A stretch of DNA of 24,000 bases from Oscillospiraceae bacterium (GTDB lineage: Bacteria; Bacillota; Clostridia; Oscillospirales; Oscillospiraceae): assembly GCA_016293865.1 (NCBI GenBank), contig JAEDDG010000024.1, positions 1,048-25,047 on the forward strand. Reading direction: 5' to 3'. Below are positions 1 through 24,000 of the stretch, one piece after another. The position numbers were made by a program, and so were the translations under genes. How positions within the stretch are numbered: the first letter of the stretch is position 1; every line of letters starts with the position of its first letter. The notes under the pieces are model-generated. The model made no database searches. It was given only the letters and a program-made list of their open reading frames with translations, and had not been told where the DNA came from.

Positions 1-60
1 CTGGGATTTTTTTAAGCGGTGAACGGCCGTCCAATCTCAAAGAAAACGGAGGAAAACAAG

Positions 61-1476
61 ATGAGAAAGATTAACATTGCAGACATTACGCTCAGCGAAT
101 CCGCTGCCGGCAAGGATCTGACTCTCAGCTTCAAGGAAAAGCTGGAGATTGCCAAGCATCTTGATAAAATGCGGGTGGACGTGCTGGAACTGCCGCAGCT
201 GGAGAATTTGAAGACAGATGCGCTTCTGGTGCGGACCATTGCCACCACTGTGCAGAACTGCGCCGTATCCATTCAGGTGGGTATGACTGAAGCAGGCGCT
301 GACAACGCCTGGGCCGCCGTGATGAAGGCGCGCCGGCCGCGGCTGCGTGTGGCCCTGCCGGTGAGCACGGTGCAGATGGAATATCTGTGCCACAAAAAGC
401 CCGCGGCCATGCTGGAACTGATTTCCGTTATGGTGAAAAAATGCGTCTCCCTGTGCGCGGATGTGGATTTTACCGCGGAGGACGCAACACGCGCCGAGCC
501 GGAATTCCTGAAAGCGGCGATTGAAGCGGCGGTGAAGGCCGGCGCGACAACAGTGACTGTCAGTGACACGGCGGGCATTATGATGCCGGAGGAATTTGCA
601 CAGTTCATTTCCGATCTGCGCGCTACAGTTCCTGAGCTGGAAAATGTATCACTGGCGGTCAAGTGCGCCAATGAGCTGAAAATGTCCGTGGCTTGCGCCA
701 TGACTGCCGTCAAAGCCGGCGCCTGCGAGATCAAGGCATGCGCTTCCGGGGATACGCTGCCGACGCTCTCGGCTCTGAGCCGGATTTTCCGCCTGCGGGG
801 CGATTCTGTGGGCGTCTGCTGCAATCTGAATTCCATGGAGATCCAGCGCCTGACCAAGCAGATTGAGTGGATTACCCGGGCGAAAAAGTCGGCCACCACG
901 CCGTTTGACACCGGCATCAGCGCCGGCAGCGGCGCGGAGTTTTCGCTCAGCAGCAATGACAGCCTGGACGAGGTGGCCAAGGCTGTGGCGCAGCTGGGCT
1001 ATGACCTGACCGAGGATGATATTGCCAAGGTTTATGAGTCTTTTTCCCACATTGCGTCCAAGAAAGCGGTTTCCTCAAAGGAGCTTGAGGCAATTGTGGC
1101 CAGCGTTGCGCTGCAGGTTCCGCCCACGTACCGGCTGAAGAGCTTTGTCATCAACAGCGGCAACCTGATTTCCGCCACAGCCAATATTTCCCTTGACAAG
1201 GGCGACCGGATGATGCAGGGCGTCAGCGTCGGCGACGGTCCTATTGACGCGGCGTTCCTTGCCATTGAAAAAATTATCGGAACCCATTATGACCTGGACG
1301 ATTTCCAGATCCAGGCCGTTACCGAGGGGCGCGAGGCCGTGGGCTCCGCTGTTGTCAAGCTGCGGTCGTCAACCGGAAAGCTTTATTCCGGCCGCGGAAT
1401 TTCCACGGATATCATCGGCGCGTCCATCCGCGCGTACATCAACGCCCTGAACAAGATCGTTTATGAGGAGAACTGA
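61..1476 (+). CDS. LeuA/HMGL-like TIM-barrel protein with a LeuA-type C-terminal regulatory domain; catalytic motifs degenerate (probable pseudoenzyme or regulatory subunit)
   Basis: ORF 19..1476. GGAGGA at 45-50 favours ATG 61 (MRKINIADITL...). The N-terminus is collinear with 2-isopropylmalate synthase, but the expected TLRDGEQ reads TLSESAA and the HxH metal-site region reads AVKCANELK. The C-terminal GDGPIDAAFLAIEKI...GRGISTDIIGASIRAYINALNKI resembles the LeuA dimerisation/allosteric domain. Confidence 0.75.
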   Translation: MRKINIADITLSESAAGKDLTLSFKEKLEIAKHLDKMRVDVLELPQLENLKTDALLVRTIATTVQNCAVSIQVGMTEAGADNAWAAVMKARRPRLRVALPVSTVQMEYLCHKKPAAMLELISVMVKKCVSLCADVDFTAEDATRAEPEFLKAAIEAAVKAGATTVTVSDTAGIMMPEEFAQFISDLRATVPELENVSLAVKCANELKMSVACAMTAVKAGACEIKACASGDTLPTLSALSRIFRLRGDSVGVCCNLNSMEIQRLTKQIEWITRAKKSATTPFDTGISAGSGAEFSLSSNDSLDEVAKAVAQLGYDLTEDDIAKVYESFSHIASKKAVSSKELEAIVASVALQVPPTYRLKSFVINSGNLISATANISLDKGDRMMQGVSVGDGPIDAAFLAIEKIIGTHYDLDDFQIQAVTEGREAVGSAVVKLRSSTGKLYSGRGISTDIIGASIRAYINALNKIVYEEN

Positions 1477-1478
1477 CC

Positions 1479-3995
1479 ATGAAACTTTCATTTTCCATTA
1501 AAGGCTGGAACGGATACAGCTGGGATGAGTTCTGCGCCCTGGCAAAGGATATGGATATTCAGGGCATTGAGCTTTACAATATTCACAATACTGCGTTTAC
1601 AGAGAAGGGCGGCCCCTTTGACGAGCATACGGCGGCGGCCACTCTGCGGGAAATGCATGCGCACAATCTGCAGATCCCGTGCATCGATTCTGTCTGCGAC
1701 ATCGCCGACGCTGCGCAGTATGAACACAACTGCACGGAAATTGACGCCTGTATCAAAACGGCGGCGAGCTTTAAAGTTCCCTATGTCCGCGTACACGCCA
1801 CCGGCGGCGACGATGTGACGGAAACCGTGATGAACTGCCTGCGCAGGGCTGTTGCAGCCGCGGAAGCGGCGGGTGTCACTGTGCTGATTGAAACGGTGGG
1901 GCTCTTTGCCGACACCGGCCGGCTGAGAAATGTCCTGAATGATTTTGCCTGCGACAATCTCGGCGCGCTGTGGGATATGCAGCATCCCTACCGCATCTGC
2001 GGCGAAAAGCCGGACACGACAATCCAGAATCTGGGTGCCTATGTCCGCCATGTGCATGTGAAGGACTCTGAAGTTGTGGACGGCCAGGTGGAATACCGCC
2101 TGATGGGCGAGGGCACGCTGCCTATGCAGGATATGATGAACGCCCTGCGCAGCGTGAACTACAACGGCTTCATTTCCCTGGAATGGGATCCCGCCTGGAT
2201 GCCTGAAATCGACGATATTGAGGTTATCCTGCCGCATTTCGTGAATTACATGAACCGGTTCAGCGATCCCTCCCGGTCGCGCTCCGTTCTGTATGACAAC
2301 CATACGCATACAGGCAAATATGTCTGGAAAAAGGAACTGATCATCGAGAAGACATTCTCTCAGGTACTGGACAGAATGGTGGAGGAATTCCCGGATCAGT
2401 ACGCCTTCAAATATACGACGCTGGATTACACCCGGACCTATGCCGAGTTCAGGGACGATGTGGACGAGTTTGCCCGCACGCTGATCGCGCTGGGCGTCAA
2501 GCCCGGCGACAAGGTGTCCATCTGGGCGACCAACATTCCCCAGTGGTATATCACCTTCTGGGCGACAACGAAGATCGGCGCGATCCTGGTGACTGTCAAT
2601 ACGGCGTACAAGGTGCATGAGGCCGAATATCTGTTCCGTCAGTCCGACACCCATACAATCGTGATGATTGACGGCTACAGGGATTCCAACTACTCTGAAA
2701 TCATCGCGGAGCTGTGCCCGGAGCTGGAGAATACCGTGCCCGGCCAGCCGTTGCATGCAAAGCGCCTGCCGTTCCTGCGCAACGTGATCACCGTCGGGTT
2801 CAGACAGAAGGGCTGCCTGACCTGGGAGGAATCCCTGCTGCTGGCAAACCGCGTGCCCCAGGAAGAGGTGGATCGCAGGGCGGCTGCGGTGGACATTCAC
2901 GACGTGTGCAACATGCAGTATACGTCGGGTACCACGGGCTTCCCCAAGGGTGTTATGCTGACCCATTACAACGTCGTCAACAACGGCAAGGCCATCGGCG
3001 ACTGCATGGATCTGTCCACGGCAGACCGGATGATGATCCAGGTGCCCATGTTCCACTGCTTCGGCATGGTGCTGGCCATGACGGCATCCATGACGCACGG
3101 GGCGACGCTGCATCCGATTCCGTATTTCTCACCGAAATCTTCGCTGGCCTGCATCAACAACGAGCATGTGACGGCCTTCCACGGCGTGCCGACCATGTTT
3201 ATTGCCATGCTCGAGCATGAAGATTTTGAAAAGACTGATTTTTCCTACATGCGTACGGGTATTATGGCCGGTTCCCCCTGTCCCATCAAGGTGATGGAGG
3301 ACGTTGTGGAAAAGATGCACATGCCGGAAATCTGCATTACGTACGGGCAGACGGAGGCATCGCCCGCCACGACCATGAGCAAGACCACAGACTCCATCGA
3401 AACCCGTGTCAATACCGTGGGCAGCCCCATCTTCGGCGTCGAGTGCAAAATTATCAATCCGGAGACAGGCGAGGAAGTGCCGGACAACGTGGACGGCGAG
3501 TTCTGCGCCCGGGGCTACAACATCATGAAGGGATATTACAAGATGCCCATCGCCACGGCGGAAGCCATTGACAAGGACGGCTGGCTCCACTCCGGAGATC
3601 TGCTGCGCCGCCTGCCGGACGGCACGTTCAAGGTTACCGGCCGCCTGAAGGATATGATTATCCGCGGCGGCGAGAACATCTACCCCAAGGAGATCGAGGA
3701 CTTCCTCTACACCCATCCCAAGGTTTCGGACGTTCAGGTCATCGGCGTGCCGGATGAGCAGTACGGCGAGGAAATCATGGCCTGCGTGATTGTGAAGGAA
3801 GGGGAAACGCTGACCGAAAGCGAGCTGCGGGAATATTGCCGCACGCGCATTGCCAAGCATAAGGTCCCGCGCTACTTCGATTTTGTGGATTCCTTCCCCA
3901 TGAATGCGGCCGGAAAGATCCTCAAATACAAAATGCGCGAACAGGCGGTGGACAAGCTGGGCCTGAAGAAGGCGGCGTCGGTTGTGACGGCCTGA
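1479..3995 (+). CDS. Fusion protein: N-terminal xylose-isomerase-like (sugar phosphate isomerase/epimerase, AP-endonuclease-2 type) TIM barrel plus C-terminal AMP-forming acyl-CoA ligase (FadD/ACSF2-like)
   Basis: One 838-aa ORF. Its ATG lies 2 nt after the stop of the upstream gene. Residues about 1-270 carry TIM-barrel metal-ligand-like positions (LIETVG, WDMQHP, HVHVKD, SLEWD). Residues about 300-838 carry adenylate-forming motifs YTSGTTGFPKGVMLTH, YGQTE, GWLHSGD and GRLKDMIIRGGENIYPKEIE. Confidence 0.85.
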   Translation: MKLSFSIKGWNGYSWDEFCALAKDMDIQGIELYNIHNTAFTEKGGPFDEHTAAATLREMHAHNLQIPCIDSVCDIADAAQYEHNCTEIDACIKTAASFKVPYVRVHATGGDDVTETVMNCLRRAVAAAEAAGVTVLIETVGLFADTGRLRNVLNDFACDNLGALWDMQHPYRICGEKPDTTIQNLGAYVRHVHVKDSEVVDGQVEYRLMGEGTLPMQDMMNALRSVNYNGFISLEWDPAWMPEIDDIEVILPHFVNYMNRFSDPSRSRSVLYDNHTHTGKYVWKKELIIEKTFSQVLDRMVEEFPDQYAFKYTTLDYTRTYAEFRDDVDEFARTLIALGVKPGDKVSIWATNIPQWYITFWATTKIGAILVTVNTAYKVHEAEYLFRQSDTHTIVMIDGYRDSNYSEIIAELCPELENTVPGQPLHAKRLPFLRNVITVGFRQKGCLTWEESLLLANRVPQEEVDRRAAAVDIHDVCNMQYTSGTTGFPKGVMLTHYNVVNNGKAIGDCMDLSTADRMMIQVPMFHCFGMVLAMTASMTHGATLHPIPYFSPKSSLACINNEHVTAFHGVPTMFIAMLEHEDFEKTDFSYMRTGIMAGSPCPIKVMEDVVEKMHMPEICITYGQTEASPATTMSKTTDSIETRVNTVGSPIFGVECKIINPETGEEVPDNVDGEFCARGYNIMKGYYKMPIATAEAIDKDGWLHSGDLLRRLPDGTFKVTGRLKDMIIRGGENIYPKEIEDFLYTHPKVSDVQVIGVPDEQYGEEIMACVIVKEGETLTESELREYCRTRIAKHKVPRYFDFVDSFPMNAAGKILKYKMREQAVDKLGLKKAASVVTA

Positions 3996-4066
3996 CGGTC
4001 CGGATCGCTGGGGCAAAACGCCCAAATCCGCGGGGAAAATTTTTGAGAATGTGTCAGGTCTGACTG

Positions 4067-4096
4067 TTGACACGGACGAAAAAATAAGAGTAAAAT
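4067..4096 (+). promoter_or_regulatory. Sigma-A-like promoter of T-box leader 1
   Basis: TTGACA (4067-4072), 18-nt spacer, TAAAAT (4091-4096), about 25 nt upstream of the Stem I K-turn. Confidence 0.6.
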
Positions 4097-4119
4097 GACA
4101 TCAATTGAATCATTGTTAA

Positions 4120-4404
4120 AGGCTGTGACGAAGACGGAAGAGCGATTTCACATCCAGAGAGCCGGGGACGGTGTGAGCCCGGCGGTGCAGATCCTCATAT
4201 TCCCATCCCTTCCGAGCTGTTGGCCCCAAAGTCCGTTCCGGATGAGTAGACGCCTTCCGTGATTGCTGCGTGAATGCATAGGGCTTGACTGAGCCTGAGA
4301 GCGGTGCCGGATAACCGGCGCAATTTGAGTGGTACCGCGGGTTTATCTTGTTTGTAAACTCGTCTCAAGGATTTCCGTATCTTTGAGACGAGTTTTTTGT
4401 TTTT
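4120..4404 (+). promoter_or_regulatory. T-box riboswitch leader 1 (tRNA-sensing transcription attenuator)
   Basis: K-turn GGC-UGU-GA (4121-4128) opposite GA-GCU (4214-4218). AGAGA bulge at 4156-4160. Distal hairpin gccggg/cccggc with loop GACGGUGUGAG (4161-4183). GAGUAG and CCGUGA (F-box-like) at about 4242-4262. T-box sequence AAUUUGAGUGGUACCGCGG at 4322-4340. UUGAG (4325-4329) can pair with CUCAA (4364-4368) in the 5' arm of the terminator, giving an antiterminator alternative. Confidence 0.85.
4357..4404 (+). terminator. Intrinsic terminator of T-box leader 1
   Basis: actcgtctcaa (4358-4368) pairs with ttgagacgagt (4383-4393), followed by TTTTTGTTTTT. It sits immediately before RBS AAGGAGG (4405-4411). 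Confidence 0.85.
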
Positions 4405-4417
4405 AAGGAGGTAAAAG

Positions 4418-6685
4418 ATGATGAGCAGCTACGTTGACAACAGCATCCTTGAGGTGGCGCACCGCATTCGTGAAATGCGCGAGATCGCGGGCTTTTCCGT
4501 GGAAGAGATGGCCGCCCAGACCAATGTGACGGCTGATATGTACCGGACGCTGGAGGCAGGCGGGACGGACCTTCCGTTCACATTTATCCACAAGTGCGCG
4601 CTGGCCTTCGGCATTGAGATTACCGACCTGATTGAAGGCAAAAGCGCCAAGCTTACCAGCTATACAGTGACCCGCAAAGGTGAGGGACGTGTGACAGCCC
4701 AGGAGGACGGGATTGAAATCCTTGACCTTGCGCCGCAGTTCCGCAAAAAAATTGCAGAGCCGTACTGGGTCCGCTATGAGTATTCTGAAGAGCTGCAGAC
4801 AAAGCCCATTCATCTGACCACACACTCCGGCCAGGAGTTTGACTATATCATCAAGGGCCGCCTGAAGGTTCAGGTCGGCAATCACATCGAAGTTCTCAAT
4901 GAGGGCGATTCGATTTACTACAACAGCTCCACGCCGCACGGCATGATTGCCGTCAACGGTGAGCCCTGCGTATTCTGCGCGGTTGTTCTGCCGGGCGAGG
5001 ATGCGGCGGAGAGCGAGCACAAAAACAGCATCATCCATCCCCGGACGGCGGAGCCCATGATCTGCGACAAGTTTGTGCGCTGCACAGAGGATGAGGAAGG
5101 CCATCTGCAGAAGATCGAGTTTACGAATGAGGATCAGTTCAACTTCGGCTTCGACGTGGTGGATGCGCTGGCGGATAAGTATCCCGATAAGCTTGCCATG
5201 CTGCACATTGCAGAGGATATGACCGAGCGCCGCTTCAGCTTTGCGGACATGAAGCGCGCCAGCGCCCAGACGGCCAACTATTTCACTTCACTGGGCATCA
5301 AAAAGGGCGACCGGGTCATGCTGGTGCTCAAGCGGCACTATCAGTTCTGGTTCTCCATGCTGGCGCTGCATAAGATGGGCGCCATCCCGATCCCGGCCAC
5401 AAACCAGCTTCTGGAGCACGATTTTGAGTACCGTTTCGATGCGGCCGGCATCTCGGCAATCGTCTGCACGGCTGACGGAGACGCTGCGCACCAGGCGGAG
5501 CTGGCCATGGAAAAATGCCCGCAGGTGACTGTCCGCGTGCTCGTAGGCGGGAAGCGGGAAGGCTGGCACGATTTTGACAGCGAGTACAAGCTTTTCTCCG
5601 GCTCTTATCCGCGTACGGAAGAGACGCCCTGCGGCGACGACATCATGTTCATGCTCTTTACTTCCGGCACCACAGGGTACCCGAAAATTGCGGAGCACAG
5701 CTACAAGTATCCGCTCGGCCACTATGTGACCGCCAAGTACTGGCACTGTGTGGAGCGGGGCGGCCTGCACCTGACCATTTCCGATACCGGCTGGGGCAAG
5801 GCGCTGTGGGGCAAGCTTTACGGCCAGTGGCTGGCAGAAGGCGCCGTATTCGTCTATGACTTTGACCGGTTCGATGCCCATAAGATTCTGCCCATGTTTG
5901 CAAAATACAACATTACAACCTTCTGTGCGCCGCCCACCATGCTGCGCATGATGGTCAAGGAGGATCTGTCACAGTACGATCTGAGCTCCGTCACCCATAT
6001 GACGACGGCAGGCGAGGCGCTGAATCCCGAGGTCTTCCGCCAGTTCGAGGCGGCCACCGGCCTGCAGATCATGGAAGGTTTCGGCCAGACGGAGACGACG
6101 CTCCTGATCGGCAACCTGATCGGCGATACACCCAAGCTGGGATCCATGGGCAAGCCCTCGCCCCAGTATGACGTGGTGATTGTGGACGCACAGGGCAAGG
6201 AAGTCCCGGTCGGTGAAAACGGCGAAATCTGCGTGCGTACAGACAAGGGCGTGCCCTGCGGCCTGTTCAAGGGCTATTACAACGCGCCGGATAAAACGGC
6301 CGAGGTCTGGCACGACGGCCTGTACCACACCGGCGACGTGGCCTGGAAGGATGAGGACGGCTATCTGTGGTACGTCAGCCGCATCGACGACGTGATCAAA
6401 TCCTCCGGCTACCGCATCGGGCCGTTTGAGATTGAGAGCGTGATCATGGAGCTTCCGTATGTTCTGGAGTGCGGCGTTTCTGCGGCTCCGGATCCGGTGC
6501 GCGGCCAGGTGGTCAAGGCGTCCATCGTTCTGACTAAGGGAACCGAGGGGACCGAGGAGCTGAAAAAAGAGATCCAGGATTATGTGAAAAAGCATACCGC
6601 ACCGTACAAATATCCGCGTATTGTGGTCTTCCGTGACAGTCTGCCCAAGTCCATCAGCGGCAAGATCCAGCGCAACAAGCTGTAA
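4418..6685 (+). CDS. XRE-family HTH + cupin + medium-chain acyl-CoA synthetase (MACS/ACSM-like, AMP-forming) fusion, paralog 1
   Basis: 755-aa ORF with AAGGAGG 6 nt upstream. HTH at about aa 10-70 (FSVEEMAAQTNVTADMYRTLEAG). Cupin at about aa 130-190 (HSGQEFDYIIKG...STPHGMIAV). Ligase motifs FTSGTTGYPK, GFGQTET, YHTGDVA, RIDDVIKSSGYRIGPFEIES, SGKIQRNKL. Confidence 0.9.
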   Translation: MMSSYVDNSILEVAHRIREMREIAGFSVEEMAAQTNVTADMYRTLEAGGTDLPFTFIHKCALAFGIEITDLIEGKSAKLTSYTVTRKGEGRVTAQEDGIEILDLAPQFRKKIAEPYWVRYEYSEELQTKPIHLTTHSGQEFDYIIKGRLKVQVGNHIEVLNEGDSIYYNSSTPHGMIAVNGEPCVFCAVVLPGEDAAESEHKNSIIHPRTAEPMICDKFVRCTEDEEGHLQKIEFTNEDQFNFGFDVVDALADKYPDKLAMLHIAEDMTERRFSFADMKRASAQTANYFTSLGIKKGDRVMLVLKRHYQFWFSMLALHKMGAIPIPATNQLLEHDFEYRFDAAGISAIVCTADGDAAHQAELAMEKCPQVTVRVLVGGKREGWHDFDSEYKLFSGSYPRTEETPCGDDIMFMLFTSGTTGYPKIAEHSYKYPLGHYVTAKYWHCVERGGLHLTISDTGWGKALWGKLYGQWLAEGAVFVYDFDRFDAHKILPMFAKYNITTFCAPPTMLRMMVKEDLSQYDLSSVTHMTTAGEALNPEVFRQFEAATGLQIMEGFGQTETTLLIGNLIGDTPKLGSMGKPSPQYDVVIVDAQGKEVPVGENGEICVRTDKGVPCGLFKGYYNAPDKTAEVWHDGLYHTGDVAWKDEDGYLWYVSRIDDVIKSSGYRIGPFEIESVIMELPYVLECGVSAAPDPVRGQVVKASIVLTKGTEGTEELKKEIQDYVKKHTAPYKYPRIVVFRDSLPKSISGKIQRNKL

Positions 6686-6758
6686 AACGCCTGCGGCAAT
6701 ACCGGACAATTTGCCGGGAATTTCAGCAGAATCCGGAGGGATTTCGCCAATATACCCA

Positions 6759-6787
6759 TTGACAACCTTTTTTCGGTGTGGTAATCT
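6759..6787 (+). promoter_or_regulatory. Sigma-A-like promoter of T-box leader 2
   Basis: TTGACA (6759-6764), 17-nt spacer, TAATCT (6782-6787), with TG 1 nt upstream (TGgTAATCT, extended -10-like). Confidence 0.55.
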
Positions 6788-6803
6788 TTACTCAATTCAG
6801 AAA

Positions 6804-7089
6804 AGCTTTGACGGAGAGTGCCCTGGCAGGCCGTGTTTCAGAGAATTGGCGTCTGGTGCGAGCCAATAATACGCAGCCAGCGGTTTGTAGCTCCCGAGCT
6901 GGAAGGAAGAAAGCGCGTGCGTGAGTAGAACCTTCCCGTGACTGCTGCGTAAAGGCATAGGGCTTGACAGAGTCTGAGAGTGGCGCTGGTTTCCGGCGCA
7001 ATTTGAGTGGTACCGCGGGTCTTTATATGAACGTATAAAACTCGTCTCAAAGATTACAACATCTTTGGGGCGGGTTTTTGTTTTACCGC
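6804..7089 (+). promoter_or_regulatory. T-box riboswitch leader 2 (tRNA-sensing transcription attenuator)
   Basis: K-turn AGC-UUU-GA (6804-6811) opposite GA-GCU (6896-6900). AGAGA at 6840-6844. Distal hairpin attggc/gccaat with loop GUCUGGUGCGA. GAGUAG and CCGUGA elements at about 6922-6941. A 28-nt block ccggcgcaatttgagtggtaccgcgggt (6993-7020) is identical to 4315-4342. Terminator ctcgtctcaaagat / atctttggggcggg (7041-7074, several G-U pairs) followed by TTTTTGTTTT. Confidence 0.85.
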
Positions 7090-7110
7090 CCCGGAAAACG
7101 GAGGAAAATT

Positions 7111-9378
7111 ATGGTTGCTGTGAACACAAAAATTCAGGAAATTGCCGGCCGTATCCGCGAGCTGCGGGAGGTTATGGGTCATACGGTGGGCGATATGGCA
7201 GCTCTGACCGGGATCTCCGAGGAAGAGTATGCGGCCTGTGAAAGCGGCCAGCGTGATCTGAGCTTTGCATTTCTGTACCTTTGCGCCCAGGCGTTCCGCG
7301 TGGACGTGACGGACATCATTCAGGGCCAGAGCCCCAAACTGAAAAGCTATTCCATCACCCGCGCGGGCGAGGGACAGCTGATCAACCGCGCCCATGATAT
7401 GGAATATTTCAACCTGGCCGGCTCTTTCCGCAAGAGAATTGCGGATCCTCTGTATGTCAACATCACCTATGTGGAAGGCGCCGAGCGCCGTCCCATTGAA
7501 GTGACCACCCATGAGGGCCAGGAGTGCGACATTGTGCTCAAGGGCACAATGAAGCTGCAGGTCGGCGAGCATGTGGAAATCCTGCACGAGGGCGACTGCG
7601 CCTATTATGACAGCTCCACGCCGCACGGCATGATTGCAGTCGGCGGCAAGGACTGCGTTTTTTACGCAATTGTTCTGACGCCGAACAAGGACGAGGAGAG
7701 CAAAAGCGCCGACGTGGAAACAAGATCCACGGAGAAGGACAACACCATTCGCGTCTGGAACGAGTTTGTGGAGCCTGTTGAGGATGAGAAGGGCTGCTTG
7801 AAAAGCATTTCCTTCAAGAACACGGACCGCTTCAATTTTGCCTTTGACGTGGTCGACAGGCTGGGACAGGAAAAACCGGACAAGACGGCCATCCTGCATG
7901 TGAGCAGGGATCATACGGCACGACGCATTACCTTCGGCGAGATGAAGCGCGCCAGCGCCCAGACGGCCAACTATTTCAAGTCCCTGGGCATCAAAAAAGG
8001 CGACCGGGTCATGCTGATTCTCAAGCGTCATTATCAGTACTGGTTCTGCGTCAACGCCCTGCACAAAATCGGCGCCATTGCGATTCCGGCCATGTGCCAG
8101 CTGCTGGACCATGACATTGAATACCGGTTCAATGCCGCCGGCGTGTCCACCATTATCTGCACGGCGGACGGCGATACCGCGCATCAGGTGGAACTGGCGT
8201 GTGCCCGCTGCCCGCAGGTTGTCAATAAGATCCTTGTGGGCGGAAAGCGGGAAGGCTGGCGTGATTATGACGAGGAATACCAGCTGTTTTCCGGCCGGTT
8301 CCCCCGCACGGCGGATACGCCCTGCGGCGACGACCTGATGCTTATGTACTTCACTTCCGGCACGACCGGCTACCCGAAAATGGCGGCGCACAGCTACAAG
8401 TATCCGCTGGGCCATTTTGTAACGGCGAAATACTGGCAGTGCGTGAATCCCGAAGGACTGCATCTGACCATTTCCGATACCGGCTGGGCCAAGGCCGGCT
8501 GGGGCAAGATTTACGGCCAGTGGCTGTGCGAAGGCGGTCTGTTTGTCTATGACTTCGACCGGTTCGACGCCCATGATATCCTGCCCATGTTTGCCCAGTA
8601 TCACATTACAACCTTCTGCGCGCCGCCCACCATGCTGCGCCTGATGGTCAAAGAGGATATCAGCAAGTACGATCTGAGCTCGATCGAGCACATGACGACG
8701 GCCGGCGAGGCGCTGAATCCGGAGGTCTTCCGCCAGTTCAAGGCGGCAACGGGCCTGAACATTATGGAGGGCTTCGGCCAGACGGAGACGACGGTGATCG
8801 TCGGCAATCTGGAGGGCACGAAGGTCCGTATCGGGTCCATGGGCAAGGCGAATCCCCAGTATGATGTGGACATCGTCGATCCCCAGGGGAACAGCGTGCC
8901 CGTGGGCGAAAACGGCGAGATCGTGATCCGCACAGACAAGGGCGCGCCCTGCGGCCTGCTGAAGGAATACTACAAGGCGCCGGACAAAACGCTGGAGACC
9001 TGGCATGACGGCATGTATCACACAGGCGACGTGGCCTGGCGCGATGAGGACGGTTATTTCTGGTATGTGGGCCGGATTGACGATGTGATCAAATCTTCCG
9101 GCTACCGTATCGGCCCGTTCGAAATCGAGAGCGTGATCATGGAGCTGCCGTACGTTCTGGAGTGCGGCGTGTCCGCGGCGCCGGATCCGGTCCGCGGCCA
9201 GGTGGTCAAGGCGTCCATCGTCCTTACAAAGGGAACCGAGGGAACCGAAGAGCTGAAAAAAGAGATTCAGGCTTATGTCAAGGAGCATACGGCTCCGTAT
9301 AAATATCCGCGCATTGTTGTGTTCCTGGACTCCCTGCCCAAGACCACCAGCGGCAAGATCCAGCGCAACAAGCTGTAA
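7111..9378 (+). CDS. XRE-family HTH + cupin + medium-chain acyl-CoA synthetase fusion, paralog 2
   Basis: The ORF track starts at 7078, but that start lies inside the T-box terminator U-tract. ATG 7111 is preceded by GGAGGA and gives 755 aa (MVAVNTKIQEIAGRIRELRE...), the same length and architecture as paralog 1. The last 101 aa differ from paralog 1 at 5 positions. Confidence 0.9.
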   Translation: MVAVNTKIQEIAGRIRELREVMGHTVGDMAALTGISEEEYAACESGQRDLSFAFLYLCAQAFRVDVTDIIQGQSPKLKSYSITRAGEGQLINRAHDMEYFNLAGSFRKRIADPLYVNITYVEGAERRPIEVTTHEGQECDIVLKGTMKLQVGEHVEILHEGDCAYYDSSTPHGMIAVGGKDCVFYAIVLTPNKDEESKSADVETRSTEKDNTIRVWNEFVEPVEDEKGCLKSISFKNTDRFNFAFDVVDRLGQEKPDKTAILHVSRDHTARRITFGEMKRASAQTANYFKSLGIKKGDRVMLILKRHYQYWFCVNALHKIGAIAIPAMCQLLDHDIEYRFNAAGVSTIICTADGDTAHQVELACARCPQVVNKILVGGKREGWRDYDEEYQLFSGRFPRTADTPCGDDLMLMYFTSGTTGYPKMAAHSYKYPLGHFVTAKYWQCVNPEGLHLTISDTGWAKAGWGKIYGQWLCEGGLFVYDFDRFDAHDILPMFAQYHITTFCAPPTMLRLMVKEDISKYDLSSIEHMTTAGEALNPEVFRQFKAATGLNIMEGFGQTETTVIVGNLEGTKVRIGSMGKANPQYDVDIVDPQGNSVPVGENGEIVIRTDKGAPCGLLKEYYKAPDKTLETWHDGMYHTGDVAWRDEDGYFWYVGRIDDVIKSSGYRIGPFEIESVIMELPYVLECGVSAAPDPVRGQVVKASIVLTKGTEGTEELKKEIQAYVKEHTAPYKYPRIVVFLDSLPKTTSGKIQRNKL

Positions 9379-9387
9379 GGAGAACTT

Positions 9388-10071
9388 ATGCTTACAAAAC
9401 GCATTTCCCTGTTTGCCGGCCATTACGGCAGCGGAAAGACGAATATCGCCGTGAACTGCGCGCTGTGCGCCAGGGAAGCGGGGCAGAACGTGACCATTGC
9501 CGACCTGGATATTGTCAACCCGTATTTCCGGACAAAGGACAGCGAGGCGCTTTTGAAGCGTCATGGGATCGGCCTTGTCTGCTCCGAATATGCCAATACA
9601 AATCTGGATATCCCGGCACTGCCCAAGGAACTGTATGCCATATTGGCACGCAGGGATTCAGCGGTTATAATGGATATCGGCGGCGATGACCGCGGCGCCG
9701 TGGCGCTGGGCCGCTATACGCCGATGATTCTGGAAGAAAACGATTACGACATGTTTTTTGTGGCCAATTTTTACCGGCCGCTGACCCGTACGCCGGAAGA
9801 AATGATCCAGATCATGCGTGAGATTGAAACGGCTTCCGGCCTGCCGTTTACGGCAATCATCAACAACTCGAACCTTGCCGGCGACACACAGGCAGACACA
9901 GTGACAGACACTGTGGGGAAGGCGCGGGAACTGTCCCGGATAACGGGGCTGCCCATACGCGCCACCTGTGTGGAGCAGAGGCTTTTCGAAAGCCTGAAGG
10001 ATCAGATACCGGATCTTGTTCCGCTGCATCTTCAGGAAAAATATTTTGACATTGTAAATGGAGGGATCTAA
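9388..10071 (+). CDS. P-loop NTPase (SIMIBI/MinD-ParA-CooC-like), function unknown
   Basis: Walker A AGHYGSGKTN near the N-terminus and a Walker-B-like VIMDIGGDD. RBS AAGGAGA overlaps the stop of the upstream ligase gene. Its stop lies 1 nt before the ferredoxin-subunit start. Confidence 0.75.
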   Translation: MLTKRISLFAGHYGSGKTNIAVNCALCAREAGQNVTIADLDIVNPYFRTKDSEALLKRHGIGLVCSEYANTNLDIPALPKELYAILARRDSAVIMDIGGDDRGAVALGRYTPMILEENDYDMFFVANFYRPLTRTPEEMIQIMREIETASGLPFTAIINNSNLAGDTQADTVTDTVGKARELSRITGLPIRATCVEQRLFESLKDQIPDLVPLHLQEKYFDIVNGGI

Positions 10072-10072
10072 A

Positions 10073-10279
10073 ATGGCGAAGCTGACATTTAAAACCGACC
10101 TGTGCAAGGGATGCGGACTGTGCGTCAACGCATGTCCGAAGGGCGTGCTTGAAATTGCGCGCGACAAAATCAACCTCAAGGGGTATTCTCCCGTGGTTGC
10201 CAGGGATATGGATAAATGCATCGGTTGTGCATTCTGCGCAACCATGTGTCCCGACTGCATTATTACAGTAGAAAAGTGA
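10073..10279 (+). CDS. 2-oxoacid:ferredoxin oxidoreductase delta subunit (2x[4Fe-4S] ferredoxin)
   Basis: Two CxxCxxCxxxCP motifs (CKGCGLCVNACP, CIGCAFCATMCP). ATG 10073 (MAKLTFK...) is preceded by GGAGGG. The ORF-track start 10058 overlaps the previous gene. Confidence 0.85.
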   Translation: MAKLTFKTDLCKGCGLCVNACPKGVLEIARDKINLKGYSPVVARDMDKCIGCAFCATMCPDCIITVEK

Positions 10280-10289
10280 GGTGCCGATT

Positions 10290-11351
10290 ATGGCAGAAAA
10301 AGTATTGATGAAGGGCAATGAAGCCATTGCCGAGGCAGCCATCCGCGCCGGCTGCCGTCACTATTTCGGATATCCCATCACGCCGCAGACAGAAATCGCG
10401 GCATATATGGCCAAGAAAATGCCGAAAATCGGCGGAACATTTCTCCAGGCGGAAAGTGAAATTGCCGCCATTAATATGGTCTACGGCGTATCCTCTGCCG
10501 GCTTCCGGGTCATGACCTCGTCATCCAGCCCCGGTGTCAGCCTGAAGAGCGAGGGCCTGTCCTATCTGGCGGGCTGCGACCTGCCGGCGCTTGTGGTCAA
10601 TGTCCAGCGCGGCGGCCCCGGCCTCGGCGGCATTCAGCCCTCCCAGTCCGATTATTTTATGGCCACCAAGGGCGGCGGACACGGCGATTTCCGCATGATC
10701 GTTCTGGCGCCTGCTTCTGTTCAGGAAATGGCCGGCCTGACCTTCAAGGCTTTTGAACTGGCCGATCAGTACAGAATGACCGCCATGCTGCTGGCTGACG
10801 GAACTCTGGGTCAGATGATGGAGGCCATCACGTTCCCGGAGACTGAGGTCAGGACATTTGACAAGCCCTGGGCCGTCACCGGCACGCAGATGAAGCGCCC
10901 CCACAACATCATCAATTCTCTGGCGCTCGTACCGGATGTGCTGGAAAAGATGAATTTTGACCGGTATAAGAAATACGCGGAAATCGAGGAAAAGGAGCCC
11001 ATGTACGAATCGTACATGATGGATGACGCGGAAATCTGTGTCGTCGCCTTCGGTATTGCCTCCCGCGTGTCCAAGAATGCAATTATGGCCGCAAGGGCTG
11101 AGGGCATCAAGGTGGGCATGATCCGGCCCATCACGCTCTGGCCGTTCCCCACAAAGGCGCTGGCAGAAGCGGCGCAGAAGTGCAGGGCGTTTGTCTCTGT
11201 TGAACTCAACATGGGCCAGATGATTGAAGATGTCCGGCTGGCTACCGGCTGCGCGCGGCCTGTTTCCCTGTGCAACAGAGCCGGCGGTATGATCCCCACG
11301 CCGGATCATGTCCTTGCATCCATTCGGGAAGCCAACAAGGGAGGTAACTGA
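10290..11351 (+). CDS. 2-oxoacid:ferredoxin oxidoreductase alpha subunit (KorA/VorB-type)
   Basis: MAEKVLMKGNEAIAEAAIRAGCRHYFGYPITPQTEI is the typical OFOR alpha N-terminus. GAGGTG sits 6 nt upstream of ATG 10290. Confidence 0.9.
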   Translation: MAEKVLMKGNEAIAEAAIRAGCRHYFGYPITPQTEIAAYMAKKMPKIGGTFLQAESEIAAINMVYGVSSAGFRVMTSSSSPGVSLKSEGLSYLAGCDLPALVVNVQRGGPGLGGIQPSQSDYFMATKGGGHGDFRMIVLAPASVQEMAGLTFKAFELADQYRMTAMLLADGTLGQMMEAITFPETEVRTFDKPWAVTGTQMKRPHNIINSLALVPDVLEKMNFDRYKKYAEIEEKEPMYESYMMDDAEICVVAFGIASRVSKNAIMAARAEGIKVGMIRPITLWPFPTKALAEAAQKCRAFVSVELNMGQMIEDVRLATGCARPVSLCNRAGGMIPTPDHVLASIREANKGGN

Positions 11352-11353
11352 TT

Positions 11354-12112
11354 ATGGTCGTTTTTGAGAAACCTCATGCCCTCACCGATGCACCGCTGCA
11401 TTACTGCCCCGGCTGCACGCACGGCATTGTTCACCGCCTTGTGGCGGAAGCCATCGACGCCCTCGGAATTGAGGGGAAGACCATCGGCGTGGCGCCGGTC
11501 GGCTGCTCCGTCATGGCCTATAATTATTTTTCATGCGATATGATTGAAGCGGCGCACGGCCGCGCACCGGCTGTGGCAACCGGCGTAAAGCGGGCGCTGC
11601 CGGACAACATTGTCTTTACATATCAGGGCGACGGCGATCTGGCGTCCATCGGCACGGCGGAGACCGTTCACGCTGCAGCGAGAAACGAGAACATTACGAT
11701 TATCTTCATCAACAACGCCATTTACGGCATGACCGGCGGCCAGATGGCGCCCACGTCGCTGCCCGGCCAGGTGACGCAGACTTCGCCGTACGGCCGCGAT
11801 CCGCAGCTGTGCGGTTTCCCGGTTAAAATCTGCGAAATGCTTTCTCAGCTGGAAGGTCCGGAGTATATTGAGCGCGTGGCGGTCAACAACGTCAAGAACA
11901 TCAAAAAAGCCGGCAAAGCCATTCTGAAAGCTTTTAAGAACCAGACGGAGAACAAGGGCTTCTCGCTGATTGAAGTTGTCTCCACCTGTCCCACCAACTG
12001 GGGTATGACGCCGCAGGACGCGATGAAGTGGGTGGATGAAAAAATGATTCCCTATTACCCGCTGGGCGTTTACAAAGACAGAAGCGCGGAAAAAGCAGAG
12101 GAGGGGAAATAA
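11354..12112 (+). CDS. 2-oxoacid:ferredoxin oxidoreductase beta subunit (TPP-binding)
   Basis: CPGCTHG cysteine motif and TPP motif YQGDGDLASIG...NNAIYGMTGGQ. Tightly packed against the alpha and gamma genes. Confidence 0.9.
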   Translation: MVVFEKPHALTDAPLHYCPGCTHGIVHRLVAEAIDALGIEGKTIGVAPVGCSVMAYNYFSCDMIEAAHGRAPAVATGVKRALPDNIVFTYQGDGDLASIGTAETVHAAARNENITIIFINNAIYGMTGGQMAPTSLPGQVTQTSPYGRDPQLCGFPVKICEMLSQLEGPEYIERVAVNNVKNIKKAGKAILKAFKNQTENKGFSLIEVVSTCPTNWGMTPQDAMKWVDEKMIPYYPLGVYKDRSAEKAEEGK

Positions 12113-12645
12113 TGGCCACTTCACAGATTCTGATTGCGGGTTTCGGCGGACAGGGCGTCCTTTTCGCCGGGAAGTTTTTGGCCTACAAGGCCCTGACTGA
12201 GAATAAGCAGCTGAGCTGGCTGCCGTCCTACGGCCCGGAAATGCGCGGCGGCACGGCCAACTGCAGCGTGATTATCAGCGACGATCCGGTTGGTTCTCCC
12301 ATCATTACCACGCCGGACTGCCTGATTGCCATGAACCGGCCGTCTCTTGACAAATATGTGGACGCAGTGGCGCCCGGCGGCATGATCCTTGTGGATTCGT
12401 CCCTGATCAGCGTCGAGGTCGAACGCACGGATGTCCGCACCTTCTATATTCCGGCAACCAAAATGGCAAATGACGCGGGCTTCGCGACGCTTGCGAACAT
12501 GGTTCTTGTGGGCAAACTGATCAAGGAATCCGGCGTTGTTTCTTTTGAAAATAACAAAGAGACTTTTGAAAAGTTCATTCCGGCAAAGAAAGCAAATCTG
12601 ATTGAGATCAACTGCCAGGCCCTGCAGACCGGGTATGATTATTAA
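12112..12645 (+). CDS. 2-oxoacid:ferredoxin oxidoreductase gamma subunit
   Basis: N-terminal [16 protein letters not shown] and [19 protein letters not shown] are typical of OFOR gamma subunits. TAATG overlap with the beta subunit gene. Confidence 0.9.
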
Positions 12646-12663
12646 AGGAAAGGATGTATTACC

Positions 12664-13737
12664 ATGCTTGACATTAAGATCACCAAAACCACACAGCCCA
12701 AGCAAAAGCCCGCGCCGGGTCAGAAACTCGGCTTCGGCCATATTTTCACCGACCATATGTTCATCATGAACTATACGGAAGGAAAAGGCTGGCATGATCC
12801 GCGGATCGTTCCGTTCCAGAATCTGAGCCTGTCTCCCGCGGCGATGGTTTTTCACTACGGTCAGGAAATGTTCGAAGGCCTGAAGGCCTATAAGAATTCC
12901 GACGGCGAAGTTTTCCTTTTCCGCCCGGATATGAACGCCAAGCGCACCAATTCTTCCAATGAGCGTCTGTGTATCCCGCAGCTGCCGGAAGAGGATTTTG
13001 TCCAGGCTGTCAGAACGGTTGTGGATGTGGACCGCGACTGGGTCCCGACGGATCCCGGCACGTCCCTGTATATCCGTCCGTTCATCATCGCAACGGATGA
13101 GTTCCTGGGTGTTGCGCCGTCCAAGACGTATCTGTTCATGGTCATTCTGTCACCCAGCGGCGCTTATTATGAAAGCGGACTGGAGCCTGTGGGCATCTGG
13201 ATTGAGGATGAGTATGTCCGTGCGGTCCGCGGCGGCATGGGCTTTGCCAAAACCGGCGGCAACTATGCGGCCAGCCTGATCGGCCAGGTGAAGGCGCACA
13301 ACGACGGTTATTCCCAGGTTCTGTGGCTGGACGGTGTGGAGCGCAAGTACGTTGAGGAAGTCGGCTCCATGAATATTTTCTTCAAAATTGCCGGCAAAGT
13401 GGTTACGCCCATGCTCAACGGCAGCATCCTGCCGGGCATTACCCGCAACTCTGTCATTACCCTGTGCAAAGAGTGGGGCTATGAGGTTGAGGAACGGAAG
13501 GTTTCTGCTGAAGAGCTGATTCAGGCGCATGCAGACGGCACGCTGGAAGAGGTTTTCGGCACCGGTACTGCAGCCGTCATTTCTCCTGTCGGCAAGCTGC
13601 GCTATAAGGACGATGTGATGACGATCCAGGACGGCAGGACCGGCGAACTGAGCCACCGTCTCTATGATACCATTACCGGCATTCAGCTGGGCAAGCTGCC
13701 GGACACGCACGGCTGGCGTGTAAAAGTCGGCGAATAA
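12664..13737 (+). CDS. ilvE: Branched-chain amino acid aminotransferase (class IV, long form)
   Basis: 357 aa. Motifs FGHIFTDHMF, YGQEMFEGLKAY, RAVRGGMGFAKTGGNYAASL and ILPGITR match long-form IlvE (YbgE/YwaA type). RBS AAGGAAAGGA upstream. Confidence 0.9.
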   Translation: MLDIKITKTTQPKQKPAPGQKLGFGHIFTDHMFIMNYTEGKGWHDPRIVPFQNLSLSPAAMVFHYGQEMFEGLKAYKNSDGEVFLFRPDMNAKRTNSSNERLCIPQLPEEDFVQAVRTVVDVDRDWVPTDPGTSLYIRPFIIATDEFLGVAPSKTYLFMVILSPSGAYYESGLEPVGIWIEDEYVRAVRGGMGFAKTGGNYAASLIGQVKAHNDGYSQVLWLDGVERKYVEEVGSMNIFFKIAGKVVTPMLNGSILPGITRNSVITLCKEWGYEVEERKVSAEELIQAHADGTLEEVFGTGTAAVISPVGKLRYKDDVMTIQDGRTGELSHRLYDTITGIQLGKLPDTHGWRVKVGE

Positions 13738-13829
13738 TCGGAAATAAACCATGCCCGGGCGGCGCTGCGCGCTGTCCGGGCACTGCGTGTGTTGTGGCGG
13801 CATATACTGTAAAAAAGAAATAATGAGAG

Positions 13830-14765
13830 GTGCACCCTTTGGTTTATAATAATGTGCTGGAGGCGGTCGGACAGACGCCCGTCATTCGGCTGATGCGCAT
13901 GAGCAATCCCAATCATGCCCAGGTTCTTGTCAAATATGAAGGGCTGAACGTGGGCGGTTCGATCAAAACGCGGACTGCGCTGAATATGATCAACGCGGCC
14001 GAGCGTGCCGGGATTATCCGTCCGGATACGATTATTGTGGAGCCGACCAGCGGAAACCAGGGCATCGGTCTGGCACTGGTCGGTGCTGTCCGCGGCTATA
14101 AAACTGTGATTATCATGCCCGATTCGGTCAGTGTGGAGCGGCGCAAACTGATTGAGCATTACGGCGCGCAGCTTGTGCTGATCCGGGACGAGGGCAACAT
14201 CGGCGACTGCATTGAAAAGTGTATTCAGACGGCAAATGACATGGCGAAAGCGGACAGCCGCGTTTATATTCCACAGCAGTTTTCCAATCCGAACAATCCA
14301 CTGGTGCATAAGCATTTCACGGCGCTGGAGATTCTCCAGCAGGTTGCAGGGCCCATTCACGGCTTCTGCTCCGGAATCGGTACGGGCGGCACAATTTCCG
14401 GCATCGGCGAGACGCTGAAAAGCGTTTATCCGGATATGACCATCTGGGCTGTTGAGCCGGAGAACGCGGCGATTCTGGCCGGAGGAACGGTCGGCTCCCA
14501 TCTTCAGATGGGAATCGGAGACGGCCTGATTCCGGAAAATCTGAACACGAAGATTTACGACGATATCTACATTGTCAGTGATGATGAGGCCATCGGAACA
14601 GCCAAGGATCTGGCGCGGTACGAGGGTCTGATGTGCGGCATTTCCAGCGGCACAAATGTGGCCGCGGCGCTGAAGCTTGCGGAGAAGCTGGGGAAGGGAA
14701 AAACAGTTGTGACCATTCTGCCGGACACGGCGGAGCGCTATTTTTCCACGCCGCTGTTTGACTGA
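13830..14765 (+). CDS. cysK: Cysteine synthase A / O-acetylserine sulfhydrylase (PLP-dependent)
   Basis: GQTPVIRL, GGSIKTR (PLP lysine), TSGNQGIGLA and GIGTGGTISG motifs. The start is uncertain: GTG 13830 overlaps the GAGAGG RBS, so TTG 13839 (spacing about 7 nt) is at least as likely. Confidence 0.85.
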   Translation: MHPLVYNNVLEAVGQTPVIRLMRMSNPNHAQVLVKYEGLNVGGSIKTRTALNMINAAERAGIIRPDTIIVEPTSGNQGIGLALVGAVRGYKTVIIMPDSVSVERRKLIEHYGAQLVLIRDEGNIGDCIEKCIQTANDMAKADSRVYIPQQFSNPNNPLVHKHFTALEILQQVAGPIHGFCSGIGTGGTISGIGETLKSVYPDMTIWAVEPENAAILAGGTVGSHLQMGIGDGLIPENLNTKIYDDIYIVSDDEAIGTAKDLARYEGLMCGISSGTNVAAALKLAEKLGKGKTVVTILPDTAERYFSTPLFD

Positions 14766-14775
14766 ATACGGAATT

Positions 14776-14809
14776 CATGCCGCACAGAAGCGCGCTTCTG
14801 TGCGGCATG
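14776..14809 (+). terminator. Perfect 17-bp palindromic hairpin after cysK (probable terminator, no U-tract)
   Basis: catgccgcacagaagcg / cgcttctgtgcggcatg, starting 11 nt after the cysK stop. The lack of a T-run lowers confidence that it is an intrinsic terminator. Confidence 0.5.
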
Positions 14810-14904
14810 GCATAGTATGAAACAGCCGCGCCGGGCTGGCTTCTGCGCAGATGCCGGCCCGGGCATATGCGGCGTCTTTTTTTACGGCGGATTCAAAAAT
14901 ACTC

Positions 14905-14933
14905 TTGTCATTGCGACGGGGTAAGTATATAAT
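14905..14933 (+). promoter_or_regulatory. Sigma-A-like promoter of the ACT/UPF0210 pair
   Basis: TTGTCA (14905-14910), 17-nt spacer, TATAAT (14928-14933). Confidence 0.55.
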
Positions 14934-14981
14934 CCATAAGCAGTTTAACCGACAGATACAAAAGATATGGAGGTTTTTTTC

Positions 14982-15251
14982 ATGCGTGCAATCGTCACTG
15001 TCGCCGGGCATGACCGGGTGGGAATTATCGCTGAGGTGTGCTCGCTGCTTGCCTCTCTGAATGTCAATATTCTGGATATCAACCAAACGGTCATGCAGGA
15101 GTTTTTCACGATGACCATGCTGGTGGATACAAGCGCCGCATCCGGAAGCTTTGAACGGATCAAAAAGGCGCTGGCCGACAAAGGCGAGGCGATGGCGCTT
15201 TCCATCCGCATCCAGCAGGAAGACATTTTTAACGCCATGTACAGAATATGA
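14982..15251 (+). CDS. ACT domain protein (UPF0237 family)
   Basis: MRAIVTVAGHDRVGIIAEVCSLLASLNVNILDINQTVMQEFFTM is an ACT fold signature. GGAGG sits 8 nt before ATG 14982 (ORF-track start 14967 rejected). Confidence 0.85.
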   Translation: MRAIVTVAGHDRVGIIAEVCSLLASLNVNILDINQTVMQEFFTMTMLVDTSAASGSFERIKKALADKGEAMALSIRIQQEDIFNAMYRI

Positions 15252-15261
15252 GGTATAAAGT

Positions 15262-16620
15262 ATGATCAGCCATTCTGATATTATCCGCACGCTGGAAATG
15301 ATTGATCACCAGCATCTGGATATCCGCACCATTACCATGGGCATATCACTGCGCGACTGTGCGGATCCTGACGTGCGCCGCTGTGCGGAAAAAATTTATG
15401 ATAAAATCACCCGCTGCGCCGACAAACTGGTGGAGACCGGGTGCCAGATTGAAAATGAACTGGGCATTCCGATTGTCCATAAGCGCATTTCCGTTACGCC
15501 TGCGGCATTGGTTGCCGAGGCCTGTCAGACGGAGGACTACGTGCCCATTGCCCGGGCAATGGACGATGCAGCCAAGGCCTGCGGCGTCAATTTTATCGGC
15601 GGATTCTCTGCGCTTGTCCACAAAGGCTGTACAGTGGGAGACCGGCGCCTGATCGGGTCTATTCCAGAGGCGCTTGCCGTTACGGAGCGGGTTTGCTCCA
15701 GCGTCAATGTGGCCACGACCCGCGCGGGAATCAATATGGACGCTGTGGCGCAGATGGGCCGCGTGATTAAGCGCACGGCGGAGCTGACGGCGGAAAGCGG
15801 CGGCCTCGGCTGTGCCAAACTGGTGGTTTTTTCCAACGCGGTGGAGGATAACCCGTTTATGGCCGGCGCATTTCACGGCGTGGGAGAGCCGGAGTGCGTG
15901 ATCAATGTGGGAGTATCCGGCCCGGGCGTTGTGTATCATGCGCTGAAAGGCGTACGCGGCGCTTCCTTTGATGTCGTAGCCGAAACGGTTAAAAAGACGG
16001 CCTTCCAGATTACGCGGATGGGTGAGCTTGTGGCGCAGGAGGCGTCCCGGCGGCTGGGTGTTCCCTTTGGCGTAGTGGATCTGTCCCTGGCACCGACGCC
16101 GGCAAAGGGGGACAGCGTGGCCCGCATTCTGGAGGAAATGGGGCTGGAAACCTGCGGGACGCATGGAACCACCGCTGCGCTGGCGCTGCTGAACGATGCG
16201 GTCAAAAAAGGCGGCGTGATGGCGTCCAGCCACGTGGGCGGCCTTTCCGGCGCATTTATCCCCGTCAGCGAGGACGAGGGAATGATAGAAGCCGCTGCCG
16301 GCGGAACGCTCTGTCTGGATAAGCTGGAGGCCATGACCTGCGTGTGCTCTGTGGGTCTTGACATGATTGCCGTTCCCGGCGATACGCCGGCGGAAACCAT
16401 TTCCGCCATCATCGCGGACGAAGCGGCAATCGGAATGGTGAACAACAAGACCACGGCAGTGCGTGTGATTCCCGTGCCGGGGAAAACCGTGGGGGACAAC
16501 GTGGAGTTCGGCGGACTTCTGGGCAGTGCGCCCGTTATGCCGCTGCATCCGGAGAGCAGCGCGGCCTTTATCGCCCGCGGCGGACGTATTCCGGCGCCGC
16601 TGCACAGCCTGCGCAACTGA
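15262..16620 (+). CDS. UPF0210 (DUF711, PFL-like) family protein
   Basis: 452 aa. [16 protein letters not shown] near the N-terminus and the typical pairing with the upstream UPF0237 ACT protein. Confidence 0.8.
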
Positions 16621-16705
16621 TCTGCGGTACGGTGGATTTGTGCGGAAACGGTATTCATGCCGTTTACGGTATGAATGGCCGAAAAAGTACATCATCAGTT
16701 AATAT

Positions 16706-16743
16706 AAAGAGAGGATGAAACCAGATTTCATCCTCTCTTTTTG
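16706..16743. terminator. Bidirectional intrinsic terminator between convergent genes
   Basis: aaagagaggatgaaa (16706-16720), loop ccag, atttcatcctctcttt (16725-16740), followed by TT. A-rich 5' flank and T-rich 3' flank. Confidence 0.8.
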
Positions 16744-16776
16744 CGTTTGTTCACTTTTCGGCCGGTATTCCCTGTA

Positions 16777-17397
16777 TCAGTACTCAATAATGCGGAAACT
16801 GCCGTTATTCAGGGCGCTGTGTTCTGCGGGTACGCTGATGAGAATGTGCCATTGCCGGCTGCCGGCAGTCACGGTGCTGTCCGTTGTGCGTTCAATATAA
16901 ATTGAGCCGTCGCTGCCGAGACCGCTGACTACGGGGATTGTTGAAACATCTTCTTCGCTCAGCTGAAGAATCAAAAGGACATTTTCGTTAAAAAAACTGC
17001 TGGAATACGGACGCATGGCTTCTTCAAAACTCAGGGTGCCGCAGCGCTTGTCAAGACTGCAGCTGATCCGGTTGGCCTCATAATATGCGTCAAGCGACTC
17101 TTTGCTGTCCATGATGCGGATTTTTTCGGCCTGCCCGCTGCCGCCTGTGCGCAGGCTGACTGCCGTGCAGTTTTCAAGCTGCTCCGTCATCAGAACGGAG
17201 CTGTCTTCCGCAGGCGCCGATGCGGCAGGAGGTTCCGGTTCGGCTGTATCGTCACCGGGGATATCGTTGCCGGCAGCCGGGTATACATCGGCGGCGCCGC
17301 TGTCTGAAGGAGGCATGCCGGCCAGCGTGAAGGCCATGCCGCAGCCGAACAGCAGCGTCGACAGCGCCAGTGTGAGGCAAAAAATTTGTTTTTTCAT
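16777..17397 (-). CDS. Hypothetical secreted lipoprotein
   Basis: MKKQIFCLTLALSTLLFGCG gives a signal peptide with lipobox LFGC, followed by a low-complexity Pro/Ala/Asp linker. AAAGGAG RBS before ATG 17397 (the ORF-track GTG at 17400 is one codon upstream). Confidence 0.7.
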   Translation of the reverse strand: MKKQIFCLTLALSTLLFGCGMAFTLAGMPPSDSGAADVYPAAGNDIPGDDTAEPEPPAASAPAEDSSVLMTEQLENCTAVSLRTGGSGQAEKIRIMDSKESLDAYYEANRISCSLDKRCGTLSFEEAMRPYSSSFFNENVLLILQLSEEDVSTIPVVSGLGSDGSIYIERTTDSTVTAGSRQWHILISVPAEHSALNNGSFRIIEY

Positions 17398-17476
17398 CAC
17401 GCGCTCCTTTCGTACCGTACTGCTCTGTGCTCTTCGGTTTAACGACGGGCAATGCGGTGCGAAAGTTCCGGAAAGT

Positions 17477-18133
17477 TTATCGATGTATCAAAAATTTATT
17501 TTTTGTAAATGAAATGATTCCACTTTGTTGCATTTTGGAAAGCTCGGCGCACATGGCGCTGCGGTCAACTGCGAGGAAGTCCGCCAGCTGCTGCCGGTTG
17601 AATGGAATCTCAAAGCTGTCGCTTCCGGCCAGATGCGCCTGCTCGGACAGATAGGACATCAGCTTTTCACGTGTGGTGCGGCAGGACATGTGCATCAGCT
17701 TCCGGTTCAGCTGCAGCGACTGTGTAGAAATGCTGAGCAGGAGATTTTCAATCATTTTGGAGTGACGCTGGCAGGATTTTGTGCAGGGAGCTGAGATTTT
17801 GTCAATGGGGATCAGCATGACCGTGCAGCGCTCAACAGCAATTATGCTGACATCCAGCGGCAGGGAAGAGGCCGCATAAACCTCGGCAAACAGACTTCCT
17901 GCGGGCTTGACAGCGAGAATATTCCGCCGTCCCCAGATGTCCTCGCGGATTATATGCGCGCTGCCTTCCAGTAAAAGCCCGATGCTGTCCGTGCTGTCTC
18001 CGTTGCACAGGATATAGGCGCCGCGCTCGAACCGGCGGATTGCCGGGGAAAGGCATTTCAGAAGGTTTTTGATCTCATCCTGGCCGATTCCGGAAAACAG
18101 CACATTTTTTTCAAGAACATTTAAGGTGTCCAT
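17477..18133 (-). CDS. Crp/Fnr family transcriptional regulator
   Basis: N-terminal cNMP-binding-like domain (LFSGIGQDEIKNLL...) and C-terminal HTH (REKLMSYLSEQ...IPFNRQQLADFLAVDRSAMCAELSKMQQSGII). Confidence 0.85.
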   Translation of the reverse strand: MDTLNVLEKNVLFSGIGQDEIKNLLKCLSPAIRRFERGAYILCNGDSTDSIGLLLEGSAHIIREDIWGRRNILAVKPAGSLFAEVYAASSLPLDVSIIAVERCTVMLIPIDKISAPCTKSCQRHSKMIENLLLSISTQSLQLNRKLMHMSCRTTREKLMSYLSEQAHLAGSDSFEIPFNRQQLADFLAVDRSAMCAELSKMQQSGIISFTKNKFLIHR

Positions 18134-18209
18134 CCGTTTTTCTCCCTGTGGTTTGTTTTTCTGCTGTTTATGCGGCGCCGGACTGCGGGGACACAGCCGT
18201 CCGCAGCGG

Positions 18210-18241
18210 GAAAAAGCCTCCGGCCTTGATGCCGGAGGCTT
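18210..18241 (-). terminator. Intrinsic terminator after the ior-UPF0340 operon
   Basis: agcctccggc / gccggaggct (18215-18224 and 18231-18240). On the minus strand it is followed by a U-run (plus-strand AAAAA at 18211-18215). Confidence 0.8.
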
Positions 18242-18247
18242 TCAGCT

Positions 18248-18793
18248 TCAGTAAAGACGCTCGTCGTAAACGGCACGGCATCCGCCGACAAATTTCGGAC
18301 GCACCCGTGCGGCCAGCAGAATGGCGCTGCCGATGTGGTCCAGCTTCAGGCGGACAGGCACGGCAACTTTTTTCAGGTGCATGCCGATCAGCGTCCCACC
18401 GATGTCCAGACCGGCATCCGCCCGGATCTCCTCGACTGCGACGGGATCTGAAAAACCGTGATAGGCGGCGGTGGCAAAAGAGCCGCCAGCCTTCGGCTGA
18501 GGAACAACGTTGACAATGTCAGCGCCGGGCACCGCAGCGCGCTCAATGATGATGGAGCGGTTCAGATGCTCGCAGCACTGCGCAGCCAGCCAGATTCCAC
18601 GCTCCTGCAGCACGCCGTAAATGCCGGAGAAGACAGCCTGGGCAACCTCGGGAACGGAATTTTTGCCGATATGGAACCCGAGAATTTCACTGGTGGAACA
18701 GCCGACGACCATAATGCTGCCCTTTGAAAGATGCGCCGTTTCGCACAGCTCACGCGCAGCGTCTGCTGCGAGCTGCTTGTAATTGATATCCAT
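18248..18793 (-). CDS. UPF0340 / TIGR01440 (YwlG-like, DUF436) family protein
   Basis: 181 aa. GSIMVVGCSTSEILG, CCEHLNRSIIIER and DAGLDIGGTLIGMHLK resemble B. subtilis YwlG-type proteins. Lies 32 nt downstream of iorB on the same strand. Confidence 0.75.
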   Translation of the reverse strand: MDINYKQLAADAARELCETAHLSKGSIMVVGCSTSEILGFHIGKNSVPEVAQAVFSGIYGVLQERGIWLAAQCCEHLNRSIIIERAAVPGADIVNVVPQPKAGGSFATAAYHGFSDPVAVEEIRADAGLDIGGTLIGMHLKKVAVPVRLKLDHIGSAILLAARVRPKFVGGCRAVYDERLY

Positions 18794-18825
18794 ACAGAAT
18801 CACCTTCCGGAAAATTGGTACCGAA

Positions 18826-19398
18826 TCAGACCATGGACATGCCGCGATGGATGGCGGCGATATTCACATCCACAAAAGCGGGCTTGACGTTTTCGCGGAT
18901 GATCGTATCCCAGTCGATCTGTGTGAGCTCCATGGTTTTAATGATTGTGCCGAGCAGGACAATGTTCATGACACGGGGATTGCCCAGCTCCTGCGCAGCC
19001 TGTGCGGCGTCGACAAAGCTGGTTTTCGCCGCTTTTTCCAGTTCCTCAGCGATGTTGTCCGGGTAAACGGCGTCGCCGTTGATGACCGGCATGGGATTCA
19101 TGCGGTAGTTGTTGACAACAACGCGGCCGTCCGGTTTCAGGAACGGAATGCTGCGCAAAGCTTCCATCAGCTCAAAGCTGACAATCATATCGGCGCTGCC
19201 CTGTTCAATAACGGGGGACAGGACCCGGTCGCCGTAGCGCACCTGGGAGGAGACAGAACCGCCGCGCTGGCTCATGCCGTGGATTTCACTCATTTTCACG
19301 TCATAGCCGGCCTTCATCAGGCCCAGCGTCAGAAGTTTGGAGGCAAGAATGGTGCCCTGACCGCCTACGCCGACCAGAAGAATACTTTTGGTTTCCAT
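18826..19398 (-). CDS. iorB: Indolepyruvate:ferredoxin oxidoreductase beta subunit
   Basis: 190 aa. SILLVGVGGQGTILASKLL and HGMSQRGGSVSSQVRYG are typical of IorB. Its start lies 1 nt after the iorA stop. Confidence 0.85.
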   Translation of the reverse strand: METKSILLVGVGGQGTILASKLLTLGLMKAGYDVKMSEIHGMSQRGGSVSSQVRYGDRVLSPVIEQGSADMIVSFELMEALRSIPFLKPDGRVVVNNYRMNPMPVINGDAVYPDNIAEELEKAAKTSFVDAAQAAQELGNPRVMNIVLLGTIIKTMELTQIDWDTIIRENVKPAFVDVNIAAIHRGMSMV

Positions 19399-19399
19399 G

Positions 19400-21181
19400 T
19401 TATCTTTCCTCCTTCACGATTGCATGCTTCGGGCAAATCTGCGCGCATACGGTGCAGCCGAGGCACTGCATGCGGTCAACAACGGCCTTGTTCGCCGTTT
19501 TGTCGATGGAAAGCGCAGGACATCCGGCGCGCATGCAGAGCTTGCAGCCGATGCACCTGGACTGGTCCACGATCATTTTGTCCGTGTATGCGCCGGTAAA
19601 TTCATTTTTGTCCTCTTTGGAGAAACGCTTGAGTGCGCAGGGCCAGCGGGTAATGATGACGCTGGGTTCATCCAGCGCGAGGAATTCATCCAGAGTCTCG
19701 CGCACGGAAGCAACATCGTTCGGATCAATGGTGCGGATGTGACGGAAGCCGAAGGCTTTGACAATGTCCTCAATTCTGACCGCGTAGGTCGGATCGCCGG
19801 CGGCCGTATAACCGGTGCCCGGGTTTTCCTGATGACCGGTCATGCCGGTGATGCGGTTGTCGAGAATGACATTGACCGTGCTGCCGCCGTTGTATGCCGT
19901 GTTCAGCAGGCTGGTCATGCCGCTGTGGAAGAATGTGCTGTCGCCCAAAACGGTGACCACCTTCTTGTCCTCACCGGCCTGTTTGAAAATATTTTCTGCG
20001 CCATGTCCCATGCTCATGGATGCGCCCATGCAGATGCAGGCGTCCAGCGCATTGAAGGGGCTGGCGCTGCCCAGCGTGTAGCAGCCGATGTCGCCGGTAA
20101 TGACCACATTTTTGCGGCGCCCGATCTCATAGAAGAAACCTCTGTGCGGGCAGCCGGCGCAGAGCGTGGGCGGACGGTTGACCGTCAGCGAAGCGTCGTG
20201 CTCCGGATAGAGTTTTGCCTGTCCGTAAAGACTGCGGCGCAGCGTGTCCGGCGTCATCTCACCCCAGGCGGGGAAGAGAGATTTGCCGGTGACGGCGAAG
20301 CCCAGAGATTTGACATAATCCTCTATGTAAGGATCGTTTTCCTCGATAATATAGATTTTTTCGCATTTTTCGCAGAATTCACGGATCAGCGCTTCAGGCA
20401 TCGGATTGGTCATGCCCAGCTTCAGATAGGATGCGGAGCCGCCGAAAACCTCCTGTGCATAGAAATAGCATATGCCGGAGCAGATGACGCCGACGGAAGT
20501 GTCATGGTATTCCGCGCGGTTCAGGGGAGAAGCTTCGCTGTATGCCTTCAGTTTTCCCAGACGCTGCTCGAGATTGACACGCAGTTTGCGGGCGACCGCG
20601 GGCACGCTGACATATTTGCCGATCTGGCGGGTGTACGGCTTGACGGGGACCTCGGTGCGGCCTTCGCCCACTTCGGTAATGGATTTGCTGTGGCACACGC
20701 GGGTGGTCATGCGCATCAGAACCGGCGTATCAAACTGCTCGCTGATTTCATAAGCGAGCCTGACCATGTCGTAGCATTCCTGGCTGTCGGAAGGCTCAAG
20801 CATGGGGATTTTCGCAGCTTTGGCGTAGTTGCGGTTGTCCTGCTCGTTCTGGGAGCTGTACATGCCGGGCTCGTCTGCTGTGACGATCAGGGTGCCGCCG
20901 TTAACGCCGGTATAAGCAAAGGTGAATATGGGGTCGGCGGCGACATTCACGCCCACATGCTTCATGGAGGCAAAGGCGCGGCCGCCGGCGATGGATGCAC
21001 CGATGGCGGCTTCCACGGCGACCTTCTCATTCGGCGCCCATTCTGCATGGATTTCCTTATACCGGGAGAGATTTTCAAGAATTTCAGTGCTGGGCGTGCC
21101 GGGATAAGCGGCGGCAAAACGGACACCGGATTCCCACACGGCGCGGGCAACGGCTTCGTTGCCGGTGAGTAGCTGTTTCAC
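19400..21181 (-). CDS. iorA: Indolepyruvate:ferredoxin oxidoreductase alpha subunit (TPP and 2x[4Fe-4S])
   Basis: KQLLTGNEAVARAVWESGVRFAAAYPGTPSTEI N-terminus, GDIGCYTLG, and C-terminal CIGCKLC...CP / CLGCTVCAQICP. GGAGG sits 8 nt before GTG 21181, preferred over the ORF-track TTG at 21196, which overlaps the RBS. Confidence 0.9.
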   Translation of the reverse strand: MKQLLTGNEAVARAVWESGVRFAAAYPGTPSTEILENLSRYKEIHAEWAPNEKVAVEAAIGASIAGGRAFASMKHVGVNVAADPIFTFAYTGVNGGTLIVTADEPGMYSSQNEQDNRNYAKAAKIPMLEPSDSQECYDMVRLAYEISEQFDTPVLMRMTTRVCHSKSITEVGEGRTEVPVKPYTRQIGKYVSVPAVARKLRVNLEQRLGKLKAYSEASPLNRAEYHDTSVGVICSGICYFYAQEVFGGSASYLKLGMTNPMPEALIREFCEKCEKIYIIEENDPYIEDYVKSLGFAVTGKSLFPAWGEMTPDTLRRSLYGQAKLYPEHDASLTVNRPPTLCAGCPHRGFFYEIGRRKNVVITGDIGCYTLGSASPFNALDACICMGASMSMGHGAENIFKQAGEDKKVVTVLGDSTFFHSGMTSLLNTAYNGGSTVNVILDNRITGMTGHQENPGTGYTAAGDPTYAVRIEDIVKAFGFRHIRTIDPNDVASVRETLDEFLALDEPSVIITRWPCALKRFSKEDKNEFTGAYTDKMIVDQSRCIGCKLCMRAGCPALSIDKTANKAVVDRMQCLGCTVCAQICPKHAIVKEER

Positions 21182-21239
21182 AGTTCTGTCCTCCAATATA
21201 GATTTTCCTGCTCTCTTTGAGACAAAATTACATCAAAAT

Positions 21240-21267
21240 ATTATAATCCTTTTTTACGCGGCAGTAA
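21240..21267 (-). promoter_or_regulatory. Sigma-A-like promoter of the ior operon
   Basis: Minus strand reads TTACTG (plus 21262-21267), 16-nt spacer, TATAAT (plus 21240-21245). Confidence 0.5.
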
Positions 21268-21317
21268 AGGATTCTTTTTAATTTCTCAGCATGCCGCCGC
21301 CGGAAAATACAGGGCAC

Positions 21318-21352
21318 GCAAAAAGCGGCAGGGATTCAGACTCTCCCTGCCG
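21318..21352 (-). terminator. Intrinsic terminator after the flavodoxin-family gene
   Basis: cggcaggga (21326-21334) pairs with tccctgccg (21344-21352). On the minus strand it is followed by CUUUUUG. Confidence 0.75.
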
Positions 21353-21369
21353 CCGGCTGCGGTATTTCG

Positions 21370-21813
21370 TTACAGTCCCTCGTAGAATGTACAGACGCTT
21401 TTCAGTTCGCATTCATCCGGATGCCCTTTGGCAATTCCGCCGACCAGTCTGAACGGGCCGAAGGTATCGAAACCGCGGCAGCCGAAGGTCCCGAGAACTG
21501 CGGCATTATGCTTCCCGACTGCCGCAGTGATGGCATTCGTATAGCGCTTGCTGCCAGAACCTGAACCGCAGGTGTAAATAAAAAAGGTCTGCTTATTCTG
21601 CGGCATGTGCGCCTGTGCGTATTCCAGCAGGGATTTTTGAAATCCGGAATAATAAATGCCTGACGCGAACCCGATCCGGTCATATGCGGATAAGTCGTCC
21701 GGGGGGTTTTCCGTTACATCAAACAAAGCGACGTCGTTTTTCTGCGCGATTGCATCCAGAAGCTTCTTTGTATTTCCGTGATGCCTGGAGTAATAAACAA
21801 TGGCGGTTTTCAT
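21370..21813 (-). CDS. Flavodoxin-family protein
   Basis: MKTAIVYYSRHHGNTKKLLDAI is a flavodoxin-like FMN phosphate-binding N-terminus. AGGGAGG sits 7 nt before ATG 21813. Confidence 0.75.
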   Translation of the reverse strand: MKTAIVYYSRHHGNTKKLLDAIAQKNDVALFDVTENPPDDLSAYDRIGFASGIYYSGFQKSLLEYAQAHMPQNKQTFFIYTCGSGSGSKRYTNAITAAVGKHNAAVLGTFGCRGFDTFGPFRLVGGIAKGHPDECELKSVCTFYEGL

Positions 21814-21856
21814 CAAATGCCCTCCCTATTGCGCACGCCGGATGAACAAAGCGGCT

Positions 21857-22204
21857 TCAGATCCGCTCAAACTGGTCCACATTGACCACAAAGAGGACGG
21901 CACCGCCGGTTTCCACCGGGACTGGCACAGTGTTGGCCATCATCATCGCCTGGTTGCCGGGAAGCATCGACGGCATGCAGGGCATATTCATCGTTACAGT
22001 ACGGCGTTCACCGCAGGCCTTTTTGATCAGATCAGCAACATTCGCCACTTTTTCGTCGTCAACACCGATCATCAGTGTTGTATTTCCGCGCCGGAGAAAG
22101 TTGCCGGTGGAGGCCAGCTTGGTGGACTGGTAGCCTGCGCCGCTGAGCGCTGAGGCGACGGCTTCATATGAATCGCTGCTGAAGATTGCAAAGACAAGCT
22201 TCAT
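21857..22204 (-). CDS. darA: PII-like cyclic-di-AMP receptor protein (DarA/PstA, YaaQ/DUF970 family)
   Basis: MKLVFAIF...YQSTKLASTGNFLRRGNTTLMIGVDDEKV...ETGGAVLFVVNVDQFERI is collinear with B. subtilis YaaQ (MKLIVAVV...[23 protein letters not shown]...). GGAGGG RBS before ATG 22204. The 46-codon N-terminal extension in the ORF track is rejected. Confidence 0.85.
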   Translation of the reverse strand: MKLVFAIFSSDSYEAVASALSGAGYQSTKLASTGNFLRRGNTTLMIGVDDEKVANVADLIKKACGERRTVTMNMPCMPSMLPGNQAMMMANTVPVPVETGGAVLFVVNVDQFERI

Positions 22205-22445
22205 TTTTATGCCCTCCGTTCTTCCGTGTCTGTTTGTTCTGTTCGCTTCATGAAGTTCAATGAGACCCGGAATTCTGTATTCCGCATGGGAAAAGGCAAA
22301 AAATATCCGGATCAGGTTTATTGTGTATCCAGTATGCGTCAATTTCCGCGATCCGTCAAGAGAAAGCGGAGACGGCTGACAAAAAGTCCGGACGGCTGCG
22401 AAACATCAGAGCCGCGGGCAGTTATAAAAGTTTTGTTACGAACAA

Positions 22446-22472
22446 TTGATTTTGTGATCTTTATGGTATAAT
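22446..22472 (+). promoter_or_regulatory. Extended -10 promoter upstream of the membrane-protein leader
   Basis: TGgTATAAT (22464-22472). A weak -35-like TTGATT (22446-22451) sits at a short 15-nt spacing. Confidence 0.45.
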
Positions 22473-22673
22473 ATTCAAGTATTTTTCTGCCGTTGTACAT
22501 GGACGCAGGGAATACGCAGATACATAGCGGAAGTTTCCAGAGACATTGCCGCCTGCGCCGGCAATGCTAACGCAGGAGTGGCCCGGACAGGCGGGATAAA
22601 CAATCCGGAATCTGCAGTGCGGATCCGGTCAATGAATACAGAGAAAACAGAATTGAGGAGAGTGCGCACATTG

Positions 22674-23453
22674 ATGCTCAAGAGAAAAAATCATTCGGCC
22701 CCTGTTGTTTATGTTGTCATGGGTCTGTTGGAGCTGTTCTGCTTTGCGATGCTTCTGCATTCGCTGATTACCGGTCAGTGGCTGTATGCGCTGATGTGTC
22801 TGGCAAATGCAGTTCTTGTTGTGACGCCGCAGCTTCTGCAGCGGTGGCTGGATCTGCAAATATCTGCGGTTTTTGAAATATTTCTGATGATTTTTACCAT
22901 TCTGGCCATTATTGTGGGTACGGTTCTGGATGTGTATTATCTCACAAACTGGCTGGATCTTGTGGTCCATGCGTTCAGCGGCTTCCTGGTTGCTGCCATT
23001 GGTTTTCAGCTGCACAGCATCATGAACCGGCATAGTCTTGAAACGCCCAGCCTGGCTTACCGTTGCGTGACGGCCTTCTGCGCGTCTCTGGCAGTGGCTG
23101 TGCTCTGGGAGTTCTGGGAGTATTTTGTTTTCTCGCTGTTTGATATGGATATGCAGCACGATTCCGTACTGAACAGGCTGTGCACCTCGTACTTTACAAA
23201 CAAGGACGGCGTCAGCGACATTTTTGAAAATGTCACATCCATGACGCTTGTGGCGGATGGCAAAACCTATGAGATCAACGGCTATCTGGATATGGGCTTT
23301 ATTGATACCATGACGGATATGCTGGCCTGCTTCGGCGGTACAATCGTCTTTCTGGTGGGTGTGTTTGCTGGGAAAGAGCGCTTTATTGAATTGTTTACGC
23401 CGCAGAGAAAGCTTACGGACGGTAAAAAAACGCGGGAGCCTGAAACAGTCTGA
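22674..23453 (+). CDS. Multi-pass membrane protein, possibly YjdF/DUF2238-like
   Basis: Several hydrophobic helices. WLDLVVHAFSGFLVAAIGF, LWEFWEYF and FIDTMTDMLACFGG resemble my recollection of DUF2238 motifs. The start is uncertain (ATG 22674, TTG 22671, or ATG 22632). GAGGAG at 22655-22660. Confidence 0.6.
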   Translation: MLKRKNHSAPVVYVVMGLLELFCFAMLLHSLITGQWLYALMCLANAVLVVTPQLLQRWLDLQISAVFEIFLMIFTILAIIVGTVLDVYYLTNWLDLVVHAFSGFLVAAIGFQLHSIMNRHSLETPSLAYRCVTAFCASLAVAVLWEFWEYFVFSLFDMDMQHDSVLNRLCTSYFTNKDGVSDIFENVTSMTLVADGKTYEINGYLDMGFIDTMTDMLACFGGTIVFLVGVFAGKERFIELFTPQRKLTDGKKTREPETV

Positions 23454-23603
23454 TCTGCAGGTTCTGTTTCCGGGCCGGCTGCGGACGCGGCCTGCCGGAC
23501 AGAAAATGAAATCTGACTCTGCCGCAGTGAATTCCGGGCAGCGGTTTACCGTTTCTTTCAGTACTTTTGCCTGAGAATTTCCATGTTTCAGGCTAGCAAA
23601 TAC

Positions 23604-23632
23604 TGGACAGTCCGAAAAATTCGGTGTATAAT
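23604..23632 (+). promoter_or_regulatory. Sigma-A-like promoter of the MarR gene, with an embedded inverted repeat
   Basis: TGGACA (23604-23609), 17-nt spacer, TATAAT (23627-23632). The spacer contains CCGAA-AAA-TTCGG (23612-23624). Confidence 0.5.
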
Positions 23633-23681
23633 TAAAAACGGGCTTAATGTGCTTAATAATTTAACTGTGGAGAATTGGCAG

Positions 23682-24000
23682 ATGGACACTCGATTTGAAC
23701 TTTTCGAAACTGTGATTTCCGCATTTGACGAAGGATTTGATCTGGCGGCCAAATATGACACCATGCCGCACCAGTACGGCGATGAAACCTTATATCAATC
23801 GGAAATGCACCTGATCCAGGCGATTGGCAGGACGCCGAACGTAACGATTACTGAGATTGCCGCTGCCTCATCCAAGACGACGAGCGCATTTTCCCAGATG
23901 GTACATAAGCTGAAAAAAAGAGGATTTGTCAACCAGGAACGGAATGCGCAGAACAACAGGGAGTATAAGCTGAGCCTGACAGAAAAAGGATGGGAAATCT
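23682..24000 (+). CDS. MarR-family transcriptional regulator (3' end truncated by the window)
   Basis: Not in the ORF track because no stop falls within the window. My translation from ATG 23682 is MDTRFELFETVISAFDEGFDLAAKYDTMPHQYGDETLYQSEMHLIQAIGRTPNVTITEIAAASSKTTSAFSQMVHKLKKRGFVNQERNAQNNREYKLSLTEKGWEI, a winged-HTH pattern. GTGGAGA RBS upstream. Confidence 0.7.
   Translation, partial: MDTRFELFETVISAFDEGFDLAAKYDTMPHQYGDETLYQSEMHLIQAIGRTPNVTITEIAAASSKTTSAFSQMVHKLKKRGFVNQERNAQNNREYKLSLTEKGWEI

Follow-up and report, generated by a model that had tools for sequence, protein, structure and literature searches.

The locus described here raises the question of what an acyl-CoA ligase gene is doing behind a T-box riboswitch. 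The original prediction, which covered one leader of the window (the whole stretch of 24,000 nucleotides that was analysed), placed a T-box at 4120-4404 before the gene for an HTH-cupin-AMP-forming acyl-CoA ligase and held that such a ligase feeds amino-acid supply. The features of the locus are collected in Table 1, in which the ligase behind leader 1 is named HCL1 and its paralogue HCL2.

Table 1. Features of the locus, with positions in the window.
Feature	Position	Strand	Evidence or remark
LeuA-like gene (19-1476); TIM-barrel + acyl-CoA ligase fusion (1479-3995)	19..3995	+	domain matches
Promoter-like site P1, TTGACA-18-TAAAAT, for leader 1	4067..4096	+	11/12 consensus matches; predicted function
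T-box leader 1, Ile-specific	4116..4405	+	RF00230 match, specifier, covariation
Leader 1 K-turn/Stem I	4122-4217	+	read from sequence
Leader 1 AGAGA bulge	4156-4160	+	read from sequence
Leader 1 specifier AUC (Ile)	4205-4207	+	read from sequence
Leader 1 T-box sequence AAUUUGAGUGGUACCGCG	4322-4339	+	UGGU within, 4330-4333
Leader 1 antiterminator	4326-4367	+	overlaps terminator
Leader 1 terminator, 17 bp, then T-run	4356-4395	+	overlaps antiterminator
RBS AAGGAGG, then ATG 4418	4405-4411	+	5' of HCL1
HCL1, XRE-type HTH + cupin + AMP-forming acyl-CoA ligase, 755 aa	4418..6685	+	Pfam HTH_3/HTH_19, Cupin_2, AMP-binding, AMP-binding_C
T-box leader 2, Val-specific	6799..7086	+	RF00230 87.2 bits, E 5.6e-18
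Leader 2 Stem I	6805-6899	+	
Leader 2 specifier GUA (Val)	6887-6889	+	
Leader 2 T-box sequence	7000-7017	+	
Leader 2 terminator, then T-run	7037-7078	+	
HCL2, paralogous HTH-cupin-ligase, 755 aa	7111..9378	+	68% identical to HCL1
P-loop ORF (MinD/ParA/Mrp-like), conserved	9388..10071	+	weak CbiA/ParA matches; Walker A GHYGSGKT
Small 2x[4Fe-4S] ferredoxin, delta-subunit-like	10058..10279	+	PorD/KorD/OorD-type matches, all under cut-offs
2-oxoacid:ferredoxin oxidoreductase, VOR type	10281..12645	+	POR_N/PFOR_II, TPP_enzyme_C, POR
VOR subunits	alpha 10281-11351, beta 11354-12112, gamma 12112-12645	+	
Branched-chain amino acid aminotransferase IlvE	12664..13737	+	NF009897, TIGR01123

The predicted T-box was borne out by a full-length match to RF00230 at 4116-4370 on the plus strand (model positions 1-219 of 219, 56.7 bits), with an E value of 7.4e-12 for the 441 nt searched and 4e-10 for the whole window, and with the terminator running on to 4395. 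A default Rfam scan of the window at the gathering cut-off of 93 bits, which is an operational noise filter and not a structural feature, gave no match, and a permissive scan found both leaders, at 56.7 bits for leader 1 and 87.2 bits for leader 2. The architecture is that of the transcriptional, class I T-boxes of RF00230, of which the B. subtilis ilv-leu, ileS and valS leaders are examples, with the same K-turn, specifier loop, AGAGA bulge, distal loop, Stem II, IIA/B-F-box, Stem III, UGGN bulge and mutually exclusive antiterminator and terminator; the exclusion is visible in leader 1, where the 3' strand of the antiterminator (4359-4367) falls inside the 5' arm of the terminator (4356-4372). 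Unlike in usual class I T-boxes, the specifier loop of the Ile-class leaders is a compact loop of 2x5 nt without the AGUA/GAA S-turn. The specifier was read one nt before the end of the loop, as in TBDB (PMC7778990). The N of the UGGN bulge is U here, and would pair with an A73 discriminator of the tRNA. tRNA-Ile, tRNA-Val and tRNA-Leu carry A73; no tRNA gene was found in the window, and hence none for comparison of anticodon or discriminator.

The results showed that leader 1 is kept among relatives. An orthologous leader precedes about 78 of the 80 evaluable HCL1 orthologues, which belong to different species-level genomes (a first count of 77 of 81 with an upstream T-box core was corrected to this figure), and the T-box was lost before HCL1 in two genomes, L001 and L002. 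The specifier AUC is invariant in all 62 Ile-class leaders, with varying flanking bases, and the compact loop is common to the same 62. In Stem I, compensatory changes were observed at 16 of 20 pairs, and the GC/UGA...GAGC, AGAGA and GGUG motifs are invariant or nearly so. The T-box sequence CAAUUUGAGUGGUACCGCG, present in the window at 4321-4339 and 6999-7017, does not vary in any of the 56 sequences. Pairing stands at 95.5% for the antiterminator, and for the terminator 92% of cells are paired in comparison to 37% to 47% in slid registers, a value reached by none of 500 shuffles; 8 of its 17 pairs are compensatory, and Stem III covaries as well. A 92%-identical relative, L081, retains all elements of leader 1 including AUC and the P1 hexamers, shares its two U.U mismatches in Stem II and carries a compensatory change in Stem III.

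Some orthologous leaders reach 95 to 105 bits on RF00230, with the Ile-class leader of L046 at 104.7 bits, and most copies score just under Rfam's gathering score. A covariance-model score below threshold had been named in advance as evidence against the T-box, and the copy in the window does lie below it (56.7 against 93 bits), but since orthologues pass the cut-off and the covariation is strong, this criterion was too strict here. Leader 1 is not a product of chance, because it is kept before the orthologues, some of their leaders reach 95 to 105 bits and the stems covary; the element at 4116-4405 is thus confirmed as a genuine T-box leader, ordinary of its kind.

Leader 2 precedes the paralogous gene. 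A T-box core was found upstream of HCL2 in 65 of 65 orthologues, and in the 59 Val-class leaders the specifier is GUA (53), the synonymous GUC with which it swaps (5) or CUG (1, in genome L076), so that GUA or GUC accounts for 58 of 59. Two Val-class leaders pass the Rfam cut-off, L003 at 97.2 bits and L012 at 95.2 bits. In related genomes, including loci of the window type (L003 and L046), a Leu (CUC) T-box with 113 to 122 bits precedes the LeuA-like gene; in the window its position would fall upstream of base 1. No further T-boxes were found at E <= 0.01, near IorAB genes or anywhere else in the window. The AUC (Ile) specifier, the Val T-box and the paralogous ligase behind it, and the Leu T-box of related genomes were all additions to the original prediction.

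The predicted nature of the gene behind leader 1 was likewise upheld, by its Pfam domains. The closest solved structure to HCL1 is MacsMa (PDB 3ETC), and residues 227-753 of HCL1, its ligase domain, align with residues 41-571 of MacsMa at an E value of 3e-184 and 617.7 bits. The best NCBIfam match is MbcS (NF047394), with 421.1 bits for HCL1 and 426.3 bits for HCL2 under an equivalog cut-off of 850, so that neither is classed as MbcS; it is the nearest named family, and both ligases are proposed to act in its manner. MacsMa adenylates C3-C8 acids, with 2-methylbutyrate as the preferred substrate with which the full reaction is best completed, and its alternate-pocket Trp259 is critical (PMC10455477); the TAKYW segment, which holds this residue, is conserved in the HCL ligases. 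MbcS accepts 2-methylbutyrate and isobutyrate selectively, works poorly with isovalerate and small straight-chain acids, and in S. aureus makes branched-chain fatty-acid primers from exogenous 2-methylbutyrate or isobutyrate (PMC10026030). Both MacsMa and MbcS share with HCL1 and HCL2 the AMP-forming ligase domain, highly similar to 3ETC, and both lack the additional XRE-HTH and cupin module, some 230 residues long, at the N terminus of HCL1 and HCL2. Another key difference is that HCL1 and HCL2 form an Ile/Val paralogue pair that is T-box-controlled and linked to VOR and IlvE. We propose HCL1 to be most likely a 2-methylbutyrate-CoA ligase, and HCL2 is proposed as an isobutyrate-CoA ligase; the T-box specifiers and the Gly/Ala460 difference described below speak for this indirectly. 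The close relatives are all MAG proteins with generic names.

Between the Ile and the Val paralogues, 13 positions are fixed differently, of which 12 lie in the N-terminal HTH-cupin module. The only fixed difference in the ligase domain is residue 460, which is Gly in all HCL1 orthologues and Ala in HCL2. We tentatively take this residue to lie in the acyl pocket by a presumed correspondence to Val310 of Acs; a short-segment PDB search returned no Acs chain among the matches. Gly460 in comparison to Ala would fit a pocket that is one methyl larger, for a C5 acid. A DNA-binding role of the HTH domain through operators was dropped, since the search for operator-like palindromes near both promoters gave a single weak inverted repeat (72%) and none before leader 2.

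The neighbouring genes lie on the same strand. VOR alpha scores 538.3 bits on NF005507 (VorB, 2-ketoisovalerate:ferredoxin oxidoreductase), above its cut-off of 399, the beta, gamma and ferredoxin genes adjoin it, and IlvE passes both NF009897 (503.8 bits against 307) and TIGR01123 (412.5 against 250). The P-loop ORF always lies after the last ligase gene and before those of the oxidoreductase, is present in nearly all loci and had no significant match in PDB or NCBIfam. The order [T-box]HCL1-[T-box]HCL2-P-loop-ferredoxin-VOR-IlvE is kept across dozens of species-level genomes, the hosts being gut and rumen Clostridia. HCL2 is tightly packed with the P-loop ORF, the ferredoxin, the three VOR genes and IlvE, with median gaps of 8 nt from the ligase to the P-loop ORF, 2 and -7 nt among the VOR genes and 10.5 nt from gamma to IlvE. 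The idea that the ligase feeds amino-acid supply is supported by the VorB-type VOR and IlvE genes downstream, together with the preference of its relatives for 2-methylbutyrate and isobutyrate. The cargo, an acyl-CoA ligase gene, is best seen as a biosynthetic gene, for salvage, and not as lying outside amino-acid biosynthesis.

The locus is probably a starvation-induced salvage system that converts branched short-chain fatty acids, which abound in gut and rumen, into branched-chain amino acids, each amino acid having its own ligase and a matching T-box. Leader 1 would then act as a transcription-attenuating T-box for tRNA-Ile, and transcripts from P1 would normally end at the terminator (4356-4395). 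When tRNA-Ile is uncharged, AUC would bind its anticodon and the UGGU bulge its 3' NCCA end, and this pairing would stabilise the antiterminator (4326-4367) and let HCL1 be transcribed, so that 2-methylbutyrate could be activated to 2-methylbutyryl-CoA. Leader 2 (GUA, tRNA-Val) would control HCL2, acting on isobutyrate, and with it the P-loop, ferredoxin, VOR and IlvE genes as a presumed single transcript. The VOR would work in the direction of reductive carboxylation, giving 2-keto-3-methylvalerate or 2-ketoisovalerate from the branched acyl-CoAs, which IlvE would transaminate to Ile and Val, respectively. A third unit, for Leu and with a different type of ligase, would stand upstream in related genomes. 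Counted against the salvage reading were the position of VOR and IlvE behind the Val and not the Ile T-box, so that Ile limitation alone would not obviously raise their expression, the sub-threshold leader scores together with the Stem II mismatches and compact specifier loop, and the distance of both ligases from the MbcS cut-off (421-426 against 850).

The same ligases might instead supply 2-methylbutyryl-CoA and isobutyryl-CoA as primers for branched-chain membrane fatty acids when Ile or Val is scarce, which would spare the amino acids; MbcS plays this part in S. aureus. This is unlikely, in that the ligase genes are packed with VOR and IlvE in dozens of genomes and neither enzyme is required to make primers from free acids, a catabolic VOR and IlvE would be counter-productive during starvation for the same amino acid, and no fab or FabH gene was found in the window; MbcS is nevertheless the top-scoring named family, its documented role being primer supply (PMC10026030), and since Firmicutes normally derive their primers from these amino acids, induction at Ile/Val shortage would make sense. 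Primer supply and amino-acid salvage are mutually compatible roles. The substrate itself may be read differently, with the Ile-gated ligase activating propionate or another small acid and propionyl-CoA being carried through 2-oxobutyrate into the ordinary ilv pathway to Ile. Carboxylation of propionate to 2-oxobutyrate is an anaerobic route to Ile, and the C3-C8 range of MacsMa would allow for it, but the full MacsMa reaction runs best with 2-methylbutyrate, MbcS handles small straight-chain acids poorly, the smaller Gly460 in the Ile class and larger Ala in the Val class are the wrong way round for a smaller Ile-class substrate such as propionate, and an IlvE gene directly after VOR agrees with the final keto acids being formed directly, which together make this reading decidedly unlikely.

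It is also conceivable that leader 1 is a decaying or non-functional relic and that the ligase is constitutive or run by its own HTH domain. The score of 56.7 bits, the two U.U mismatches, the non-canonical specifier loop and the loss of the T-box in L001 and L002 point this way. We nonetheless regard it as very improbable: leader 1 has an intact T-box sequence, antiterminator and 17-bp terminator, every element is retained in L081, where Stem III shows a compensatory change, and the loop counted as non-canonical occurs in each of the 62 Ile-class leaders, among them one with 104.7 bits.

A more far-reaching form of the salvage reading is that the ligases are doubly gated 'trigger enzymes', by T-box and by HTH-cupin sensing, in a three-branch (Leu, Ile, Val) pathway that perhaps replaces ilv, which we put forward tentatively, as possible with a modest chance of being right. 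Sensing is hinted at because 12 of the 13 paralogue-fixed differences sit in the N-terminal module. The module could sense the end product or keto acid (Ile/KMV in comparison to Val/KIV) and could then feedback-inhibit the ligase or bind DNA. Each branch would in this way be controlled at the RNA and at the protein level. In many Oscillospirales of gut and rumen the isoacid pathway might stand in for the canonical ilv route or circumvent it; were this so, genome-based auxotrophy calls for those organisms would be wrong.

Since the 1960s, cellulolytic Clostridia of rumen and gut have been known to require or exploit isobutyrate, 2-methylbutyrate and isovalerate, from which they make Val, Ile and Leu; dairy cattle receive isoacids in their feed for this reason. 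Allison and Bryant reportedly traced branched-chain volatile fatty acids into branched-chain amino acids in rumen bacteria by physiological and isotopic work in the 1960s, and MetaCyc lists the reductive carboxylation route as an alternative isoleucine pathway. The chemistry proposed here is the same, from acid to acyl-CoA, then to 2-oxoacid by a ferredoxin-dependent step and to amino acid by a transaminase; the rumen work was physiological and isotopic, whereas what is put forward here is a defined set of genes and the way in which it is regulated. For isovalerate, carboxylation and then amination to leucine are established rumen physiology (PMC7356843, which cites Allison et al. 1962). A reconstruction of gut amino-acid biosynthesis in 2,856 genomes omits the isoacid route entirely (PMC9026213), and the genes of the activation step and the regulation of the route are absent from standard reconstructions. 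Ile/Val/Leu auxotrophy may be predicted too readily for Oscillospiraceae, Acutalibacteraceae and Christensenellaceae.

The specifiers serve as a natural label, marking one ligase paralogue for Ile and another for Val, plus a third ligase type for Leu in related genomes. They also group VOR and IlvE with the ligases in one proposed starvation-induced unit, which leads to directly testable assignments of gene function. The cargo here consists of ligases and VOR-IlvE and not of aminoacyl-tRNA synthetases, ilv/leu enzymes or transporters, so that the T-box regulon is extended to CoA ligases. The original prediction knew of no description of this regulon membership, and in the literature searched, which stopped short of Vitreschak et al. 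2008, we found none either; a regulon with a separate ligase for each amino acid seems to be undescribed there.

Leaders 1 and 2 have identical T-box sequences, similar F-box regions, similar terminators and paralogous genes behind them, a pattern consistent with a tandem duplication of leader and gene that may have been followed by the AUC/GUA change. A comparative survey by Vitreschak in 2008 is said to describe T-box regulon expansion by duplication and specifier change. Growth of T-box regulons in this manner has also been documented by Wels 2008 (PMC2494555). In comparison to such known expansion, the duplicated cargo here is a ligase, and Gly/Ala460, the single fixed difference of the catalytic domain, tracks the specifier, making the locus a clean example of co-duplication of leader and gene with subsequent change of the specifier and of a single residue, presumably of the pocket.

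The results showed leader 1, the Ile-class RNA upstream of the acyl-CoA ligase gene HCL1, to be a T-box of the ordinary transcriptional type whose specifier loop is somewhat reduced. The original prediction of a T-box leader before a ligase gene was accurate in its coordinates and description, the hallmarks being legible in the sequence, and this observation is confirmed. The default Rfam scan at gathering thresholds gave no match to RF00230 (T-box) or any other Rfam family in the 24-kb window. With permissive filters, RF00230 aligned to 4116-4370 (+ strand) along all its positions (1-219 of 219), a full-length match with E-values of 7.4e-12 in the 441-nt region and 4e-10 window-wide, but the score of 56.7 bits is below the curated Rfam cut-off of 93 bits. 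The low score is due to the compact specifier loop of the Ile class together with two U.U mismatches in Stem II (4218-4262), where GUUGG faces CCUUC and other genomes have GAAGG or GGAGG. Since the same Stem II configuration is carried by a 92%-identical relative (L081:1000-1361), the mismatches are a lineage feature and not a sequencing error.

Features of the HCL1-HCL2 region and the leaders that precede its ligase genes
Feature	Position	Strand	Basis or remark
LeuA-like gene	19-1476	+	scores under LeuA equivalog cut-offs
Xylose-isomerase-like TIM barrel + FadD-type acyl-CoA ligase fusion	1479-3995	+	3 nt after LeuA-like gene
P1, promoter-like TTGACA-18-TAAAAT	4067-4096	+	sequence match
Leader 1 Stem I, K-turn-based	4122-4217	+	read in sequence
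Leader 1 AGAGA	4156-4160	+	read in sequence
Leader 1 T-box sequence AAUUUGAGUGGUACCGCG	4322-4339	+	UGGU bulge at 4330-4333
Leader 1 antiterminator	4326-4367	+	3' strand doubles as 5' arm of terminator
Leader 1 terminator, 17-bp	4356-4395	+	T-run after
HCL1 RBS AAGGAGG	4405-4411	+	ATG at 4418
HCL1	4418-6685	+	XRE-HTH, cupin, AMP-binding, AMP-binding_C
T-box leader 2, Val	6799-7086	+	RF00230 match 6799-7052 plus terminator
Leader 2 specifier GUA	6887-6889	+	sequence
Leader 2 terminator	7037-7078	+	follows RF00230 match
HCL2	7111-9378	+	paralogue of HCL1, 68% identity
P-loop ORF, 227 aa	9388-10071	+	Walker A GHYGSGKT; weak CbiA/ParA/Mrp similarity
Small ferredoxin	10058-10279	+	sequence match
Oxidoreductase alpha	10281-11351	+	passes NCBIfam VorB model, 538 bits vs cut-off 399
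Oxidoreductase beta	11354-12112	+	
Oxidoreductase gamma	12112-12645	+	
IlvE	12664-13737	+	passes two equivalog models
CysK	13830-14765	+	passes TIGR01139; 92 nt after IlvE

The specifier of the Ile class was AUC, an isoleucine codon, in all 62 aligned leaders (4205-4207 in the window), with variable bases on either side (CCCAUCA, CCUAUCA, CCCAUCC, UUUAUCC and others). The triplet stops one base short of the closing CUUC stem, and the codon is read at this same position by TBDB (PMC7778990). The loop has 2 nt on its 5' side (AC) and 5 nt on its 3' side (N-AUC-N), corresponding to columns 19-23 and 92-99 of the Ile-class alignment (window 4134-4138 and 4202-4208), and lacks the AGUA/GAA S-turn that belongs to canonical T-boxes, while the adjoining helix covaries strongly, one pair being UA in 28, AU in 14 and CG in 14 leaders. 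The small loop is probably the reason why most Ile-class copies score under the Rfam cut-off, and automated annotation may overlook them on this account.

To compare the leaders across genomes, we used 80 loci from species-representative genomes encoding relatives of HCL1 (best identity 74%), all of them gut, rumen or digester Clostridia MAGs assigned to Oscillospiraceae, Acutalibacteraceae, Christensenellaceae and one Peptococcaceae. A T-box core was found no more than 420 nt upstream of 77 of 81 HCL1 orthologues and of all 65 HCL2 orthologues. The four exceptions comprise a single-base core variant, a locus at a contig edge and two that truly have no leader, giving a corrected count of about 78 of 80 evaluable HCL1 orthologues. 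Some orthologous leaders score above the Rfam threshold, with 104.7 bits for an Ile-class copy and 97.2 and 95.2 bits for Val-class copies. By RNAalifold on 62 sequences, 16 of the 20 Stem I pairs showed compensatory double changes. In 56 3' halves, Stem III and the antiterminator were 95.5% paired in comparison to 37-48% in slid registers. Stem III and the terminator were 92% paired, with compensatory changes in 8 of the 17 terminator pairs, and for this fold none of 500 shuffles attained the observed values. The covariation supports the predicted T-box structure and, despite the sub-threshold score, points to more than a chance resemblance. The two loci with no T-box before the HCL1 orthologue (L001:7670-8000, Peptococcaceae UBA7702, and L002:7670-8000, an anaerobic-digester Clostridiales MAG) have an unrelated ORF ending 36 nt upstream of it, and both retain a Val T-box (GUC) before HCL2.

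Leader 2, which is absent from the original prediction, was matched by RF00230 with 87.2 bits (E 5.6e-18). Leaders 1 and 2 have exactly the same T-box sequence and similar terminators, which suggests that leader and gene were duplicated together. Among 59 orthologous leaders the specifier was GUA in 53, GUC in 5 and CUG in one genome. GUA and GUC are both valine codons, and the synonymous switch between them argues for amino-acid identity as the selected feature. The CUG (Leu) lies at L076:10365-10468, before an HCL2 orthologue where the other 58 leaders have GUA or GUC, and may represent a switch in specificity.

Behind leader 2, genes are closely packed across loci: the median gap is 8 nt between the last ligase gene and the P-loop ORF, 2 and -7 nt between successive oxidoreductase genes, and 10.5 nt upstream of IlvE. 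The ferredoxin ORF occupies the stretch of approximately 218 nt that separates the P-loop ORF from the alpha gene. In four genomes without HCL2, the Ile T-box-HCL1 unit directly precedes the P-loop/ferredoxin/oxidoreductase/IlvE set. Spacing of this kind is typical of an operon lying downstream of the proximal T-box, and we infer that the genes from HCL2 to IlvE are co-transcribed. The P-loop ORF gave no NCBIfam match and no significant PDB match; in nearly every locus it lies, with 51-61% identity, after the last ligase gene and before those for ferredoxin and VOR (VorB-type 2-oxoacid:ferredoxin oxidoreductase), and its product might serve the oxidoreductase as a maturation or accessory ATPase. 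After CysK, the genes at 14967-15251 (ACT-domain protein) and 15262-16620 (DUF711 protein) form a pair closed by a strong terminator at 16706-16740.

The ligase domain of HCL1 (residues 227-753) matched PDB 3ETC with an E-value of 3e-184 and keeps its TAKYW segment. This structure is MacsMa of Methanosarcina acetivorans, which favours 2-methylbutyrate and in whose alternate acyl pocket Trp259 is critical (PMC10455477). The top NCBIfam match of both paralogues was MbcS, an enzyme selective for 2-methylbutyrate and isobutyrate and poor on isovalerate, butyrate and acetate (PMC10026030); the scores of 421 and 426 bits, far under the 850-bit equivalog cut-off, rule out that HCL1 and HCL2 are MbcS itself. 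The skeletons of 2-methylbutyrate and isobutyrate correspond to those of Ile and Val after decarboxylation, and Ile and Val are the amino acids specified by the two T-boxes, one by each.

A comparison of 77 HCL1 and 57 HCL2 orthologues gave 318 conserved columns with the same residue in both groups and just 13 conserved columns in which the groups differ. Twelve of these fall in the N-terminal HTH-cupin module (residues 10, 20, 58, 59, 72, 77, 96, 99, 101, 111, 132 and 169), which may carry paralogue-specific ligand or DNA specificity; the sole PDB sequence match of this module (HCL1 residues 1-230, window 4418-5110) was 1Y9Q, a stand-alone HTH-cupin regulator, with an E-value of 0.0025. The one column in the ligase domain is residue 460 (window 5795-5797), Gly throughout the Ile class (100%) and Ala throughout the Val class (100%), immediately after the DTGW motif (3ETC ADSGW-G-K); it probably corresponds to Val310, which lines the acetate pocket in S. 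enterica Acs. As an independent consistency check, the model predicts a pocket one methyl group larger in the enzyme assigned to the C5 acid.

In the proposed model, uncharged tRNA-Ile would stabilise the leader 1 antiterminator when Ile is scarce, so that HCL1 is made, and Val scarcity would open leader 2 for HCL2 and for the genes that follow it (P-loop, ferredoxin, VOR and IlvE). The ligases would turn 2-methylbutyrate and isobutyrate, abundant fermentation products of gut and rumen, into CoA esters, with the AMP-forming reaction driving activation; VOR with reduced ferredoxin, working in the direction of reductive carboxylation, would convert the esters into 2-keto acids, and IlvE would yield Ile and Val. 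Induction under amino-acid starvation fits synthesis rather than catabolism. A passage of PMC7356843 citing Allison et al. 1962 gives as established physiology that ruminococci carboxylate isovalerate and then aminate it to leucine. The proposal that the ligase product feeds amino-acid supply is supported, and extended, by the specifiers, the VOR-IlvE linkage and the relatedness to MacsMa and MbcS. VOR and IlvE sit behind the Val T-box; possible routes to their induction in Ile shortage are leaky termination, read-through from P1, co-limitation for these amino acids and other gene copies elsewhere in the genome.

Other readings of the locus were weighed against this one. Supply of primers for branched-chain fatty acids, as by MbcS, is plausible as an additional role of the ligases, but it leaves the VOR-IlvE linkage unexplained. 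Activation of propionate for 2-oxobutyrate synthesis is disfavoured: the closest enzymes have substrate profiles that speak against it, as does the direction in which Gly and Ala differ between the classes. Decay of leader 1 is likewise disfavoured: its terminator and antiterminator are intact, and in L081, which has the same Stem II, A-U replaces a G-C pair of Stem III as a compensatory change and AUC is retained next to a changed base, indicating that the leader is maintained.

The chemistry leading from isoacids to amino acids is old. No prior account of acyl-CoA ligases, or of a VOR-IlvE operon, under T-box control appeared in the full texts searched, among which neither Vitreschak et al. 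2008 nor the tables of RegPrecise and TBDB figure; for the ligases this agrees with the original prediction. Acyl-CoA, CoA and ferredoxin go unmentioned in the Wels 2008 T-box survey and in the TBDB paper (PMC7778990), a 2020 T-box review does not mention acyl (its 'coa' matches being words such as coaxial), and a route from branched acids is absent from a large reconstruction of gut amino-acid biosynthesis. Public databases name HCL-type proteins only 'cupin domain-containing protein', 'AMP-binding protein' or 'acetyl-CoA synthetase'. The T-box codons give access at the level of genes to a nutritional trait of fibre-degrading gut bacteria that has long been known but is genetically unassigned.

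On the minus strand, 17477-21816 encodes a Crp-like regulator (17477-18133), a DUF436 protein (18248-18793), IorB-like (18826-19398) and IorA-like (19400-21196) indolepyruvate:ferredoxin oxidoreductase subunits and a flavodoxin (21370-21816), with no T-box detected in this region. The IorAB-flavodoxin region may supply low-potential electrons, or be a parallel system that makes aromatic amino acids from arylacetates.

A T-box scoring 113-122 bits, with the specifier CUC (Leu), stands before the LeuA-like gene in related genomes, located at L003:2687-2925, L046:2659-2898, L031:2656-2882, L010:10020-10267 and L018:10164-10396; the gene order of L003 and L046 is that of the window, where the position of this leader falls upstream of base 1, beyond the 5' edge. 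The ligase of the TIM-barrel fusion may activate isovalerate, and the T-box codons yield testable substrate assignments for three ligases.

Follow-up and report, generated by a model that had tools for sequence, protein, structure and literature searches.

A conserved tandem pair of T-box-controlled HTH-cupin-acyl-CoA ligase genes with Ile and Val specifiers and a probable role in branched-chain amino acid salvage

Introduction

T-box leaders of family RF00230, including those of B. subtilis tyrS, ileS, and valS, carry a K-turn, Stem I, specifier loop, AG bulge, and distal loop, followed by a core with a UGGN bulge and by antiterminator and terminator structures that exclude each other. The usual specifiers are AUC for Ile, GUA for Val, and CUC for Leu. 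The regulated genes are usually aminoacyl-tRNA synthetases, classical biosynthetic operons, or transporters. T-boxes are described as evolving through duplication with a shift in specificity (Wels et al. 2008, PMC2494555; PMC3766115).

Two acyl-CoA ligases that favor alpha-branched C4/C5 acids, MacS of Methanosarcina acetivorans and MbcS of Staphylococcus aureus, are related to the ligase domain described below. MacS prefers 2-methylbutyrate and adenylates C3-C8 acids (PMC10455477). MbcS activates 2-methylbutyrate and isobutyrate with Km values below 10 μM, and isovalerate is a poor substrate (PMC10026030). The N-terminal module resembles HTH_3-cupin regulators (PDB 1Y9Q, PuuR-like), in which an XRE-type HTH precedes a Cupin_2 domain with conserved His, Glu, and His residues.

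Rumen anaerobes are said, following Allison and co-workers, to make branched-chain amino acids by reductive carboxylation of branched-chain volatile fatty acids. The acid is converted to an acyl-CoA, then to a 2-oxo acid in a ferredoxin-dependent step, and finally to the amino acid. This reductive carboxylation pathway is mentioned in PMC7356843, and a limited literature search turned up no account of the activating enzymes of rumen anaerobes or of how these are regulated.

Here, we analyzed a 24,000-nt stretch of Oscillospiraceae bacterium DNA (GCA_016293865.1, JAEDDG010000024.1:1048-25047), referred to as a whole as the window, and compared it with 80 related genome loci that come largely from Clostridia of the rumen and gut. 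By homology, the locus encodes every step of the rumen pathway. We consider it probable that an ancient pair of T-box-controlled ligases carries out a tRNA-gated salvage by reductive carboxylation, from 2-methylbutyrate to Ile and from isobutyrate to Val.

Results

Two leader-gene units precede a VOR operon

The window contains two units, at 4067-6685 and 6759-9378, each composed of a promoter, a T-box leader, and a gene, and re-reading found the coordinates of the original prediction accurate. The common layout and equal protein length that it described are borne out by two ORFs of 755 aa, the RF00230 matches, and the promoters. Gene A (4418-6685, + strand) and its paralogue gene B (7111-9378, + strand) encode proteins that are 68% identical (517/755) and combine HTH_3/HTH_31, Cupin_2, AMP-binding, and AMP-binding_C domains, the last two forming a MacS/MbcS-like acyl-CoA synthetase. 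Gene B starts with the ATG at 7111, with GGAGG upstream; a TTG at 7078, which sits within the terminator T-run, was rejected as its start. Databases name these ligases 'cupin domain-containing protein' or 'acetyl-CoA synthetase'.

The downstream genes described here lie on the + strand. A CbiA/ParA-like P-loop protein (9388-10071), for which an NCBIfam search returned no match, is conserved between gene B and the genes of a 2-oxoisovalerate:ferredoxin oxidoreductase (VOR, 10058-12645). The latter supply all four expected subunits, with POR_N/PFOR_II, TPP_enzyme_C, and POR domains: a delta subunit with 2x[4Fe-4S] (73 aa, 10058-10279), a VorB-like subunit (10281-11351; NF005507, 538.3 bits against a cut-off of 399), a TPP subunit (11354-12112), and a gamma subunit (12112-12645). 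The branched-chain amino acid aminotransferase IlvE (12664-13737; NF009897, 503.8 bits against a cut-off of 307) follows in the window and in some related loci. The observed order A-B-CbiA-VOR is kept in most loci that extend far enough, and in four loci copy A alone stands ahead of VOR. The supply of VOR under starvation for Ile alone counts against the proposed salvage: VOR is positioned behind the Val leader only, and a terminator scan found none between gene A and leader B.

Upstream, an operon on the + strand (19-3995) encodes a divergent LeuA-like synthase (19-1476) and a TIM-barrel plus AMP-binding fusion (1479-3995), a third ligase. In 11 of the 12 related loci carrying this operon it is preceded by a Leu (CUC) T-box; in the other (L021), no Leu T-box was matched at the gathering score. 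In the window, this leader would fall before base 1.

Promoter A (4067-4096, + strand) reads TTGACA-18-TAAAAT, with 11/12 consensus matches. Promoter B (6759-6787, + strand) was read from the sequence as TTGACA-17-TAATCT with an extended -10 TGn element (TGG); it was missed by the promoter scan because its -10 hexamer matches at only 3/6 positions. Orthologous B leaders have TTGACA-17-TGnTATAAT at the equivalent place, and throughout the related loci a TTGACA/TGnTATAAT-like promoter lies immediately 5' of every leader. Inspection of the promoter surroundings across these loci revealed no conserved operator palindrome.

The leaders are T-boxes with Ile and Val specifiers

Leader A (4116-4370, + strand) matches RF00230 with 56.7 bits (E 9.4e-11) and leader B (6799-7052, + strand) with 87.2 bits (E 1.3e-18). 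Both scores lie below the curated gathering score of 93 bits, which counts against the T-box reading and explains why a default Rfam scan gives no match. Orthologous leaders of both classes do reach it (class A: L046 104.7, L070 95.8; class B: L003 97.2, L064 104.6, L070 110.2).

The anatomy identifies both leaders as T-boxes. Leader A has its K-turn and Stem I at 4122-4217 and its T-box core at 4320-4342, with the UGGU bulge at 4330-4333; in leader B, Stem I spans 6805-6899 and the core 6998-7020, with the bulge at 7008-7011. The Rfam alignment and covariation reveal the K-turn, specifier loop, AG bulge, and distal loop of Stem I, and all A and B leaders contain the T-box sequence UGGUACCGCG with its UGGU bulge. 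In Stem I, 95.8% of class A cells are paired, with compensatory changes in 15/19 pairs, and 96.7% of class B cells, with compensatory changes in 11/12 pairs, compared with 26-47% when the partners were slid and 0/500 shuffles as high; two basal helices had served to pick the sequences. Each leader ends in an intrinsic terminator on the + strand (A, 4356-4403, folding z -4.63; B, 7037-7084, folding z -3.80). The terminator scan located them at 4356-4395 and 7037-7078. In the Rfam alignment, the 5' arm of terminator A, ACUCGUCUCAAG, overlaps the 3' strand of the antiterminator; in both leaders, one segment serves both competing structures.

The specifiers differ, as originally predicted, being AUC (Ile) at 4205-4207 in leader A and GUA (Val) at 6887-6889 in leader B, and the difference holds in about 70 orthologous leaders per class. 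In class A, AUC occurs in 71/71 leaders (68 assigned by script, 3 mis-picks found to be AUC by eye). In class B, the script (n=69) read GUA in 59 and GUC in 7, and reading by eye gave GUA for two of the remaining three (L009, L010) and CUG for the third (L076). The synonymous interchange of GUA and GUC fits Val decoding.

The class A specifier loop is atypical, which counts against the proposed salvage. It lacks the S-turn (AGUA/GAA), its 5' side being only AC and its 3' side Y-AUC-N, and the base after the codon, usually a purine, is A in 40 leaders, C in 24, and G in 7; it is C in the window (C4208). In class B, the next base is a purine in most leaders (G6890 in the window), and window leader B has GUU where the GAA of the S-turn is expected. 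A search for tRNA genes within the window found none.

The duplication is ancient and included the leader

In a tree of 138 proteins, a phylogeny of the kind that the original prediction proposed for dating the duplication, the 81 first-position and 57 second-position copies separate without exception. The pair occurs in more than 60 genomes with clean whole-protein orthology. The tandem duplication is thus ancient and conserved across many Clostridia MAGs. The idea of a duplication of leader plus gene holds as regards the unit; it does not hold as an event of this genome. That leader and gene were duplicated together is supported by the leader 3' halves, which are more similar between A and B (0.75) than either is to the neighboring Leu T-box (0.63-0.66).

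In the window, the 3' halves are 80% identical, in line with the high similarity first noted, and the 28-nt block (4315-4342 = 6993-7020) is exact and the longest shared run. It consists mostly of the T-box core GCAATTTGAGTGGTACCGCGGGT, whose conservation is ~100% across the A and B leaders of every genome. The Stem I halves, described originally as unrelated, are indeed only 54% identical in the window. This carries little weight, as it is about the level for any two Stem I halves in these global alignments and orthologues drift equally: orthologous halves share 0.60-0.67 across genomes, and the values by class are 0.655 for A-A, 0.646 for B-B, and 0.60-0.64 for A-B. In Stem I, only the specifier and the motifs are informative.

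Purifying selection dominates, with episodic gene conversion

Exactly 5 of the last 101 residues differ between A and B, as stated originally. A dN/dS analysis along the A/B alignment confirmed that many synonymous differences are really present in this stretch (dN 0-0.055, dS 0.53-0.96 for the window pair). Moreover, conservation of residues 651-700 stands at 97% across the 138 proteins; the near-identical C-terminus is a property of the whole family, and the reading as purifying selection is therefore correct.

The accompanying dismissal of gene conversion did not survive, since synonymous similarity is graded along the gene. Where A and B of one genome share a residue, the frequency of same-codon use is 0.524 in the N-terminus and climbs to 0.668 in the C-domain, against 0.468 and 0.465 expected from codon usage. 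This frequency ranges over 0.45-0.50 in GC3-matched other genomes and 0.49-0.51 in orthologues, and the within-genome use also exceeds the values of 0.50 for GC3-matched cross-genome pairs and 0.507 for orthologues. In 18/57 genomes, the C-domain has its closest nucleotide sequence in the own paralogue; for the HTH-cupin segment this is never the case. Identity of the leader 3' halves is 0.77 within a genome versus 0.72 across genomes. The raised same-codon use and the proximity of the own paralogue indicate that episodic conversion contributed. It is nevertheless unlikely that recent duplication or conversion is the main source of the similarity of the leader 3' halves and the C-terminal 101 residues. 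Even over the last 100 codons, window dS stays at 0.53-0.96; the conservation of residues 651-700 extends to proteins of any genome, the T-box core does not vary between leaders or genomes, and whole-protein orthology is clean. Given this dS, family-wide conservation, and orthology, conversion is a secondary, episodic contributor.

One ligase pocket residue separates the two classes

The ligase domain (residues 227-753) matches the MacS structure 3ETC with E 3e-184, at 52% identity for A and 50% for B. The best NCBIfam family is MbcS (A 421.1 bits, B 426.3 bits); neither protein attains its equivalog cut-off of 850 bits, which counts against the proposed substrates. Two residues mark the alternate pocket: W442, equivalent to MacS Trp259, and G556, which replaces Acs Trp414, are invariant in 138/138 proteins (pocket roles, PMC10455477). 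We propose A as a 2-methylbutyrate-CoA ligase and B as an isobutyrate-CoA ligase.

The original prediction placed the divergence in both the HTH-cupin part and the N-terminal ligase subdomain. The former stands: of 13 positions with a class specificity of 90% or more, 12 fall within the HTH-cupin module. The latter does not, since distances in the ligase N-subdomain are barely larger between than within classes (0.345 vs 0.291; 0.280 vs 0.215), as they are in the C-domain (0.112 vs 0.100). In a ligase-domain tree with MacS as outgroup, neither class is monophyletic, which also counts against the proposed specialization. With so little class-specific ligase divergence, both enzymes may accept both acids, like MbcS. 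Subfunctionalization may then have been regulatory only, with the same broad substrates, a different tRNA (perhaps also cupin ligand) switch, and an OR-gate on a shared pathway, a possibility that we take seriously but hold to be the less likely one. The ability of MbcS to take both acids with Km <10 μM (PMC10026030) and the four loci with copy A alone ahead of VOR are compatible with it. Position 460 argues for specialization instead: it is Gly in 81/81 A proteins (codon 5795-5797 in the window) and Ala in 57/57 B proteins (codon 8488-8490), the sole perfectly discriminating ligase residue, despite homogenized surroundings. It aligns with pocket residue Val310 of E. coli Acs, and MacS carries Gly. 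Position 463 is Leu in A and Met or Ala in B. The smaller side chain at 460 for the larger acid fits specialization, and we infer that A and B differ in acid specificity.

Anaerobes can also reductively carboxylate propionate to 2-oxobutyrate for Ile synthesis. Copy A might therefore activate propionate and feed propionyl-CoA through 2-oxobutyrate into the ordinary Ile pathway, or the ligases might use other small acids unrelated to branched-chain amino acids, and the C3-C8 range of MacS (PMC10455477) would allow this. We regard it as quite improbable. A propionate enzyme is expected to be tighter, whereas A has the smaller Gly460, like the 2-methylbutyrate-preferring MacS; the adjoining oxidoreductase matches VorB, a 3-methyl-2-oxobutanoate enzyme, above cut-off; and the Ile/Val/Leu T-box trio parallels the three branched acids.

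The HTH-cupin module differs between the copies

Cupin_2 is matched with 45.3 (A) and 47.4 (B) bits against a threshold of 27.2, and the HTH at about threshold (HTH_3, 22.8 and 25.3 against 23; HTH_31, 25.0 and 27.2 against 27). The cupin pocket residues His136, Glu140, and His174 are invariant; at position 132, A has His where B has Glu, and at position 169, A has Asn where B has Asp. Tentatively, the module might be a second, protein-level sensor that specialized together with the T-box, the cupin binding Ile- versus Val-related ligands (amino acid, 2-oxo acid, or acyl-CoA) and either gating the ligase allosterically or binding DNA. If so, A and B would be bifunctional enzyme-regulators in the manner of BirA and PutA, each branched-chain amino acid would be sensed twice, as tRNA charging by RNA and as a metabolite by protein, and the real target of subfunctionalization would be the sensor, not the catalytic pocket.

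Discussion

The salvage that we favor would operate as follows. An ancient tandem duplication produced two separately transcribed units, each with a promoter, a terminating T-box, and an HTH-cupin-acyl-CoA-synthetase gene. As the leader anatomy suggests, uncharged tRNA-Ile(GAU) would pair with AUC of leader A and tRNA-Val(UAC) with GUA of leader B, and the free NCCA end, with discriminator A73, would pair with the UGGU bulge. This pairing would stabilize the antiterminator over the terminator, so that each gene would be transcribed only when its cognate amino acid is scarce. Homology and gene context suggest that A would activate mainly 2-methylbutyrate and B mainly isobutyrate to CoA thioesters. 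The co-transcribed VOR would reductively carboxylate these to 2-oxo-3-methylvalerate and 2-oxoisovalerate, which IlvE would transaminate to Ile and Val. The third ligase belongs to another family and, in related loci, is preceded by a Leu T-box; it plausibly serves the step from isovalerate towards Leu. T-boxes are induced by uncharged tRNA and AMP-forming ligases are irreversible, from which we infer the biosynthetic direction. Selection would keep the copies distinct in the specifier codon, the HTH-cupin module, and residue 460 (Gly in A, Ala in B), and the remainder of the ligase, like the 3' half of the leader, would be under common constraint, partly homogenized by gene conversion.

With this old and widely conserved arrangement, Clostridia of the gut and rumen can probably rebuild Ile and Val from fermentation acids. 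Three unannotated acyl-CoA ligases of these bacteria are, in effect, labeled by their own T-box specifiers. If the proposal holds, it identifies the activation step missing from the classical route by which branched-chain fatty acids become branched-chain amino acids, a route that underlies the isoacid requirement of fibre-degrading anaerobes, and tRNA charging would switch this route on separately for each amino acid. The locus is also a natural experiment: residue 460 and the sensor domain stay distinct and the other paralogue sequence is homogenized, which makes the specificity determinants directly testable.

Compared with described systems, the T-box mechanism is of a known kind and the regulated genes are new to T-box control. 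In place of the usual cargo, the leaders control an acyl-CoA synthetase fusion and a VOR operon; the class A specifier loop is minimal, with no S-turn and often C as the next base, and the window leaders score below gathering. Relative to MacS and MbcS, A and B add an N-terminal HTH and cupin of ~230 residues, T-box control, and linkage to VOR and IlvE, and MbcS of S. aureus feeds fatty-acid synthesis, unlike the role proposed here. Unlike in HTH_3-cupin regulators, the module is fused to a complete enzyme. The pattern of duplication and respecification is the same as that described for T-boxes (PMC2494555). It departs from those cases in that the gene duplicated with the leader encodes an enzyme that may have changed its substrate specificity in parallel, and in that the protein shows a mosaic of concerted evolution in which only the sensor module and one pocket residue stay distinct.

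Two ancient T-box-controlled ligase genes in tandem

Two neighbouring units, each with a promoter, a T-box leader and a gene, occupy window positions 4067-6685 (unit A) and 6759-9378 (unit B). Promoter A (TTGACA-18-TAAAAT) lies at 4067-4096, and promoter B, read from the sequence, at 6759-6787 (TTGACA-17-TAATCT with a TGn extended -10). The leaders match the Rfam T-box family RF00230 at 4116-4370 (56.7 bits, E = 9.4e-11) and 6799-7052 (87.2 bits, E = 1.3e-18). A scan of the window at the Rfam gathering threshold returned no match because both scores are below the gathering score of 93, and the leaders were detected only under an E-value threshold. The terminators are at 4356-4395 (folding z-score -4.6) and 7037-7078 (-3.8), and in the Rfam alignment the 3' strand of each antiterminator is the 5' arm of the terminator. 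Genes A (4418-6685) and B (7111-9378) both encode 755-aa proteins with HTH_3/HTH_31, Cupin_2, AMP-binding and AMP-binding_C domains, which are 68% identical to each other. Gene B starts with the ATG at 7111, with GGAGG on its 5' side; a TTG at 7078, the start in a mechanical listing, was rejected as it sits within the T-run of the terminator. The factual statements of the original prediction on layout, protein lengths, C-terminus and a shared 28-nt block all hold, coordinates included.

A scan with one genome per species yielded 80 related loci, many of them from rumen or gut and nearly all from metagenome-assembled genomes (MAGs) named Oscillospiraceae, Acutalibacteraceae, Ruminococcaceae, Christensenellaceae or unclassified Clostridia. 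Almost every locus of sufficient length contains the tandem of T-box with gene A and T-box with gene B. In a midpoint-rooted neighbour-joining tree of 138 translated copies, 81/81 first-position copies (class A) were separated from 57/57 second-position copies (class B). The window copies share 70-74% (A) and 64-71% (B) identity with their orthologues. The clean split across loci indicates that the duplication is older than the divergence of these lineages. The predicted duplication was thus borne out, but not as an event of this genome: a recent origin here is ruled out by the conservation of the pair and by the tree. A neighbour-joining tree of the ligase domain, rooted with the characterised acyl-CoA ligase MacS, did not resolve the ancestral class, as neither class is monophyletic in it. 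The domain architecture itself is abundant, with at least 8000 matching database proteins; the best 120 of these all carry cupin and ligase domains, and their database names go no further than "cupin domain-containing protein" or "acetyl-CoA synthetase".

Four loci (L018, L043, L057, and L060) have no copy B, and an Ile T-box and gene A stand directly 5' of the genes for a CbiA-like protein and 2-oxoisovalerate:ferredoxin oxidoreductase (VOR). The branched-chain aminotransferase gene ilvE is also present in three of them (not L057). Either B was lost from these loci, or they preserve an ancestral state with a single copy.

The leaders specify isoleucine and valine

The specifier search was anchored on the K-turn and the helix under the specifier loop, with a script scoring the K-turn C-stem; six mis-picks were read by eye. 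The specifier is AUC in all 71 class A leaders (68 by script, 3 by eye), followed by A in 40, C in 24 and G in 7. Among 69 class B leaders, the script read GUA in 59 and GUC in 7 (66/69 together), and the remaining three are GUA by eye in L009 and L010 and CUG in L076. The window carries AUC at 4205-4207 in leader A, followed by C, and GUA at 6887-6889 in leader B. The proposed re-specification to different tRNAs is supported by these counts, and the synonymous alternation of GUA and GUC supports decoding of the class B triplet as Val. All class A and B leaders have UGGU as their antiterminator bulge, in keeping with discriminator A73 in tRNA-Ile and tRNA-Val.

Stem I showed 95.8% (class A) and 96.7% (class B) of cells paired, compared with 26-47% when the partners were slid, and the independent evidence comes from the upper helices only, since the two basal helices belonged to the sequence selection rule. 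Compensatory pairs numbered 15/19 and 11/12, respectively, and 0/500 shuffles reached the observed values. The middle of class B Stem I could not be aligned by MAFFT and RNAalifold gave only the distal helix, the basal helices being supplied by hand. In the window (K-turn and Stem I at 4122-4217) and in orthologues, the class A specifier loop is minimal, with AC on the 5' side and Y-AUC-N on the 3' side; one third of the leaders, including that of the window, have C and not a purine 3' of the codon. The unusually small loop without an S-turn accounts for the low Rfam score.

In L076, the class B leader (8363-8627) carries the Leu codon CUG with a G after it, unlike all the others with GUA or GUC, and in the protein of its B gene (from 8699) cupin residue 132 is Ala instead of the Glu of the other B copies. 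This may be a further re-specification or a MAG error.

Leader and gene as one duplicated unit

Upstream of the pair, an operon at 19-3995 encodes two proteins. One is a divergent LeuA-like synthase whose score falls far short of the LeuA cut-offs; the other, which may be the isovalerate-activating enzyme, joins a xylose-isomerase-like TIM barrel to an AMP-binding ligase. Twelve related loci carry this operon, and a Leu (CUC) T-box precedes it in 11 of them (L031, at 656-882, L003, L018, L033, L046, L049, L051, L054, L064, L070, and L075); the twelfth, L021, has no T-box match at the gathering score before it. The neighbourhood therefore comprises three ligases behind Leu, Ile, and Val switches, and in our sequence the Leu leader would lie before window base 1.

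The 3' halves of the A and B leaders share 0.72 identity between genomes and 0.77 within a genome, similar to orthologous leaders (0.74 and 0.76); either is less similar to the Leu leader in its own genome (0.63-0.66). This greater closeness of A to B than to the Leu leader fits a duplication of leader plus gene as one unit. The Stem I halves had also been described as unrelated. Their identity is indeed low, but it is similarly low in every comparison, including orthologues, so this feature alone says little. The 28-nt block (4315-4342 = 6993-7020) is an exact match. Most of it is the T-box core GCAATTTGAGTGGTACCGCGGGT, with conservation of about 100% in every leader from every genome, and even leaders from different genomes share a median identical run of 21-22 nt. 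This conservation of the core rules out the block as a sign of recency.

Selection and gene conversion shape a mosaic pair

The last 101 residues of A and B differ at 5 positions, with dN of 0-0.055 and dS of 0.53-0.96. Residues 651-700 are 97% conserved across the 138 proteins, and the near-identity of the C-termini therefore reflects purifying selection across the family. At residues identical in the two copies of a genome, the fraction with a shared codon was 0.524 for the N-terminal part and increased to 0.668 for the C-terminal domain, against about 0.47 expected from the codon usage of both genes, 0.45-0.50 for GC3-matched pairs from different genomes and 0.49-0.51 for orthologues. For the C-terminal domain, the paralogue of the same genome was the nearest of 137 nucleotide sequences in 18/57 genomes (median rank 2); for the HTH-cupin segment, this was so in 0/57 (median rank 85). 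Neither class is monophyletic in the MacS-rooted tree of the ligase domain alone. These patterns argue for a mosaic, in which gene conversion acts episodically to homogenise the ligase, with the strongest effect at the 3' end, and selection holds the specifier, the HTH-cupin module and residue 460 apart. Conversion in the window itself is not recent, with dS at 0.5-1. Accordingly, purifying selection and the absence of recent conversion stand as first proposed, but the prediction was imprecise on gene conversion, as the synonymous sites of the two copies are not independent.

Thirteen positions are class-specific (at least 90% conserved in each class and differing between them), 12 in the HTH-cupin module and 1 in the ligase. 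Distances between and within classes were 0.556 and 0.362 for the HTH, 0.467 and 0.275 for the cupin, 0.345 and 0.291 for the first part of the ligase, 0.280 and 0.215 for its second part, and 0.112 and 0.100 for the C-terminal domain. The divergence claimed for the HTH-cupin part and the N-terminal ligase subdomain is thus concentrated in the former and only slight in the latter.

All 81 A copies have Gly at position 460, the only perfect discriminator in the ligase, and all 57 B copies have Ala. This position directly follows a conserved GW and aligns with Val310 of E. coli Acs, one of the four residues lining the acetate pocket; MacS has Gly there. At position 463, A has Leu and B has Met or Ala. 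Different acids for the two enzymes are plausible: with the larger acid matched to the smaller residue, A would be a 2-methylbutyrate enzyme and B an isobutyrate enzyme.

In the cupin (residues 132-174; 4812-4945 in A, 7505-7638 in B), His136, Glu140, and His174 are invariant in 138/138 proteins. The classes differ at position 132 (His in A, Glu in B) and position 169 (Asn in A, Asp in B). The arrangement resembles a metal or ligand site with class-dependent surroundings, and suggests that the ligand pocket of the predicted sensor module is specialised. The N-terminal 230 residues matched only 1Y9Q among PDB sequences, weakly. No conserved operator palindrome for the HTH was found near the promoters of related loci. 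A perfect palindrome, TGTCAG-GT-CTGACA, within 4040-4066 adjoins the -35 of promoter A on its upstream side; it is not conserved in other loci and was rejected as an HTH operator.

A putative salvage route to isoleucine and valine

No terminator separates gene B from the downstream genes for a CbiA/ParA-like protein, a 73-aa 2x[4Fe-4S] ferredoxin, three oxidoreductase subunits and IlvE, and the order A-B-CbiA-VOR is conserved in related loci. The oxidoreductase alpha subunit matches VorB (3-methyl-2-oxobutanoate enzyme) and the aminotransferase matches IlvE, both above curated cut-offs. Among solved structures, the ligase domain comes closest to M. acetivorans MacS (3ETC, E = 3e-184, about 52% identity), which prefers 2-methylbutyrate (PMC10455477). 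Of the NCBIfam families, MbcS scores best, although short of its equivalog cut-off; this enzyme activates both 2-methylbutyrate and isobutyrate but is poor with isovalerate (PMC10026030). Ligases A and B retain MacS Trp259 as W442 and have Gly556 in place of Acs Trp414.

T-boxes turn on with uncharged tRNA and AMP-forming ligases run towards acyl-CoA, which makes salvage synthesis the coherent reading. Ligases A and B would convert the acids to acyl-CoA, VOR would carboxylate these reductively to 2-oxo acids, and IlvE would yield Ile or Val. VOR sits behind the Val leader, and in the four loci lacking B it is the Ile leader and gene A that directly precede CbiA-VOR.

The CbiA/ParA-like P-loop protein (9388-10071, 227 aa) has no NCBIfam match and is kept at the same place in nearly all related loci; our guess is VOR maturation or Fe-S delivery. 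Near-consensus promoter-like sites (11/12 matches) at 9643-9671 and 10046-10074, within and at the end of its gene just 5' of VOR, might allow VOR expression independent of the Val T-box. Further downstream are CysK (13830-14765; cysteine synthase A, above cut-off), a DUF711 protein (15262-16620) and a Crp-family regulator (17477-18133, minus strand), with no evident link to the ligase pair.

Comparison with known T-box systems

The limited literature searched contained no account of acyl-CoA synthetases, VOR, isobutyrate use or branched-chain fatty acid activation under T-box control, and neither acyl-CoA ligases nor ferredoxin oxidoreductases are mentioned as T-box targets in PMC2494555 and PMC3766115. 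The mechanism here is the same as that of the standard transcriptional T-box. Duplication followed by divergence to a new specificity is one evolutionary mode described by Wels et al. 2008 (PMC2494555), and duplication with divergence of T-box specificity was noted again in PMC3766115. The pair attaches a known type of regulation to an uncharacterised, ecologically relevant enzyme family.

Follow-up and report, generated by a model that had tools for sequence, protein, structure and literature searches.

Isoleucine T-box riboswitches with an AUC specifier are of the textbook kind. In the T-box database TBDB, the '+0' frame comprises nucleotides 2–4 from the 3' end of the specifier bulge, and AUC is the specifier of 99% of the Ile T-boxes (PMC7778990). 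In glycine T-boxes without a Stem II, a purine after the codon stacks under the codon–anticodon duplex; in the Stem II-containing ileS T-boxes, the base after the codon swings away and the S-turn of Stem II supports the duplex (PMC7583486).

Here, we analysed a stretch of 24,000 nucleotides from an Oscillospiraceae bacterium (the window; assembly GCA_016293865.1, contig JAEDDG010000024.1, positions 1,048 to 25,047). One of its leaders (leader 1) is, judging by its sequence, in all likelihood a T-box riboswitch that attenuates transcription and recognizes tRNA-Ile(GAU). We computed its sequence elements and codon register, the invariance of AUC, the covariation of its helices and the association of the specifier with the gene family, and we infer tRNA binding, antitermination and the substrate of the encoded enzyme. 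The features of the leader and its gene are as follows, in window coordinates.

4067–4096, + strand: promoter-like site (TTGACA, 18 nt, TAAAAT; 11/12 consensus matches, 0.2 expected from shuffles)
about 4103–4405, + strand: leader 1, putative transcription-attenuating T-box with AUC specifier
4121–4218, + strand: Stem I (RF00230 cmscan alignment)
U4124–A4128 (5' strand) and C4213–A4215 (3' strand), + strand: Stem I K-turn (cmscan alignment)
G4121–C4123 with G4216–U4218, + strand: Stem I C-stem (cmscan alignment; pair 4121/4218 covaries)
4130–4133 with 4209–4212, + strand: basal helix GAAG/CUUC (covariation in relatives)
4134–4135, + strand: specifier loop, 5' side, AC (AC in 96/104 leaders; no AGUA S-turn motif)
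4136–4139 with 4200–4203, + strand: upper helix GGAA/UUCC (covariation and minimum free energy fold)
4156–4160, + strand: Stem I AG bulge AGAGA (cmscan alignment)
about 4167–4177, + strand: Stem I distal loop (cmscan alignment)
4197–4199, + strand: 3-nt AUA bulge above the upper helix, 3' strand (unpaired in the minimum free energy fold)
4204–4208, + strand: specifier loop, 3' side, C-AUC-C (flank counts from 104 leaders)
4205–4207, + strand: specifier AUC (Ile), complement of anticodon GAU (104/104 leaders; Rfam specifier columns)
4219–4321, + strand: region of Stem II (AGUAG 4246–4250), Stem IIA/B and Stem III (cmscan, model positions about 105–185)
4324–4369, + strand: antiterminator; T-box bulge of 7 nt, UGGUACC, at 4330–4336, with UGGU at 4330–4333 (predicted fold of 4322–4372)
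4356–4405, + strand: intrinsic terminator, a 17-bp stem (4356–4395) plus U tract (−27.2 kcal/mol, z-score −4.8)
4405–4411, + strand: ribosome-binding site AAGGAGG (sequence)
4418–6685, + strand: regulated gene of 755 amino acids, HTH + cupin + short branched-chain acyl-CoA ligase (Pfam; start codon at 4418)

The base of Stem I carries a K-turn, whose strands read UGUGA (4124–4128) and GA (4214–4215), and the codon lies one nucleotide above the basal helix. Further up, AGAGA and a distal T-loop provide the platform motifs for the tRNA elbow, and a 7-nt antiterminator bulge starting with UGGN is followed, just before the gene, by a competing terminator. The predicted antiterminator and terminator are mutually exclusive, as the 5' arm of the latter overlaps the 3' arm of the former and 4356–4369 are common to both. 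The part from Stem II to Stem III is the least certain, since the alignment marks several of the Stem II pairs as non-canonical. GAAG, CUUC, AUC, C4208, CCC (4202–4204), UUC (4200–4202), GGA (4136–4138) and UGGU all lie where the original prediction had placed them. Stem I of leader 1 appeared without any difference in three DNA sequencing runs of gut samples. The only RNA run consisted of a few short contigs (leader 2, described below, and a piece of the first gene), which were uninformative on transcript start, termination and level.

A cmscan search of the window with the T-box model RF00230 aligned all 219 model positions to 4116–4370 (56.7 bits, E 4e-10), a full-length match that scores below the gathering score of 93. 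At the gathering threshold, RF00230 had no match anywhere in the window, and its leaders surfaced only with E-value thresholds. The shortfall of leader 1 is due largely to the deleted Stem I S-turn and to mismatches in Stem II. In this alignment the specifier columns are filled by AUC, the 'purine' column by C4208 and the basal helix by CUUC, so that the model arrives at the same triplet as the original prediction, for which a structural alignment to RF00230 had been proposed as a check. In the loop, posterior probabilities are low and no residues of leader 1 fill the S-turn columns that the model has for Stem I; because of this low alignment confidence, the covariance model alone cannot settle the register. 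We read by hand the 14 T-boxes that, besides leader 1, make up the 15 matches in the genome. In 13 of these 14, the codon is followed by one nucleotide, then five nucleotides and a GAGC-like K-turn strand, and this spacing rule yields AUC in leader 1. The codons of these 13 match their genes: UAC precedes tyrS, GUC valS, ACC thrS, UUC pheS, GCC alaS, CUG leuB, and UGG both a trpB-like gene and the gene for indolepyruvate:ferredoxin oxidoreductase (IOR). Application of the TBDB '+0' frame to leader 1 gives exactly 4205–4207.

To compare orthologous leaders, we used the protein encoded at 4418–6685 to fetch relatives from 200 genomes of the same family and from a species-level genome collection. 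The named records with leaders belong to uncultured Oscillospirales from gut and rumen and bear labels such as Acutalibacteraceae, Oscillospiraceae and Ruminococcaceae. The K-turn and the complementarity of the two basal-helix strands were the sole anchors for each upstream leader. AUC occupied the specifier register in every one of 104 distinct Stem I sequences from orthologues, an Ile codon thus being kept in the +0 frame throughout; as the 104 leaders are homologues, this count shows constraint and not independent origins. The base 5' of the codon (4204) was C in 68 leaders and U in 36, and the base 3' of it (4208) was A in 59, C in 38, G in 7 and U in none. The lack of U fits the pairing of a U with A4134, which would close the loop. 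These counts make a C after the codon a common state in the clade. The original prediction was thus right that a C stands at 4208 in place of the usual purine, but this neighbour, found in 38/104 leaders, is not atypical among the relatives of leader 1.

Other elements were similarly constrained. UGGU was present in all 104 leaders, within a bulge reading UGGUACC in 103 and UGGUUCC in one; AGAGA (4156–4160) was invariant in 29 aligned leaders, and nearly all of them showed the distal-loop GGUG motif. The specifier, K-turn, AGAGA, UGGUACC bulge and terminator are kept across about 100 species, whose proteins are only 65–74% identical to the one encoded behind leader 1. Three orthologous ligase genes (L069, L070 and L116) had no T-box upstream, yet they are among the closest ligase orthologues by identity (72–74%). 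Two of them, L069 and L070, come from Peptococcaceae UBA7702 and an AnMBR Clostridiales MAG; in both, the apparent end of another open reading frame reaches the ligase gene.

The helices on either side of the codon delimit the specifier loop. The basal helix was 100% paired in the 29 aligned leaders, and compensatory changes to GAGG/CCUC (four times) and AAAG/CUUU (twice) occurred among the 104. In the C-stem, the pair 4121/4218 was GC in 12, AU in 9, GU in 5 and UA in 3 of the 29 leaders. Above the codon, the same 29 leaders had nearly invariant G4136–C4203 and G4137–C4202 pairs, followed by a pair 4138–4201 that was UA in 14, AU in 8 and CG in 6, and a pair 4139–4200 that was CG in 16, AU in 3, GU in 2, GC and UG in one each, and unpaired in 6. 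Across all 104 leaders, these four upper-helix pairs form in 95, 99, 94 and 71, respectively. The minimum free energy fold of leader 1 alone contains the same helix and leaves AUA unpaired; at the AUA site, the aligned leaders have a bulge of 2–4 nucleotides that is mostly A-rich. With this covarying GGAA/UUCC helix directly above, the specifier loop proper is a small 2 × 5 loop in which A4134 and C4135 face C4204-AUC-C4208. The original prediction had assigned a 12-nt strand, AUAUUCCCAUCC, to the 3' side of the loop: its C-AUC-C part is indeed unpaired, but UUCC (4200–4203) pairs with GGAA, and AUA forms a separate bulge.

This loop lacks an S-turn (loop E), as its 5' strand is only AC and Stem I contains no AGUA/GAA motif pair in the loop. 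Judging by the aligned leaders, this loop of Stem I accepts a pyrimidine as the base 3' of the codon. As a Stem II region with AGUAG (4246–4250) is present, a weaker need for a purine at this position is plausible in leader 1, by analogy with the Stem II-containing ileS T-boxes. With its missing S-turn and tolerated pyrimidine, the compact loop is a minor structural oddity among T-boxes.

Many relatives carry two tandem copies of the leader and its fused ligase gene. In the window, the second copy and the genes behind it that concern us here are:

6799–7078: leader 2, Val (GUA-G) paralogue of leader 1 (RF00230 match at 6799–7052, 87.2 bits)
7111–9378: twin ligase behind leader 2
10281–12645: VOR-type 2-oxoacid:ferredoxin oxidoreductase
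12664–13737: IlvE

The terminator of leader 2 (7037–7078) overlaps TTG 7078, the start of the longest open reading frame; the more likely start of the second ligase is ATG 7111, behind GGAGG (7100–7104). In a protein tree (a quick IQ-TREE run on the first 420 residues), a single branch (SH-aLRT 100) separated 29 genes with AUC leaders from 15 with GUA or GUC leaders, and shuffling the labels 500 times never gave equal clustering. The specifier thus tracks the gene family, as the original prediction had anticipated for orthologous leaders, and its reading of AUC (Ile) in the register set by the K-turn is borne out by the 104 leaders, the Rfam specifier columns and this perfect covariation. At the 90% level, eight positions separate the full-length proteins of the Ile class from those of the Val class. 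Seven class-separating positions lie in the HTH–cupin module, within residues 55–111 (T55A, A77P, T93I, E96A, I99M, I101Y and K111R), which suggests that this module is adapted to each class and perhaps senses a ligand. In the ligase, residue 460 is Gly in 29/29 Ile-class and Ala in 15/15 Val-class proteins. It lies just after the Trp of a GWGK motif that aligns with the GWGK of Methanosarcina acetivorans Macs (3ETC), and this Trp is likely the counterpart of Macs Trp259, which is critical for acyl-substrate binding in an enzyme that prefers 2-methylbutyrate (PMC10455477). Ala in place of Gly adds one methyl to the enzyme where the acid would have one carbon less, as expected of the pair 2-methylbutyrate and isobutyrate. 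The Ile and Val leader–ligase pairs, AUC with Gly460 and GUA or GUC with Ala, amount to a matched natural experiment.

The antiterminator bulge bears on the identity of the tRNA through its discriminator base. The UGGN rule works in this genome: U73, present in both tRNA-Thr, matches the UGGA of the thrS leader. The original prediction correctly held that UGGU calls for A73, but the match is uninformative among the Ile, Pro and Phe readings: A73 is shared by a tRNA-Ile(GAU) of the same family, by the Pro, Val and Leu tRNAs of the genome and by tRNA-Phe of relatives, and UGGU therefore cannot choose among them. A tRNA-Ile(GAU) was not found among the 28 tRNAs of the assembly or the 33 retrieved from the relative G130, and an approximate tRNA-Ile pattern had no match in five relatives; its absence from the assembly is probably explained by a location within unassembled rRNA operons. 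One tRNA-Ile(GAU) with A73 did occur in another genome of the family, G115, where no T-box is obvious at the ligase gene. ARAGORN called a tRNA-Met(CAU) just upstream of the Leu leader described below (G000:C4:394-470); it has a poor acceptor end without CCA, which almost every other tRNA of the genome possesses, and may be a false call.

Might a frame next to AUC be read, instead of it or besides it? Within the loop, a shift by +1 gives UCC, UCA or UCG, which encode Ser in every leader since U and C are invariant, and a shift by −1 gives CAU or UAU (His or Tyr). Alternative frames have been seen experimentally once, in a dual-specificity T-box of one studied system (PMC7778990). The +1 triplet, however, would abut the helix without any unpaired 3' base and would leave the invariant A4205 unexplained. 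All four tRNA-Ser of the genome have G73, against the invariant UGGU bulge. The −1 triplet changes its amino acid, being CAU in 68 leaders and UAU in 36. Moreover, the homologous Val leaders share the architecture and have UAG or UAA in the +1 frame, which leaves +0 as the only frame that can be functional. We consider a role for either neighbouring frame very unlikely.

A decayed or non-functional T-box, with the gene controlled otherwise, for instance by its own HTH–cupin module, would be in keeping with the score of 56.7 bits against a gathering score of 93, the missing S-turn, the pyrimidine after the codon, the non-canonical pairs of Stem II and the three orthologous genes without a T-box. 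Against this, the functional elements are conserved in about 100 species and the helices show compensatory changes, which leaves decay exceedingly unlikely.

The original prediction had also offered CCC (Pro) as an alternative, with A4205 as the purine after the codon and with GGA (4136–4138) paired to UCC (4206–4208) as an extension of the basal helix. CCY does stand at 4202–4204 in 95/104 leaders, A always comes next, and the A73 of the genome's tRNA-Pro is compatible with UGGU. The pairing that this reading requires is nonetheless not kept in relatives: the pair between G4136 and 4208 forms in 43/104 leaders and that between 4138 and U4206 in 25/104, without compensatory change, and in the 29 aligned leaders these two variable pairs hold in only 15 and 8. 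Both C residues are instead accounted for by the invariant GG of a helix whose next two pairs covary. Nine leaders have CUU, CAU, UUU or CAC at 4202–4204, the Val paralogues have unrelated triplets at the same place and the operon is without a proline gene; the probability of a Pro specifier is negligible. Virtually no chance remains for UUC (Phe; 4200–4202), the third triplet named in the original prediction and tied there to an arylacetate ligase in an IOR-type route: although leader 1 contains UUC and tRNA-Phe of relatives has A73, UUC occupies this place in only 10/104 leaders, its bases pair with G4137–A4139 inside the covarying helix, the adjoining oxidoreductase is VorB-type and the aminotransferase is IlvE, and the genome's true IOR lies on another contig behind its own Trp (UGG) T-box.

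With AUC as the Ile specifier, leader 1 could work as follows. AUC, held in the loop between the K-turn-anchored GAAG/CUUC helix and GGAA/UUCC, would pair with the anticodon, and the Stem I platform of AGAGA and distal loop would bind the tRNA elbow. If the tRNA-Ile is uncharged, its free ACCA end, including A73, would pair with UGGU at 4330–4333. This pairing would stabilize the antiterminator over the terminator stem at 4356–4395, and RNA polymerase would read into the gene at 4418. Uncharged tRNA-Ile would in this way switch on the activation of 2-methylbutyrate by the HTH–cupin–acyl-CoA ligase, and the VOR-type oxidoreductase, by reductive carboxylation, and IlvE, by transamination, would turn the ligase product into isoleucine.

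Several features of the genome are relevant to this proposed supply of isoleucine. The best NCBIfam match of the ligase is MbcS (421 bits, below the cut-off of 850), whose Staphylococcus aureus member is selective for 2-methylbutyrate and isobutyrate (PMC10026030), and its closest solved structure is 3ETC, M. acetivorans Macs (616.7 bits); by these relationships, the ligase most probably activates 2-methylbutyrate. Downstream of it follow the Val leader with the twin ligase, a small P-loop protein, the VorB-type 2-oxoacid:ferredoxin oxidoreductase, IlvE and CysK, of which VorB, IlvE and CysK score above curated NCBIfam cut-offs. Searches of the 96%-complete genome did not find ilvC (best match 24.7 bits) or ilvD (no match), and the same searches succeeded in 14/14 control genomes. 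As neither gene is detectable, the ligase gene probably feeds 2-methylbutyrate into isoleucine synthesis. The genome's own ileS, on contig C27, has no T-box. A promoter-like site (TTGACA, 17 nt, TAAAAT; 11/12 matches) lies at 10046–10074, just before the VOR genes, so that expression of VOR and IlvE may not depend on the Val leader; such independence would let the Ile-controlled ligase work with plentiful valine.

The neighbourhood contains a further T-box. Just upstream of window position 1 (G000:C4:798-1035), a third leader of 104.7 bits has the specifier CUC followed by A (Leu) and precedes a LeuA-like open reading frame and a fusion of TIM-barrel and acyl-CoA ligase (window 19–3995), which makes three successive leaders, for Leu, Ile and Val. 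In orthologues of this Leu leader, the specifier is CUG or CUC, followed by C, C or G. The leuB gene, on contig C22, is behind a Leu (CUG) T-box. The IOR alpha gene is preceded by the Trp T-box at G000:C6:21659-21899 (minus strand), in which UGG is followed by U, another case of a non-purine after the codon, and in which the bulge starts with UGGC; here, too, the tRNA of a particular amino acid controls a 2-oxoacid oxidoreductase.

Only the specifier shows directly which amino acid such a switch serves. With Ile at leader 1, Val at its twin and Leu upstream, three uncharacterised acyl-CoA ligases are each assigned one branched-chain amino acid, and a genome without detectable ilvC and ilvD gains candidate genes and a candidate regulator for a reductive-carboxylation route from 2-methylbutyrate to isoleucine. 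Our full-text literature searches found no paper in which these ligases, or reductive carboxylation, are tied to a T-box. New for this locus are the firm assignment of the specifier, with Pro, Phe, Ser and His/Tyr rejected as readings, the compact loop backed by covariation and the freedom of A, C or G after the codon within the clade.

We also compared leader 1 with leader 2 and with described T-boxes. Leader 2 resembles leader 1 in its architecture, its nearly identical 3' half, its compact loop and the same type of fused ligase behind it. It differs in its specifier, GUA or GUC, in its basal helix GGAG/CUCC, in the purine that usually follows the codon and in the ligase, which has Ala where the Ile-class enzyme has Gly460. 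In the loop, the Val leaders have AG opposite N-GUA-N, whereas leader 1 has AC opposite C-AUC-C. The balance tips slightly towards a view in which leaders 1 and 2 form a structurally distinct T-box subclass that is widespread in gut and rumen Oscillospirales: a plain helix would replace the Stem I S-turn, the codon would be presented in a minimal 2 × 5 loop, the purine would be dispensable (A, C or G, but never U), and after tandem duplication the switch would have been re-aimed from Ile to Val essentially via the first codon base. If so, codon presentation would rest on Stem II and not on a Stem I S-turn plus purine stack, and the Ile and Val leaders would amount to a natural specifier-swap series.

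T-boxes with overlapping frames, known from the one studied system (PMC7778990), share with leader 1 a loop in which more than one triplet is readable; in leader 1, by contrast, one frame is conserved as amino acid and sensible in the paralogue, with no sign of dual reading. The actinobacterial ileS T-boxes (Nocardia and Mycobacterium; PDB 6UFG and others) likewise read tRNA-Ile with AUC. They are translational and have a short Stem I with the specifier in its terminal loop, whereas leader 1 appears transcriptional and has a long Stem I with the full platform. In these actinobacterial T-boxes Stem II, and not stacking of a 3' purine, is the main support of the codon–anticodon duplex (PMC7583486); analogous support from Stem II may explain why a non-purine is tolerated in leader 1. 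Leader 1 also resembles the Ile transcriptional T-boxes of Bacillota (ileS and ilv-leu type; RF00230; TBDB), with which it shares the K-turn base, AUC in the +0 frame, the platform of AGAGA and distal loop, a Stem II with AGUA, a Stem III, UGGU for A73 and the competing terminator and antiterminator. In contrast to them, it has a 2 × 5 loop without the AGUA/GAA S-turn, a C after the codon (A, C or G in its clade) and a score below the Rfam cut-off. Its target is also of another kind: the Ile T-boxes of Bacillota precede a tRNA synthetase, a classical biosynthesis gene or a transporter, and leader 1 precedes an acyl-CoA ligase.

Follow-up and report, generated by a model that had tools for sequence, protein, structure and literature searches.

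Tandem fusions of an HTH-cupin module to acyl-CoA ligases behind isoleucine and valine T-boxes in an Oscillospiraceae bacterium: candidates for branched-acid activation and for isozyme-specific sensing

Introduction

Two tandem genes of an Oscillospiraceae bacterium, par1 and par2, each encode a helix-turn-helix (HTH) domain and a cupin fused to a complete acyl-CoA ligase, and each is preceded by its own T-box leader. Together, the two proteins probably supply branched acids to amino-acid synthesis in gut anaerobes, and their N-terminal HTH-cupin module is more likely a copy-specific metabolite sensor than a DNA-binding repressor.

It has long been known that isobutyrate, 2-methylbutyrate and isovalerate are required or used by rumen and gut anaerobes, which make valine, isoleucine and leucine from these acids by reductive carboxylation. 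For rumen anaerobes, the conversion of 2-methylbutyrate to isoleucine by this reaction is accepted (PMC2812497). In the literature searched, no paper was found that identifies the acid-activating enzymes of rumen or gut anaerobes or their control, and neither the genes for branched-acid reductive carboxylation, nor T-box-controlled acyl-CoA ligases, nor an HTH-cupin module on a ligase of the ANL superfamily are described there; the fusion itself is likewise undescribed in that literature, and no experimental characterisation of it was found.

The stretch of DNA analysed, 24,000 nucleotides in length, is called the window in the following; coordinates are positions in the window, and all features described lie on its forward (+) strand.

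The fused genes and their distribution

The fusion of HTH, cupin and acyl-CoA ligase, which had been noticed in a sequence-only reading of the same DNA, is confirmed as real. Copy 1 (par1, 4418..6685) and copy 2 (par2, 7111..9378), the latter being the first gene of an operon that reaches the genes for 2-oxoisovalerate:ferredoxin oxidoreductase (VOR) and IlvE, encode proteins of 755 amino acids each, with 68% identity over the full length. Pfam finds in both the domain order that had been claimed, namely an XRE-like HTH, Cupin_2, a variable linker of about 20 residues and a complete MACS-type acyl-CoA synthetase, and the string STPHGMIAV is present in both alike. The start of par2 is ATG 7111, with GGAGG ahead of it at 7100-7104, so that this protein, too, has 755 residues; a start at TTG 7078 was considered and rejected in favour of the ATG with this GGAGG. 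The conservation of the fusion in two copies, as proposed in that reading, stands.

The survey of domain architecture across genomes that the sequence-only reading had called for finds the fusion in at least 592 species-level genomes (relatives confirmed by tblastn). The best 120 database matches are full length without exception (120/120) and carry Cupin_2 and both AMP-binding domains, with an HTH family scored in most of them; essentially full-length matches were also obtained in all 80 inspected loci (80/80), whose carriers are metagenome-assembled Clostridia from gut, rumen and digesters. Given the 120 full-length matches and the 592 or more genomes, the fusion is no product of chance or of assembly. 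A homologue search with the N-terminal part alone returned mainly contig-end pieces of the fused protein, and the standalone relatives of the HTH-cupin module considered below come from an exhaustive search.

Two T-box leaders

Leader 1 (4116..4370), upstream of par1, matches the T-box family RF00230 with 56.7 bits (E 7e-12; E 4e-10 over the whole window), and leader 2 (6799..7052), upstream of par2, with 87.2 bits (E 1e-19). Both were detected with an E-value threshold in the Rfam scan, since no Rfam family reaches its gathering score in the window, that of RF00230 being 93. Both leaders have the full set of T-box elements: AGAGA and GGUGNGA motifs in stem I, a specifier loop, the T-box sequence and, ahead of the regulated gene, a terminator/antiterminator.

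In leader 1, where the T-box sequence AAUUUGAGUGGUACCGCGG occupies 4322-4340, the isoleucine specifier AUC (4205-4207) stands immediately 5' of the lower stem CUUC (4209-4212), and the intrinsic terminator (4358..4404), with the stem ACUCGUCUCAAGGA / UCUUUGAGACGAGU followed by a U-run, precedes the ribosome-binding site of par1, AAGGAGG (4405-4411). In leader 2, where the T-box sequence begins near 7000, a G separates the valine specifier GUA (6887-6889) from the lower stem CUCC (6891-6894), and the intrinsic terminator spans 7037..7084, with the ribosome-binding site of par2 downstream; both terminators were assigned by reading of the sequence and with RNAfold.

Over about 130 leaders, AUC or GUA/GUC is conserved at the specifier position. 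Those of copy-1 orthologs have AUC in 66/78, the next base varying between A, C and G, and those of copy-2 orthologs have GUA in 55/71 and GUC in 7/71 (62/71 together), a swap that is synonymous and thus keeps the valine specificity. A related leader in another locus (L033) scores 107.5 bits with RF00230, and three loci in which module and ligase are split (L081, L083 and L085) give no Rfam match at E 0.01. Both leaders were absent from the sequence-only reading.

The ligases and the downstream operon

By their sequence, the ligase parts of par1 and par2 are MACS-type acyl-CoA synthetases with intact core motifs, as the sequence-only reading had held. In par1 the ligase (aa 216-755; 5063..6682) was delimited by its match to 3ETC, Foldseek and NCBIfam, and carries all ANL core motifs. 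Pfam scores AMP-binding at 228 bits (aa 252-621) and AMP-binding_C at 72 bits (aa 671-749) in par1, and at 212 and 78 bits in par2, all above the gathering scores. The motifs tested were A3 (T/SSGTTGxPK), A5 (GxGxTE), A7 (YxTGD), A8 (GRxDDxxKxxGxxI) and the catalytic lysine of A10; they are found in both proteins as FTSGTTGYPK, GFGQTE, YHTGD, GRIDDVIKSSGYRIGPFEIE and the lysine of SGKIQR, and are invariant in 81 sequences. The closest solved MACS enzyme is Macs of M. acetivorans (3ETC; 618 bits, E 1.5e-184; Foldseek E 8e-58), the substrates of which include 2-methylbutyrate (PMC10455477). The best NCBIfam model is MbcS (NF047394), with 421 and 426 bits against an equivalog cutoff of 850, so that neither ligase belongs to the MbcS equivalog; S. 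aureus MbcS activates 2-methylbutyrate and isobutyrate (PMC10026030).

Downstream of par2, a gene for a P-loop ATPase with a weak CbiA/ParA-like match (9388..10071) starts 10 nt after the stop codon. It is followed by the four VOR subunits (10058..12645), in the order delta, a 73-residue ferredoxin for two [4Fe-4S] clusters (10058-10279), alpha (10281-11351), beta (11354-12112) and gamma (12112-12645), with VorB scoring 538 bits in NCBIfam NF005507 against a cutoff of 399, and by the branched-chain amino acid aminotransferase IlvE (12664..13737; Pfam Aminotran_4; NCBIfam PRK13357, 504 bits against a cutoff of 307). The gene order par2, P-loop ATPase, VorD, VorA, VorB, VorG, with IlvE next in some, recurs in 60/80 loci, and the P-loop ATPase gene is also found ahead of VOR in archaeal and Eggerthellaceae loci. 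Overall, the neighbours encode VOR, IlvE, a LeuA-like protein and IOR.

A pathway from branched acid to acyl-CoA, on to the 2-oxoacid and finally to isoleucine or valine is likely, its direction being drawn from this context. On the basis of the T-box specifiers, of a single residue of the ligase (G460 in par1, A460 in par2) and of homology, par1 may be assigned as a 2-methylbutyrate-CoA ligase for isoleucine synthesis, and par2 as an isobutyrate-CoA ligase for valine synthesis. The effectors suggested in the sequence-only reading, i.e. branched-chain amino acids, 2-oxoacids and branched fatty acids, agree with the isoleucine and valine T-boxes, VOR and IlvE.

The HTH-cupin module

The XRE-like HTH of par1 (aa 8-76; 4439..4645) is an acidic and atypical five-helix domain, recognised from near-threshold Pfam scores, helices in the AF2 model, charge and per-position conservation. 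Over aa 13-75, HTH_3 scores 22.8 against a gathering score of 23, HTH_19 25.8 against 30.2 and HTH_31 25.0 against 27; in par2, HTH_3 (25.3) and HTH_31 (27.2) are both barely above their gathering scores, and many homologues have no precomputed HTH match. The AF2 helices of par1 lie at 10-24, 28-34, 39-46, 54-64 and 68-73 (pLDDT 90-98). The mean net charge of the domain is about -6, and helix 3 follows the pattern S/T-x-[E/D]-[E/D]-Y-x-x-[Y/C]-E-x-G, with exposed x positions that differ among orthologs. Position 28 is variable, 40-41 are E or D, and 39, 43 and 44 differ from one ortholog to another. Helix 2 lacks the canonical Gln at its N-terminus, and in the ortholog alignment polar or basic DNA-contact residues are conserved neither there nor in the first turn of helix 3. 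The domain is under purifying selection, with a within-ortholog conservation of 0.73-0.78.

A beta-rich connector and the cupin barrel follow (aa 77-192; 4646..4993), defined by the Cupin_2 match of 45 bits, invariant columns and an AF2 pLDDT of 96-99. Cupin_2 itself covers aa 135-189 of par1 with 45.3 bits against a cutoff of 27.2 (45-47 bits over both copies), and a weak Cupin_3/EutQ-like match is also found. Across bacteria and archaea, H136 and H174 show no variation and E140 almost none; the motifs GQE and GDSxYYxSS..HGM are likewise invariant or nearly so. The linker (aa 193-215; 4994..5062) is variable and partly acidic, with a column conservation of 0.40 and a pLDDT below 50. In the full-length AF2 model (pTM 0.63), where the C-terminal domain has a pLDDT of 33-48, the docking of the module is not confidently placed.

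Among the regulator families of NCBIfam, the module exceeds the cutoff of none. By profile and model comparison, it matches the Fe(II) enzyme HppE and the uncharacterised putative regulator 1Y9Q equally well. The match to HppE has a profile E of 2e-6 over aa 8-179, i.e. both domains, and a Foldseek E of 2e-14, sequence identity to the enzymes HppE, Psf4, HEPD and MPnS being only 18-20%; 1Y9Q is matched by the family profile with E 4.7e-10 and by Foldseek with E 2.3e-14. The sequence-only reading had counted a match to a non-regulatory fold as evidence against a regulatory module, and this came out by halves, as HppE was indeed matched but the 'regulator' 1Y9Q equally so.

In 124 promoter regions (70 + 54), an inverted 5-mer count gave no recurrent operator-like palindrome, and no consistent site emerged from five divergent, aligned archaeal intergenic regions. 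Neither the inverted repeats of the split-locus intergenic regions and window promoters nor CGTATACG-like motifs, tested for enrichment, yielded a consistent operator; the only recurrent elements in the promoters searched were -35/-10 boxes or archaeal TATA-like elements.

Paralog divergence, split forms and a dead ligase

Of 14 positions that discriminate the par1 group from the par2 group, 13 fall within aa 10-189 (13/14), and G460A is the only one in the ligase. Among the former are H132E and N169D, which lie on either side of conserved cupin motifs and may line the cupin pocket; the conserved cupin residues are mostly the same in both paralogs. Module identity is 0.46-0.58 between par1 and par2 and 0.63-0.75 among orthologs, and for the ligase the two figures are nearly equal. 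Gene conversion as the cause of the undifferentiated ligase domains was rejected, paralog identity being the same within a genome as between genomes.

Gut and rumen Clostridia and Methanomassiliicoccaceae are the hosts of fused or split forms. HTH-cupin and ligase are adjacent, overlapping genes in archaea, Eggerthellaceae and some Firmicutes: in eight split loci, which represent three phyla or domains, the ligase gene begins before the HTH-cupin gene has ended, and the ligase is 50-58% identical to the fused one. In the loci of archaea and Eggerthellaceae, the pair and the VOR operon are divergently oriented, and one split HTH-cupin copy lies in mid-operon, flanked by VorG and a second ligase. 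It is proposed that the module is an obligate partner of the ligase, fused in Oscillospirales and separate but translationally coupled in archaea and Actinobacteria. One relative, P0284, has a catalytically dead ligase and retains the module, in which helix 3 is less acidic, SQEY replacing the E/D pair, and helix 1 is rich in arginine.

Proposed role and alternatives

Architecture, conservation, T-box specifiers, gene context and the site of the paralog-specific residues, all directly seen, may be brought together as follows. The two ligases would activate exogenous branched-chain acids, 2-methylbutyrate by par1 and isobutyrate by par2; the adjacent VOR would reductively carboxylate the acyl-CoAs to 2-oxoacids, and IlvE would transaminate these to isoleucine and valine. 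Each isozyme would be transcribed only when its own tRNA is uncharged, par1 through the isoleucine T-box and par2 through the valine T-box. At the protein level, the module would add small-molecule sensing specific to each copy, the cupin pocket binding an end product or intermediate of its own pathway (isoleucine as opposed to valine, or the matching 2-oxoacid or acid) and the acidic HTH-like domain acting, as in HppE, as a cap for structure or oligomerisation. The outcome would be isozyme-type feedback control of the ATP-consuming first step.

This isozyme-specific allosteric sensor is the reading that we favour, tentatively, both the allostery and the ligand being conjectural. An allosteric role of the cupin, which the sequence-only reading had offered as its alternative, fits best with the paralog-specific residues in the module and with the translational coupling of the split forms. 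Against it speak the full-length AF2 model, in which the predicted module is not confidently placed, the purifying selection on an HTH that is still scored as HTH_3/19/31, and the divergent HTH-cupin/ligase pair, which is a classic local-regulator layout. Furthermore, P0284 keeps its module despite the dead ligase, which implies a module function independent of catalysis, and as the conserved cupin residues are largely alike in the paralogs, the ligand could be a common one (e.g. a metal or a nucleotide) rather than isoleucine or valine.

The main rival is a true trigger enzyme, in which, by analogy with BirA or P. aeruginosa FadD1, an HTH-cupin dimer would bind DNA and repression of, e.g., VOR or transport genes would be tuned by the cupin ligand or by occupancy of the ligase. 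A catalytic and a DNA-binding-type domain do share one polypeptide, an architecture kept in at least 592 genomes; the scores of the HTH families are close to threshold or above it, the HTH is conserved with no sign of decay, 1Y9Q, the nearest solved full-length sequence relative, is annotated as an HTH_3 regulator, the split forms are transcribed divergently from the VOR operon, P0284 joins a dead ligase to a retained module with altered helices 1 and 3, and for FadD1 an acyl-CoA ligase has been reported to act as a transcription factor (PMC12754631). However, the recognition helix is acidic with exposed positions that vary within orthologs, the mean HTH charge is negative, no palindrome recurs upstream of the 124 T-box promoters or in the five archaeal intergenic regions, and repressors are not usually fused 1:1, or translationally coupled, to an abundant enzyme. 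As to a regulated promoter, the promoter and intergenic regions searched held no operator candidate, the genes are under T-box control, and T-boxes already set expression in this lineage. Moreover, we know of no functional data for 1Y9Q, which counts against this rival. The DNA-binding trigger enzyme preferred in the sequence-only reading thus finds no backing in the acidic HTH, the variable helix 3, the missing palindrome and the T-box control; weakly supported as it is, we regard it as rather unlikely. Equally doubtful is its extension to a new regulatory device of adenylate-forming ligases from Methanomassiliicoccales to gut Firmicutes, in which ligand or acyl-adenylate would govern DNA binding, as a BirA-like ligase-repressor for branched-acid salvage; if it were true, P0284 would be a derived pure regulator and hundreds of gut and rumen species would have a BirA-like ligase-repressor.

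That the module is instead a constitutive structural or catalytic accessory, for oligomerisation, capture of the volatile-acid substrate or as a metal-dependent cupin enzyme acting before ligation, appears improbable. H136, E140 and H174, invariant or nearly so in bacteria and archaea and aligned with the Fe(II) ligands of HppE, the enzymes found as best Foldseek matches, and the weak Cupin_3/EutQ-like match would suit such a role; yet the conversion of acid to acyl-CoA has no missing chemical step, related MACS and MbcS enzymes function without such a module, and a purely structural role leaves the clustering of paralog-specific residues in the module unexplained. O2-dependent chemistry of the HppE type is implausible, the hosts being strict anaerobes; no phosphonate genes are found among the neighbours at the locus (VOR, IlvE, LeuA-like, IOR). 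Still less probable is that the ligases work in a catabolic or lipid direction, making branched acyl-CoA primers for branched-chain fatty acids with a module that senses membrane or lipid status. MbcS is the best NCBIfam match, and in S. aureus it supplies such primers (PMC10026030, PMC11167679), but the equivalog cutoff is far from reached here, the tRNA-Ile and tRNA-Val T-boxes tie expression to amino-acid charging, and the genes are co-operonic with VOR and IlvE.

Significance

The locus offers concrete candidates for acid activation, i.e. three ligases behind Leu-, Ile- or Val-specific T-boxes that adjoin VOR and IlvE, which makes the branched-acid pathway directly testable. The fusion, taken with a split form that extends over two domains of life, is indicative of a new accessory module of the ANL ligases, and the copy-specific divergence of the module suggests isozyme-type feedback control. 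If true, such control would be a further regulatory principle in a very large enzyme superfamily, with relevance to the isoacid feeding of ruminants and to the exchange of branched-chain acids and branched-chain amino acids in the human gut.

Comparison with known systems

E. coli aspartokinases, DAHP synthases and AHAS are end-product-specific isozymes of first committed steps. The likeness to the present pair is one of shared logic only, namely near-identical catalysis in two copies set apart by the regulatory part and by amino-acid-specific attenuation of transcription; their regulatory domains are ACT or other folds, as opposed to the HTH-cupin found here. BirA is a trigger enzyme with an adenylating domain, in which ligase and DNA binding reside in one polypeptide; this combination is the likeness that would apply here, although BirA is without a cupin. 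P. aeruginosa FadD1, reported to be both ligase and transcription factor, has no dedicated HTH (PMC12754631), and in comparison with both BirA and FadD1 the sequence features of the fusion argue against DNA binding.

PuuR of E. coli and 1Y9Q of V. cholerae have the same two-domain order in about 185-190 residues, whereas the HTH of the module described here is acidic, without conserved DNA-contact residues, and is in every case joined to a ligase, by fusion or by translational coupling. HppE, Psf4, HEPD and MPnS also combine an HTH-like alpha domain with a cupin, and the match to the module spans both domains; the Fe(II) ligands of HppE (2-His-1-Glu) align with H136, E140 and H174, and these enzymes show that an XRE-like domain need not bind DNA.

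Among the ligases, Macs (3ETC) aligns with aa 230-753, with a Foldseek TM-score of 0.81 normalised to the target, and has a Gly after the tryptophan of TGW, like par1; it is without the HTH-cupin module, its match beginning at its residue 45. To our knowledge, neither T-box control nor linkage to VOR is known for Macs. S. aureus MbcS, too, is without the N-terminal module and supplies fatty acid primers, as opposed to the synthesis of branched-chain amino acids proposed here for par1 and par2.

Architecture and distribution of the fused proteins

The two tandem open reading frames of the plus strand, copy 1 (4418-6685, 755 aa by translation) and copy 2 (7078/7111-9378, 755 aa if started at the ATG at 7111, which carries GGAGG six bases 5′ of it), are 68% identical end to end and share an identical four-part Pfam architecture: HTH_3/HTH_19/HTH_31 at aa 13-75 (22.8-27.2 bits, straddling the gathering cutoffs), Cupin_2 (45-47 bits), AMP-binding (212-228 bits) and AMP-binding_C (72-78 bits). 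All core motifs of the ANL superfamily are kept in both, the A10 lysine included. Pfam, translation and core motifs thus bear out the sequence-only reading of an HTH-cupin module fused to an acyl-CoA synthetase in both paralogs, with two corrections: copy 2 starts at 7111, and the linker is best described as a variable segment of ~20 residues (conservation 0.40, pLDDT < 50). The final ~95 residues of this genome's two paralogs (6400-6685 and 9093-9378) are almost identical; since the C-terminal domain, although poorly modelled by AF2 (pLDDT 33-48), is the most conserved part family-wide (0.89-0.93), strong constraint is a likelier cause than recent gene conversion.

The fusion is real, old and widespread. 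The best 120 matches in a collection of 5.8 billion proteins are all of 754-806 aa with Cupin_2 and both AMP-binding domains, most of them also scoring an HTH family, and their source names go no further than 'cupin domain-containing protein' or 'acetyl-CoA synthetase'. With one genome scanned for each species, at least 592 relatives were confirmed, and the match spans essentially the whole protein in all 80 loci inspected, which come from uncultured Clostridia MAGs (Acutalibacteraceae, Ruminococcaceae, Oscillospiraceae, Christensenellaceae), mostly of gut, rumen or digesters. Literature searches found no paper describing or studying the HTH-cupin-ligase architecture.

Split pairs of HTH-cupin and ligase genes

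An exhaustive HMMER search returned 2953 relatives, including many standalone HTH-cupin proteins of 183-195 aa (33-46% identity). The genomic context of seven of these yielded eight gene pairs, in Methanomassiliicoccaceae archaea, Eggerthellaceae and Acutalibacteraceae, and in all eight the HTH-cupin gene lies directly 5′ of a gene for a 545-632-aa AMP-binding ligase, with an overlap of 4-52 nt. As these ligases are 50-58% identical to the fused one, the alignment beginning exactly past the linker, the window protein joins in one chain a two-gene module that is conserved in two domains of life, and such split-or-fused conservation argues for a stoichiometric, physical partnership of module and ligase. 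The pair is divergent from the P-loop, ferredoxin and 2-oxoisovalerate:ferredoxin oxidoreductase (VOR) cluster in the archaeal and Eggerthellaceae loci; a second pair of the Eggerthellaceae locus has its 183-aa HTH-cupin gene mid-operon, between VorG and another ligase. Three Methanomassiliicoccaceae loci (L083 7214-9067, L086 5217-6573 and L087 5213-6573) also encode, in convergent orientation to the ligase, an acetyl-CoA hydrolase/transferase-GNAT fusion (617 aa). In other systems, acyl-CoA synthetases are acetylated on the A10 lysine by GNATs, so this fusion may be a second layer of control.

T-box leaders, gene neighbourhood and inferred pathway

In both intergenic regions, AAUUUGAGUGGUACCGCGG stands ahead of a strong terminator hairpin, a U-run and an RBS. 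The Rfam T-box model matches leader 1 upstream of copy 1 (4116-4370; 56.7 bits, E 7e-12) and leader 2 upstream of copy 2 (6799-7052; 87.2 bits, E 1e-19). Both score under the gathering score of 93 bits, which is why a default Rfam scan is empty, and a gathering-threshold scan would leave them unannotated despite E-values of 1e-10 to 1e-19. The sequence-only reading did not include these leaders. In related loci, a T-box motif precedes nearly every copy, and the tandem order of T-box and copy 1, then T-box and copy 2, recurs in ~65 of 80.

With the specifier taken as the three bases directly before the purine/variable base 5′ of the lower Stem I helix, leader 1 reads AUC (4205-4207) and leader 2 GUA (6887-6889). 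AUC is found in 66 of 78 copy-1 leaders, whereas copy-2 leaders have GUA (55/71) or GUC (7/71), a synonymous switch, which shows conservation at the level of valine identity. The next base after the specifier, usually a purine, is C in leader 1; across copy-1 orthologs, A occurs there 40 times, C 22 times and G 4 times. One copy-2-type leader (L076, ~8480-8590) has CUG (Leu) at the specifier position, not GUA/GUC, which could mean either that this T-box has been re-targeted or that the specifier rule misreads it.

A P-loop ATPase gene (9388-10071, plus strand; weak CbiA/ParA/NUBPL-like match, no NCBIfam family) begins 10 nt downstream of copy 2, and is followed by genes for a 73-aa 2x[4Fe-4S] ferredoxin, three large 2-oxoacid:ferredoxin oxidoreductase subunits and the branched-chain aminotransferase IlvE. 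The oxidoreductase alpha subunit and IlvE exceed the NCBIfam cutoffs for VorB (538 vs 399 bits) and PRK13357 (504 vs 307 bits), respectively. The order copy 2, P-loop, VorD, VorA, VorB, VorG is found in 60 of 80 loci, that is, in every locus extending far enough. The ATPase, of 225-260 aa, always lies directly 5′ of the VOR ferredoxin subunit in Clostridia, Eggerthellaceae and Methanomassiliicoccaceae (e.g. L081 2754-3533; L083 4101-4772; L086 2224-2901), and may serve in the Fe-S maturation or the activation of VOR.

Upstream of copy 1 lies a further plus-strand operon (19-3995), in which a LeuA-like gene (HMGL-like and LeuA_dimer; 300 bits against a cutoff of 532 for 2-isopropylmalate synthase) is separated by 2 nt from one encoding an 838-aa fusion of a xylose-isomerase-like TIM barrel (AP_endonuc_2) with a PRK12583-like acyl-CoA ligase (1479-3995). 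Its leader is cut off here by the window start; among related loci (L003, L031, L033, L046, L049, L051, L054, L064, L070, L075), the operon has its own T-box in 10/11 (107.5 bits in L033), with the leucine codon CUC at the specifier position. The TIM barrel-fused ligase may activate isovalerate on the way to leucine. When the CUC T-box of related loci is counted with the Ile/Val ones, the neighbourhood comprises three acyl-CoA ligases, each downstream of its own T-box (Leu, Ile or Val), beside VOR/IlvE.

The closest solved relative of the ligase is M. acetivorans Macs (3ETC; 618 bits, E 1.5e-184), which uses 2-methylbutyrate (PMC10455477), and the best NCBIfam model is MbcS (421-426 bits, far under the equivalog cutoff of 850), the S. 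aureus member of which is a 2-methylbutyrate/isobutyrate ligase (PMC10026030). We infer a route in which the ligase would convert branched acid, ATP and CoA to acyl-CoA, VOR would carboxylate the latter with reduced ferredoxin and CO2 to the 2-oxoacid, and IlvE would form Ile or Val. AMP-forming activation fits this biosynthetic direction, and reductive carboxylation of branched acids has long been proposed for rumen anaerobes (e.g. PMC2812497).

Downstream of IlvE, the plus strand carries a cysteine synthase (PALP) gene (13830-14765) and a DUF711 (UPF0210) gene (15262-16620). On the minus strand, the indolepyruvate:ferredoxin oxidoreductase genes IorA/IorB adjoin a DUF436 gene and a Crp/Fnr-type regulator (18826-21196, 18248-18793 and 17477-18133 for the group). 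The Ior genes may represent an aromatic version of the branched-chain route, leading from arylacetate to aromatic amino acid; no ligase is adjacent to them in the window.

Divergence between the two copies

In an alignment of 77 copy-1 and 57 copy-2 orthologs, 13 of the 14 discriminating positions (at least 85% conserved within each group and differing between groups) fall within aa 10-189 (L10I, M20L, H58Y, K59R, L72I, A77P, E96A, I99M, I101Y, K111R, H132E, N169D and V189I), the only one in the ligase being G460A. Identity between copies is 0.46-0.58 in the module, against 0.63-0.75 for orthologs, whereas in the ligase the two ranges nearly coincide (0.65-0.91 against 0.69-0.91). What lastingly sets the Ile-controlled isozyme apart in function from the Val-controlled one therefore lies in the HTH-cupin module and the specifier of the T-box rather than in the catalytic core. 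Gene conversion as the cause of the alike ligase parts was rejected, because paralogs of the same genome are no more alike than those of different genomes. The invariant cupin residues H136, Y168, S170 and H174 are flanked by residues 132 and 169, which probably line the interior of the barrel. Residue 460, directly after the TGW tryptophan, is Gly in 3ETC as in copy 1, which would agree with a roomier acyl pocket for a C5 acid in copy 1.

Possible roles of the HTH-cupin module

The sequence-only reading took the fusion to suggest a trigger enzyme that couples ligand sensing or DNA binding to catalysis, with the cupin as an allosteric sensor for the ligase as the alternative; BirA and FadD1 are precedents for a DNA-binding trigger enzyme. 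Purifying selection acts on the HTH (0.73-0.78 within orthologs) and the divergent layout of the split loci is typical of a regulator, but the evidence on DNA binding leans, on balance, against it, and we regard this role as doubtful. The mean net charge of the domain is -5.8 in copy-1 and -6.0 in copy-2 orthologs; helix 3 follows the pattern S/T-x-[E/D]-[E/D]-Y-x-x-[Y/C]-E-x-G, with acidic residues at the two positions through which canonical XRE proteins touch bases, its exposed x positions vary even between ~70%-identical orthologs, and the canonical Gln of the helix-2 N-terminus is not conserved. The residues invariant from archaea to Firmicutes (R16, R21, A32, Y42, E46, D51, F54, F56 and C60) form a family-specific core/loop signature, unlike that of operator-tracking transcription factors, and a search of 124 promoter regions and of the archaeal divergent intergenic regions turned up no inverted repeat that recurs. 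A relative outside the window, P0284 (758 aa, full-length, 44% identity, from the HMMER search), speaks for the trigger enzyme: it has lost the A3 loop (FTSGTTGYPK to LQSYSYGMAK), the A7 Asp (YHTGD to FHTGT) and the A10 Lys (GK to GV), so that its function must be non-catalytic, yet its module is intact, including the H/E/H positions, helix 3 being less acidic (SQEY) and helix 1 rich in arginine. By its motifs, it looks like a family-derived pseudo-enzyme, perhaps a pure regulator.

As to fold, the module profile matches the Fe(II) epoxidase HppE over both domains (E 2e-6) nearly as well as 1Y9Q, an uncharacterised 'HTH_3 regulator' (E 4.7e-10), and a structure search with the high-confidence AF2 model (pLDDT 90.7) retrieves HppE (E 2.0e-14) and 1Y9Q (E 2.3e-14), then Psf4, HEPD and MPnS. 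The XRE-like domain is structural in HppE, Psf4, HEPD and MPnS, which counts further against the trigger enzyme; a structural, substrate-capture or catalytic role of the cupin itself is quite improbable. With Ile/Val T-boxes ahead of the ligases and VOR/IlvE beside them, use of the acyl-CoA for lipid primers instead of amino acids is very unlikely. Our tentative preference is for copy-specific sensor modules allowing separate shut-off of each salvage branch: two near-equivalent ligases would each be expressed upon starvation for one amino acid, and the module of each would respond to a ligand of its own, in the simplest case the cognate end product or 2-oxoacid, leaving the ATP-expensive first step of each branch open to independent shut-off.

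Comparison with known systems

Control of this kind would follow the isozyme logic of branched biosynthetic pathways. The ligase, T-box, VOR and IlvE are all of known kinds, and the fusion architecture is already visible in domain databases under generic names only. The new points recognised are that the HTH-cupin and MACS pair forms a conserved split-or-fused unit in bacteria and archaea, that it is wired to Ile/Val T-boxes and to VOR/IlvE, and that the divergence between paralogs is concentrated in the HTH-cupin module.

Follow-up and report, generated by a model that had tools for sequence, protein, structure and literature searches.

The window analyzed here, a 24,000-nucleotide stretch of DNA from an Oscillospiraceae bacterium, contains between positions 6759 and 13737 a promoter, a T-box leader with a terminator, and seven closely spaced genes running in one direction; these and all other features described lie on the plus strand. 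The first gene, lig2 (7111 to 9378), encodes a 755-aa acyl-CoA ligase and is followed by genes for a 227-aa P-loop NTPase (9388 to 10071), a four-subunit ferredoxin oxidoreductase (OFOR), and the class IV, type II transaminase IlvE (12664 to 13737). The OFOR subunits are encoded together, as a 68-aa delta ferredoxin with two [4Fe-4S] clusters and matches to Pfam Fer4 families (10073 to 10279), a VorB-type alpha subunit with POR_N and PFOR_II domains (10281 to 11351), a TPP-binding beta subunit with a TPP_enzyme_C domain (11354 to 12112), and a gamma subunit matching Pfam POR (12112 to 12645). The delta reading frame opens at 10058, and gene callers place its start, in an identical strain, at an ATG one base past the P-loop stop codon. 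Gaps from lig2 to ilvE are 9, 1, 1, 2, −1, and 18 nt, and both the gene content and the packing described in the initial annotation are confirmed.

Two further ligase genes lie upstream. A pseudo-isopropylmalate synthase (pseudo-IPMS) with Pfam HMGL-like and LeuA_dimer domains (19 to 1476) precedes an 838-aa acyl-CoA ligase in which an AP_endonuc_2 TIM barrel at the N terminus is fused to an AMP-binding domain (1479 to 3995). Next come a sigma-70-type promoter (4067 to 4096; TTGACA-18-TAAAAT, 11 of 12 matches), a T-box leader (leader 1, 4116 to 4403), and lig1 (4418 to 6685), which encodes a second 755-aa ligase. The promoter ahead of lig2 (6760 to 6788) can be read from the sequence as TTGACA, 17 nt, and an extended −10 element, TGG-TAATCT; the start at 6759 corresponds to the −35 box at 6760 to 6765. 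Nearly all related loci, about 60, have TTGACAA-17-TATAAT at this place, and the position of the lig1 promoter is also conserved across related loci.

The cluster is conserved in about 50 to 60 of 80 species-level genomes. Of the 80 loci, 50 have the full series of P-loop, delta, alpha, beta, and gamma genes, 62 have the P-loop gene, and 39 have ilvE in the cluster, after either lig2 or the gamma gene, vorG. In 12 species a lig2 gene with its T-box occurs with no VOR nearby.

IlvE passes two equivalog models, NF009897 (503.8 bits; cutoff, 307) and TIGR01123 (412.5 bits; cutoff, 250). The OFOR alpha subunit scores 538 bits against the NCBIfam VorB model NF005507 (cutoff, 399), while beta, gamma, and delta pass no named NCBIfam equivalog; beta is 78 to 85% identical across loci. 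The solved structures nearest to alpha are the alpha subunits of a Pyrococcus 2-ketoacid:ferredoxin oxidoreductase and of 2-oxoglutarate synthase, and alpha resembles these KOR-type structures more closely than it does the Pyrococcus VOR models (72 bits). The enzyme belongs to the KOR/“VorB” clade, whose substrates cannot be assigned by homology alone, and we infer synthase direction and branched-chain specificity from the NCBI family name and the context. The VOR of methanogens and Thermococcales is likewise a TPP/[4Fe-4S] OFOR built of alpha, beta, gamma, and delta modules, and an anabolic role has been proposed for it in methanogens. The VOR in the window differs in being bacterial and in lying inside a T-box operon with a ligase and a transaminase.

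T-box leaders and their specifier codons

Leader 2 (6799 to 7085), ahead of lig2, matches the Rfam T-box family RF00230 over its full length (6799 to 7052; 87.2 bits, E = 7.9e-19), as does leader 1 (56.7 bits, E = 5.7e-11). Both fall short of the curated gathering threshold of 93 bits, and a default Rfam scan of the window reported neither. In leader 2, the specifier GUA (6887 to 6889) is followed by G6890, the T-box sequence lies at 7000 to 7019, and an 18-bp terminator (7037 to 7078) is followed by a U-run. In leader 1, the specifier is AUC (4205 to 4207), the T-box sequence lies at 4322 to 4341, and a 17-bp terminator (4356 to 4395) again precedes a U-run; here the codon is followed by C, not by a purine. 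Both leaders have UGA...GA K-turn motifs, a GGAG/CUCC helix, AGAGA, and UGGUGCGAGCC. The codon occupies positions −4 to −2 from the basal helix, with a distal AGAGA/GGUGNA platform, and the antiterminator, which has the UGGN bulge, shares the strand CUCGUCUCAAAG with the 17- to 18-bp terminators, making the two folds mutually exclusive.

Comparative data define the specificity of each leader. All 44 orthologous leaders ahead of lig1 carry AUC as their specifier; of the 67 ahead of lig2, 61 carry GUA and 5 carry GUC (66 of 67 together). Among 40 aligned leader orthologs, compensatory changes occur in 31 of 54 predicted pairs, and the T-box sequence AAUUUGAGUGGUACCGCGGG is invariant (40/40). A T-box motif precedes lig2 in 80 of 81 genes and lig1 in 48 of 53. 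Because of the lig2 association, and because the P-loop gene adjoins vorD in 59 of 60 loci, the arrangement is not due to chance. The pseudo-IPMS and third ligase genes have lost their 5′ leader to the window edge, but a near-identical strain (L083) carries a leucine T-box with specifier CUC at 8273 to 8510 (101 bits, above the gathering score). In the Rfam alignment GUA and CUC both fall at the codon position of the model; a register shifted by one base would read His, Cys, and Ser and match nothing in the cluster.

Judged from sequence, the leaders are T-boxes and are predicted to be functional, and we regard the E-values (8e-19 and 6e-11) as decisive despite the sub-gathering scores. Leader 2 had been proposed as the T-box of this operon with generic specificity for branched-chain amino acids (BCAAs). 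The family match, terminator, and covariation uphold the assignment, and the specificity is narrower, for valine. A search of the window for tRNA genes found none. The BCAA T-box operons of Firmicutes (ilv-leu, ileS/valS/leuS; RF00230) share the K-turn, specifier loop, distal loop, Stem III, NCCA-reading bulge, terminator/antiterminator switch, and uncharged-tRNA induction logic. However, the genes controlled there belong to the acetolactate pathway or encode a tRNA synthetase or transporter, whereas those here encode acyl-CoA ligases, a ferredoxin oxidoreductase, and IlvE, and three leaders with three BCAA codons would split one salvage pathway by substrate.

Acyl-CoA ligases of the Ile, Val, and Leu units

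The products of lig1 and lig2 are 68% identical, and each is a MACS-type AMP-forming ligase by Pfam and NCBIfam, with AMP-binding and AMP-binding_C domains (Pfam E = 1e-62 and 1e-21). The earlier description of lig2 as a MACS-type ligase was correct in family but incomplete, as the first ~230 of its 755 residues consist of HTH_XRE and Cupin_2 domains. The best solved relative of the catalytic domain is MacsMa of Methanosarcina acetivorans (PDB 3ETC; E = 7.7e-179, 599 bits; next match, 347 bits). Its preferred substrate is 2-methylbutyrate, as the initial annotation had stated for a Methanosarcina enzyme (PMC10455477). The best NCBIfam model is MbcS (NF047394), against which the two ligases score 421 and 426 bits; the equivalog cutoff is 850, so they are not members and the match is only a lead to substrate class. 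MbcS is selective for 2-methylbutyrate and isobutyrate, performs poorly on isovalerate, and in S. aureus supplies primers for branched-chain membrane fatty acids (PMC10026030). Both characterized enzymes belong to the same ANL subfamily as the window ligases but are without the 230-aa N-terminal module. The window ligases also differ in being two paralogs behind different T-boxes, in scoring at half the MbcS cutoff, and in having a proposed product that would feed amino acid rather than lipid synthesis.

The lig1 and lig2 families form clean orthogroups, with lig1 an exclusive clade of ligases behind Ile T-boxes (53 of 53). Twelve residues are paralog specific; 8 are in the cupin domain and 1 is in the 510-aa catalytic domain. 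This single catalytic difference is at position 460, Gly in lig1 and Ala in lig2, in the acyl-pocket column of E. coli Acs Val310, where MacsMa has Gly. A second pocket residue, Gly556, aligns with Acs Trp414, and this pocket-enlarging Trp-to-Gly change is found in both ligases, as in MacsMa. The larger pocket of the Ile paralog fits a C5 rather than a C4 acid. The characterized relatives, T-box specificities, and residue 460 point to lig1 as a candidate 2-methylbutyrate-CoA ligase and to lig2 as a candidate isobutyrate-CoA ligase.

The AMP-binding domain of the third ligase belongs to another subfamily (best model NF009233, 705 bits; cutoff, 832), and in each of the 32 loci that have both genes, its gene comes right after that of the pseudo-IPMS. 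It is presumably a candidate isovalerate-CoA ligase, and the poor activity of MbcS on isovalerate fits leucine needing a ligase of another type. The pseudo-IPMS, first gene of this Leu-T-box unit, combines a degenerate HMGL-like barrel with an intact LeuA_dimer allosteric domain. In an alignment with E. coli LeuA, none of the 32 homologs retains any of the catalytic motifs LRDGEQ, HxHDDLG, GIGERAGN, and HSSGIHQDG, and the protein scores 300 bits against NCBIfam LeuA (cutoff, 532). A working 2-isopropylmalate synthase was rejected on both grounds, and by its sequence the protein is catalytically dead. It was overlooked in the initial annotation, along with the HTH-cupin module of both ligases and the pairing of the P-loop protein with vorD.

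Proposed route from isoacids to branched-chain amino acids

The cluster most likely enables its host, an uncultured Clostridia bacterium of the gut or rumen, to turn branched short-chain fatty acids back into valine, isoleucine, and leucine. We assign a probability of roughly 0.7 to an assimilatory “isoacid salvage” module, in which three T-box-gated ligase units together with the OFOR and IlvE would make BCAAs. Three transcription units, each with its own promoter and T-box, would be induced by the uncharged cognate tRNA. Behind the Ile T-box (AUC), lig1 would make 2-methylbutyryl-CoA, converting ATP to AMP and PPi. Behind the Val T-box (GUA), lig2 would activate isobutyrate, and the same transcript would carry the P-loop NTPase as an accessory, the OFOR, and IlvE. 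The third ligase, presumably for isovalerate, and the dead IPMS would be controlled by the Leu T-box (CUC), which lies a short way upstream of the window. The OFOR would combine each branched acyl-CoA with CO2 and reduced ferredoxin to give 2-oxoisovalerate, 2-oxo-3-methylvalerate, or 2-oxoisocaproate, and IlvE would transaminate these branched 2-oxoacids to valine, isoleucine, or leucine. In this scheme the anatomy, T-box identities and specifiers, family assignments, synteny, paralog split, and single pocket difference are direct results, while the ligase substrates, the OFOR direction and specificity, and the roles of the P-loop protein, HTH-cupin module, and pseudo-IPMS are inferred.

The suggestion in the initial annotation that branched-chain fatty acids are converted to BCAAs at this locus gains support from three BCAA codons (AUC, GUA/GUC, and CUC) each gating a different ligase, from the MacsMa and MbcS relatives, from the VorB and IlvE models passed, and from synteny over dozens of species; all of its computationally testable predictions were borne out. 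Several observations count against the salvage module: the ligases score far below the MbcS cutoff, 2-oxoglutarate synthase is among the relatives of alpha, 12 species have lig2 but no VOR nearby, the two T-boxes in the window are sub-gathering, and a C follows the leader 1 codon. The placement of VOR and IlvE behind the Val T-box only also counts against a three-branch scheme. Allison and co-workers reportedly showed by labeling that rumen anaerobes make BCAAs from isoacids by reductive carboxylation, and to our knowledge the pathway is known only from such work in the 1960s. Neither the chemistry nor the T-box mechanism is new, while no description of this genetic architecture was found in the literature; the cluster supplies testable candidate genes for the pathway.

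It is unlikely, although conceivable, that the enzymes act on other acids, with lig1 activating propionate, from which the OFOR would make 2-oxobutyrate for the classical isoleucine pathway, or with the OFOR synthesizing 2-oxoglutarate or pyruvate and being linked to BCAAs only indirectly. Anaerobes are known to make isoleucine by reductively carboxylating propionyl-CoA to 2-oxobutyrate, alpha lies near 2-oxoglutarate synthase structures, and it is the only OFOR subunit to pass a named NCBIfam model. A propionate enzyme should have the smaller pocket, however, and the Ile paralog has the larger one (Gly versus Ala at 460). Both ligases also carry the Trp414-to-Gly change of MacsMa, the operon's IlvE fits branched 2-oxoacids, and the nearest characterized relatives both prefer alpha-branched acids (PMC10455477, PMC10026030).

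Salvage of isoacids mainly as primers for branched lipids, with VOR and IlvE incidental or working in reverse as a supply, is quite improbable. The 12 species with lig2 and no neighboring VOR would suit such a role, as would the best NCBIfam model, MbcS, an enzyme of primer supply (PMC10026030). Yet three BCAA-codon T-boxes for three ligases have no lipid rationale, and in most species lig2 shares a predicted transcript with VOR and IlvE.

The direction of the pathway raises a further alternative, a catabolic cluster in which IlvE and the OFOR oxidize BCAAs to branched acyl-CoAs in an isoacid-producing fermentation. OFORs and IlvE are reversible, and VOR/POR-type enzymes make branched-chain fatty acids in gut Clostridia and Bacteroidota according to the literature. 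AMP-forming ligases, however, run towards acyl-CoA, using two ATP equivalents and conserving no energy from it, and the cluster contains no Ptb/Buk, ADP-forming synthetase, or CoA-transferase by Pfam. T-boxes induce on uncharged tRNA, which switches genes on under amino acid scarcity, opposite to a degradative need. The AMP-forming ligases and the uncharged-tRNA response both favor the anabolic direction and make a catabolic cluster very improbable.

Chance or decayed T-box matches, which scores of 87.2 and 56.7 bits against 93 and a silent default scan might suggest, are a negligible explanation already rejected by the comparative data, given full-length matches, a perfectly conserved AAUUUGAGUGGUACCGCGGG, terminators overlapping the 3′ half of the antiterminator, leaders at 80/81 lig2 and 48/53 lig1 genes, conserved specifiers, and extensive covariation.

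The P-loop NTPase and the HTH-cupin module

The P-loop protein (Walker A, GHYGSGKT) has no NCBIfam match, and its homologs are annotated as “hypothetical protein.” Its Pfam CbiA score (23.6 bits) is below the cutoff (25.4), and a MinD/ParA/CbiA-type (PF01656) identity was rejected on that score and because the Walker A is not the deviant KGGxGK[ST] form. No Cys is invariant among 33 homologs, and the CxxC of Mrp/NBP35 Fe-S carriers is absent. An AF2 model (pLDDT, 85.7) returned SRP54/FtsY and ATPase-type HypB in Foldseek at a TM of about 0.55. Sequence and modeled fold indicate a SIMIBI-like NTPase in no named family. In 59 of 60 loci the gene immediately precedes vorD, a feature that separates this VOR from that of methanogens and Thermococcales, and it does so likewise in a split system (L089), making the protein a candidate conserved partner of the VOR, probably in an accessory role.

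In lig2, the N-terminal domains pass their Pfam cutoffs: HTH_31 at 27.2 (cutoff, 27), HTH_3 at 25.3 (23), and Cupin_2 at 47.4 (27.2). A protein-level layer of amino acid sensing on top of the T-boxes, read jointly with the P-loop protein as a VOR accessory, is possible but doubtful. The fused HTH-cupin module would act as an end-product or substrate sensor distinguishing the Ile branch from the Val branch; 8 of the 12 paralog-specific residues are in the cupin and only 1 is in the catalytic domain. The dead IPMS, keeping only its leucine-binding regulatory domain, would do the same for the third ligase, and the Cys-less P-loop NTPase would be a dedicated, nucleotide-dependent accessory for VOR synthase function or assembly. 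If so, the ligases would be “trigger enzymes” that catalyze, exert feedback control, and possibly bind DNA.

A search for a conserved operator at related loci found none. Over their N-terminal 190 aa, the ligases share 35 to 45% identity with many independent HTH-cupin proteins about 185 aa long, and the domain makeup is that of XRE-cupin regulators (PDB 1Y9Q; PuuR-like architecture). In contrast to these free-standing regulators, the putative regulator in the window is fused to the enzyme that adjoins it elsewhere, and split, unfused versions of HTH-cupin and ligase occur at other loci (L087 and L089/L090).

Specificity of the T-box leaders

Both paralogous AMP-forming ligase genes in the window, lig1 (4418-6685, + strand) and lig2 (7111-9378, + strand), lie behind T-box leaders that score below the curated Rfam gathering threshold of 93 bits. 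Leader 2, ahead of lig2 (6799-7052, + strand), matched the full length of the Rfam T-box model (87.2 bits, E = 7.9e-19) and has an 18-bp terminator at 7037-7078 (+ strand). Leader 1, ahead of lig1 (4116-4370, + strand), scored 56.7 bits (E = 5.7e-11) and has a 17-bp terminator. A default gathering scan of the window returned no match, and the T-boxes surfaced only under E-value thresholds. At related loci, lig2 had the T-box core motif ahead of it in 80 of 81 cases and lig1 in 48 of 53. When 40 lig2 leaders were folded jointly with RNAalifold, the consensus contained the helices at the base and distal end of Stem I, Stems II and III, and the terminator, with compensatory change (both sides varying, pairing kept) at 31 of 54 pairs. 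The conserved core motif and this covariation across loci show that leaders 1 and 2 are genuine T-boxes despite their subthreshold scores.

Specifier codons were called with a parser that required a K-turn and a complementary basal helix and that took the codon from positions −4 to −2 relative to the helix. The specifier was AUC in all 44 lig1 leaders (4205-4207, + strand, in leader 1) and GUA (61) or GUC (5) in 66 of 67 lig2 leaders (GUA at 6887-6889, + strand, in leader 2). The window begins inside the first gene of a further unit, and the T-box of that unit falls just upstream. In L083, a 61-kb contig from a near-identical strain with the Leu leader and its gene pair at 8273-12517, a third T-box lies directly 5' of this gene, with specifier CUC and a score of 101 bits, above the gathering score; most other loci share this CUC leader. 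Finding AUC, GUA/GUC, and CUC at the canonical codon position shows that the three leaders read Ile, Val, and Leu, respectively.

Also weighed was a specifier register offset by one base, which would give CAU, UGU, and UCU (His, Cys, and Ser), since UGU is invariant too and in the window ilvE is followed by cysK. It was dropped because GUA and CUC occupy the codon position of the Rfam alignment, the canonical geometry yields exactly Ile, Val, and Leu, and cysK is conserved in no related locus. GGU and GUU were rejected as spurious specifiers derived from the distal loop GGUG[CU]GAGC. In T-boxes, a purine usually stands directly after the specifier codon. This base is G in leader 2 and A or G in the Leu leader; after the Ile specifier (4208) it is C in the window, as in 14 of 44 orthologous leaders.

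Gene content and conservation of the Val and Leu units

For 6759-13737 on the + strand, the initial annotation had listed a ligase, a P-loop NTPase, a four-subunit 2-oxoacid:ferredoxin oxidoreductase (VOR), and IlvE, all of which were present. In order on the + strand, these are lig2 (755 amino acids), the P-loop NTPase (9388-10071, 227 amino acids), vorD (delta, 10073-10279), vorA (alpha, 10281-11351), vorB (beta, 11354-12112), vorG (gamma, 12112-12645), and a type II ilvE (12664-13737), with intergenic gaps of 9, 1, 1, 2, −1, and 18 nt. The −35 box of the promoter is at 6759, and TTGACAA-17-TATAAT is kept in related genomes. Downstream (13738-14765), cysK follows 92 nt past ilvE, with no recognizable terminator found between them and a promoter-like site at 13823-13850. 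Because cysK was absent next to the module in all 80 related loci, it probably does not belong to it.

Scanning species-representative genomes with the ligase as query returned at least 585 relatives. The best 80 of these were kept, at 65 to 70% identity and all from uncultured Clostridia of gut, rumen, or digesters, and tblastn with the window's proteins over these 80 loci provided the counts. The P-loop gene was downstream of lig2 in 62 loci, missing from 6 through an early contig end, and truly absent from 12. It lay immediately 5' of vorD in 59 of 60 loci, and the full block of P-loop gene plus vorDABG was found in 50 of 80. ilvE was inside the cluster, behind either lig2 or vorG, in 39 of 80 loci, lig1 was found in 54 of 80, and the gene pair of the Leu unit was found, upstream or downstream, in 32 of 80. 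In 12 species, Christensenellales MAGs included, the Val-T-box lig2 ortholog stood alone, lacking any neighboring VOR, P-loop gene, or ilvE (L052, L056, L061-L063, L065, L072, L075, L076, and L078-L080). At one of these lone loci (L062), NUDIX and glycosyltransferase genes flank lig2.

The VOR alpha subunit passed NCBIfam NF005507, "3-methyl-2-oxobutanoate dehydrogenase subunit VorB" (538 bits, cutoff 399), while no named NCBIfam model was passed by the beta, gamma, and delta subunits. Family name and gene context support branched-chain specificity as a candidate assignment short of proof, because the nearest solved structures to the alpha subunit include 2-oxoglutarate synthase alpha as well as the alpha subunit of the Pyrococcus 2-ketoacid:ferredoxin oxidoreductase. 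IlvE passed both NCBIfam equivalog models.

The P-loop NTPase belongs to no named family. Its Pfam CbiA match was under the cutoff, NCBIfam gave no match, and its homologs bear the name "hypothetical protein." In an alignment of 33 sequences, the motifs GHYGSGKT (Walker A), DxDIVNPYFRTKDS, GGDDxGA, and NNxN were invariant, and no Cys was. An AlphaFold model (pLDDT 85.7) resembled SIMIBI NTPases (SRP54/FtsY, ATPase-type HypB) with a TM score of only about 0.55. A NifH-like or Mrp-like Fe-S protein was rejected, as neither a conserved Cys nor a close structural relative was found. The gene stays before vorD even when ilvE comes between lig2 and the P-loop gene, and this position, fixed through rearrangements, ties the protein to VOR rather than to the ligase. 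A role in VOR maturation or assembly is a conservative guess.

The pair of genes in the Leu unit (19-3995) begins with a "LeuA" gene (19-1476) encoding an HMGL-like barrel and a LeuA_dimer domain. When aligned to E. coli LeuA, all 32 homologs had LRDGEQ, HxHDDLG, GIGERAGN, and HSSGIHQDG replaced or deleted, with replacements that vary among homologs, and the window's gene scored 300 bits on the NCBIfam LeuA model against a cutoff of 532. Unlike E. coli LeuA, the protein retains the LeuA_dimer domain without any catalytic motif. Such losses make it a catalytically dead pseudo-isopropylmalate synthase (pseudo-IPMS) that retains a leucine-binding regulatory domain. Always next is an 838-amino-acid protein with a xylose-isomerase-like TIM barrel (AP_endonuc_2) and an AMP-binding domain of a subfamily other than that of lig1 and lig2. 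Given the Leu T-box ahead of the pair and the rejection of isovalerate by MbcS-type enzymes, we propose with modest confidence that the 838-amino-acid protein is a candidate isovalerate-CoA ligase and the pseudo-IPMS its putative leucine sensor.

Ligase paralogs and their fused regulatory domains

The ligase catalytic domain (residues ~237 to 753) had as its top PDB match 3ETC (E = 7.7e-179, 599 bits; next match, 347 bits), the Macs of Methanosarcina acetivorans (MacsMa). The preferred substrate of MacsMa is 2-methylbutyrate (PMC10455477), and the initial annotation had correctly named a Methanosarcina MACS enzyme with this preference. The top NCBIfam model for both ligases was S. aureus MbcS (421 and 426 bits), although both fall far below its equivalog cutoff of 850 bits. 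MbcS is selective for 2-methylbutyrate and isobutyrate and hardly uses isovalerate (PMC10026030).

In a neighbor-joining tree of 134 ligases, the 53 Ile-T-box ligases formed one exclusive clade (53/53). Twelve positions were at least 90% conserved within each clade but different between the lig1 and lig2 clades, with 8 in the cupin, 3 in the HTH, and 1 in the catalytic domain, the last being Gly460 in lig1 versus Ala460 in lig2. By alignment, column 460 corresponds to Val310 of E. coli Acs and Gly556 of both paralogs to Acs Trp414; the Acs acetate pocket consists of Val310, Thr311, Val386, and Trp414. MacsMa, like lig1, has Gly at column 460. The Gly/Ala difference suggests a roomier acyl pocket in the Ile-linked paralog, which argues against propionate as the lig1 substrate and fits a C5 acid, 2-methylbutyrate, for lig1 and a C4 acid, isobutyrate, for lig2.

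Overlooked in the initial annotation, the N-terminal residues 1 to ~200 of both ligases form an HTH_XRE plus Cupin_2 module by Pfam (4418-5110 in lig1, 7111-7800 in lig2). A full-library search returned many free-standing HTH-cupin proteins of ~185 amino acids that are 35 to 45% identical to this module. On three metagenome contigs, a free-standing HTH-cupin gene (~185 to 190 amino acids) is followed, with an 11-nt gap or a 4-nt overlap, by a MACS-type ligase 46 to 52% identical to lig1 and lig2 (L087, 748-2510; L089, 2-2342; L090, 1-2077). In L089, this pair is divergent from a P-loop-vorD-vorA operon across only 86 nt, a region also found in L090, where the contig stops inside the P-loop gene. 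The 86 nt, too short for a T-box, contain the inverted repeat CGTATC-N9-GATACG. These split loci link regulator, ligase, P-loop protein, and VOR in a T-box-free form as well, and the window's ligases are the fused form of the split regulator and ligase. No conserved palindromic operator for the fused HTH was found in 105 promoter regions, where sigma-70 boxes alone were conserved. Because paralog-specific residues cluster in the cupin, this domain may be a putative sensor of a ligand that differs between the Ile and Val branches.

Proposed isoacid route and neighboring genes

Since the 1960s, anaerobes of the rumen and gut have been recognized as requiring or using the isoacids isobutyrate, 2-methylbutyrate, and isovalerate to make Val, Ile, and Leu, and for this purpose dairy cattle are given isoacids in feed. 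To our knowledge, the genes and control of this conversion in fiber-associated Clostridia are still undefined, and a 2020 paper described the reverse reaction as "not proven yet" (PMC7709123). The best-supported reading of the window is an assimilatory isoacid salvage module in which each substrate would be gated by tRNA charging, with lig1 activating 2-methylbutyrate, lig2 isobutyrate, and the 838-amino-acid ligase isovalerate. The pocket data and the closest characterized relatives weaken the proposal that the ligases serve a substrate set other than the one proposed here. A lipid-primer role for the module leaves the amino-acid-specific leaders without explanation, and a fermentative role is excluded because the ligases are AMP forming and induction would occur on starvation.

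Under the salvage reading, one tension concerns VOR and IlvE. Both lie behind the Val leader only, and their expression would not rise if just Ile or Leu ran short. The conversion would then have to depend on basal readthrough or on a VOR whose genes lie elsewhere in the genome, and the latter possibility agrees with the 12 species in which the Val-T-box ligase stands alone.

Each component is already known by itself: the chemistry, the VOR enzymes, the MACS-type ligases, and the T-boxes. Full-text literature searches and the 2008 and 2013 T-box surveys yielded no account of such a module or of ligase and VOR genes controlled by T-boxes, though a mention in Vitreschak et al. 2008 is possible. 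Standard annotation is blind to the module, as its T-boxes fall below the Rfam cutoff and its proteins go under the names "AMP-binding protein," "hypothetical protein," and "2-isopropylmalate synthase." The specifier codons act as built-in labels that assign one ligase per amino acid and tie the ligases to VOR, to a transaminase, and to an accessory NTPase that is new. They offer as handles three ligases whose substrates are predicted, one Gly/Ala switch, and three tRNA-leader pairs, along with a set of markers by which isoacid dependence could be predicted from metagenomes.

A second oxidoreductase of the indolepyruvate type is encoded on the − strand by iorA (19400-21196) and iorB (18826-19398), near genes for DUF436 (18248-18793), a flavodoxin (21370-21816), and a c-di-AMP receptor protein (21857-22342), all also on the − strand. 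No leader turned up ahead of the IOR genes when 13600-24000 was scanned with Rfam under an E-value threshold, and no adjacent ligase was found. This system could be an aromatic counterpart, converting arylacetate to an aromatic amino acid, or unrelated. Between 14967 and 16620, an ACT-domain protein (94 amino acids) is followed by a DUF711/UPF0210 protein (452 amino acids), a conserved pair.

Follow-up and report, generated by a model that had tools for sequence, protein, structure and literature searches.

The RNA leader in front of the acyl-CoA ligase gene lig2, here called Leader 2, on contig JAEDDG010000024.1 of an Oscillospiraceae bacterium is very likely a tRNA-Val-specific T-box riboswitch that attenuates transcription and whose read-through leads to expression of a set of genes predicted to convert isobutyrate into valine. 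Most likely, the leader switches on these genes in a gut or rumen Clostridium when valine runs short. The anatomy of the RNA, the register and the conservation of the specifier codon, the alternative between terminator and antiterminator and the protein families encoded downstream are directly supported by the analyses described below, all of which start from a window of 24,000 nucleotides (Table 1). Leader 2 falls into an already known specificity class of T-boxes, and the valine specifier GUA assigned to it in the original prediction is correct and unsurprising. GUA is the commonest valine codon of T-boxes and the specifier call itself is routine; the regulated gene set is more interesting.

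Table 1. Coordinates of Leader 2 and of the genes around it (positions within the window).
Feature	Position	Strand	Details and basis
LeuA-like protein	19-1476		Pfam/NCBIfam
AP_endonuc_2 (TIM barrel) fused to AMP-binding ligase	1479-3995		Pfam/NCBIfam
lig1: HTH_XRE + cupin + AMP-binding ligase	4418-6685		Pfam/NCBIfam
Promoter-like site of Leader 2 (putative)	6759-6787	+	sequence reading
-35 and -10 hexamers	6759-6764, 6782-6787	+	TTGACA; 17-nt spacer ending TGg; TAATCT
Extended -10	6779-6787	+	TGgTAATCT; sequence reading
Leader 2, Stem I through antiterminator	6799-7052	+	RF00230 model positions 1-219
Stem I	6804-6900	+	RNAalifold and pair counts, 86 sequences
Closing helix of Stem I	6804-6806, 6898-6900		A6804-U6900, G6805-C6899, C6806-G6898; RNAalifold and pair counts, 86 sequences
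K-turn GA motifs	6810-6811, 6896-6897	+	invariant
Basal helix below specifier loop, 5' strand	6813-6816	+	GGAG; pairs with CUCC 6891-6894
Specifier loop, 5' side	6817-6819	+	AGU
Upper helix, 5' strand	6820-6827	+	GCC 6820-6822, then CUGGC 6823-6827
Distal Stem I	6840-6867	+	AG bulge AGAGA 6840-6844; helix AUUGGC 6845-6850 / GCCAAU 6862-6867
Distal loop	6851-6861	+	GUCUGGUGCGA; contains GGUG; GGUGNRA motif UGGUGCGA at 6854-6861
Upper helix, 3' partners	6876-6880, 6882-6884		GCCAG; GGU across bulged C6881
Specifier loop, 3' side	6885-6890	+	UUGUAG; between pairs G6820.U6884 above and G6816-C6891 below
Specifier codon (Val)	6887-6889	+	GUA; Rfam alignment and 54-leader comparison
Purine 3' of codon	6890	+	G; valine class G 46, A 8
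Basal helix, 3' strand	6891-6894	+	CUCC; pairs with GGAG 6813-6816
Stem II	6901-6936	+	GGAAGG 6901-6906 / CCUUCC 6931-6936; S-turn-like GAA and AGUAGA; Rfam alignment
Antiterminator	7002-7051	+	helix A1 UUUGAG 7002-7007 / CUCAAA 7046-7051
T-box bulge, 7 nt	7008-7014	+	UGGUACC, within antiterminator
Antiterminator helix A2, start	7015-7020	+	GCGGGU
Intrinsic terminator	7037-7088	+	18-pair stem 7037-7078, then U tract
lig2: HTH_XRE + cupin + AMP-binding acyl-CoA ligase	7111-9378	+	first gene controlled by Leader 2; Pfam
Operon remainder after lig2	9388-13737	+	Pfam, ORF list, NCBIfam
CbiA-like P-loop protein	9388-10071	+	
Two-cluster ferredoxin-like delta subunit	10058-10279	+	
VorB-like alpha subunit	10281-11351	+	NCBIfam VorB, 538 bits, cutoff 399
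Beta subunit	11354-12112	+	
Gamma subunit	12112-12645	+	
Branched-chain aminotransferase	12664-13737	+	NCBIfam, 504 bits, cutoff 307
cysK	13830-14765		passes TIGR01139

T-box identity of Leader 2

The alignment of Leader 2 with the Rfam T-box model RF00230 runs over the full length and scores 87.2 bits (E 1.4e-19 locally and 5.6e-18 for the whole window), which is six bits short of the Rfam gathering score of 93 bits, an operational cutoff and not a structural feature. In its default setting the Rfam scan returned zero matches in the window, and T-boxes surface only when an E-value threshold is applied; in this case Leader 1, a second and weaker T-box at 4116-4370, is found as well (56.7 bits). 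Leaders of the same family score between 74.5 and 115.7 bits against RF00230, and one orthologue of the valine class (L015:6712) passes the gathering score with 96.3 bits. Since the scores of many such leaders are under the gathering threshold, they are missed by default annotation. The specifier columns of the model ('uuc' followed by 'a') fall on GUA and G6890 with maximal posterior probability, and thus alignment against RF00230 places the specifier on the very triplet at 6887-6889 that had been proposed from the sequence.

All further elements of the family follow downstream of Stem I. The Rfam alignment identifies Stem II, and it also aligns an F-box-like GCGUAA and a Stem III at about 6983-6999 with high posterior probability. 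The conserved T-box sequence AAUUUGAGUGGUACCGCG is present in Leader 2, and the antiterminator folds with an MFE of -13.0 kcal/mol (z -2.2) and exactly the expected 7-nt bulge, with which the Rfam alignment concurs. According to terminator scan and fold, the terminator reaches -22.3 kcal/mol (z -5.8), and none of 200 shuffled sequences was equally stable. Both structures have positions 7040-7051 in common, where the terminator overlaps the 3' strand of the antiterminator, and the two folds are therefore mutually exclusive, so that Leader 2 is a complete transcription-attenuation T-box. A putative promoter with an extended -10 region can be read upstream of the leader; the scan for consensus promoters omits this site, its -10 hexamer matching in three of six positions only. 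In orthologous leaders clearer TGnTATAAT-like boxes are located at the same distance (e.g., L036, L016, and L003).

Stem I and the specifier loop

The structure of Stem I was derived from 86 sequences of this stem in an unfitted MAFFT alignment, which already placed the codon in three columns. The basal helix GGAG/CUCC, which had been predicted from Leader 2 alone, is paired in 100% of the 86 leaders, with compensatory changes in three of its four pairs (AU 69 and GC 16, AU 83 and GC 3, GC 82 and AU 4, respectively). Over the whole Stem I structure 93.1% of the cells are paired, compared with 30-52% if the partners are slid by one to three columns. Moreover, 349 cells are changed on both sides versus 107 +/- 12 in shuffled alignments, and the observed covariation score was reached by none of 500 shuffles. 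The single-sequence MFE fold of Stem I has a basal helix that is shifted by two positions and pairs G6890 (z -0.97). This shifted fold was rejected, because its z-score gives it no statistical support, because it pairs the invariant nucleotides of the K-turn GA motifs and because the slid registers are not conserved. In the 86-sequence alignment G12, A13 and G98-A99-G100 (numbering of the first sequence) are invariant.

Above the specifier loop, the helix CUGGC/GCCAG is found as originally described, whereas its extent was underestimated: the three additional pairs G6820.U6884, C6821-G6883 and C6822-G6882 extend it across a bulged C (columns 22-24 and 96-98 covary). Consequently, the 3' side of the specifier loop, given as the ten nucleotides CGGUUUGUAG in the original prediction, was drawn too large by three base pairs and actually consists of UUGUAG. 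The position of the codon is unchanged by the smaller loop, and GUA is located one nucleotide above the basal helix and followed by G6890, on which sequence and alignments agree. In the distal part of Stem I both AGAGA and GGUG have zero entropy within the valine class and agree with the Rfam consensus. According to published T-box structures, the distal Stem I platform contacts the elbow of the tRNA (PMC7583486).

The specifier loop of Stem I lacks the S-turn (loop E), as it has the composition AGU / UU-codon-R and not AGUA / GAA-codon-R, and the Rfam alignment requires a 3-nt deletion at this loop, with GAA replaced by GUU. An S-turn in the specifier loop is typical of the T-box family, but not universal. 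The reduced loop without S-turn is common to the whole family of ligase-associated leaders, and the missing S-turn probably explains why many members of this family have scores below the Rfam cutoff.

Conservation of the valine specifier in related leaders

A scan of representative genomes yielded 79 related loci. All of them are located in MAGs of gut or rumen Clostridia, which belong to Oscillospiraceae, Acutalibacteraceae, Christensenellaceae and similar families. In nearly all loci the ligase gene is preceded, at a distance of about 100 nt, by a T-box motif, and in many the arrangement is leader-ligase-leader-ligase in tandem as in the window. Since nhmmer with single-leader queries recovered the leaders only partly, a covariance model of Stem I was used instead, which detected 131 leaders in the window and the 79 loci. 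For each leader the codon was taken as the three nucleotides before the last loop nucleotide, and the downstream gene was identified by tblastn with the proteins of the window. GUA is present in 47 leaders, which precede a lig2 orthologue in 45 cases and lie at contig edges in the other two, and GUC is present in seven leaders, all preceding a lig2 orthologue. AUC was found in 54 leaders in front of a lig1 orthologue, and CUC and CUG in 14 and seven leaders, respectively, in front of a leuA-like gene. Of the two remaining matches, one is a leader with GAA at the end of a contig, and the other is marginal and not a T-box. Between codon and downstream gene there are zero crossovers, and all 52 readable genes behind leaders of the valine class are lig2 orthologues.

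Within the valine class (n = 54) the codon invariably starts with GU and ends with A in 47 leaders and with C in seven, and the base after it is always a purine. An invariant GU with an unconstrained wobble position and a purine behind the codon is the pattern expected of a valine codon. Rfam places GUC with G (L015, L048), GUC with A (L042) and GUA with G (L016) on the same consensus columns. Thus, the Rfam model, the MAFFT alignment and the Stem I covariance model locate the codon by three routes on the same triplet of Leader 2, and the comparative alignment, which could have moved the specifier elsewhere, leaves it on GUA and on no other triplet. Furthermore, the codon usage of these leaders mirrors that of T-boxes in general, for which TBDB lists Val GUA 0.61 and GUC 0.29, Ile AUC 0.99, and Leu CUC 0.77 (PMC7778990). 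The original prediction tentatively attributed GUA to the valS leader of B. subtilis as well.

The same 54 leaders bear on the question whether Leader 2 is functional at all. The Rfam score below the gathering threshold, the weak -10 box and the very similar 3' halves of Leader 1 and Leader 2, which indicate a duplication, would all be in line with Leader 2 being a decayed or non-functional duplicate of Leader 1, in which case expression of the operon would be constitutive or due to upstream read-through. We regard such a decay as very unlikely, since every functional motif is intact, namely the K-turn GA, AGAGA, GGUG, the UGGUACC bulge, and a strong terminator that overlaps the antiterminator. 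Beyond this, the covarying helices and the invariant GU have been kept across the 54 leaders at an overall pairwise Stem I identity of only 59%, and this conservation across divergent leaders indicates purifying selection.

Alternative reading frames of the specifier

If the triplet in the -1 frame, UGU (6886-6888), was the functional specifier, the leader would sense tRNA-Cys. U6886 is conserved in 52 of the 54 leaders of the valine class, so UGU is nearly universal and conservation alone is insufficient against a cysteine codon; in addition, cysK is located 93 nt after the aminotransferase gene in the window, and TBDB reports alternative specifier frames in rare cases (PMC7778990). However, two valine-class leaders have a C instead of this U (CGUAG in L021 and CGUCG in L015), and with UGU as the codon two nucleotides, beginning with A or C, would separate it from the helix, which conflicts with the T-box architecture as well as with the Rfam alignment. 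When read in the -1 frame the sister leaders give CAU or UAU in the isoleucine class and UCU or CCU, which is not a coherent set of amino acids, and a shift to the +1 frame gives the stop codon UAG. The standard frame alone yields a coherent set, namely the branched-chain amino acids valine, isoleucine and leucine. Every leader that carries the T-box motif has a UGGU bulge, and such a bulge requires the discriminator A73, whereas bacterial tRNA-Cys carries U73. Finally, not one of the 79 related loci has cysK behind the operon, and the conserved operon is related to branched-chain amino acids. A cysteine specifier, which had already been disfavored because of the bulge, is hence hardly credible, and the valine codon GUA is retained in the following.

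When the window and 60 loci were scanned for tRNAs, one relevant tRNA was detected, a tRNA-Val(GAC) at L071:14022-14098, which comes from a related lineage and not from the source genome and ends with ...GCGCCC-A-CCA, i.e., with the A73-CCA that suits a UGGU bulge; in the window itself the scan found no tRNA gene.

The discriminator does not separate valine from leucine, as tRNA-Leu also has A73, and it would be compatible with a leader that senses more than one branched-chain tRNA by overlapping codons, GUA for valine and UUG or CUG for leucine in the -2 frame. The triplet (U/C)UG is present in this frame in 44 of the 54 valine-class leaders. Such a dual sensing would let the shared oxidoreductase and aminotransferase genes answer to more than valine limitation, and valine, isoleucine and leucine would all depend on the downstream enzymes; one report of T-boxes with overlapping frames is known through its citation in PMC7778990. 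Nevertheless, a preference for a pyrimidine at one position is weak evidence for dual sensing, and the -2 frame adjoins or even enters the covarying upper helix. As dedicated leucine (CUC/CUG) and isoleucine (AUC) leaders are present in the same loci, dual sensing is also unneeded, and we consider it very improbable compared with a specifier for valine.

Genes controlled by Leader 2

The first gene behind Leader 2 is lig2, whose product is 68% identical to that of lig1. Both proteins combine an N-terminal HTH_XRE domain and a cupin domain with an AMP-binding ligase domain. The best NCBIfam match of lig2 is MbcS with 426 bits, below the cutoff of 850. MbcS is the methylbutyryl-CoA synthetase of Staphylococcus aureus and acts selectively on isobutyrate and 2-methylbutyrate, which it activates (PMC10026030). 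At least 8000 relatives of the ligase have E-values below 1e-50, the closest to lig2 being about 71% identical, and the few named relatives of the HTH-cupin ligases bear only the designation “AMP-binding protein.” In the phylogeny of the ligases the isoleucine-associated proteins group in a 53-tip clade, which has a single valine-associated intruder (L010), and the identity of the ligases is 68% within a specifier class and 62% between the classes. A phylogeny that tracks the specifier class fits a putative substrate specialization of the paralogs lig1 and lig2. A recent gene conversion between the two genes was considered as well and rejected, since their C-termini, although identical as protein sequences, are encoded by DNA of only 87% identity.

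Besides lig2, the operon encodes a CbiA-like P-loop protein, four subunits of a 2-ketoisovalerate:ferredoxin oxidoreductase and a branched-chain aminotransferase. Between 7078 and 13737 the terminator scan revealed no terminator-like sites beyond weak matches inside genes, and the gene order of the operon is conserved in the related loci. In genomes without lig2 (L057, L064, L067, L072, and L075) an AUC leader and lig1 directly head the oxidoreductase operon. As judged from the families to which their products belong, the regulated genes can be assumed to act in valine supply.

Proposed mechanism of regulation

In the established T-box mechanism, uncharged tRNA causes antitermination (PMC7583486, PMC7778990). 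For Leader 2 we infer that tRNA is bound, that the pathway runs in the direction given below and that the ligase acts on isobutyrate. Stem I would present GUA at the 3' end of the small specifier loop, stacked on G6890, and GUA would pair with a tRNA-Val anticodon, in the simplest case that of the UAC isoacceptor, while the distal platform of AGAGA and GGUG may hold the elbow of the tRNA. If the tRNA-Val is uncharged, its A73-CCA end could pair with UGGU of the bulge (7008-7011), and this pairing would give the antiterminator (7002-7051) the stability to prevail over the stronger terminator (7037-7078 and U tract), so that the polymerase reads on. If tRNA-Val is charged, the terminator is expected to form. 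Read-through would then result in expression of the putative short-branched-chain acyl-CoA ligase lig2, the 2-ketoisovalerate:ferredoxin oxidoreductase and the branched-chain aminotransferase, by which isobutyrate may be activated to isobutyryl-CoA, converted to 2-ketoisovalerate by reductive carboxylation and finally transaminated to valine. The direction from isobutyrate to valine is proposed because of the enzyme families and because of the valine-starvation logic of the leader.

A putative regulon for branched short-chain acids

Leader 2 might be one arm of a widespread tRNA-gated salvage regulon, in which T-boxes for valine, isoleucine and leucine gate dedicated acid-activating enzymes, and we judge the chances for such a regulon to be about even. 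If it exists, it would be spread among gut and rumen Clostridia of the Oscillospiraceae, Acutalibacteraceae and Christensenellaceae. The valine leaders (GUA/GUC) would gate the HTH-cupin ligase lig2, the isoleucine leaders (AUC) its paralog lig1, and the leucine leaders (CUC/CUG) the leuA-like gene together with the TIM-barrel-fused ligase, and a single 2-oxoacid:ferredoxin oxidoreductase and a single aminotransferase would serve all arms in common. The specifiers would then also assign the substrates, which are isobutyrate for lig2, 2-methylbutyrate for lig1 and isovalerate for the third ligase. GUA and the sister leaders with AUC and CUC/CUG could thus serve as an annotation key that gives testable substrates to a large and almost unnamed family of HTH-cupin ligases. 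Leader 2 itself marks an operon that probably allows gut and rumen Clostridia to build valine from isobutyrate by reductive carboxylation. It has long been known that rumen bacteria require branched short-chain acids, and the regulon, if true, would provide the genes and the control logic behind this need. In the literature searched there was no report of T-boxes linked to a 2-ketoisovalerate:ferredoxin oxidoreductase or to branched-acid ligases, although an earlier description is possible. The regulon of three leaders and the substrate assignments that it implies are the more interesting result of this work, and this result is still inferential.

Comparison with known systems

Leader 2 shares with the valine T-boxes of Firmicutes, e.g., those upstream of valS, the RF00230 architecture, the presumed mechanism and the competition between terminator and antiterminator. 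Likewise, it has GUA in the standard frame, which is the commonest valine specifier (61% in TBDB), a trailing purine, and a UGGU bulge that matches A73. In contrast to these T-boxes, its specifier loop is reduced and has no S-turn, its Rfam score is under the gathering threshold, and, unlike the valS-type leaders, it controls an operon for a ligase, an oxidoreductase and an aminotransferase and not a tRNA synthetase.

With regard to the encoded enzymes, the oxidoreductase resembles VOR, as the alpha subunit passes the VorB model (NCBIfam NF005507) and the four subunits are organized as delta/alpha/beta/gamma. It would differ from VOR by the reductive carboxylation of isobutyryl-CoA, which is suggested here only by the valine-starvation logic of the leader. 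For the ligase domain the best match is MbcS of S. aureus, whose substrates are those predicted for lig2 and lig1 (PMC10026030). However, the lig proteins have additional N-terminal HTH_XRE and cupin domains, and the score of 426 bits is far below the equivalog cutoff of 850; MbcS feeds fatty-acid synthesis, whereas the predicted lig2 pathway leads to an amino acid.

The leucine leader of the ilv-leu operon of Bacillus subtilis is similar to Leader 2 in that synthesis of branched-chain amino acids is induced by sensing of a tRNA and that the specificity matches the product of the pathway. It differs in the route, since the genes found here are predicted to follow a reductive route from the acid via acyl-CoA to the 2-oxoacid and not the acetolactate route. 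It differs also in the organization, because here three leaders for valine, isoleucine and leucine would each gate a different activating enzyme within one locus.

Specifier classes of the related leaders

The first T-box leader of the window, Leader 1, carries AUC (Ile) as specifier in the same register as the GUA (Val) codon of Leader 2, and the base following it is C, not a purine. AUC is conserved in 54 of 54 Leader 1 orthologues, where the next base is either C (29) or A (25), and an orthologue of lig1, the acyl-CoA ligase gene behind Leader 1, lies directly downstream in all 54. Moreover, a third T-box class (n = 21) has the Leu codons CUC (14) or CUG (7) as specifier. Each of these leaders is followed by a leuA-like gene, which stays under the cutoff of every NCBIfam isopropylmalate synthase model. 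In many loci, as well as in the window, a fusion of a TIM-barrel (AP_endonuc_2) and an AMP-ligase comes after the leuA-like gene. Since this gene pair begins at position 19 of the window, its leader should be located immediately beyond the left edge. The sister leader in L037 lies where a short contig ends; its codon position is occupied by GAA with a U behind it, which could be due to a different specificity or to a shifted loop, and the contig stops before the downstream gene.

The nucleotides preceding the codon are biased as well. Among the 54 Val-class leaders, which have GUA or GUC, position -1 is U in 52 (window position 6886) and position -2 is a pyrimidine in 44 (window position 6885; the two positions are columns 128-129 of alignment A3), and therefore UUG or CUG appears in the -2 frame. 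Ile-class leaders favor CC or CU at the same two positions. The pre-codon bias probably has a structural cause. Furthermore, the Stem I specifier loop is reduced and has no usual S-turn in the ligase-associated leader family, to which Leader 1, Leader 2 (6799-7052) and leaders of four related loci (L015, L016, L042, and L048) belong. Members of this family score 74.5-115.7 bits against RF00230, often below the gathering threshold, and many, both leaders of the window among them, therefore escape default Rfam annotation.

Features of the window and of related loci
Feature	Position	Remark
leuA-like gene and AP_endonuc_2::AMP-ligase fusion	19-3995	
Leader 1	4116-4370	RF00230, 56.7 bits
lig1	4418-6685	N-terminal HTH_XRE + cupin module fused to AMP-binding enzyme
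lig2	7111-9378	as lig1
Antisense ORF	7054-9564	minus strand, 836 aa
CbiA/MinD-like P-loop protein	9388-10071	between ligase and oxidoreductase delta subunit
Promoter-like site	13823-13850	
cysK	13830-14765	passes TIGR01139
Leu-class leaders (examples)	L013:13666-13774; L016:13817-13924; L057:1558-1665	plus 18 others
Sister leader	L037:3005-3114	
Ligase behind GUA leader	L010, ~6983	

Genes downstream of the leaders

The CbiA/MinD-like P-loop gene has no NCBIfam match, is kept in its place in nearly all loci and shares 14 nt with the delta gene. At the other end of the operon, 93 nt separate the aminotransferase gene from cysK, and a promoter-like site lies at 13823-13850. As cysK is found behind the operon in none of the 79 related loci, it is probably a separate unit. 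The ORF antisense across all of lig2 is presumed to be a side effect of GC-rich coding sequence and not a gene of its own.

In the final ~95 residues, lig1 and lig2 are near-identical in protein (window 6400-6685 vs. 9093-9378), but their DNA is only 87% identical across the final 330 nt, which reflects strong purifying selection on this C-terminal domain and not recent gene conversion. Four residues cleanly distinguish Val-associated from Ile-associated ligases (R57K, M97I, L114Y, and A460G). The ligase of L010 is the only one behind a GUA leader that nevertheless falls within the Ile-associated clade of the NJ tree, which may reflect recombination between tandem copies or a tree artefact. 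Of the four class-separating residues, A460G is located in the ligase domain, and the other three lie within the HTH_XRE + cupin module, which resembles a domain for DNA binding or ligand sensing attached to a metabolic enzyme.
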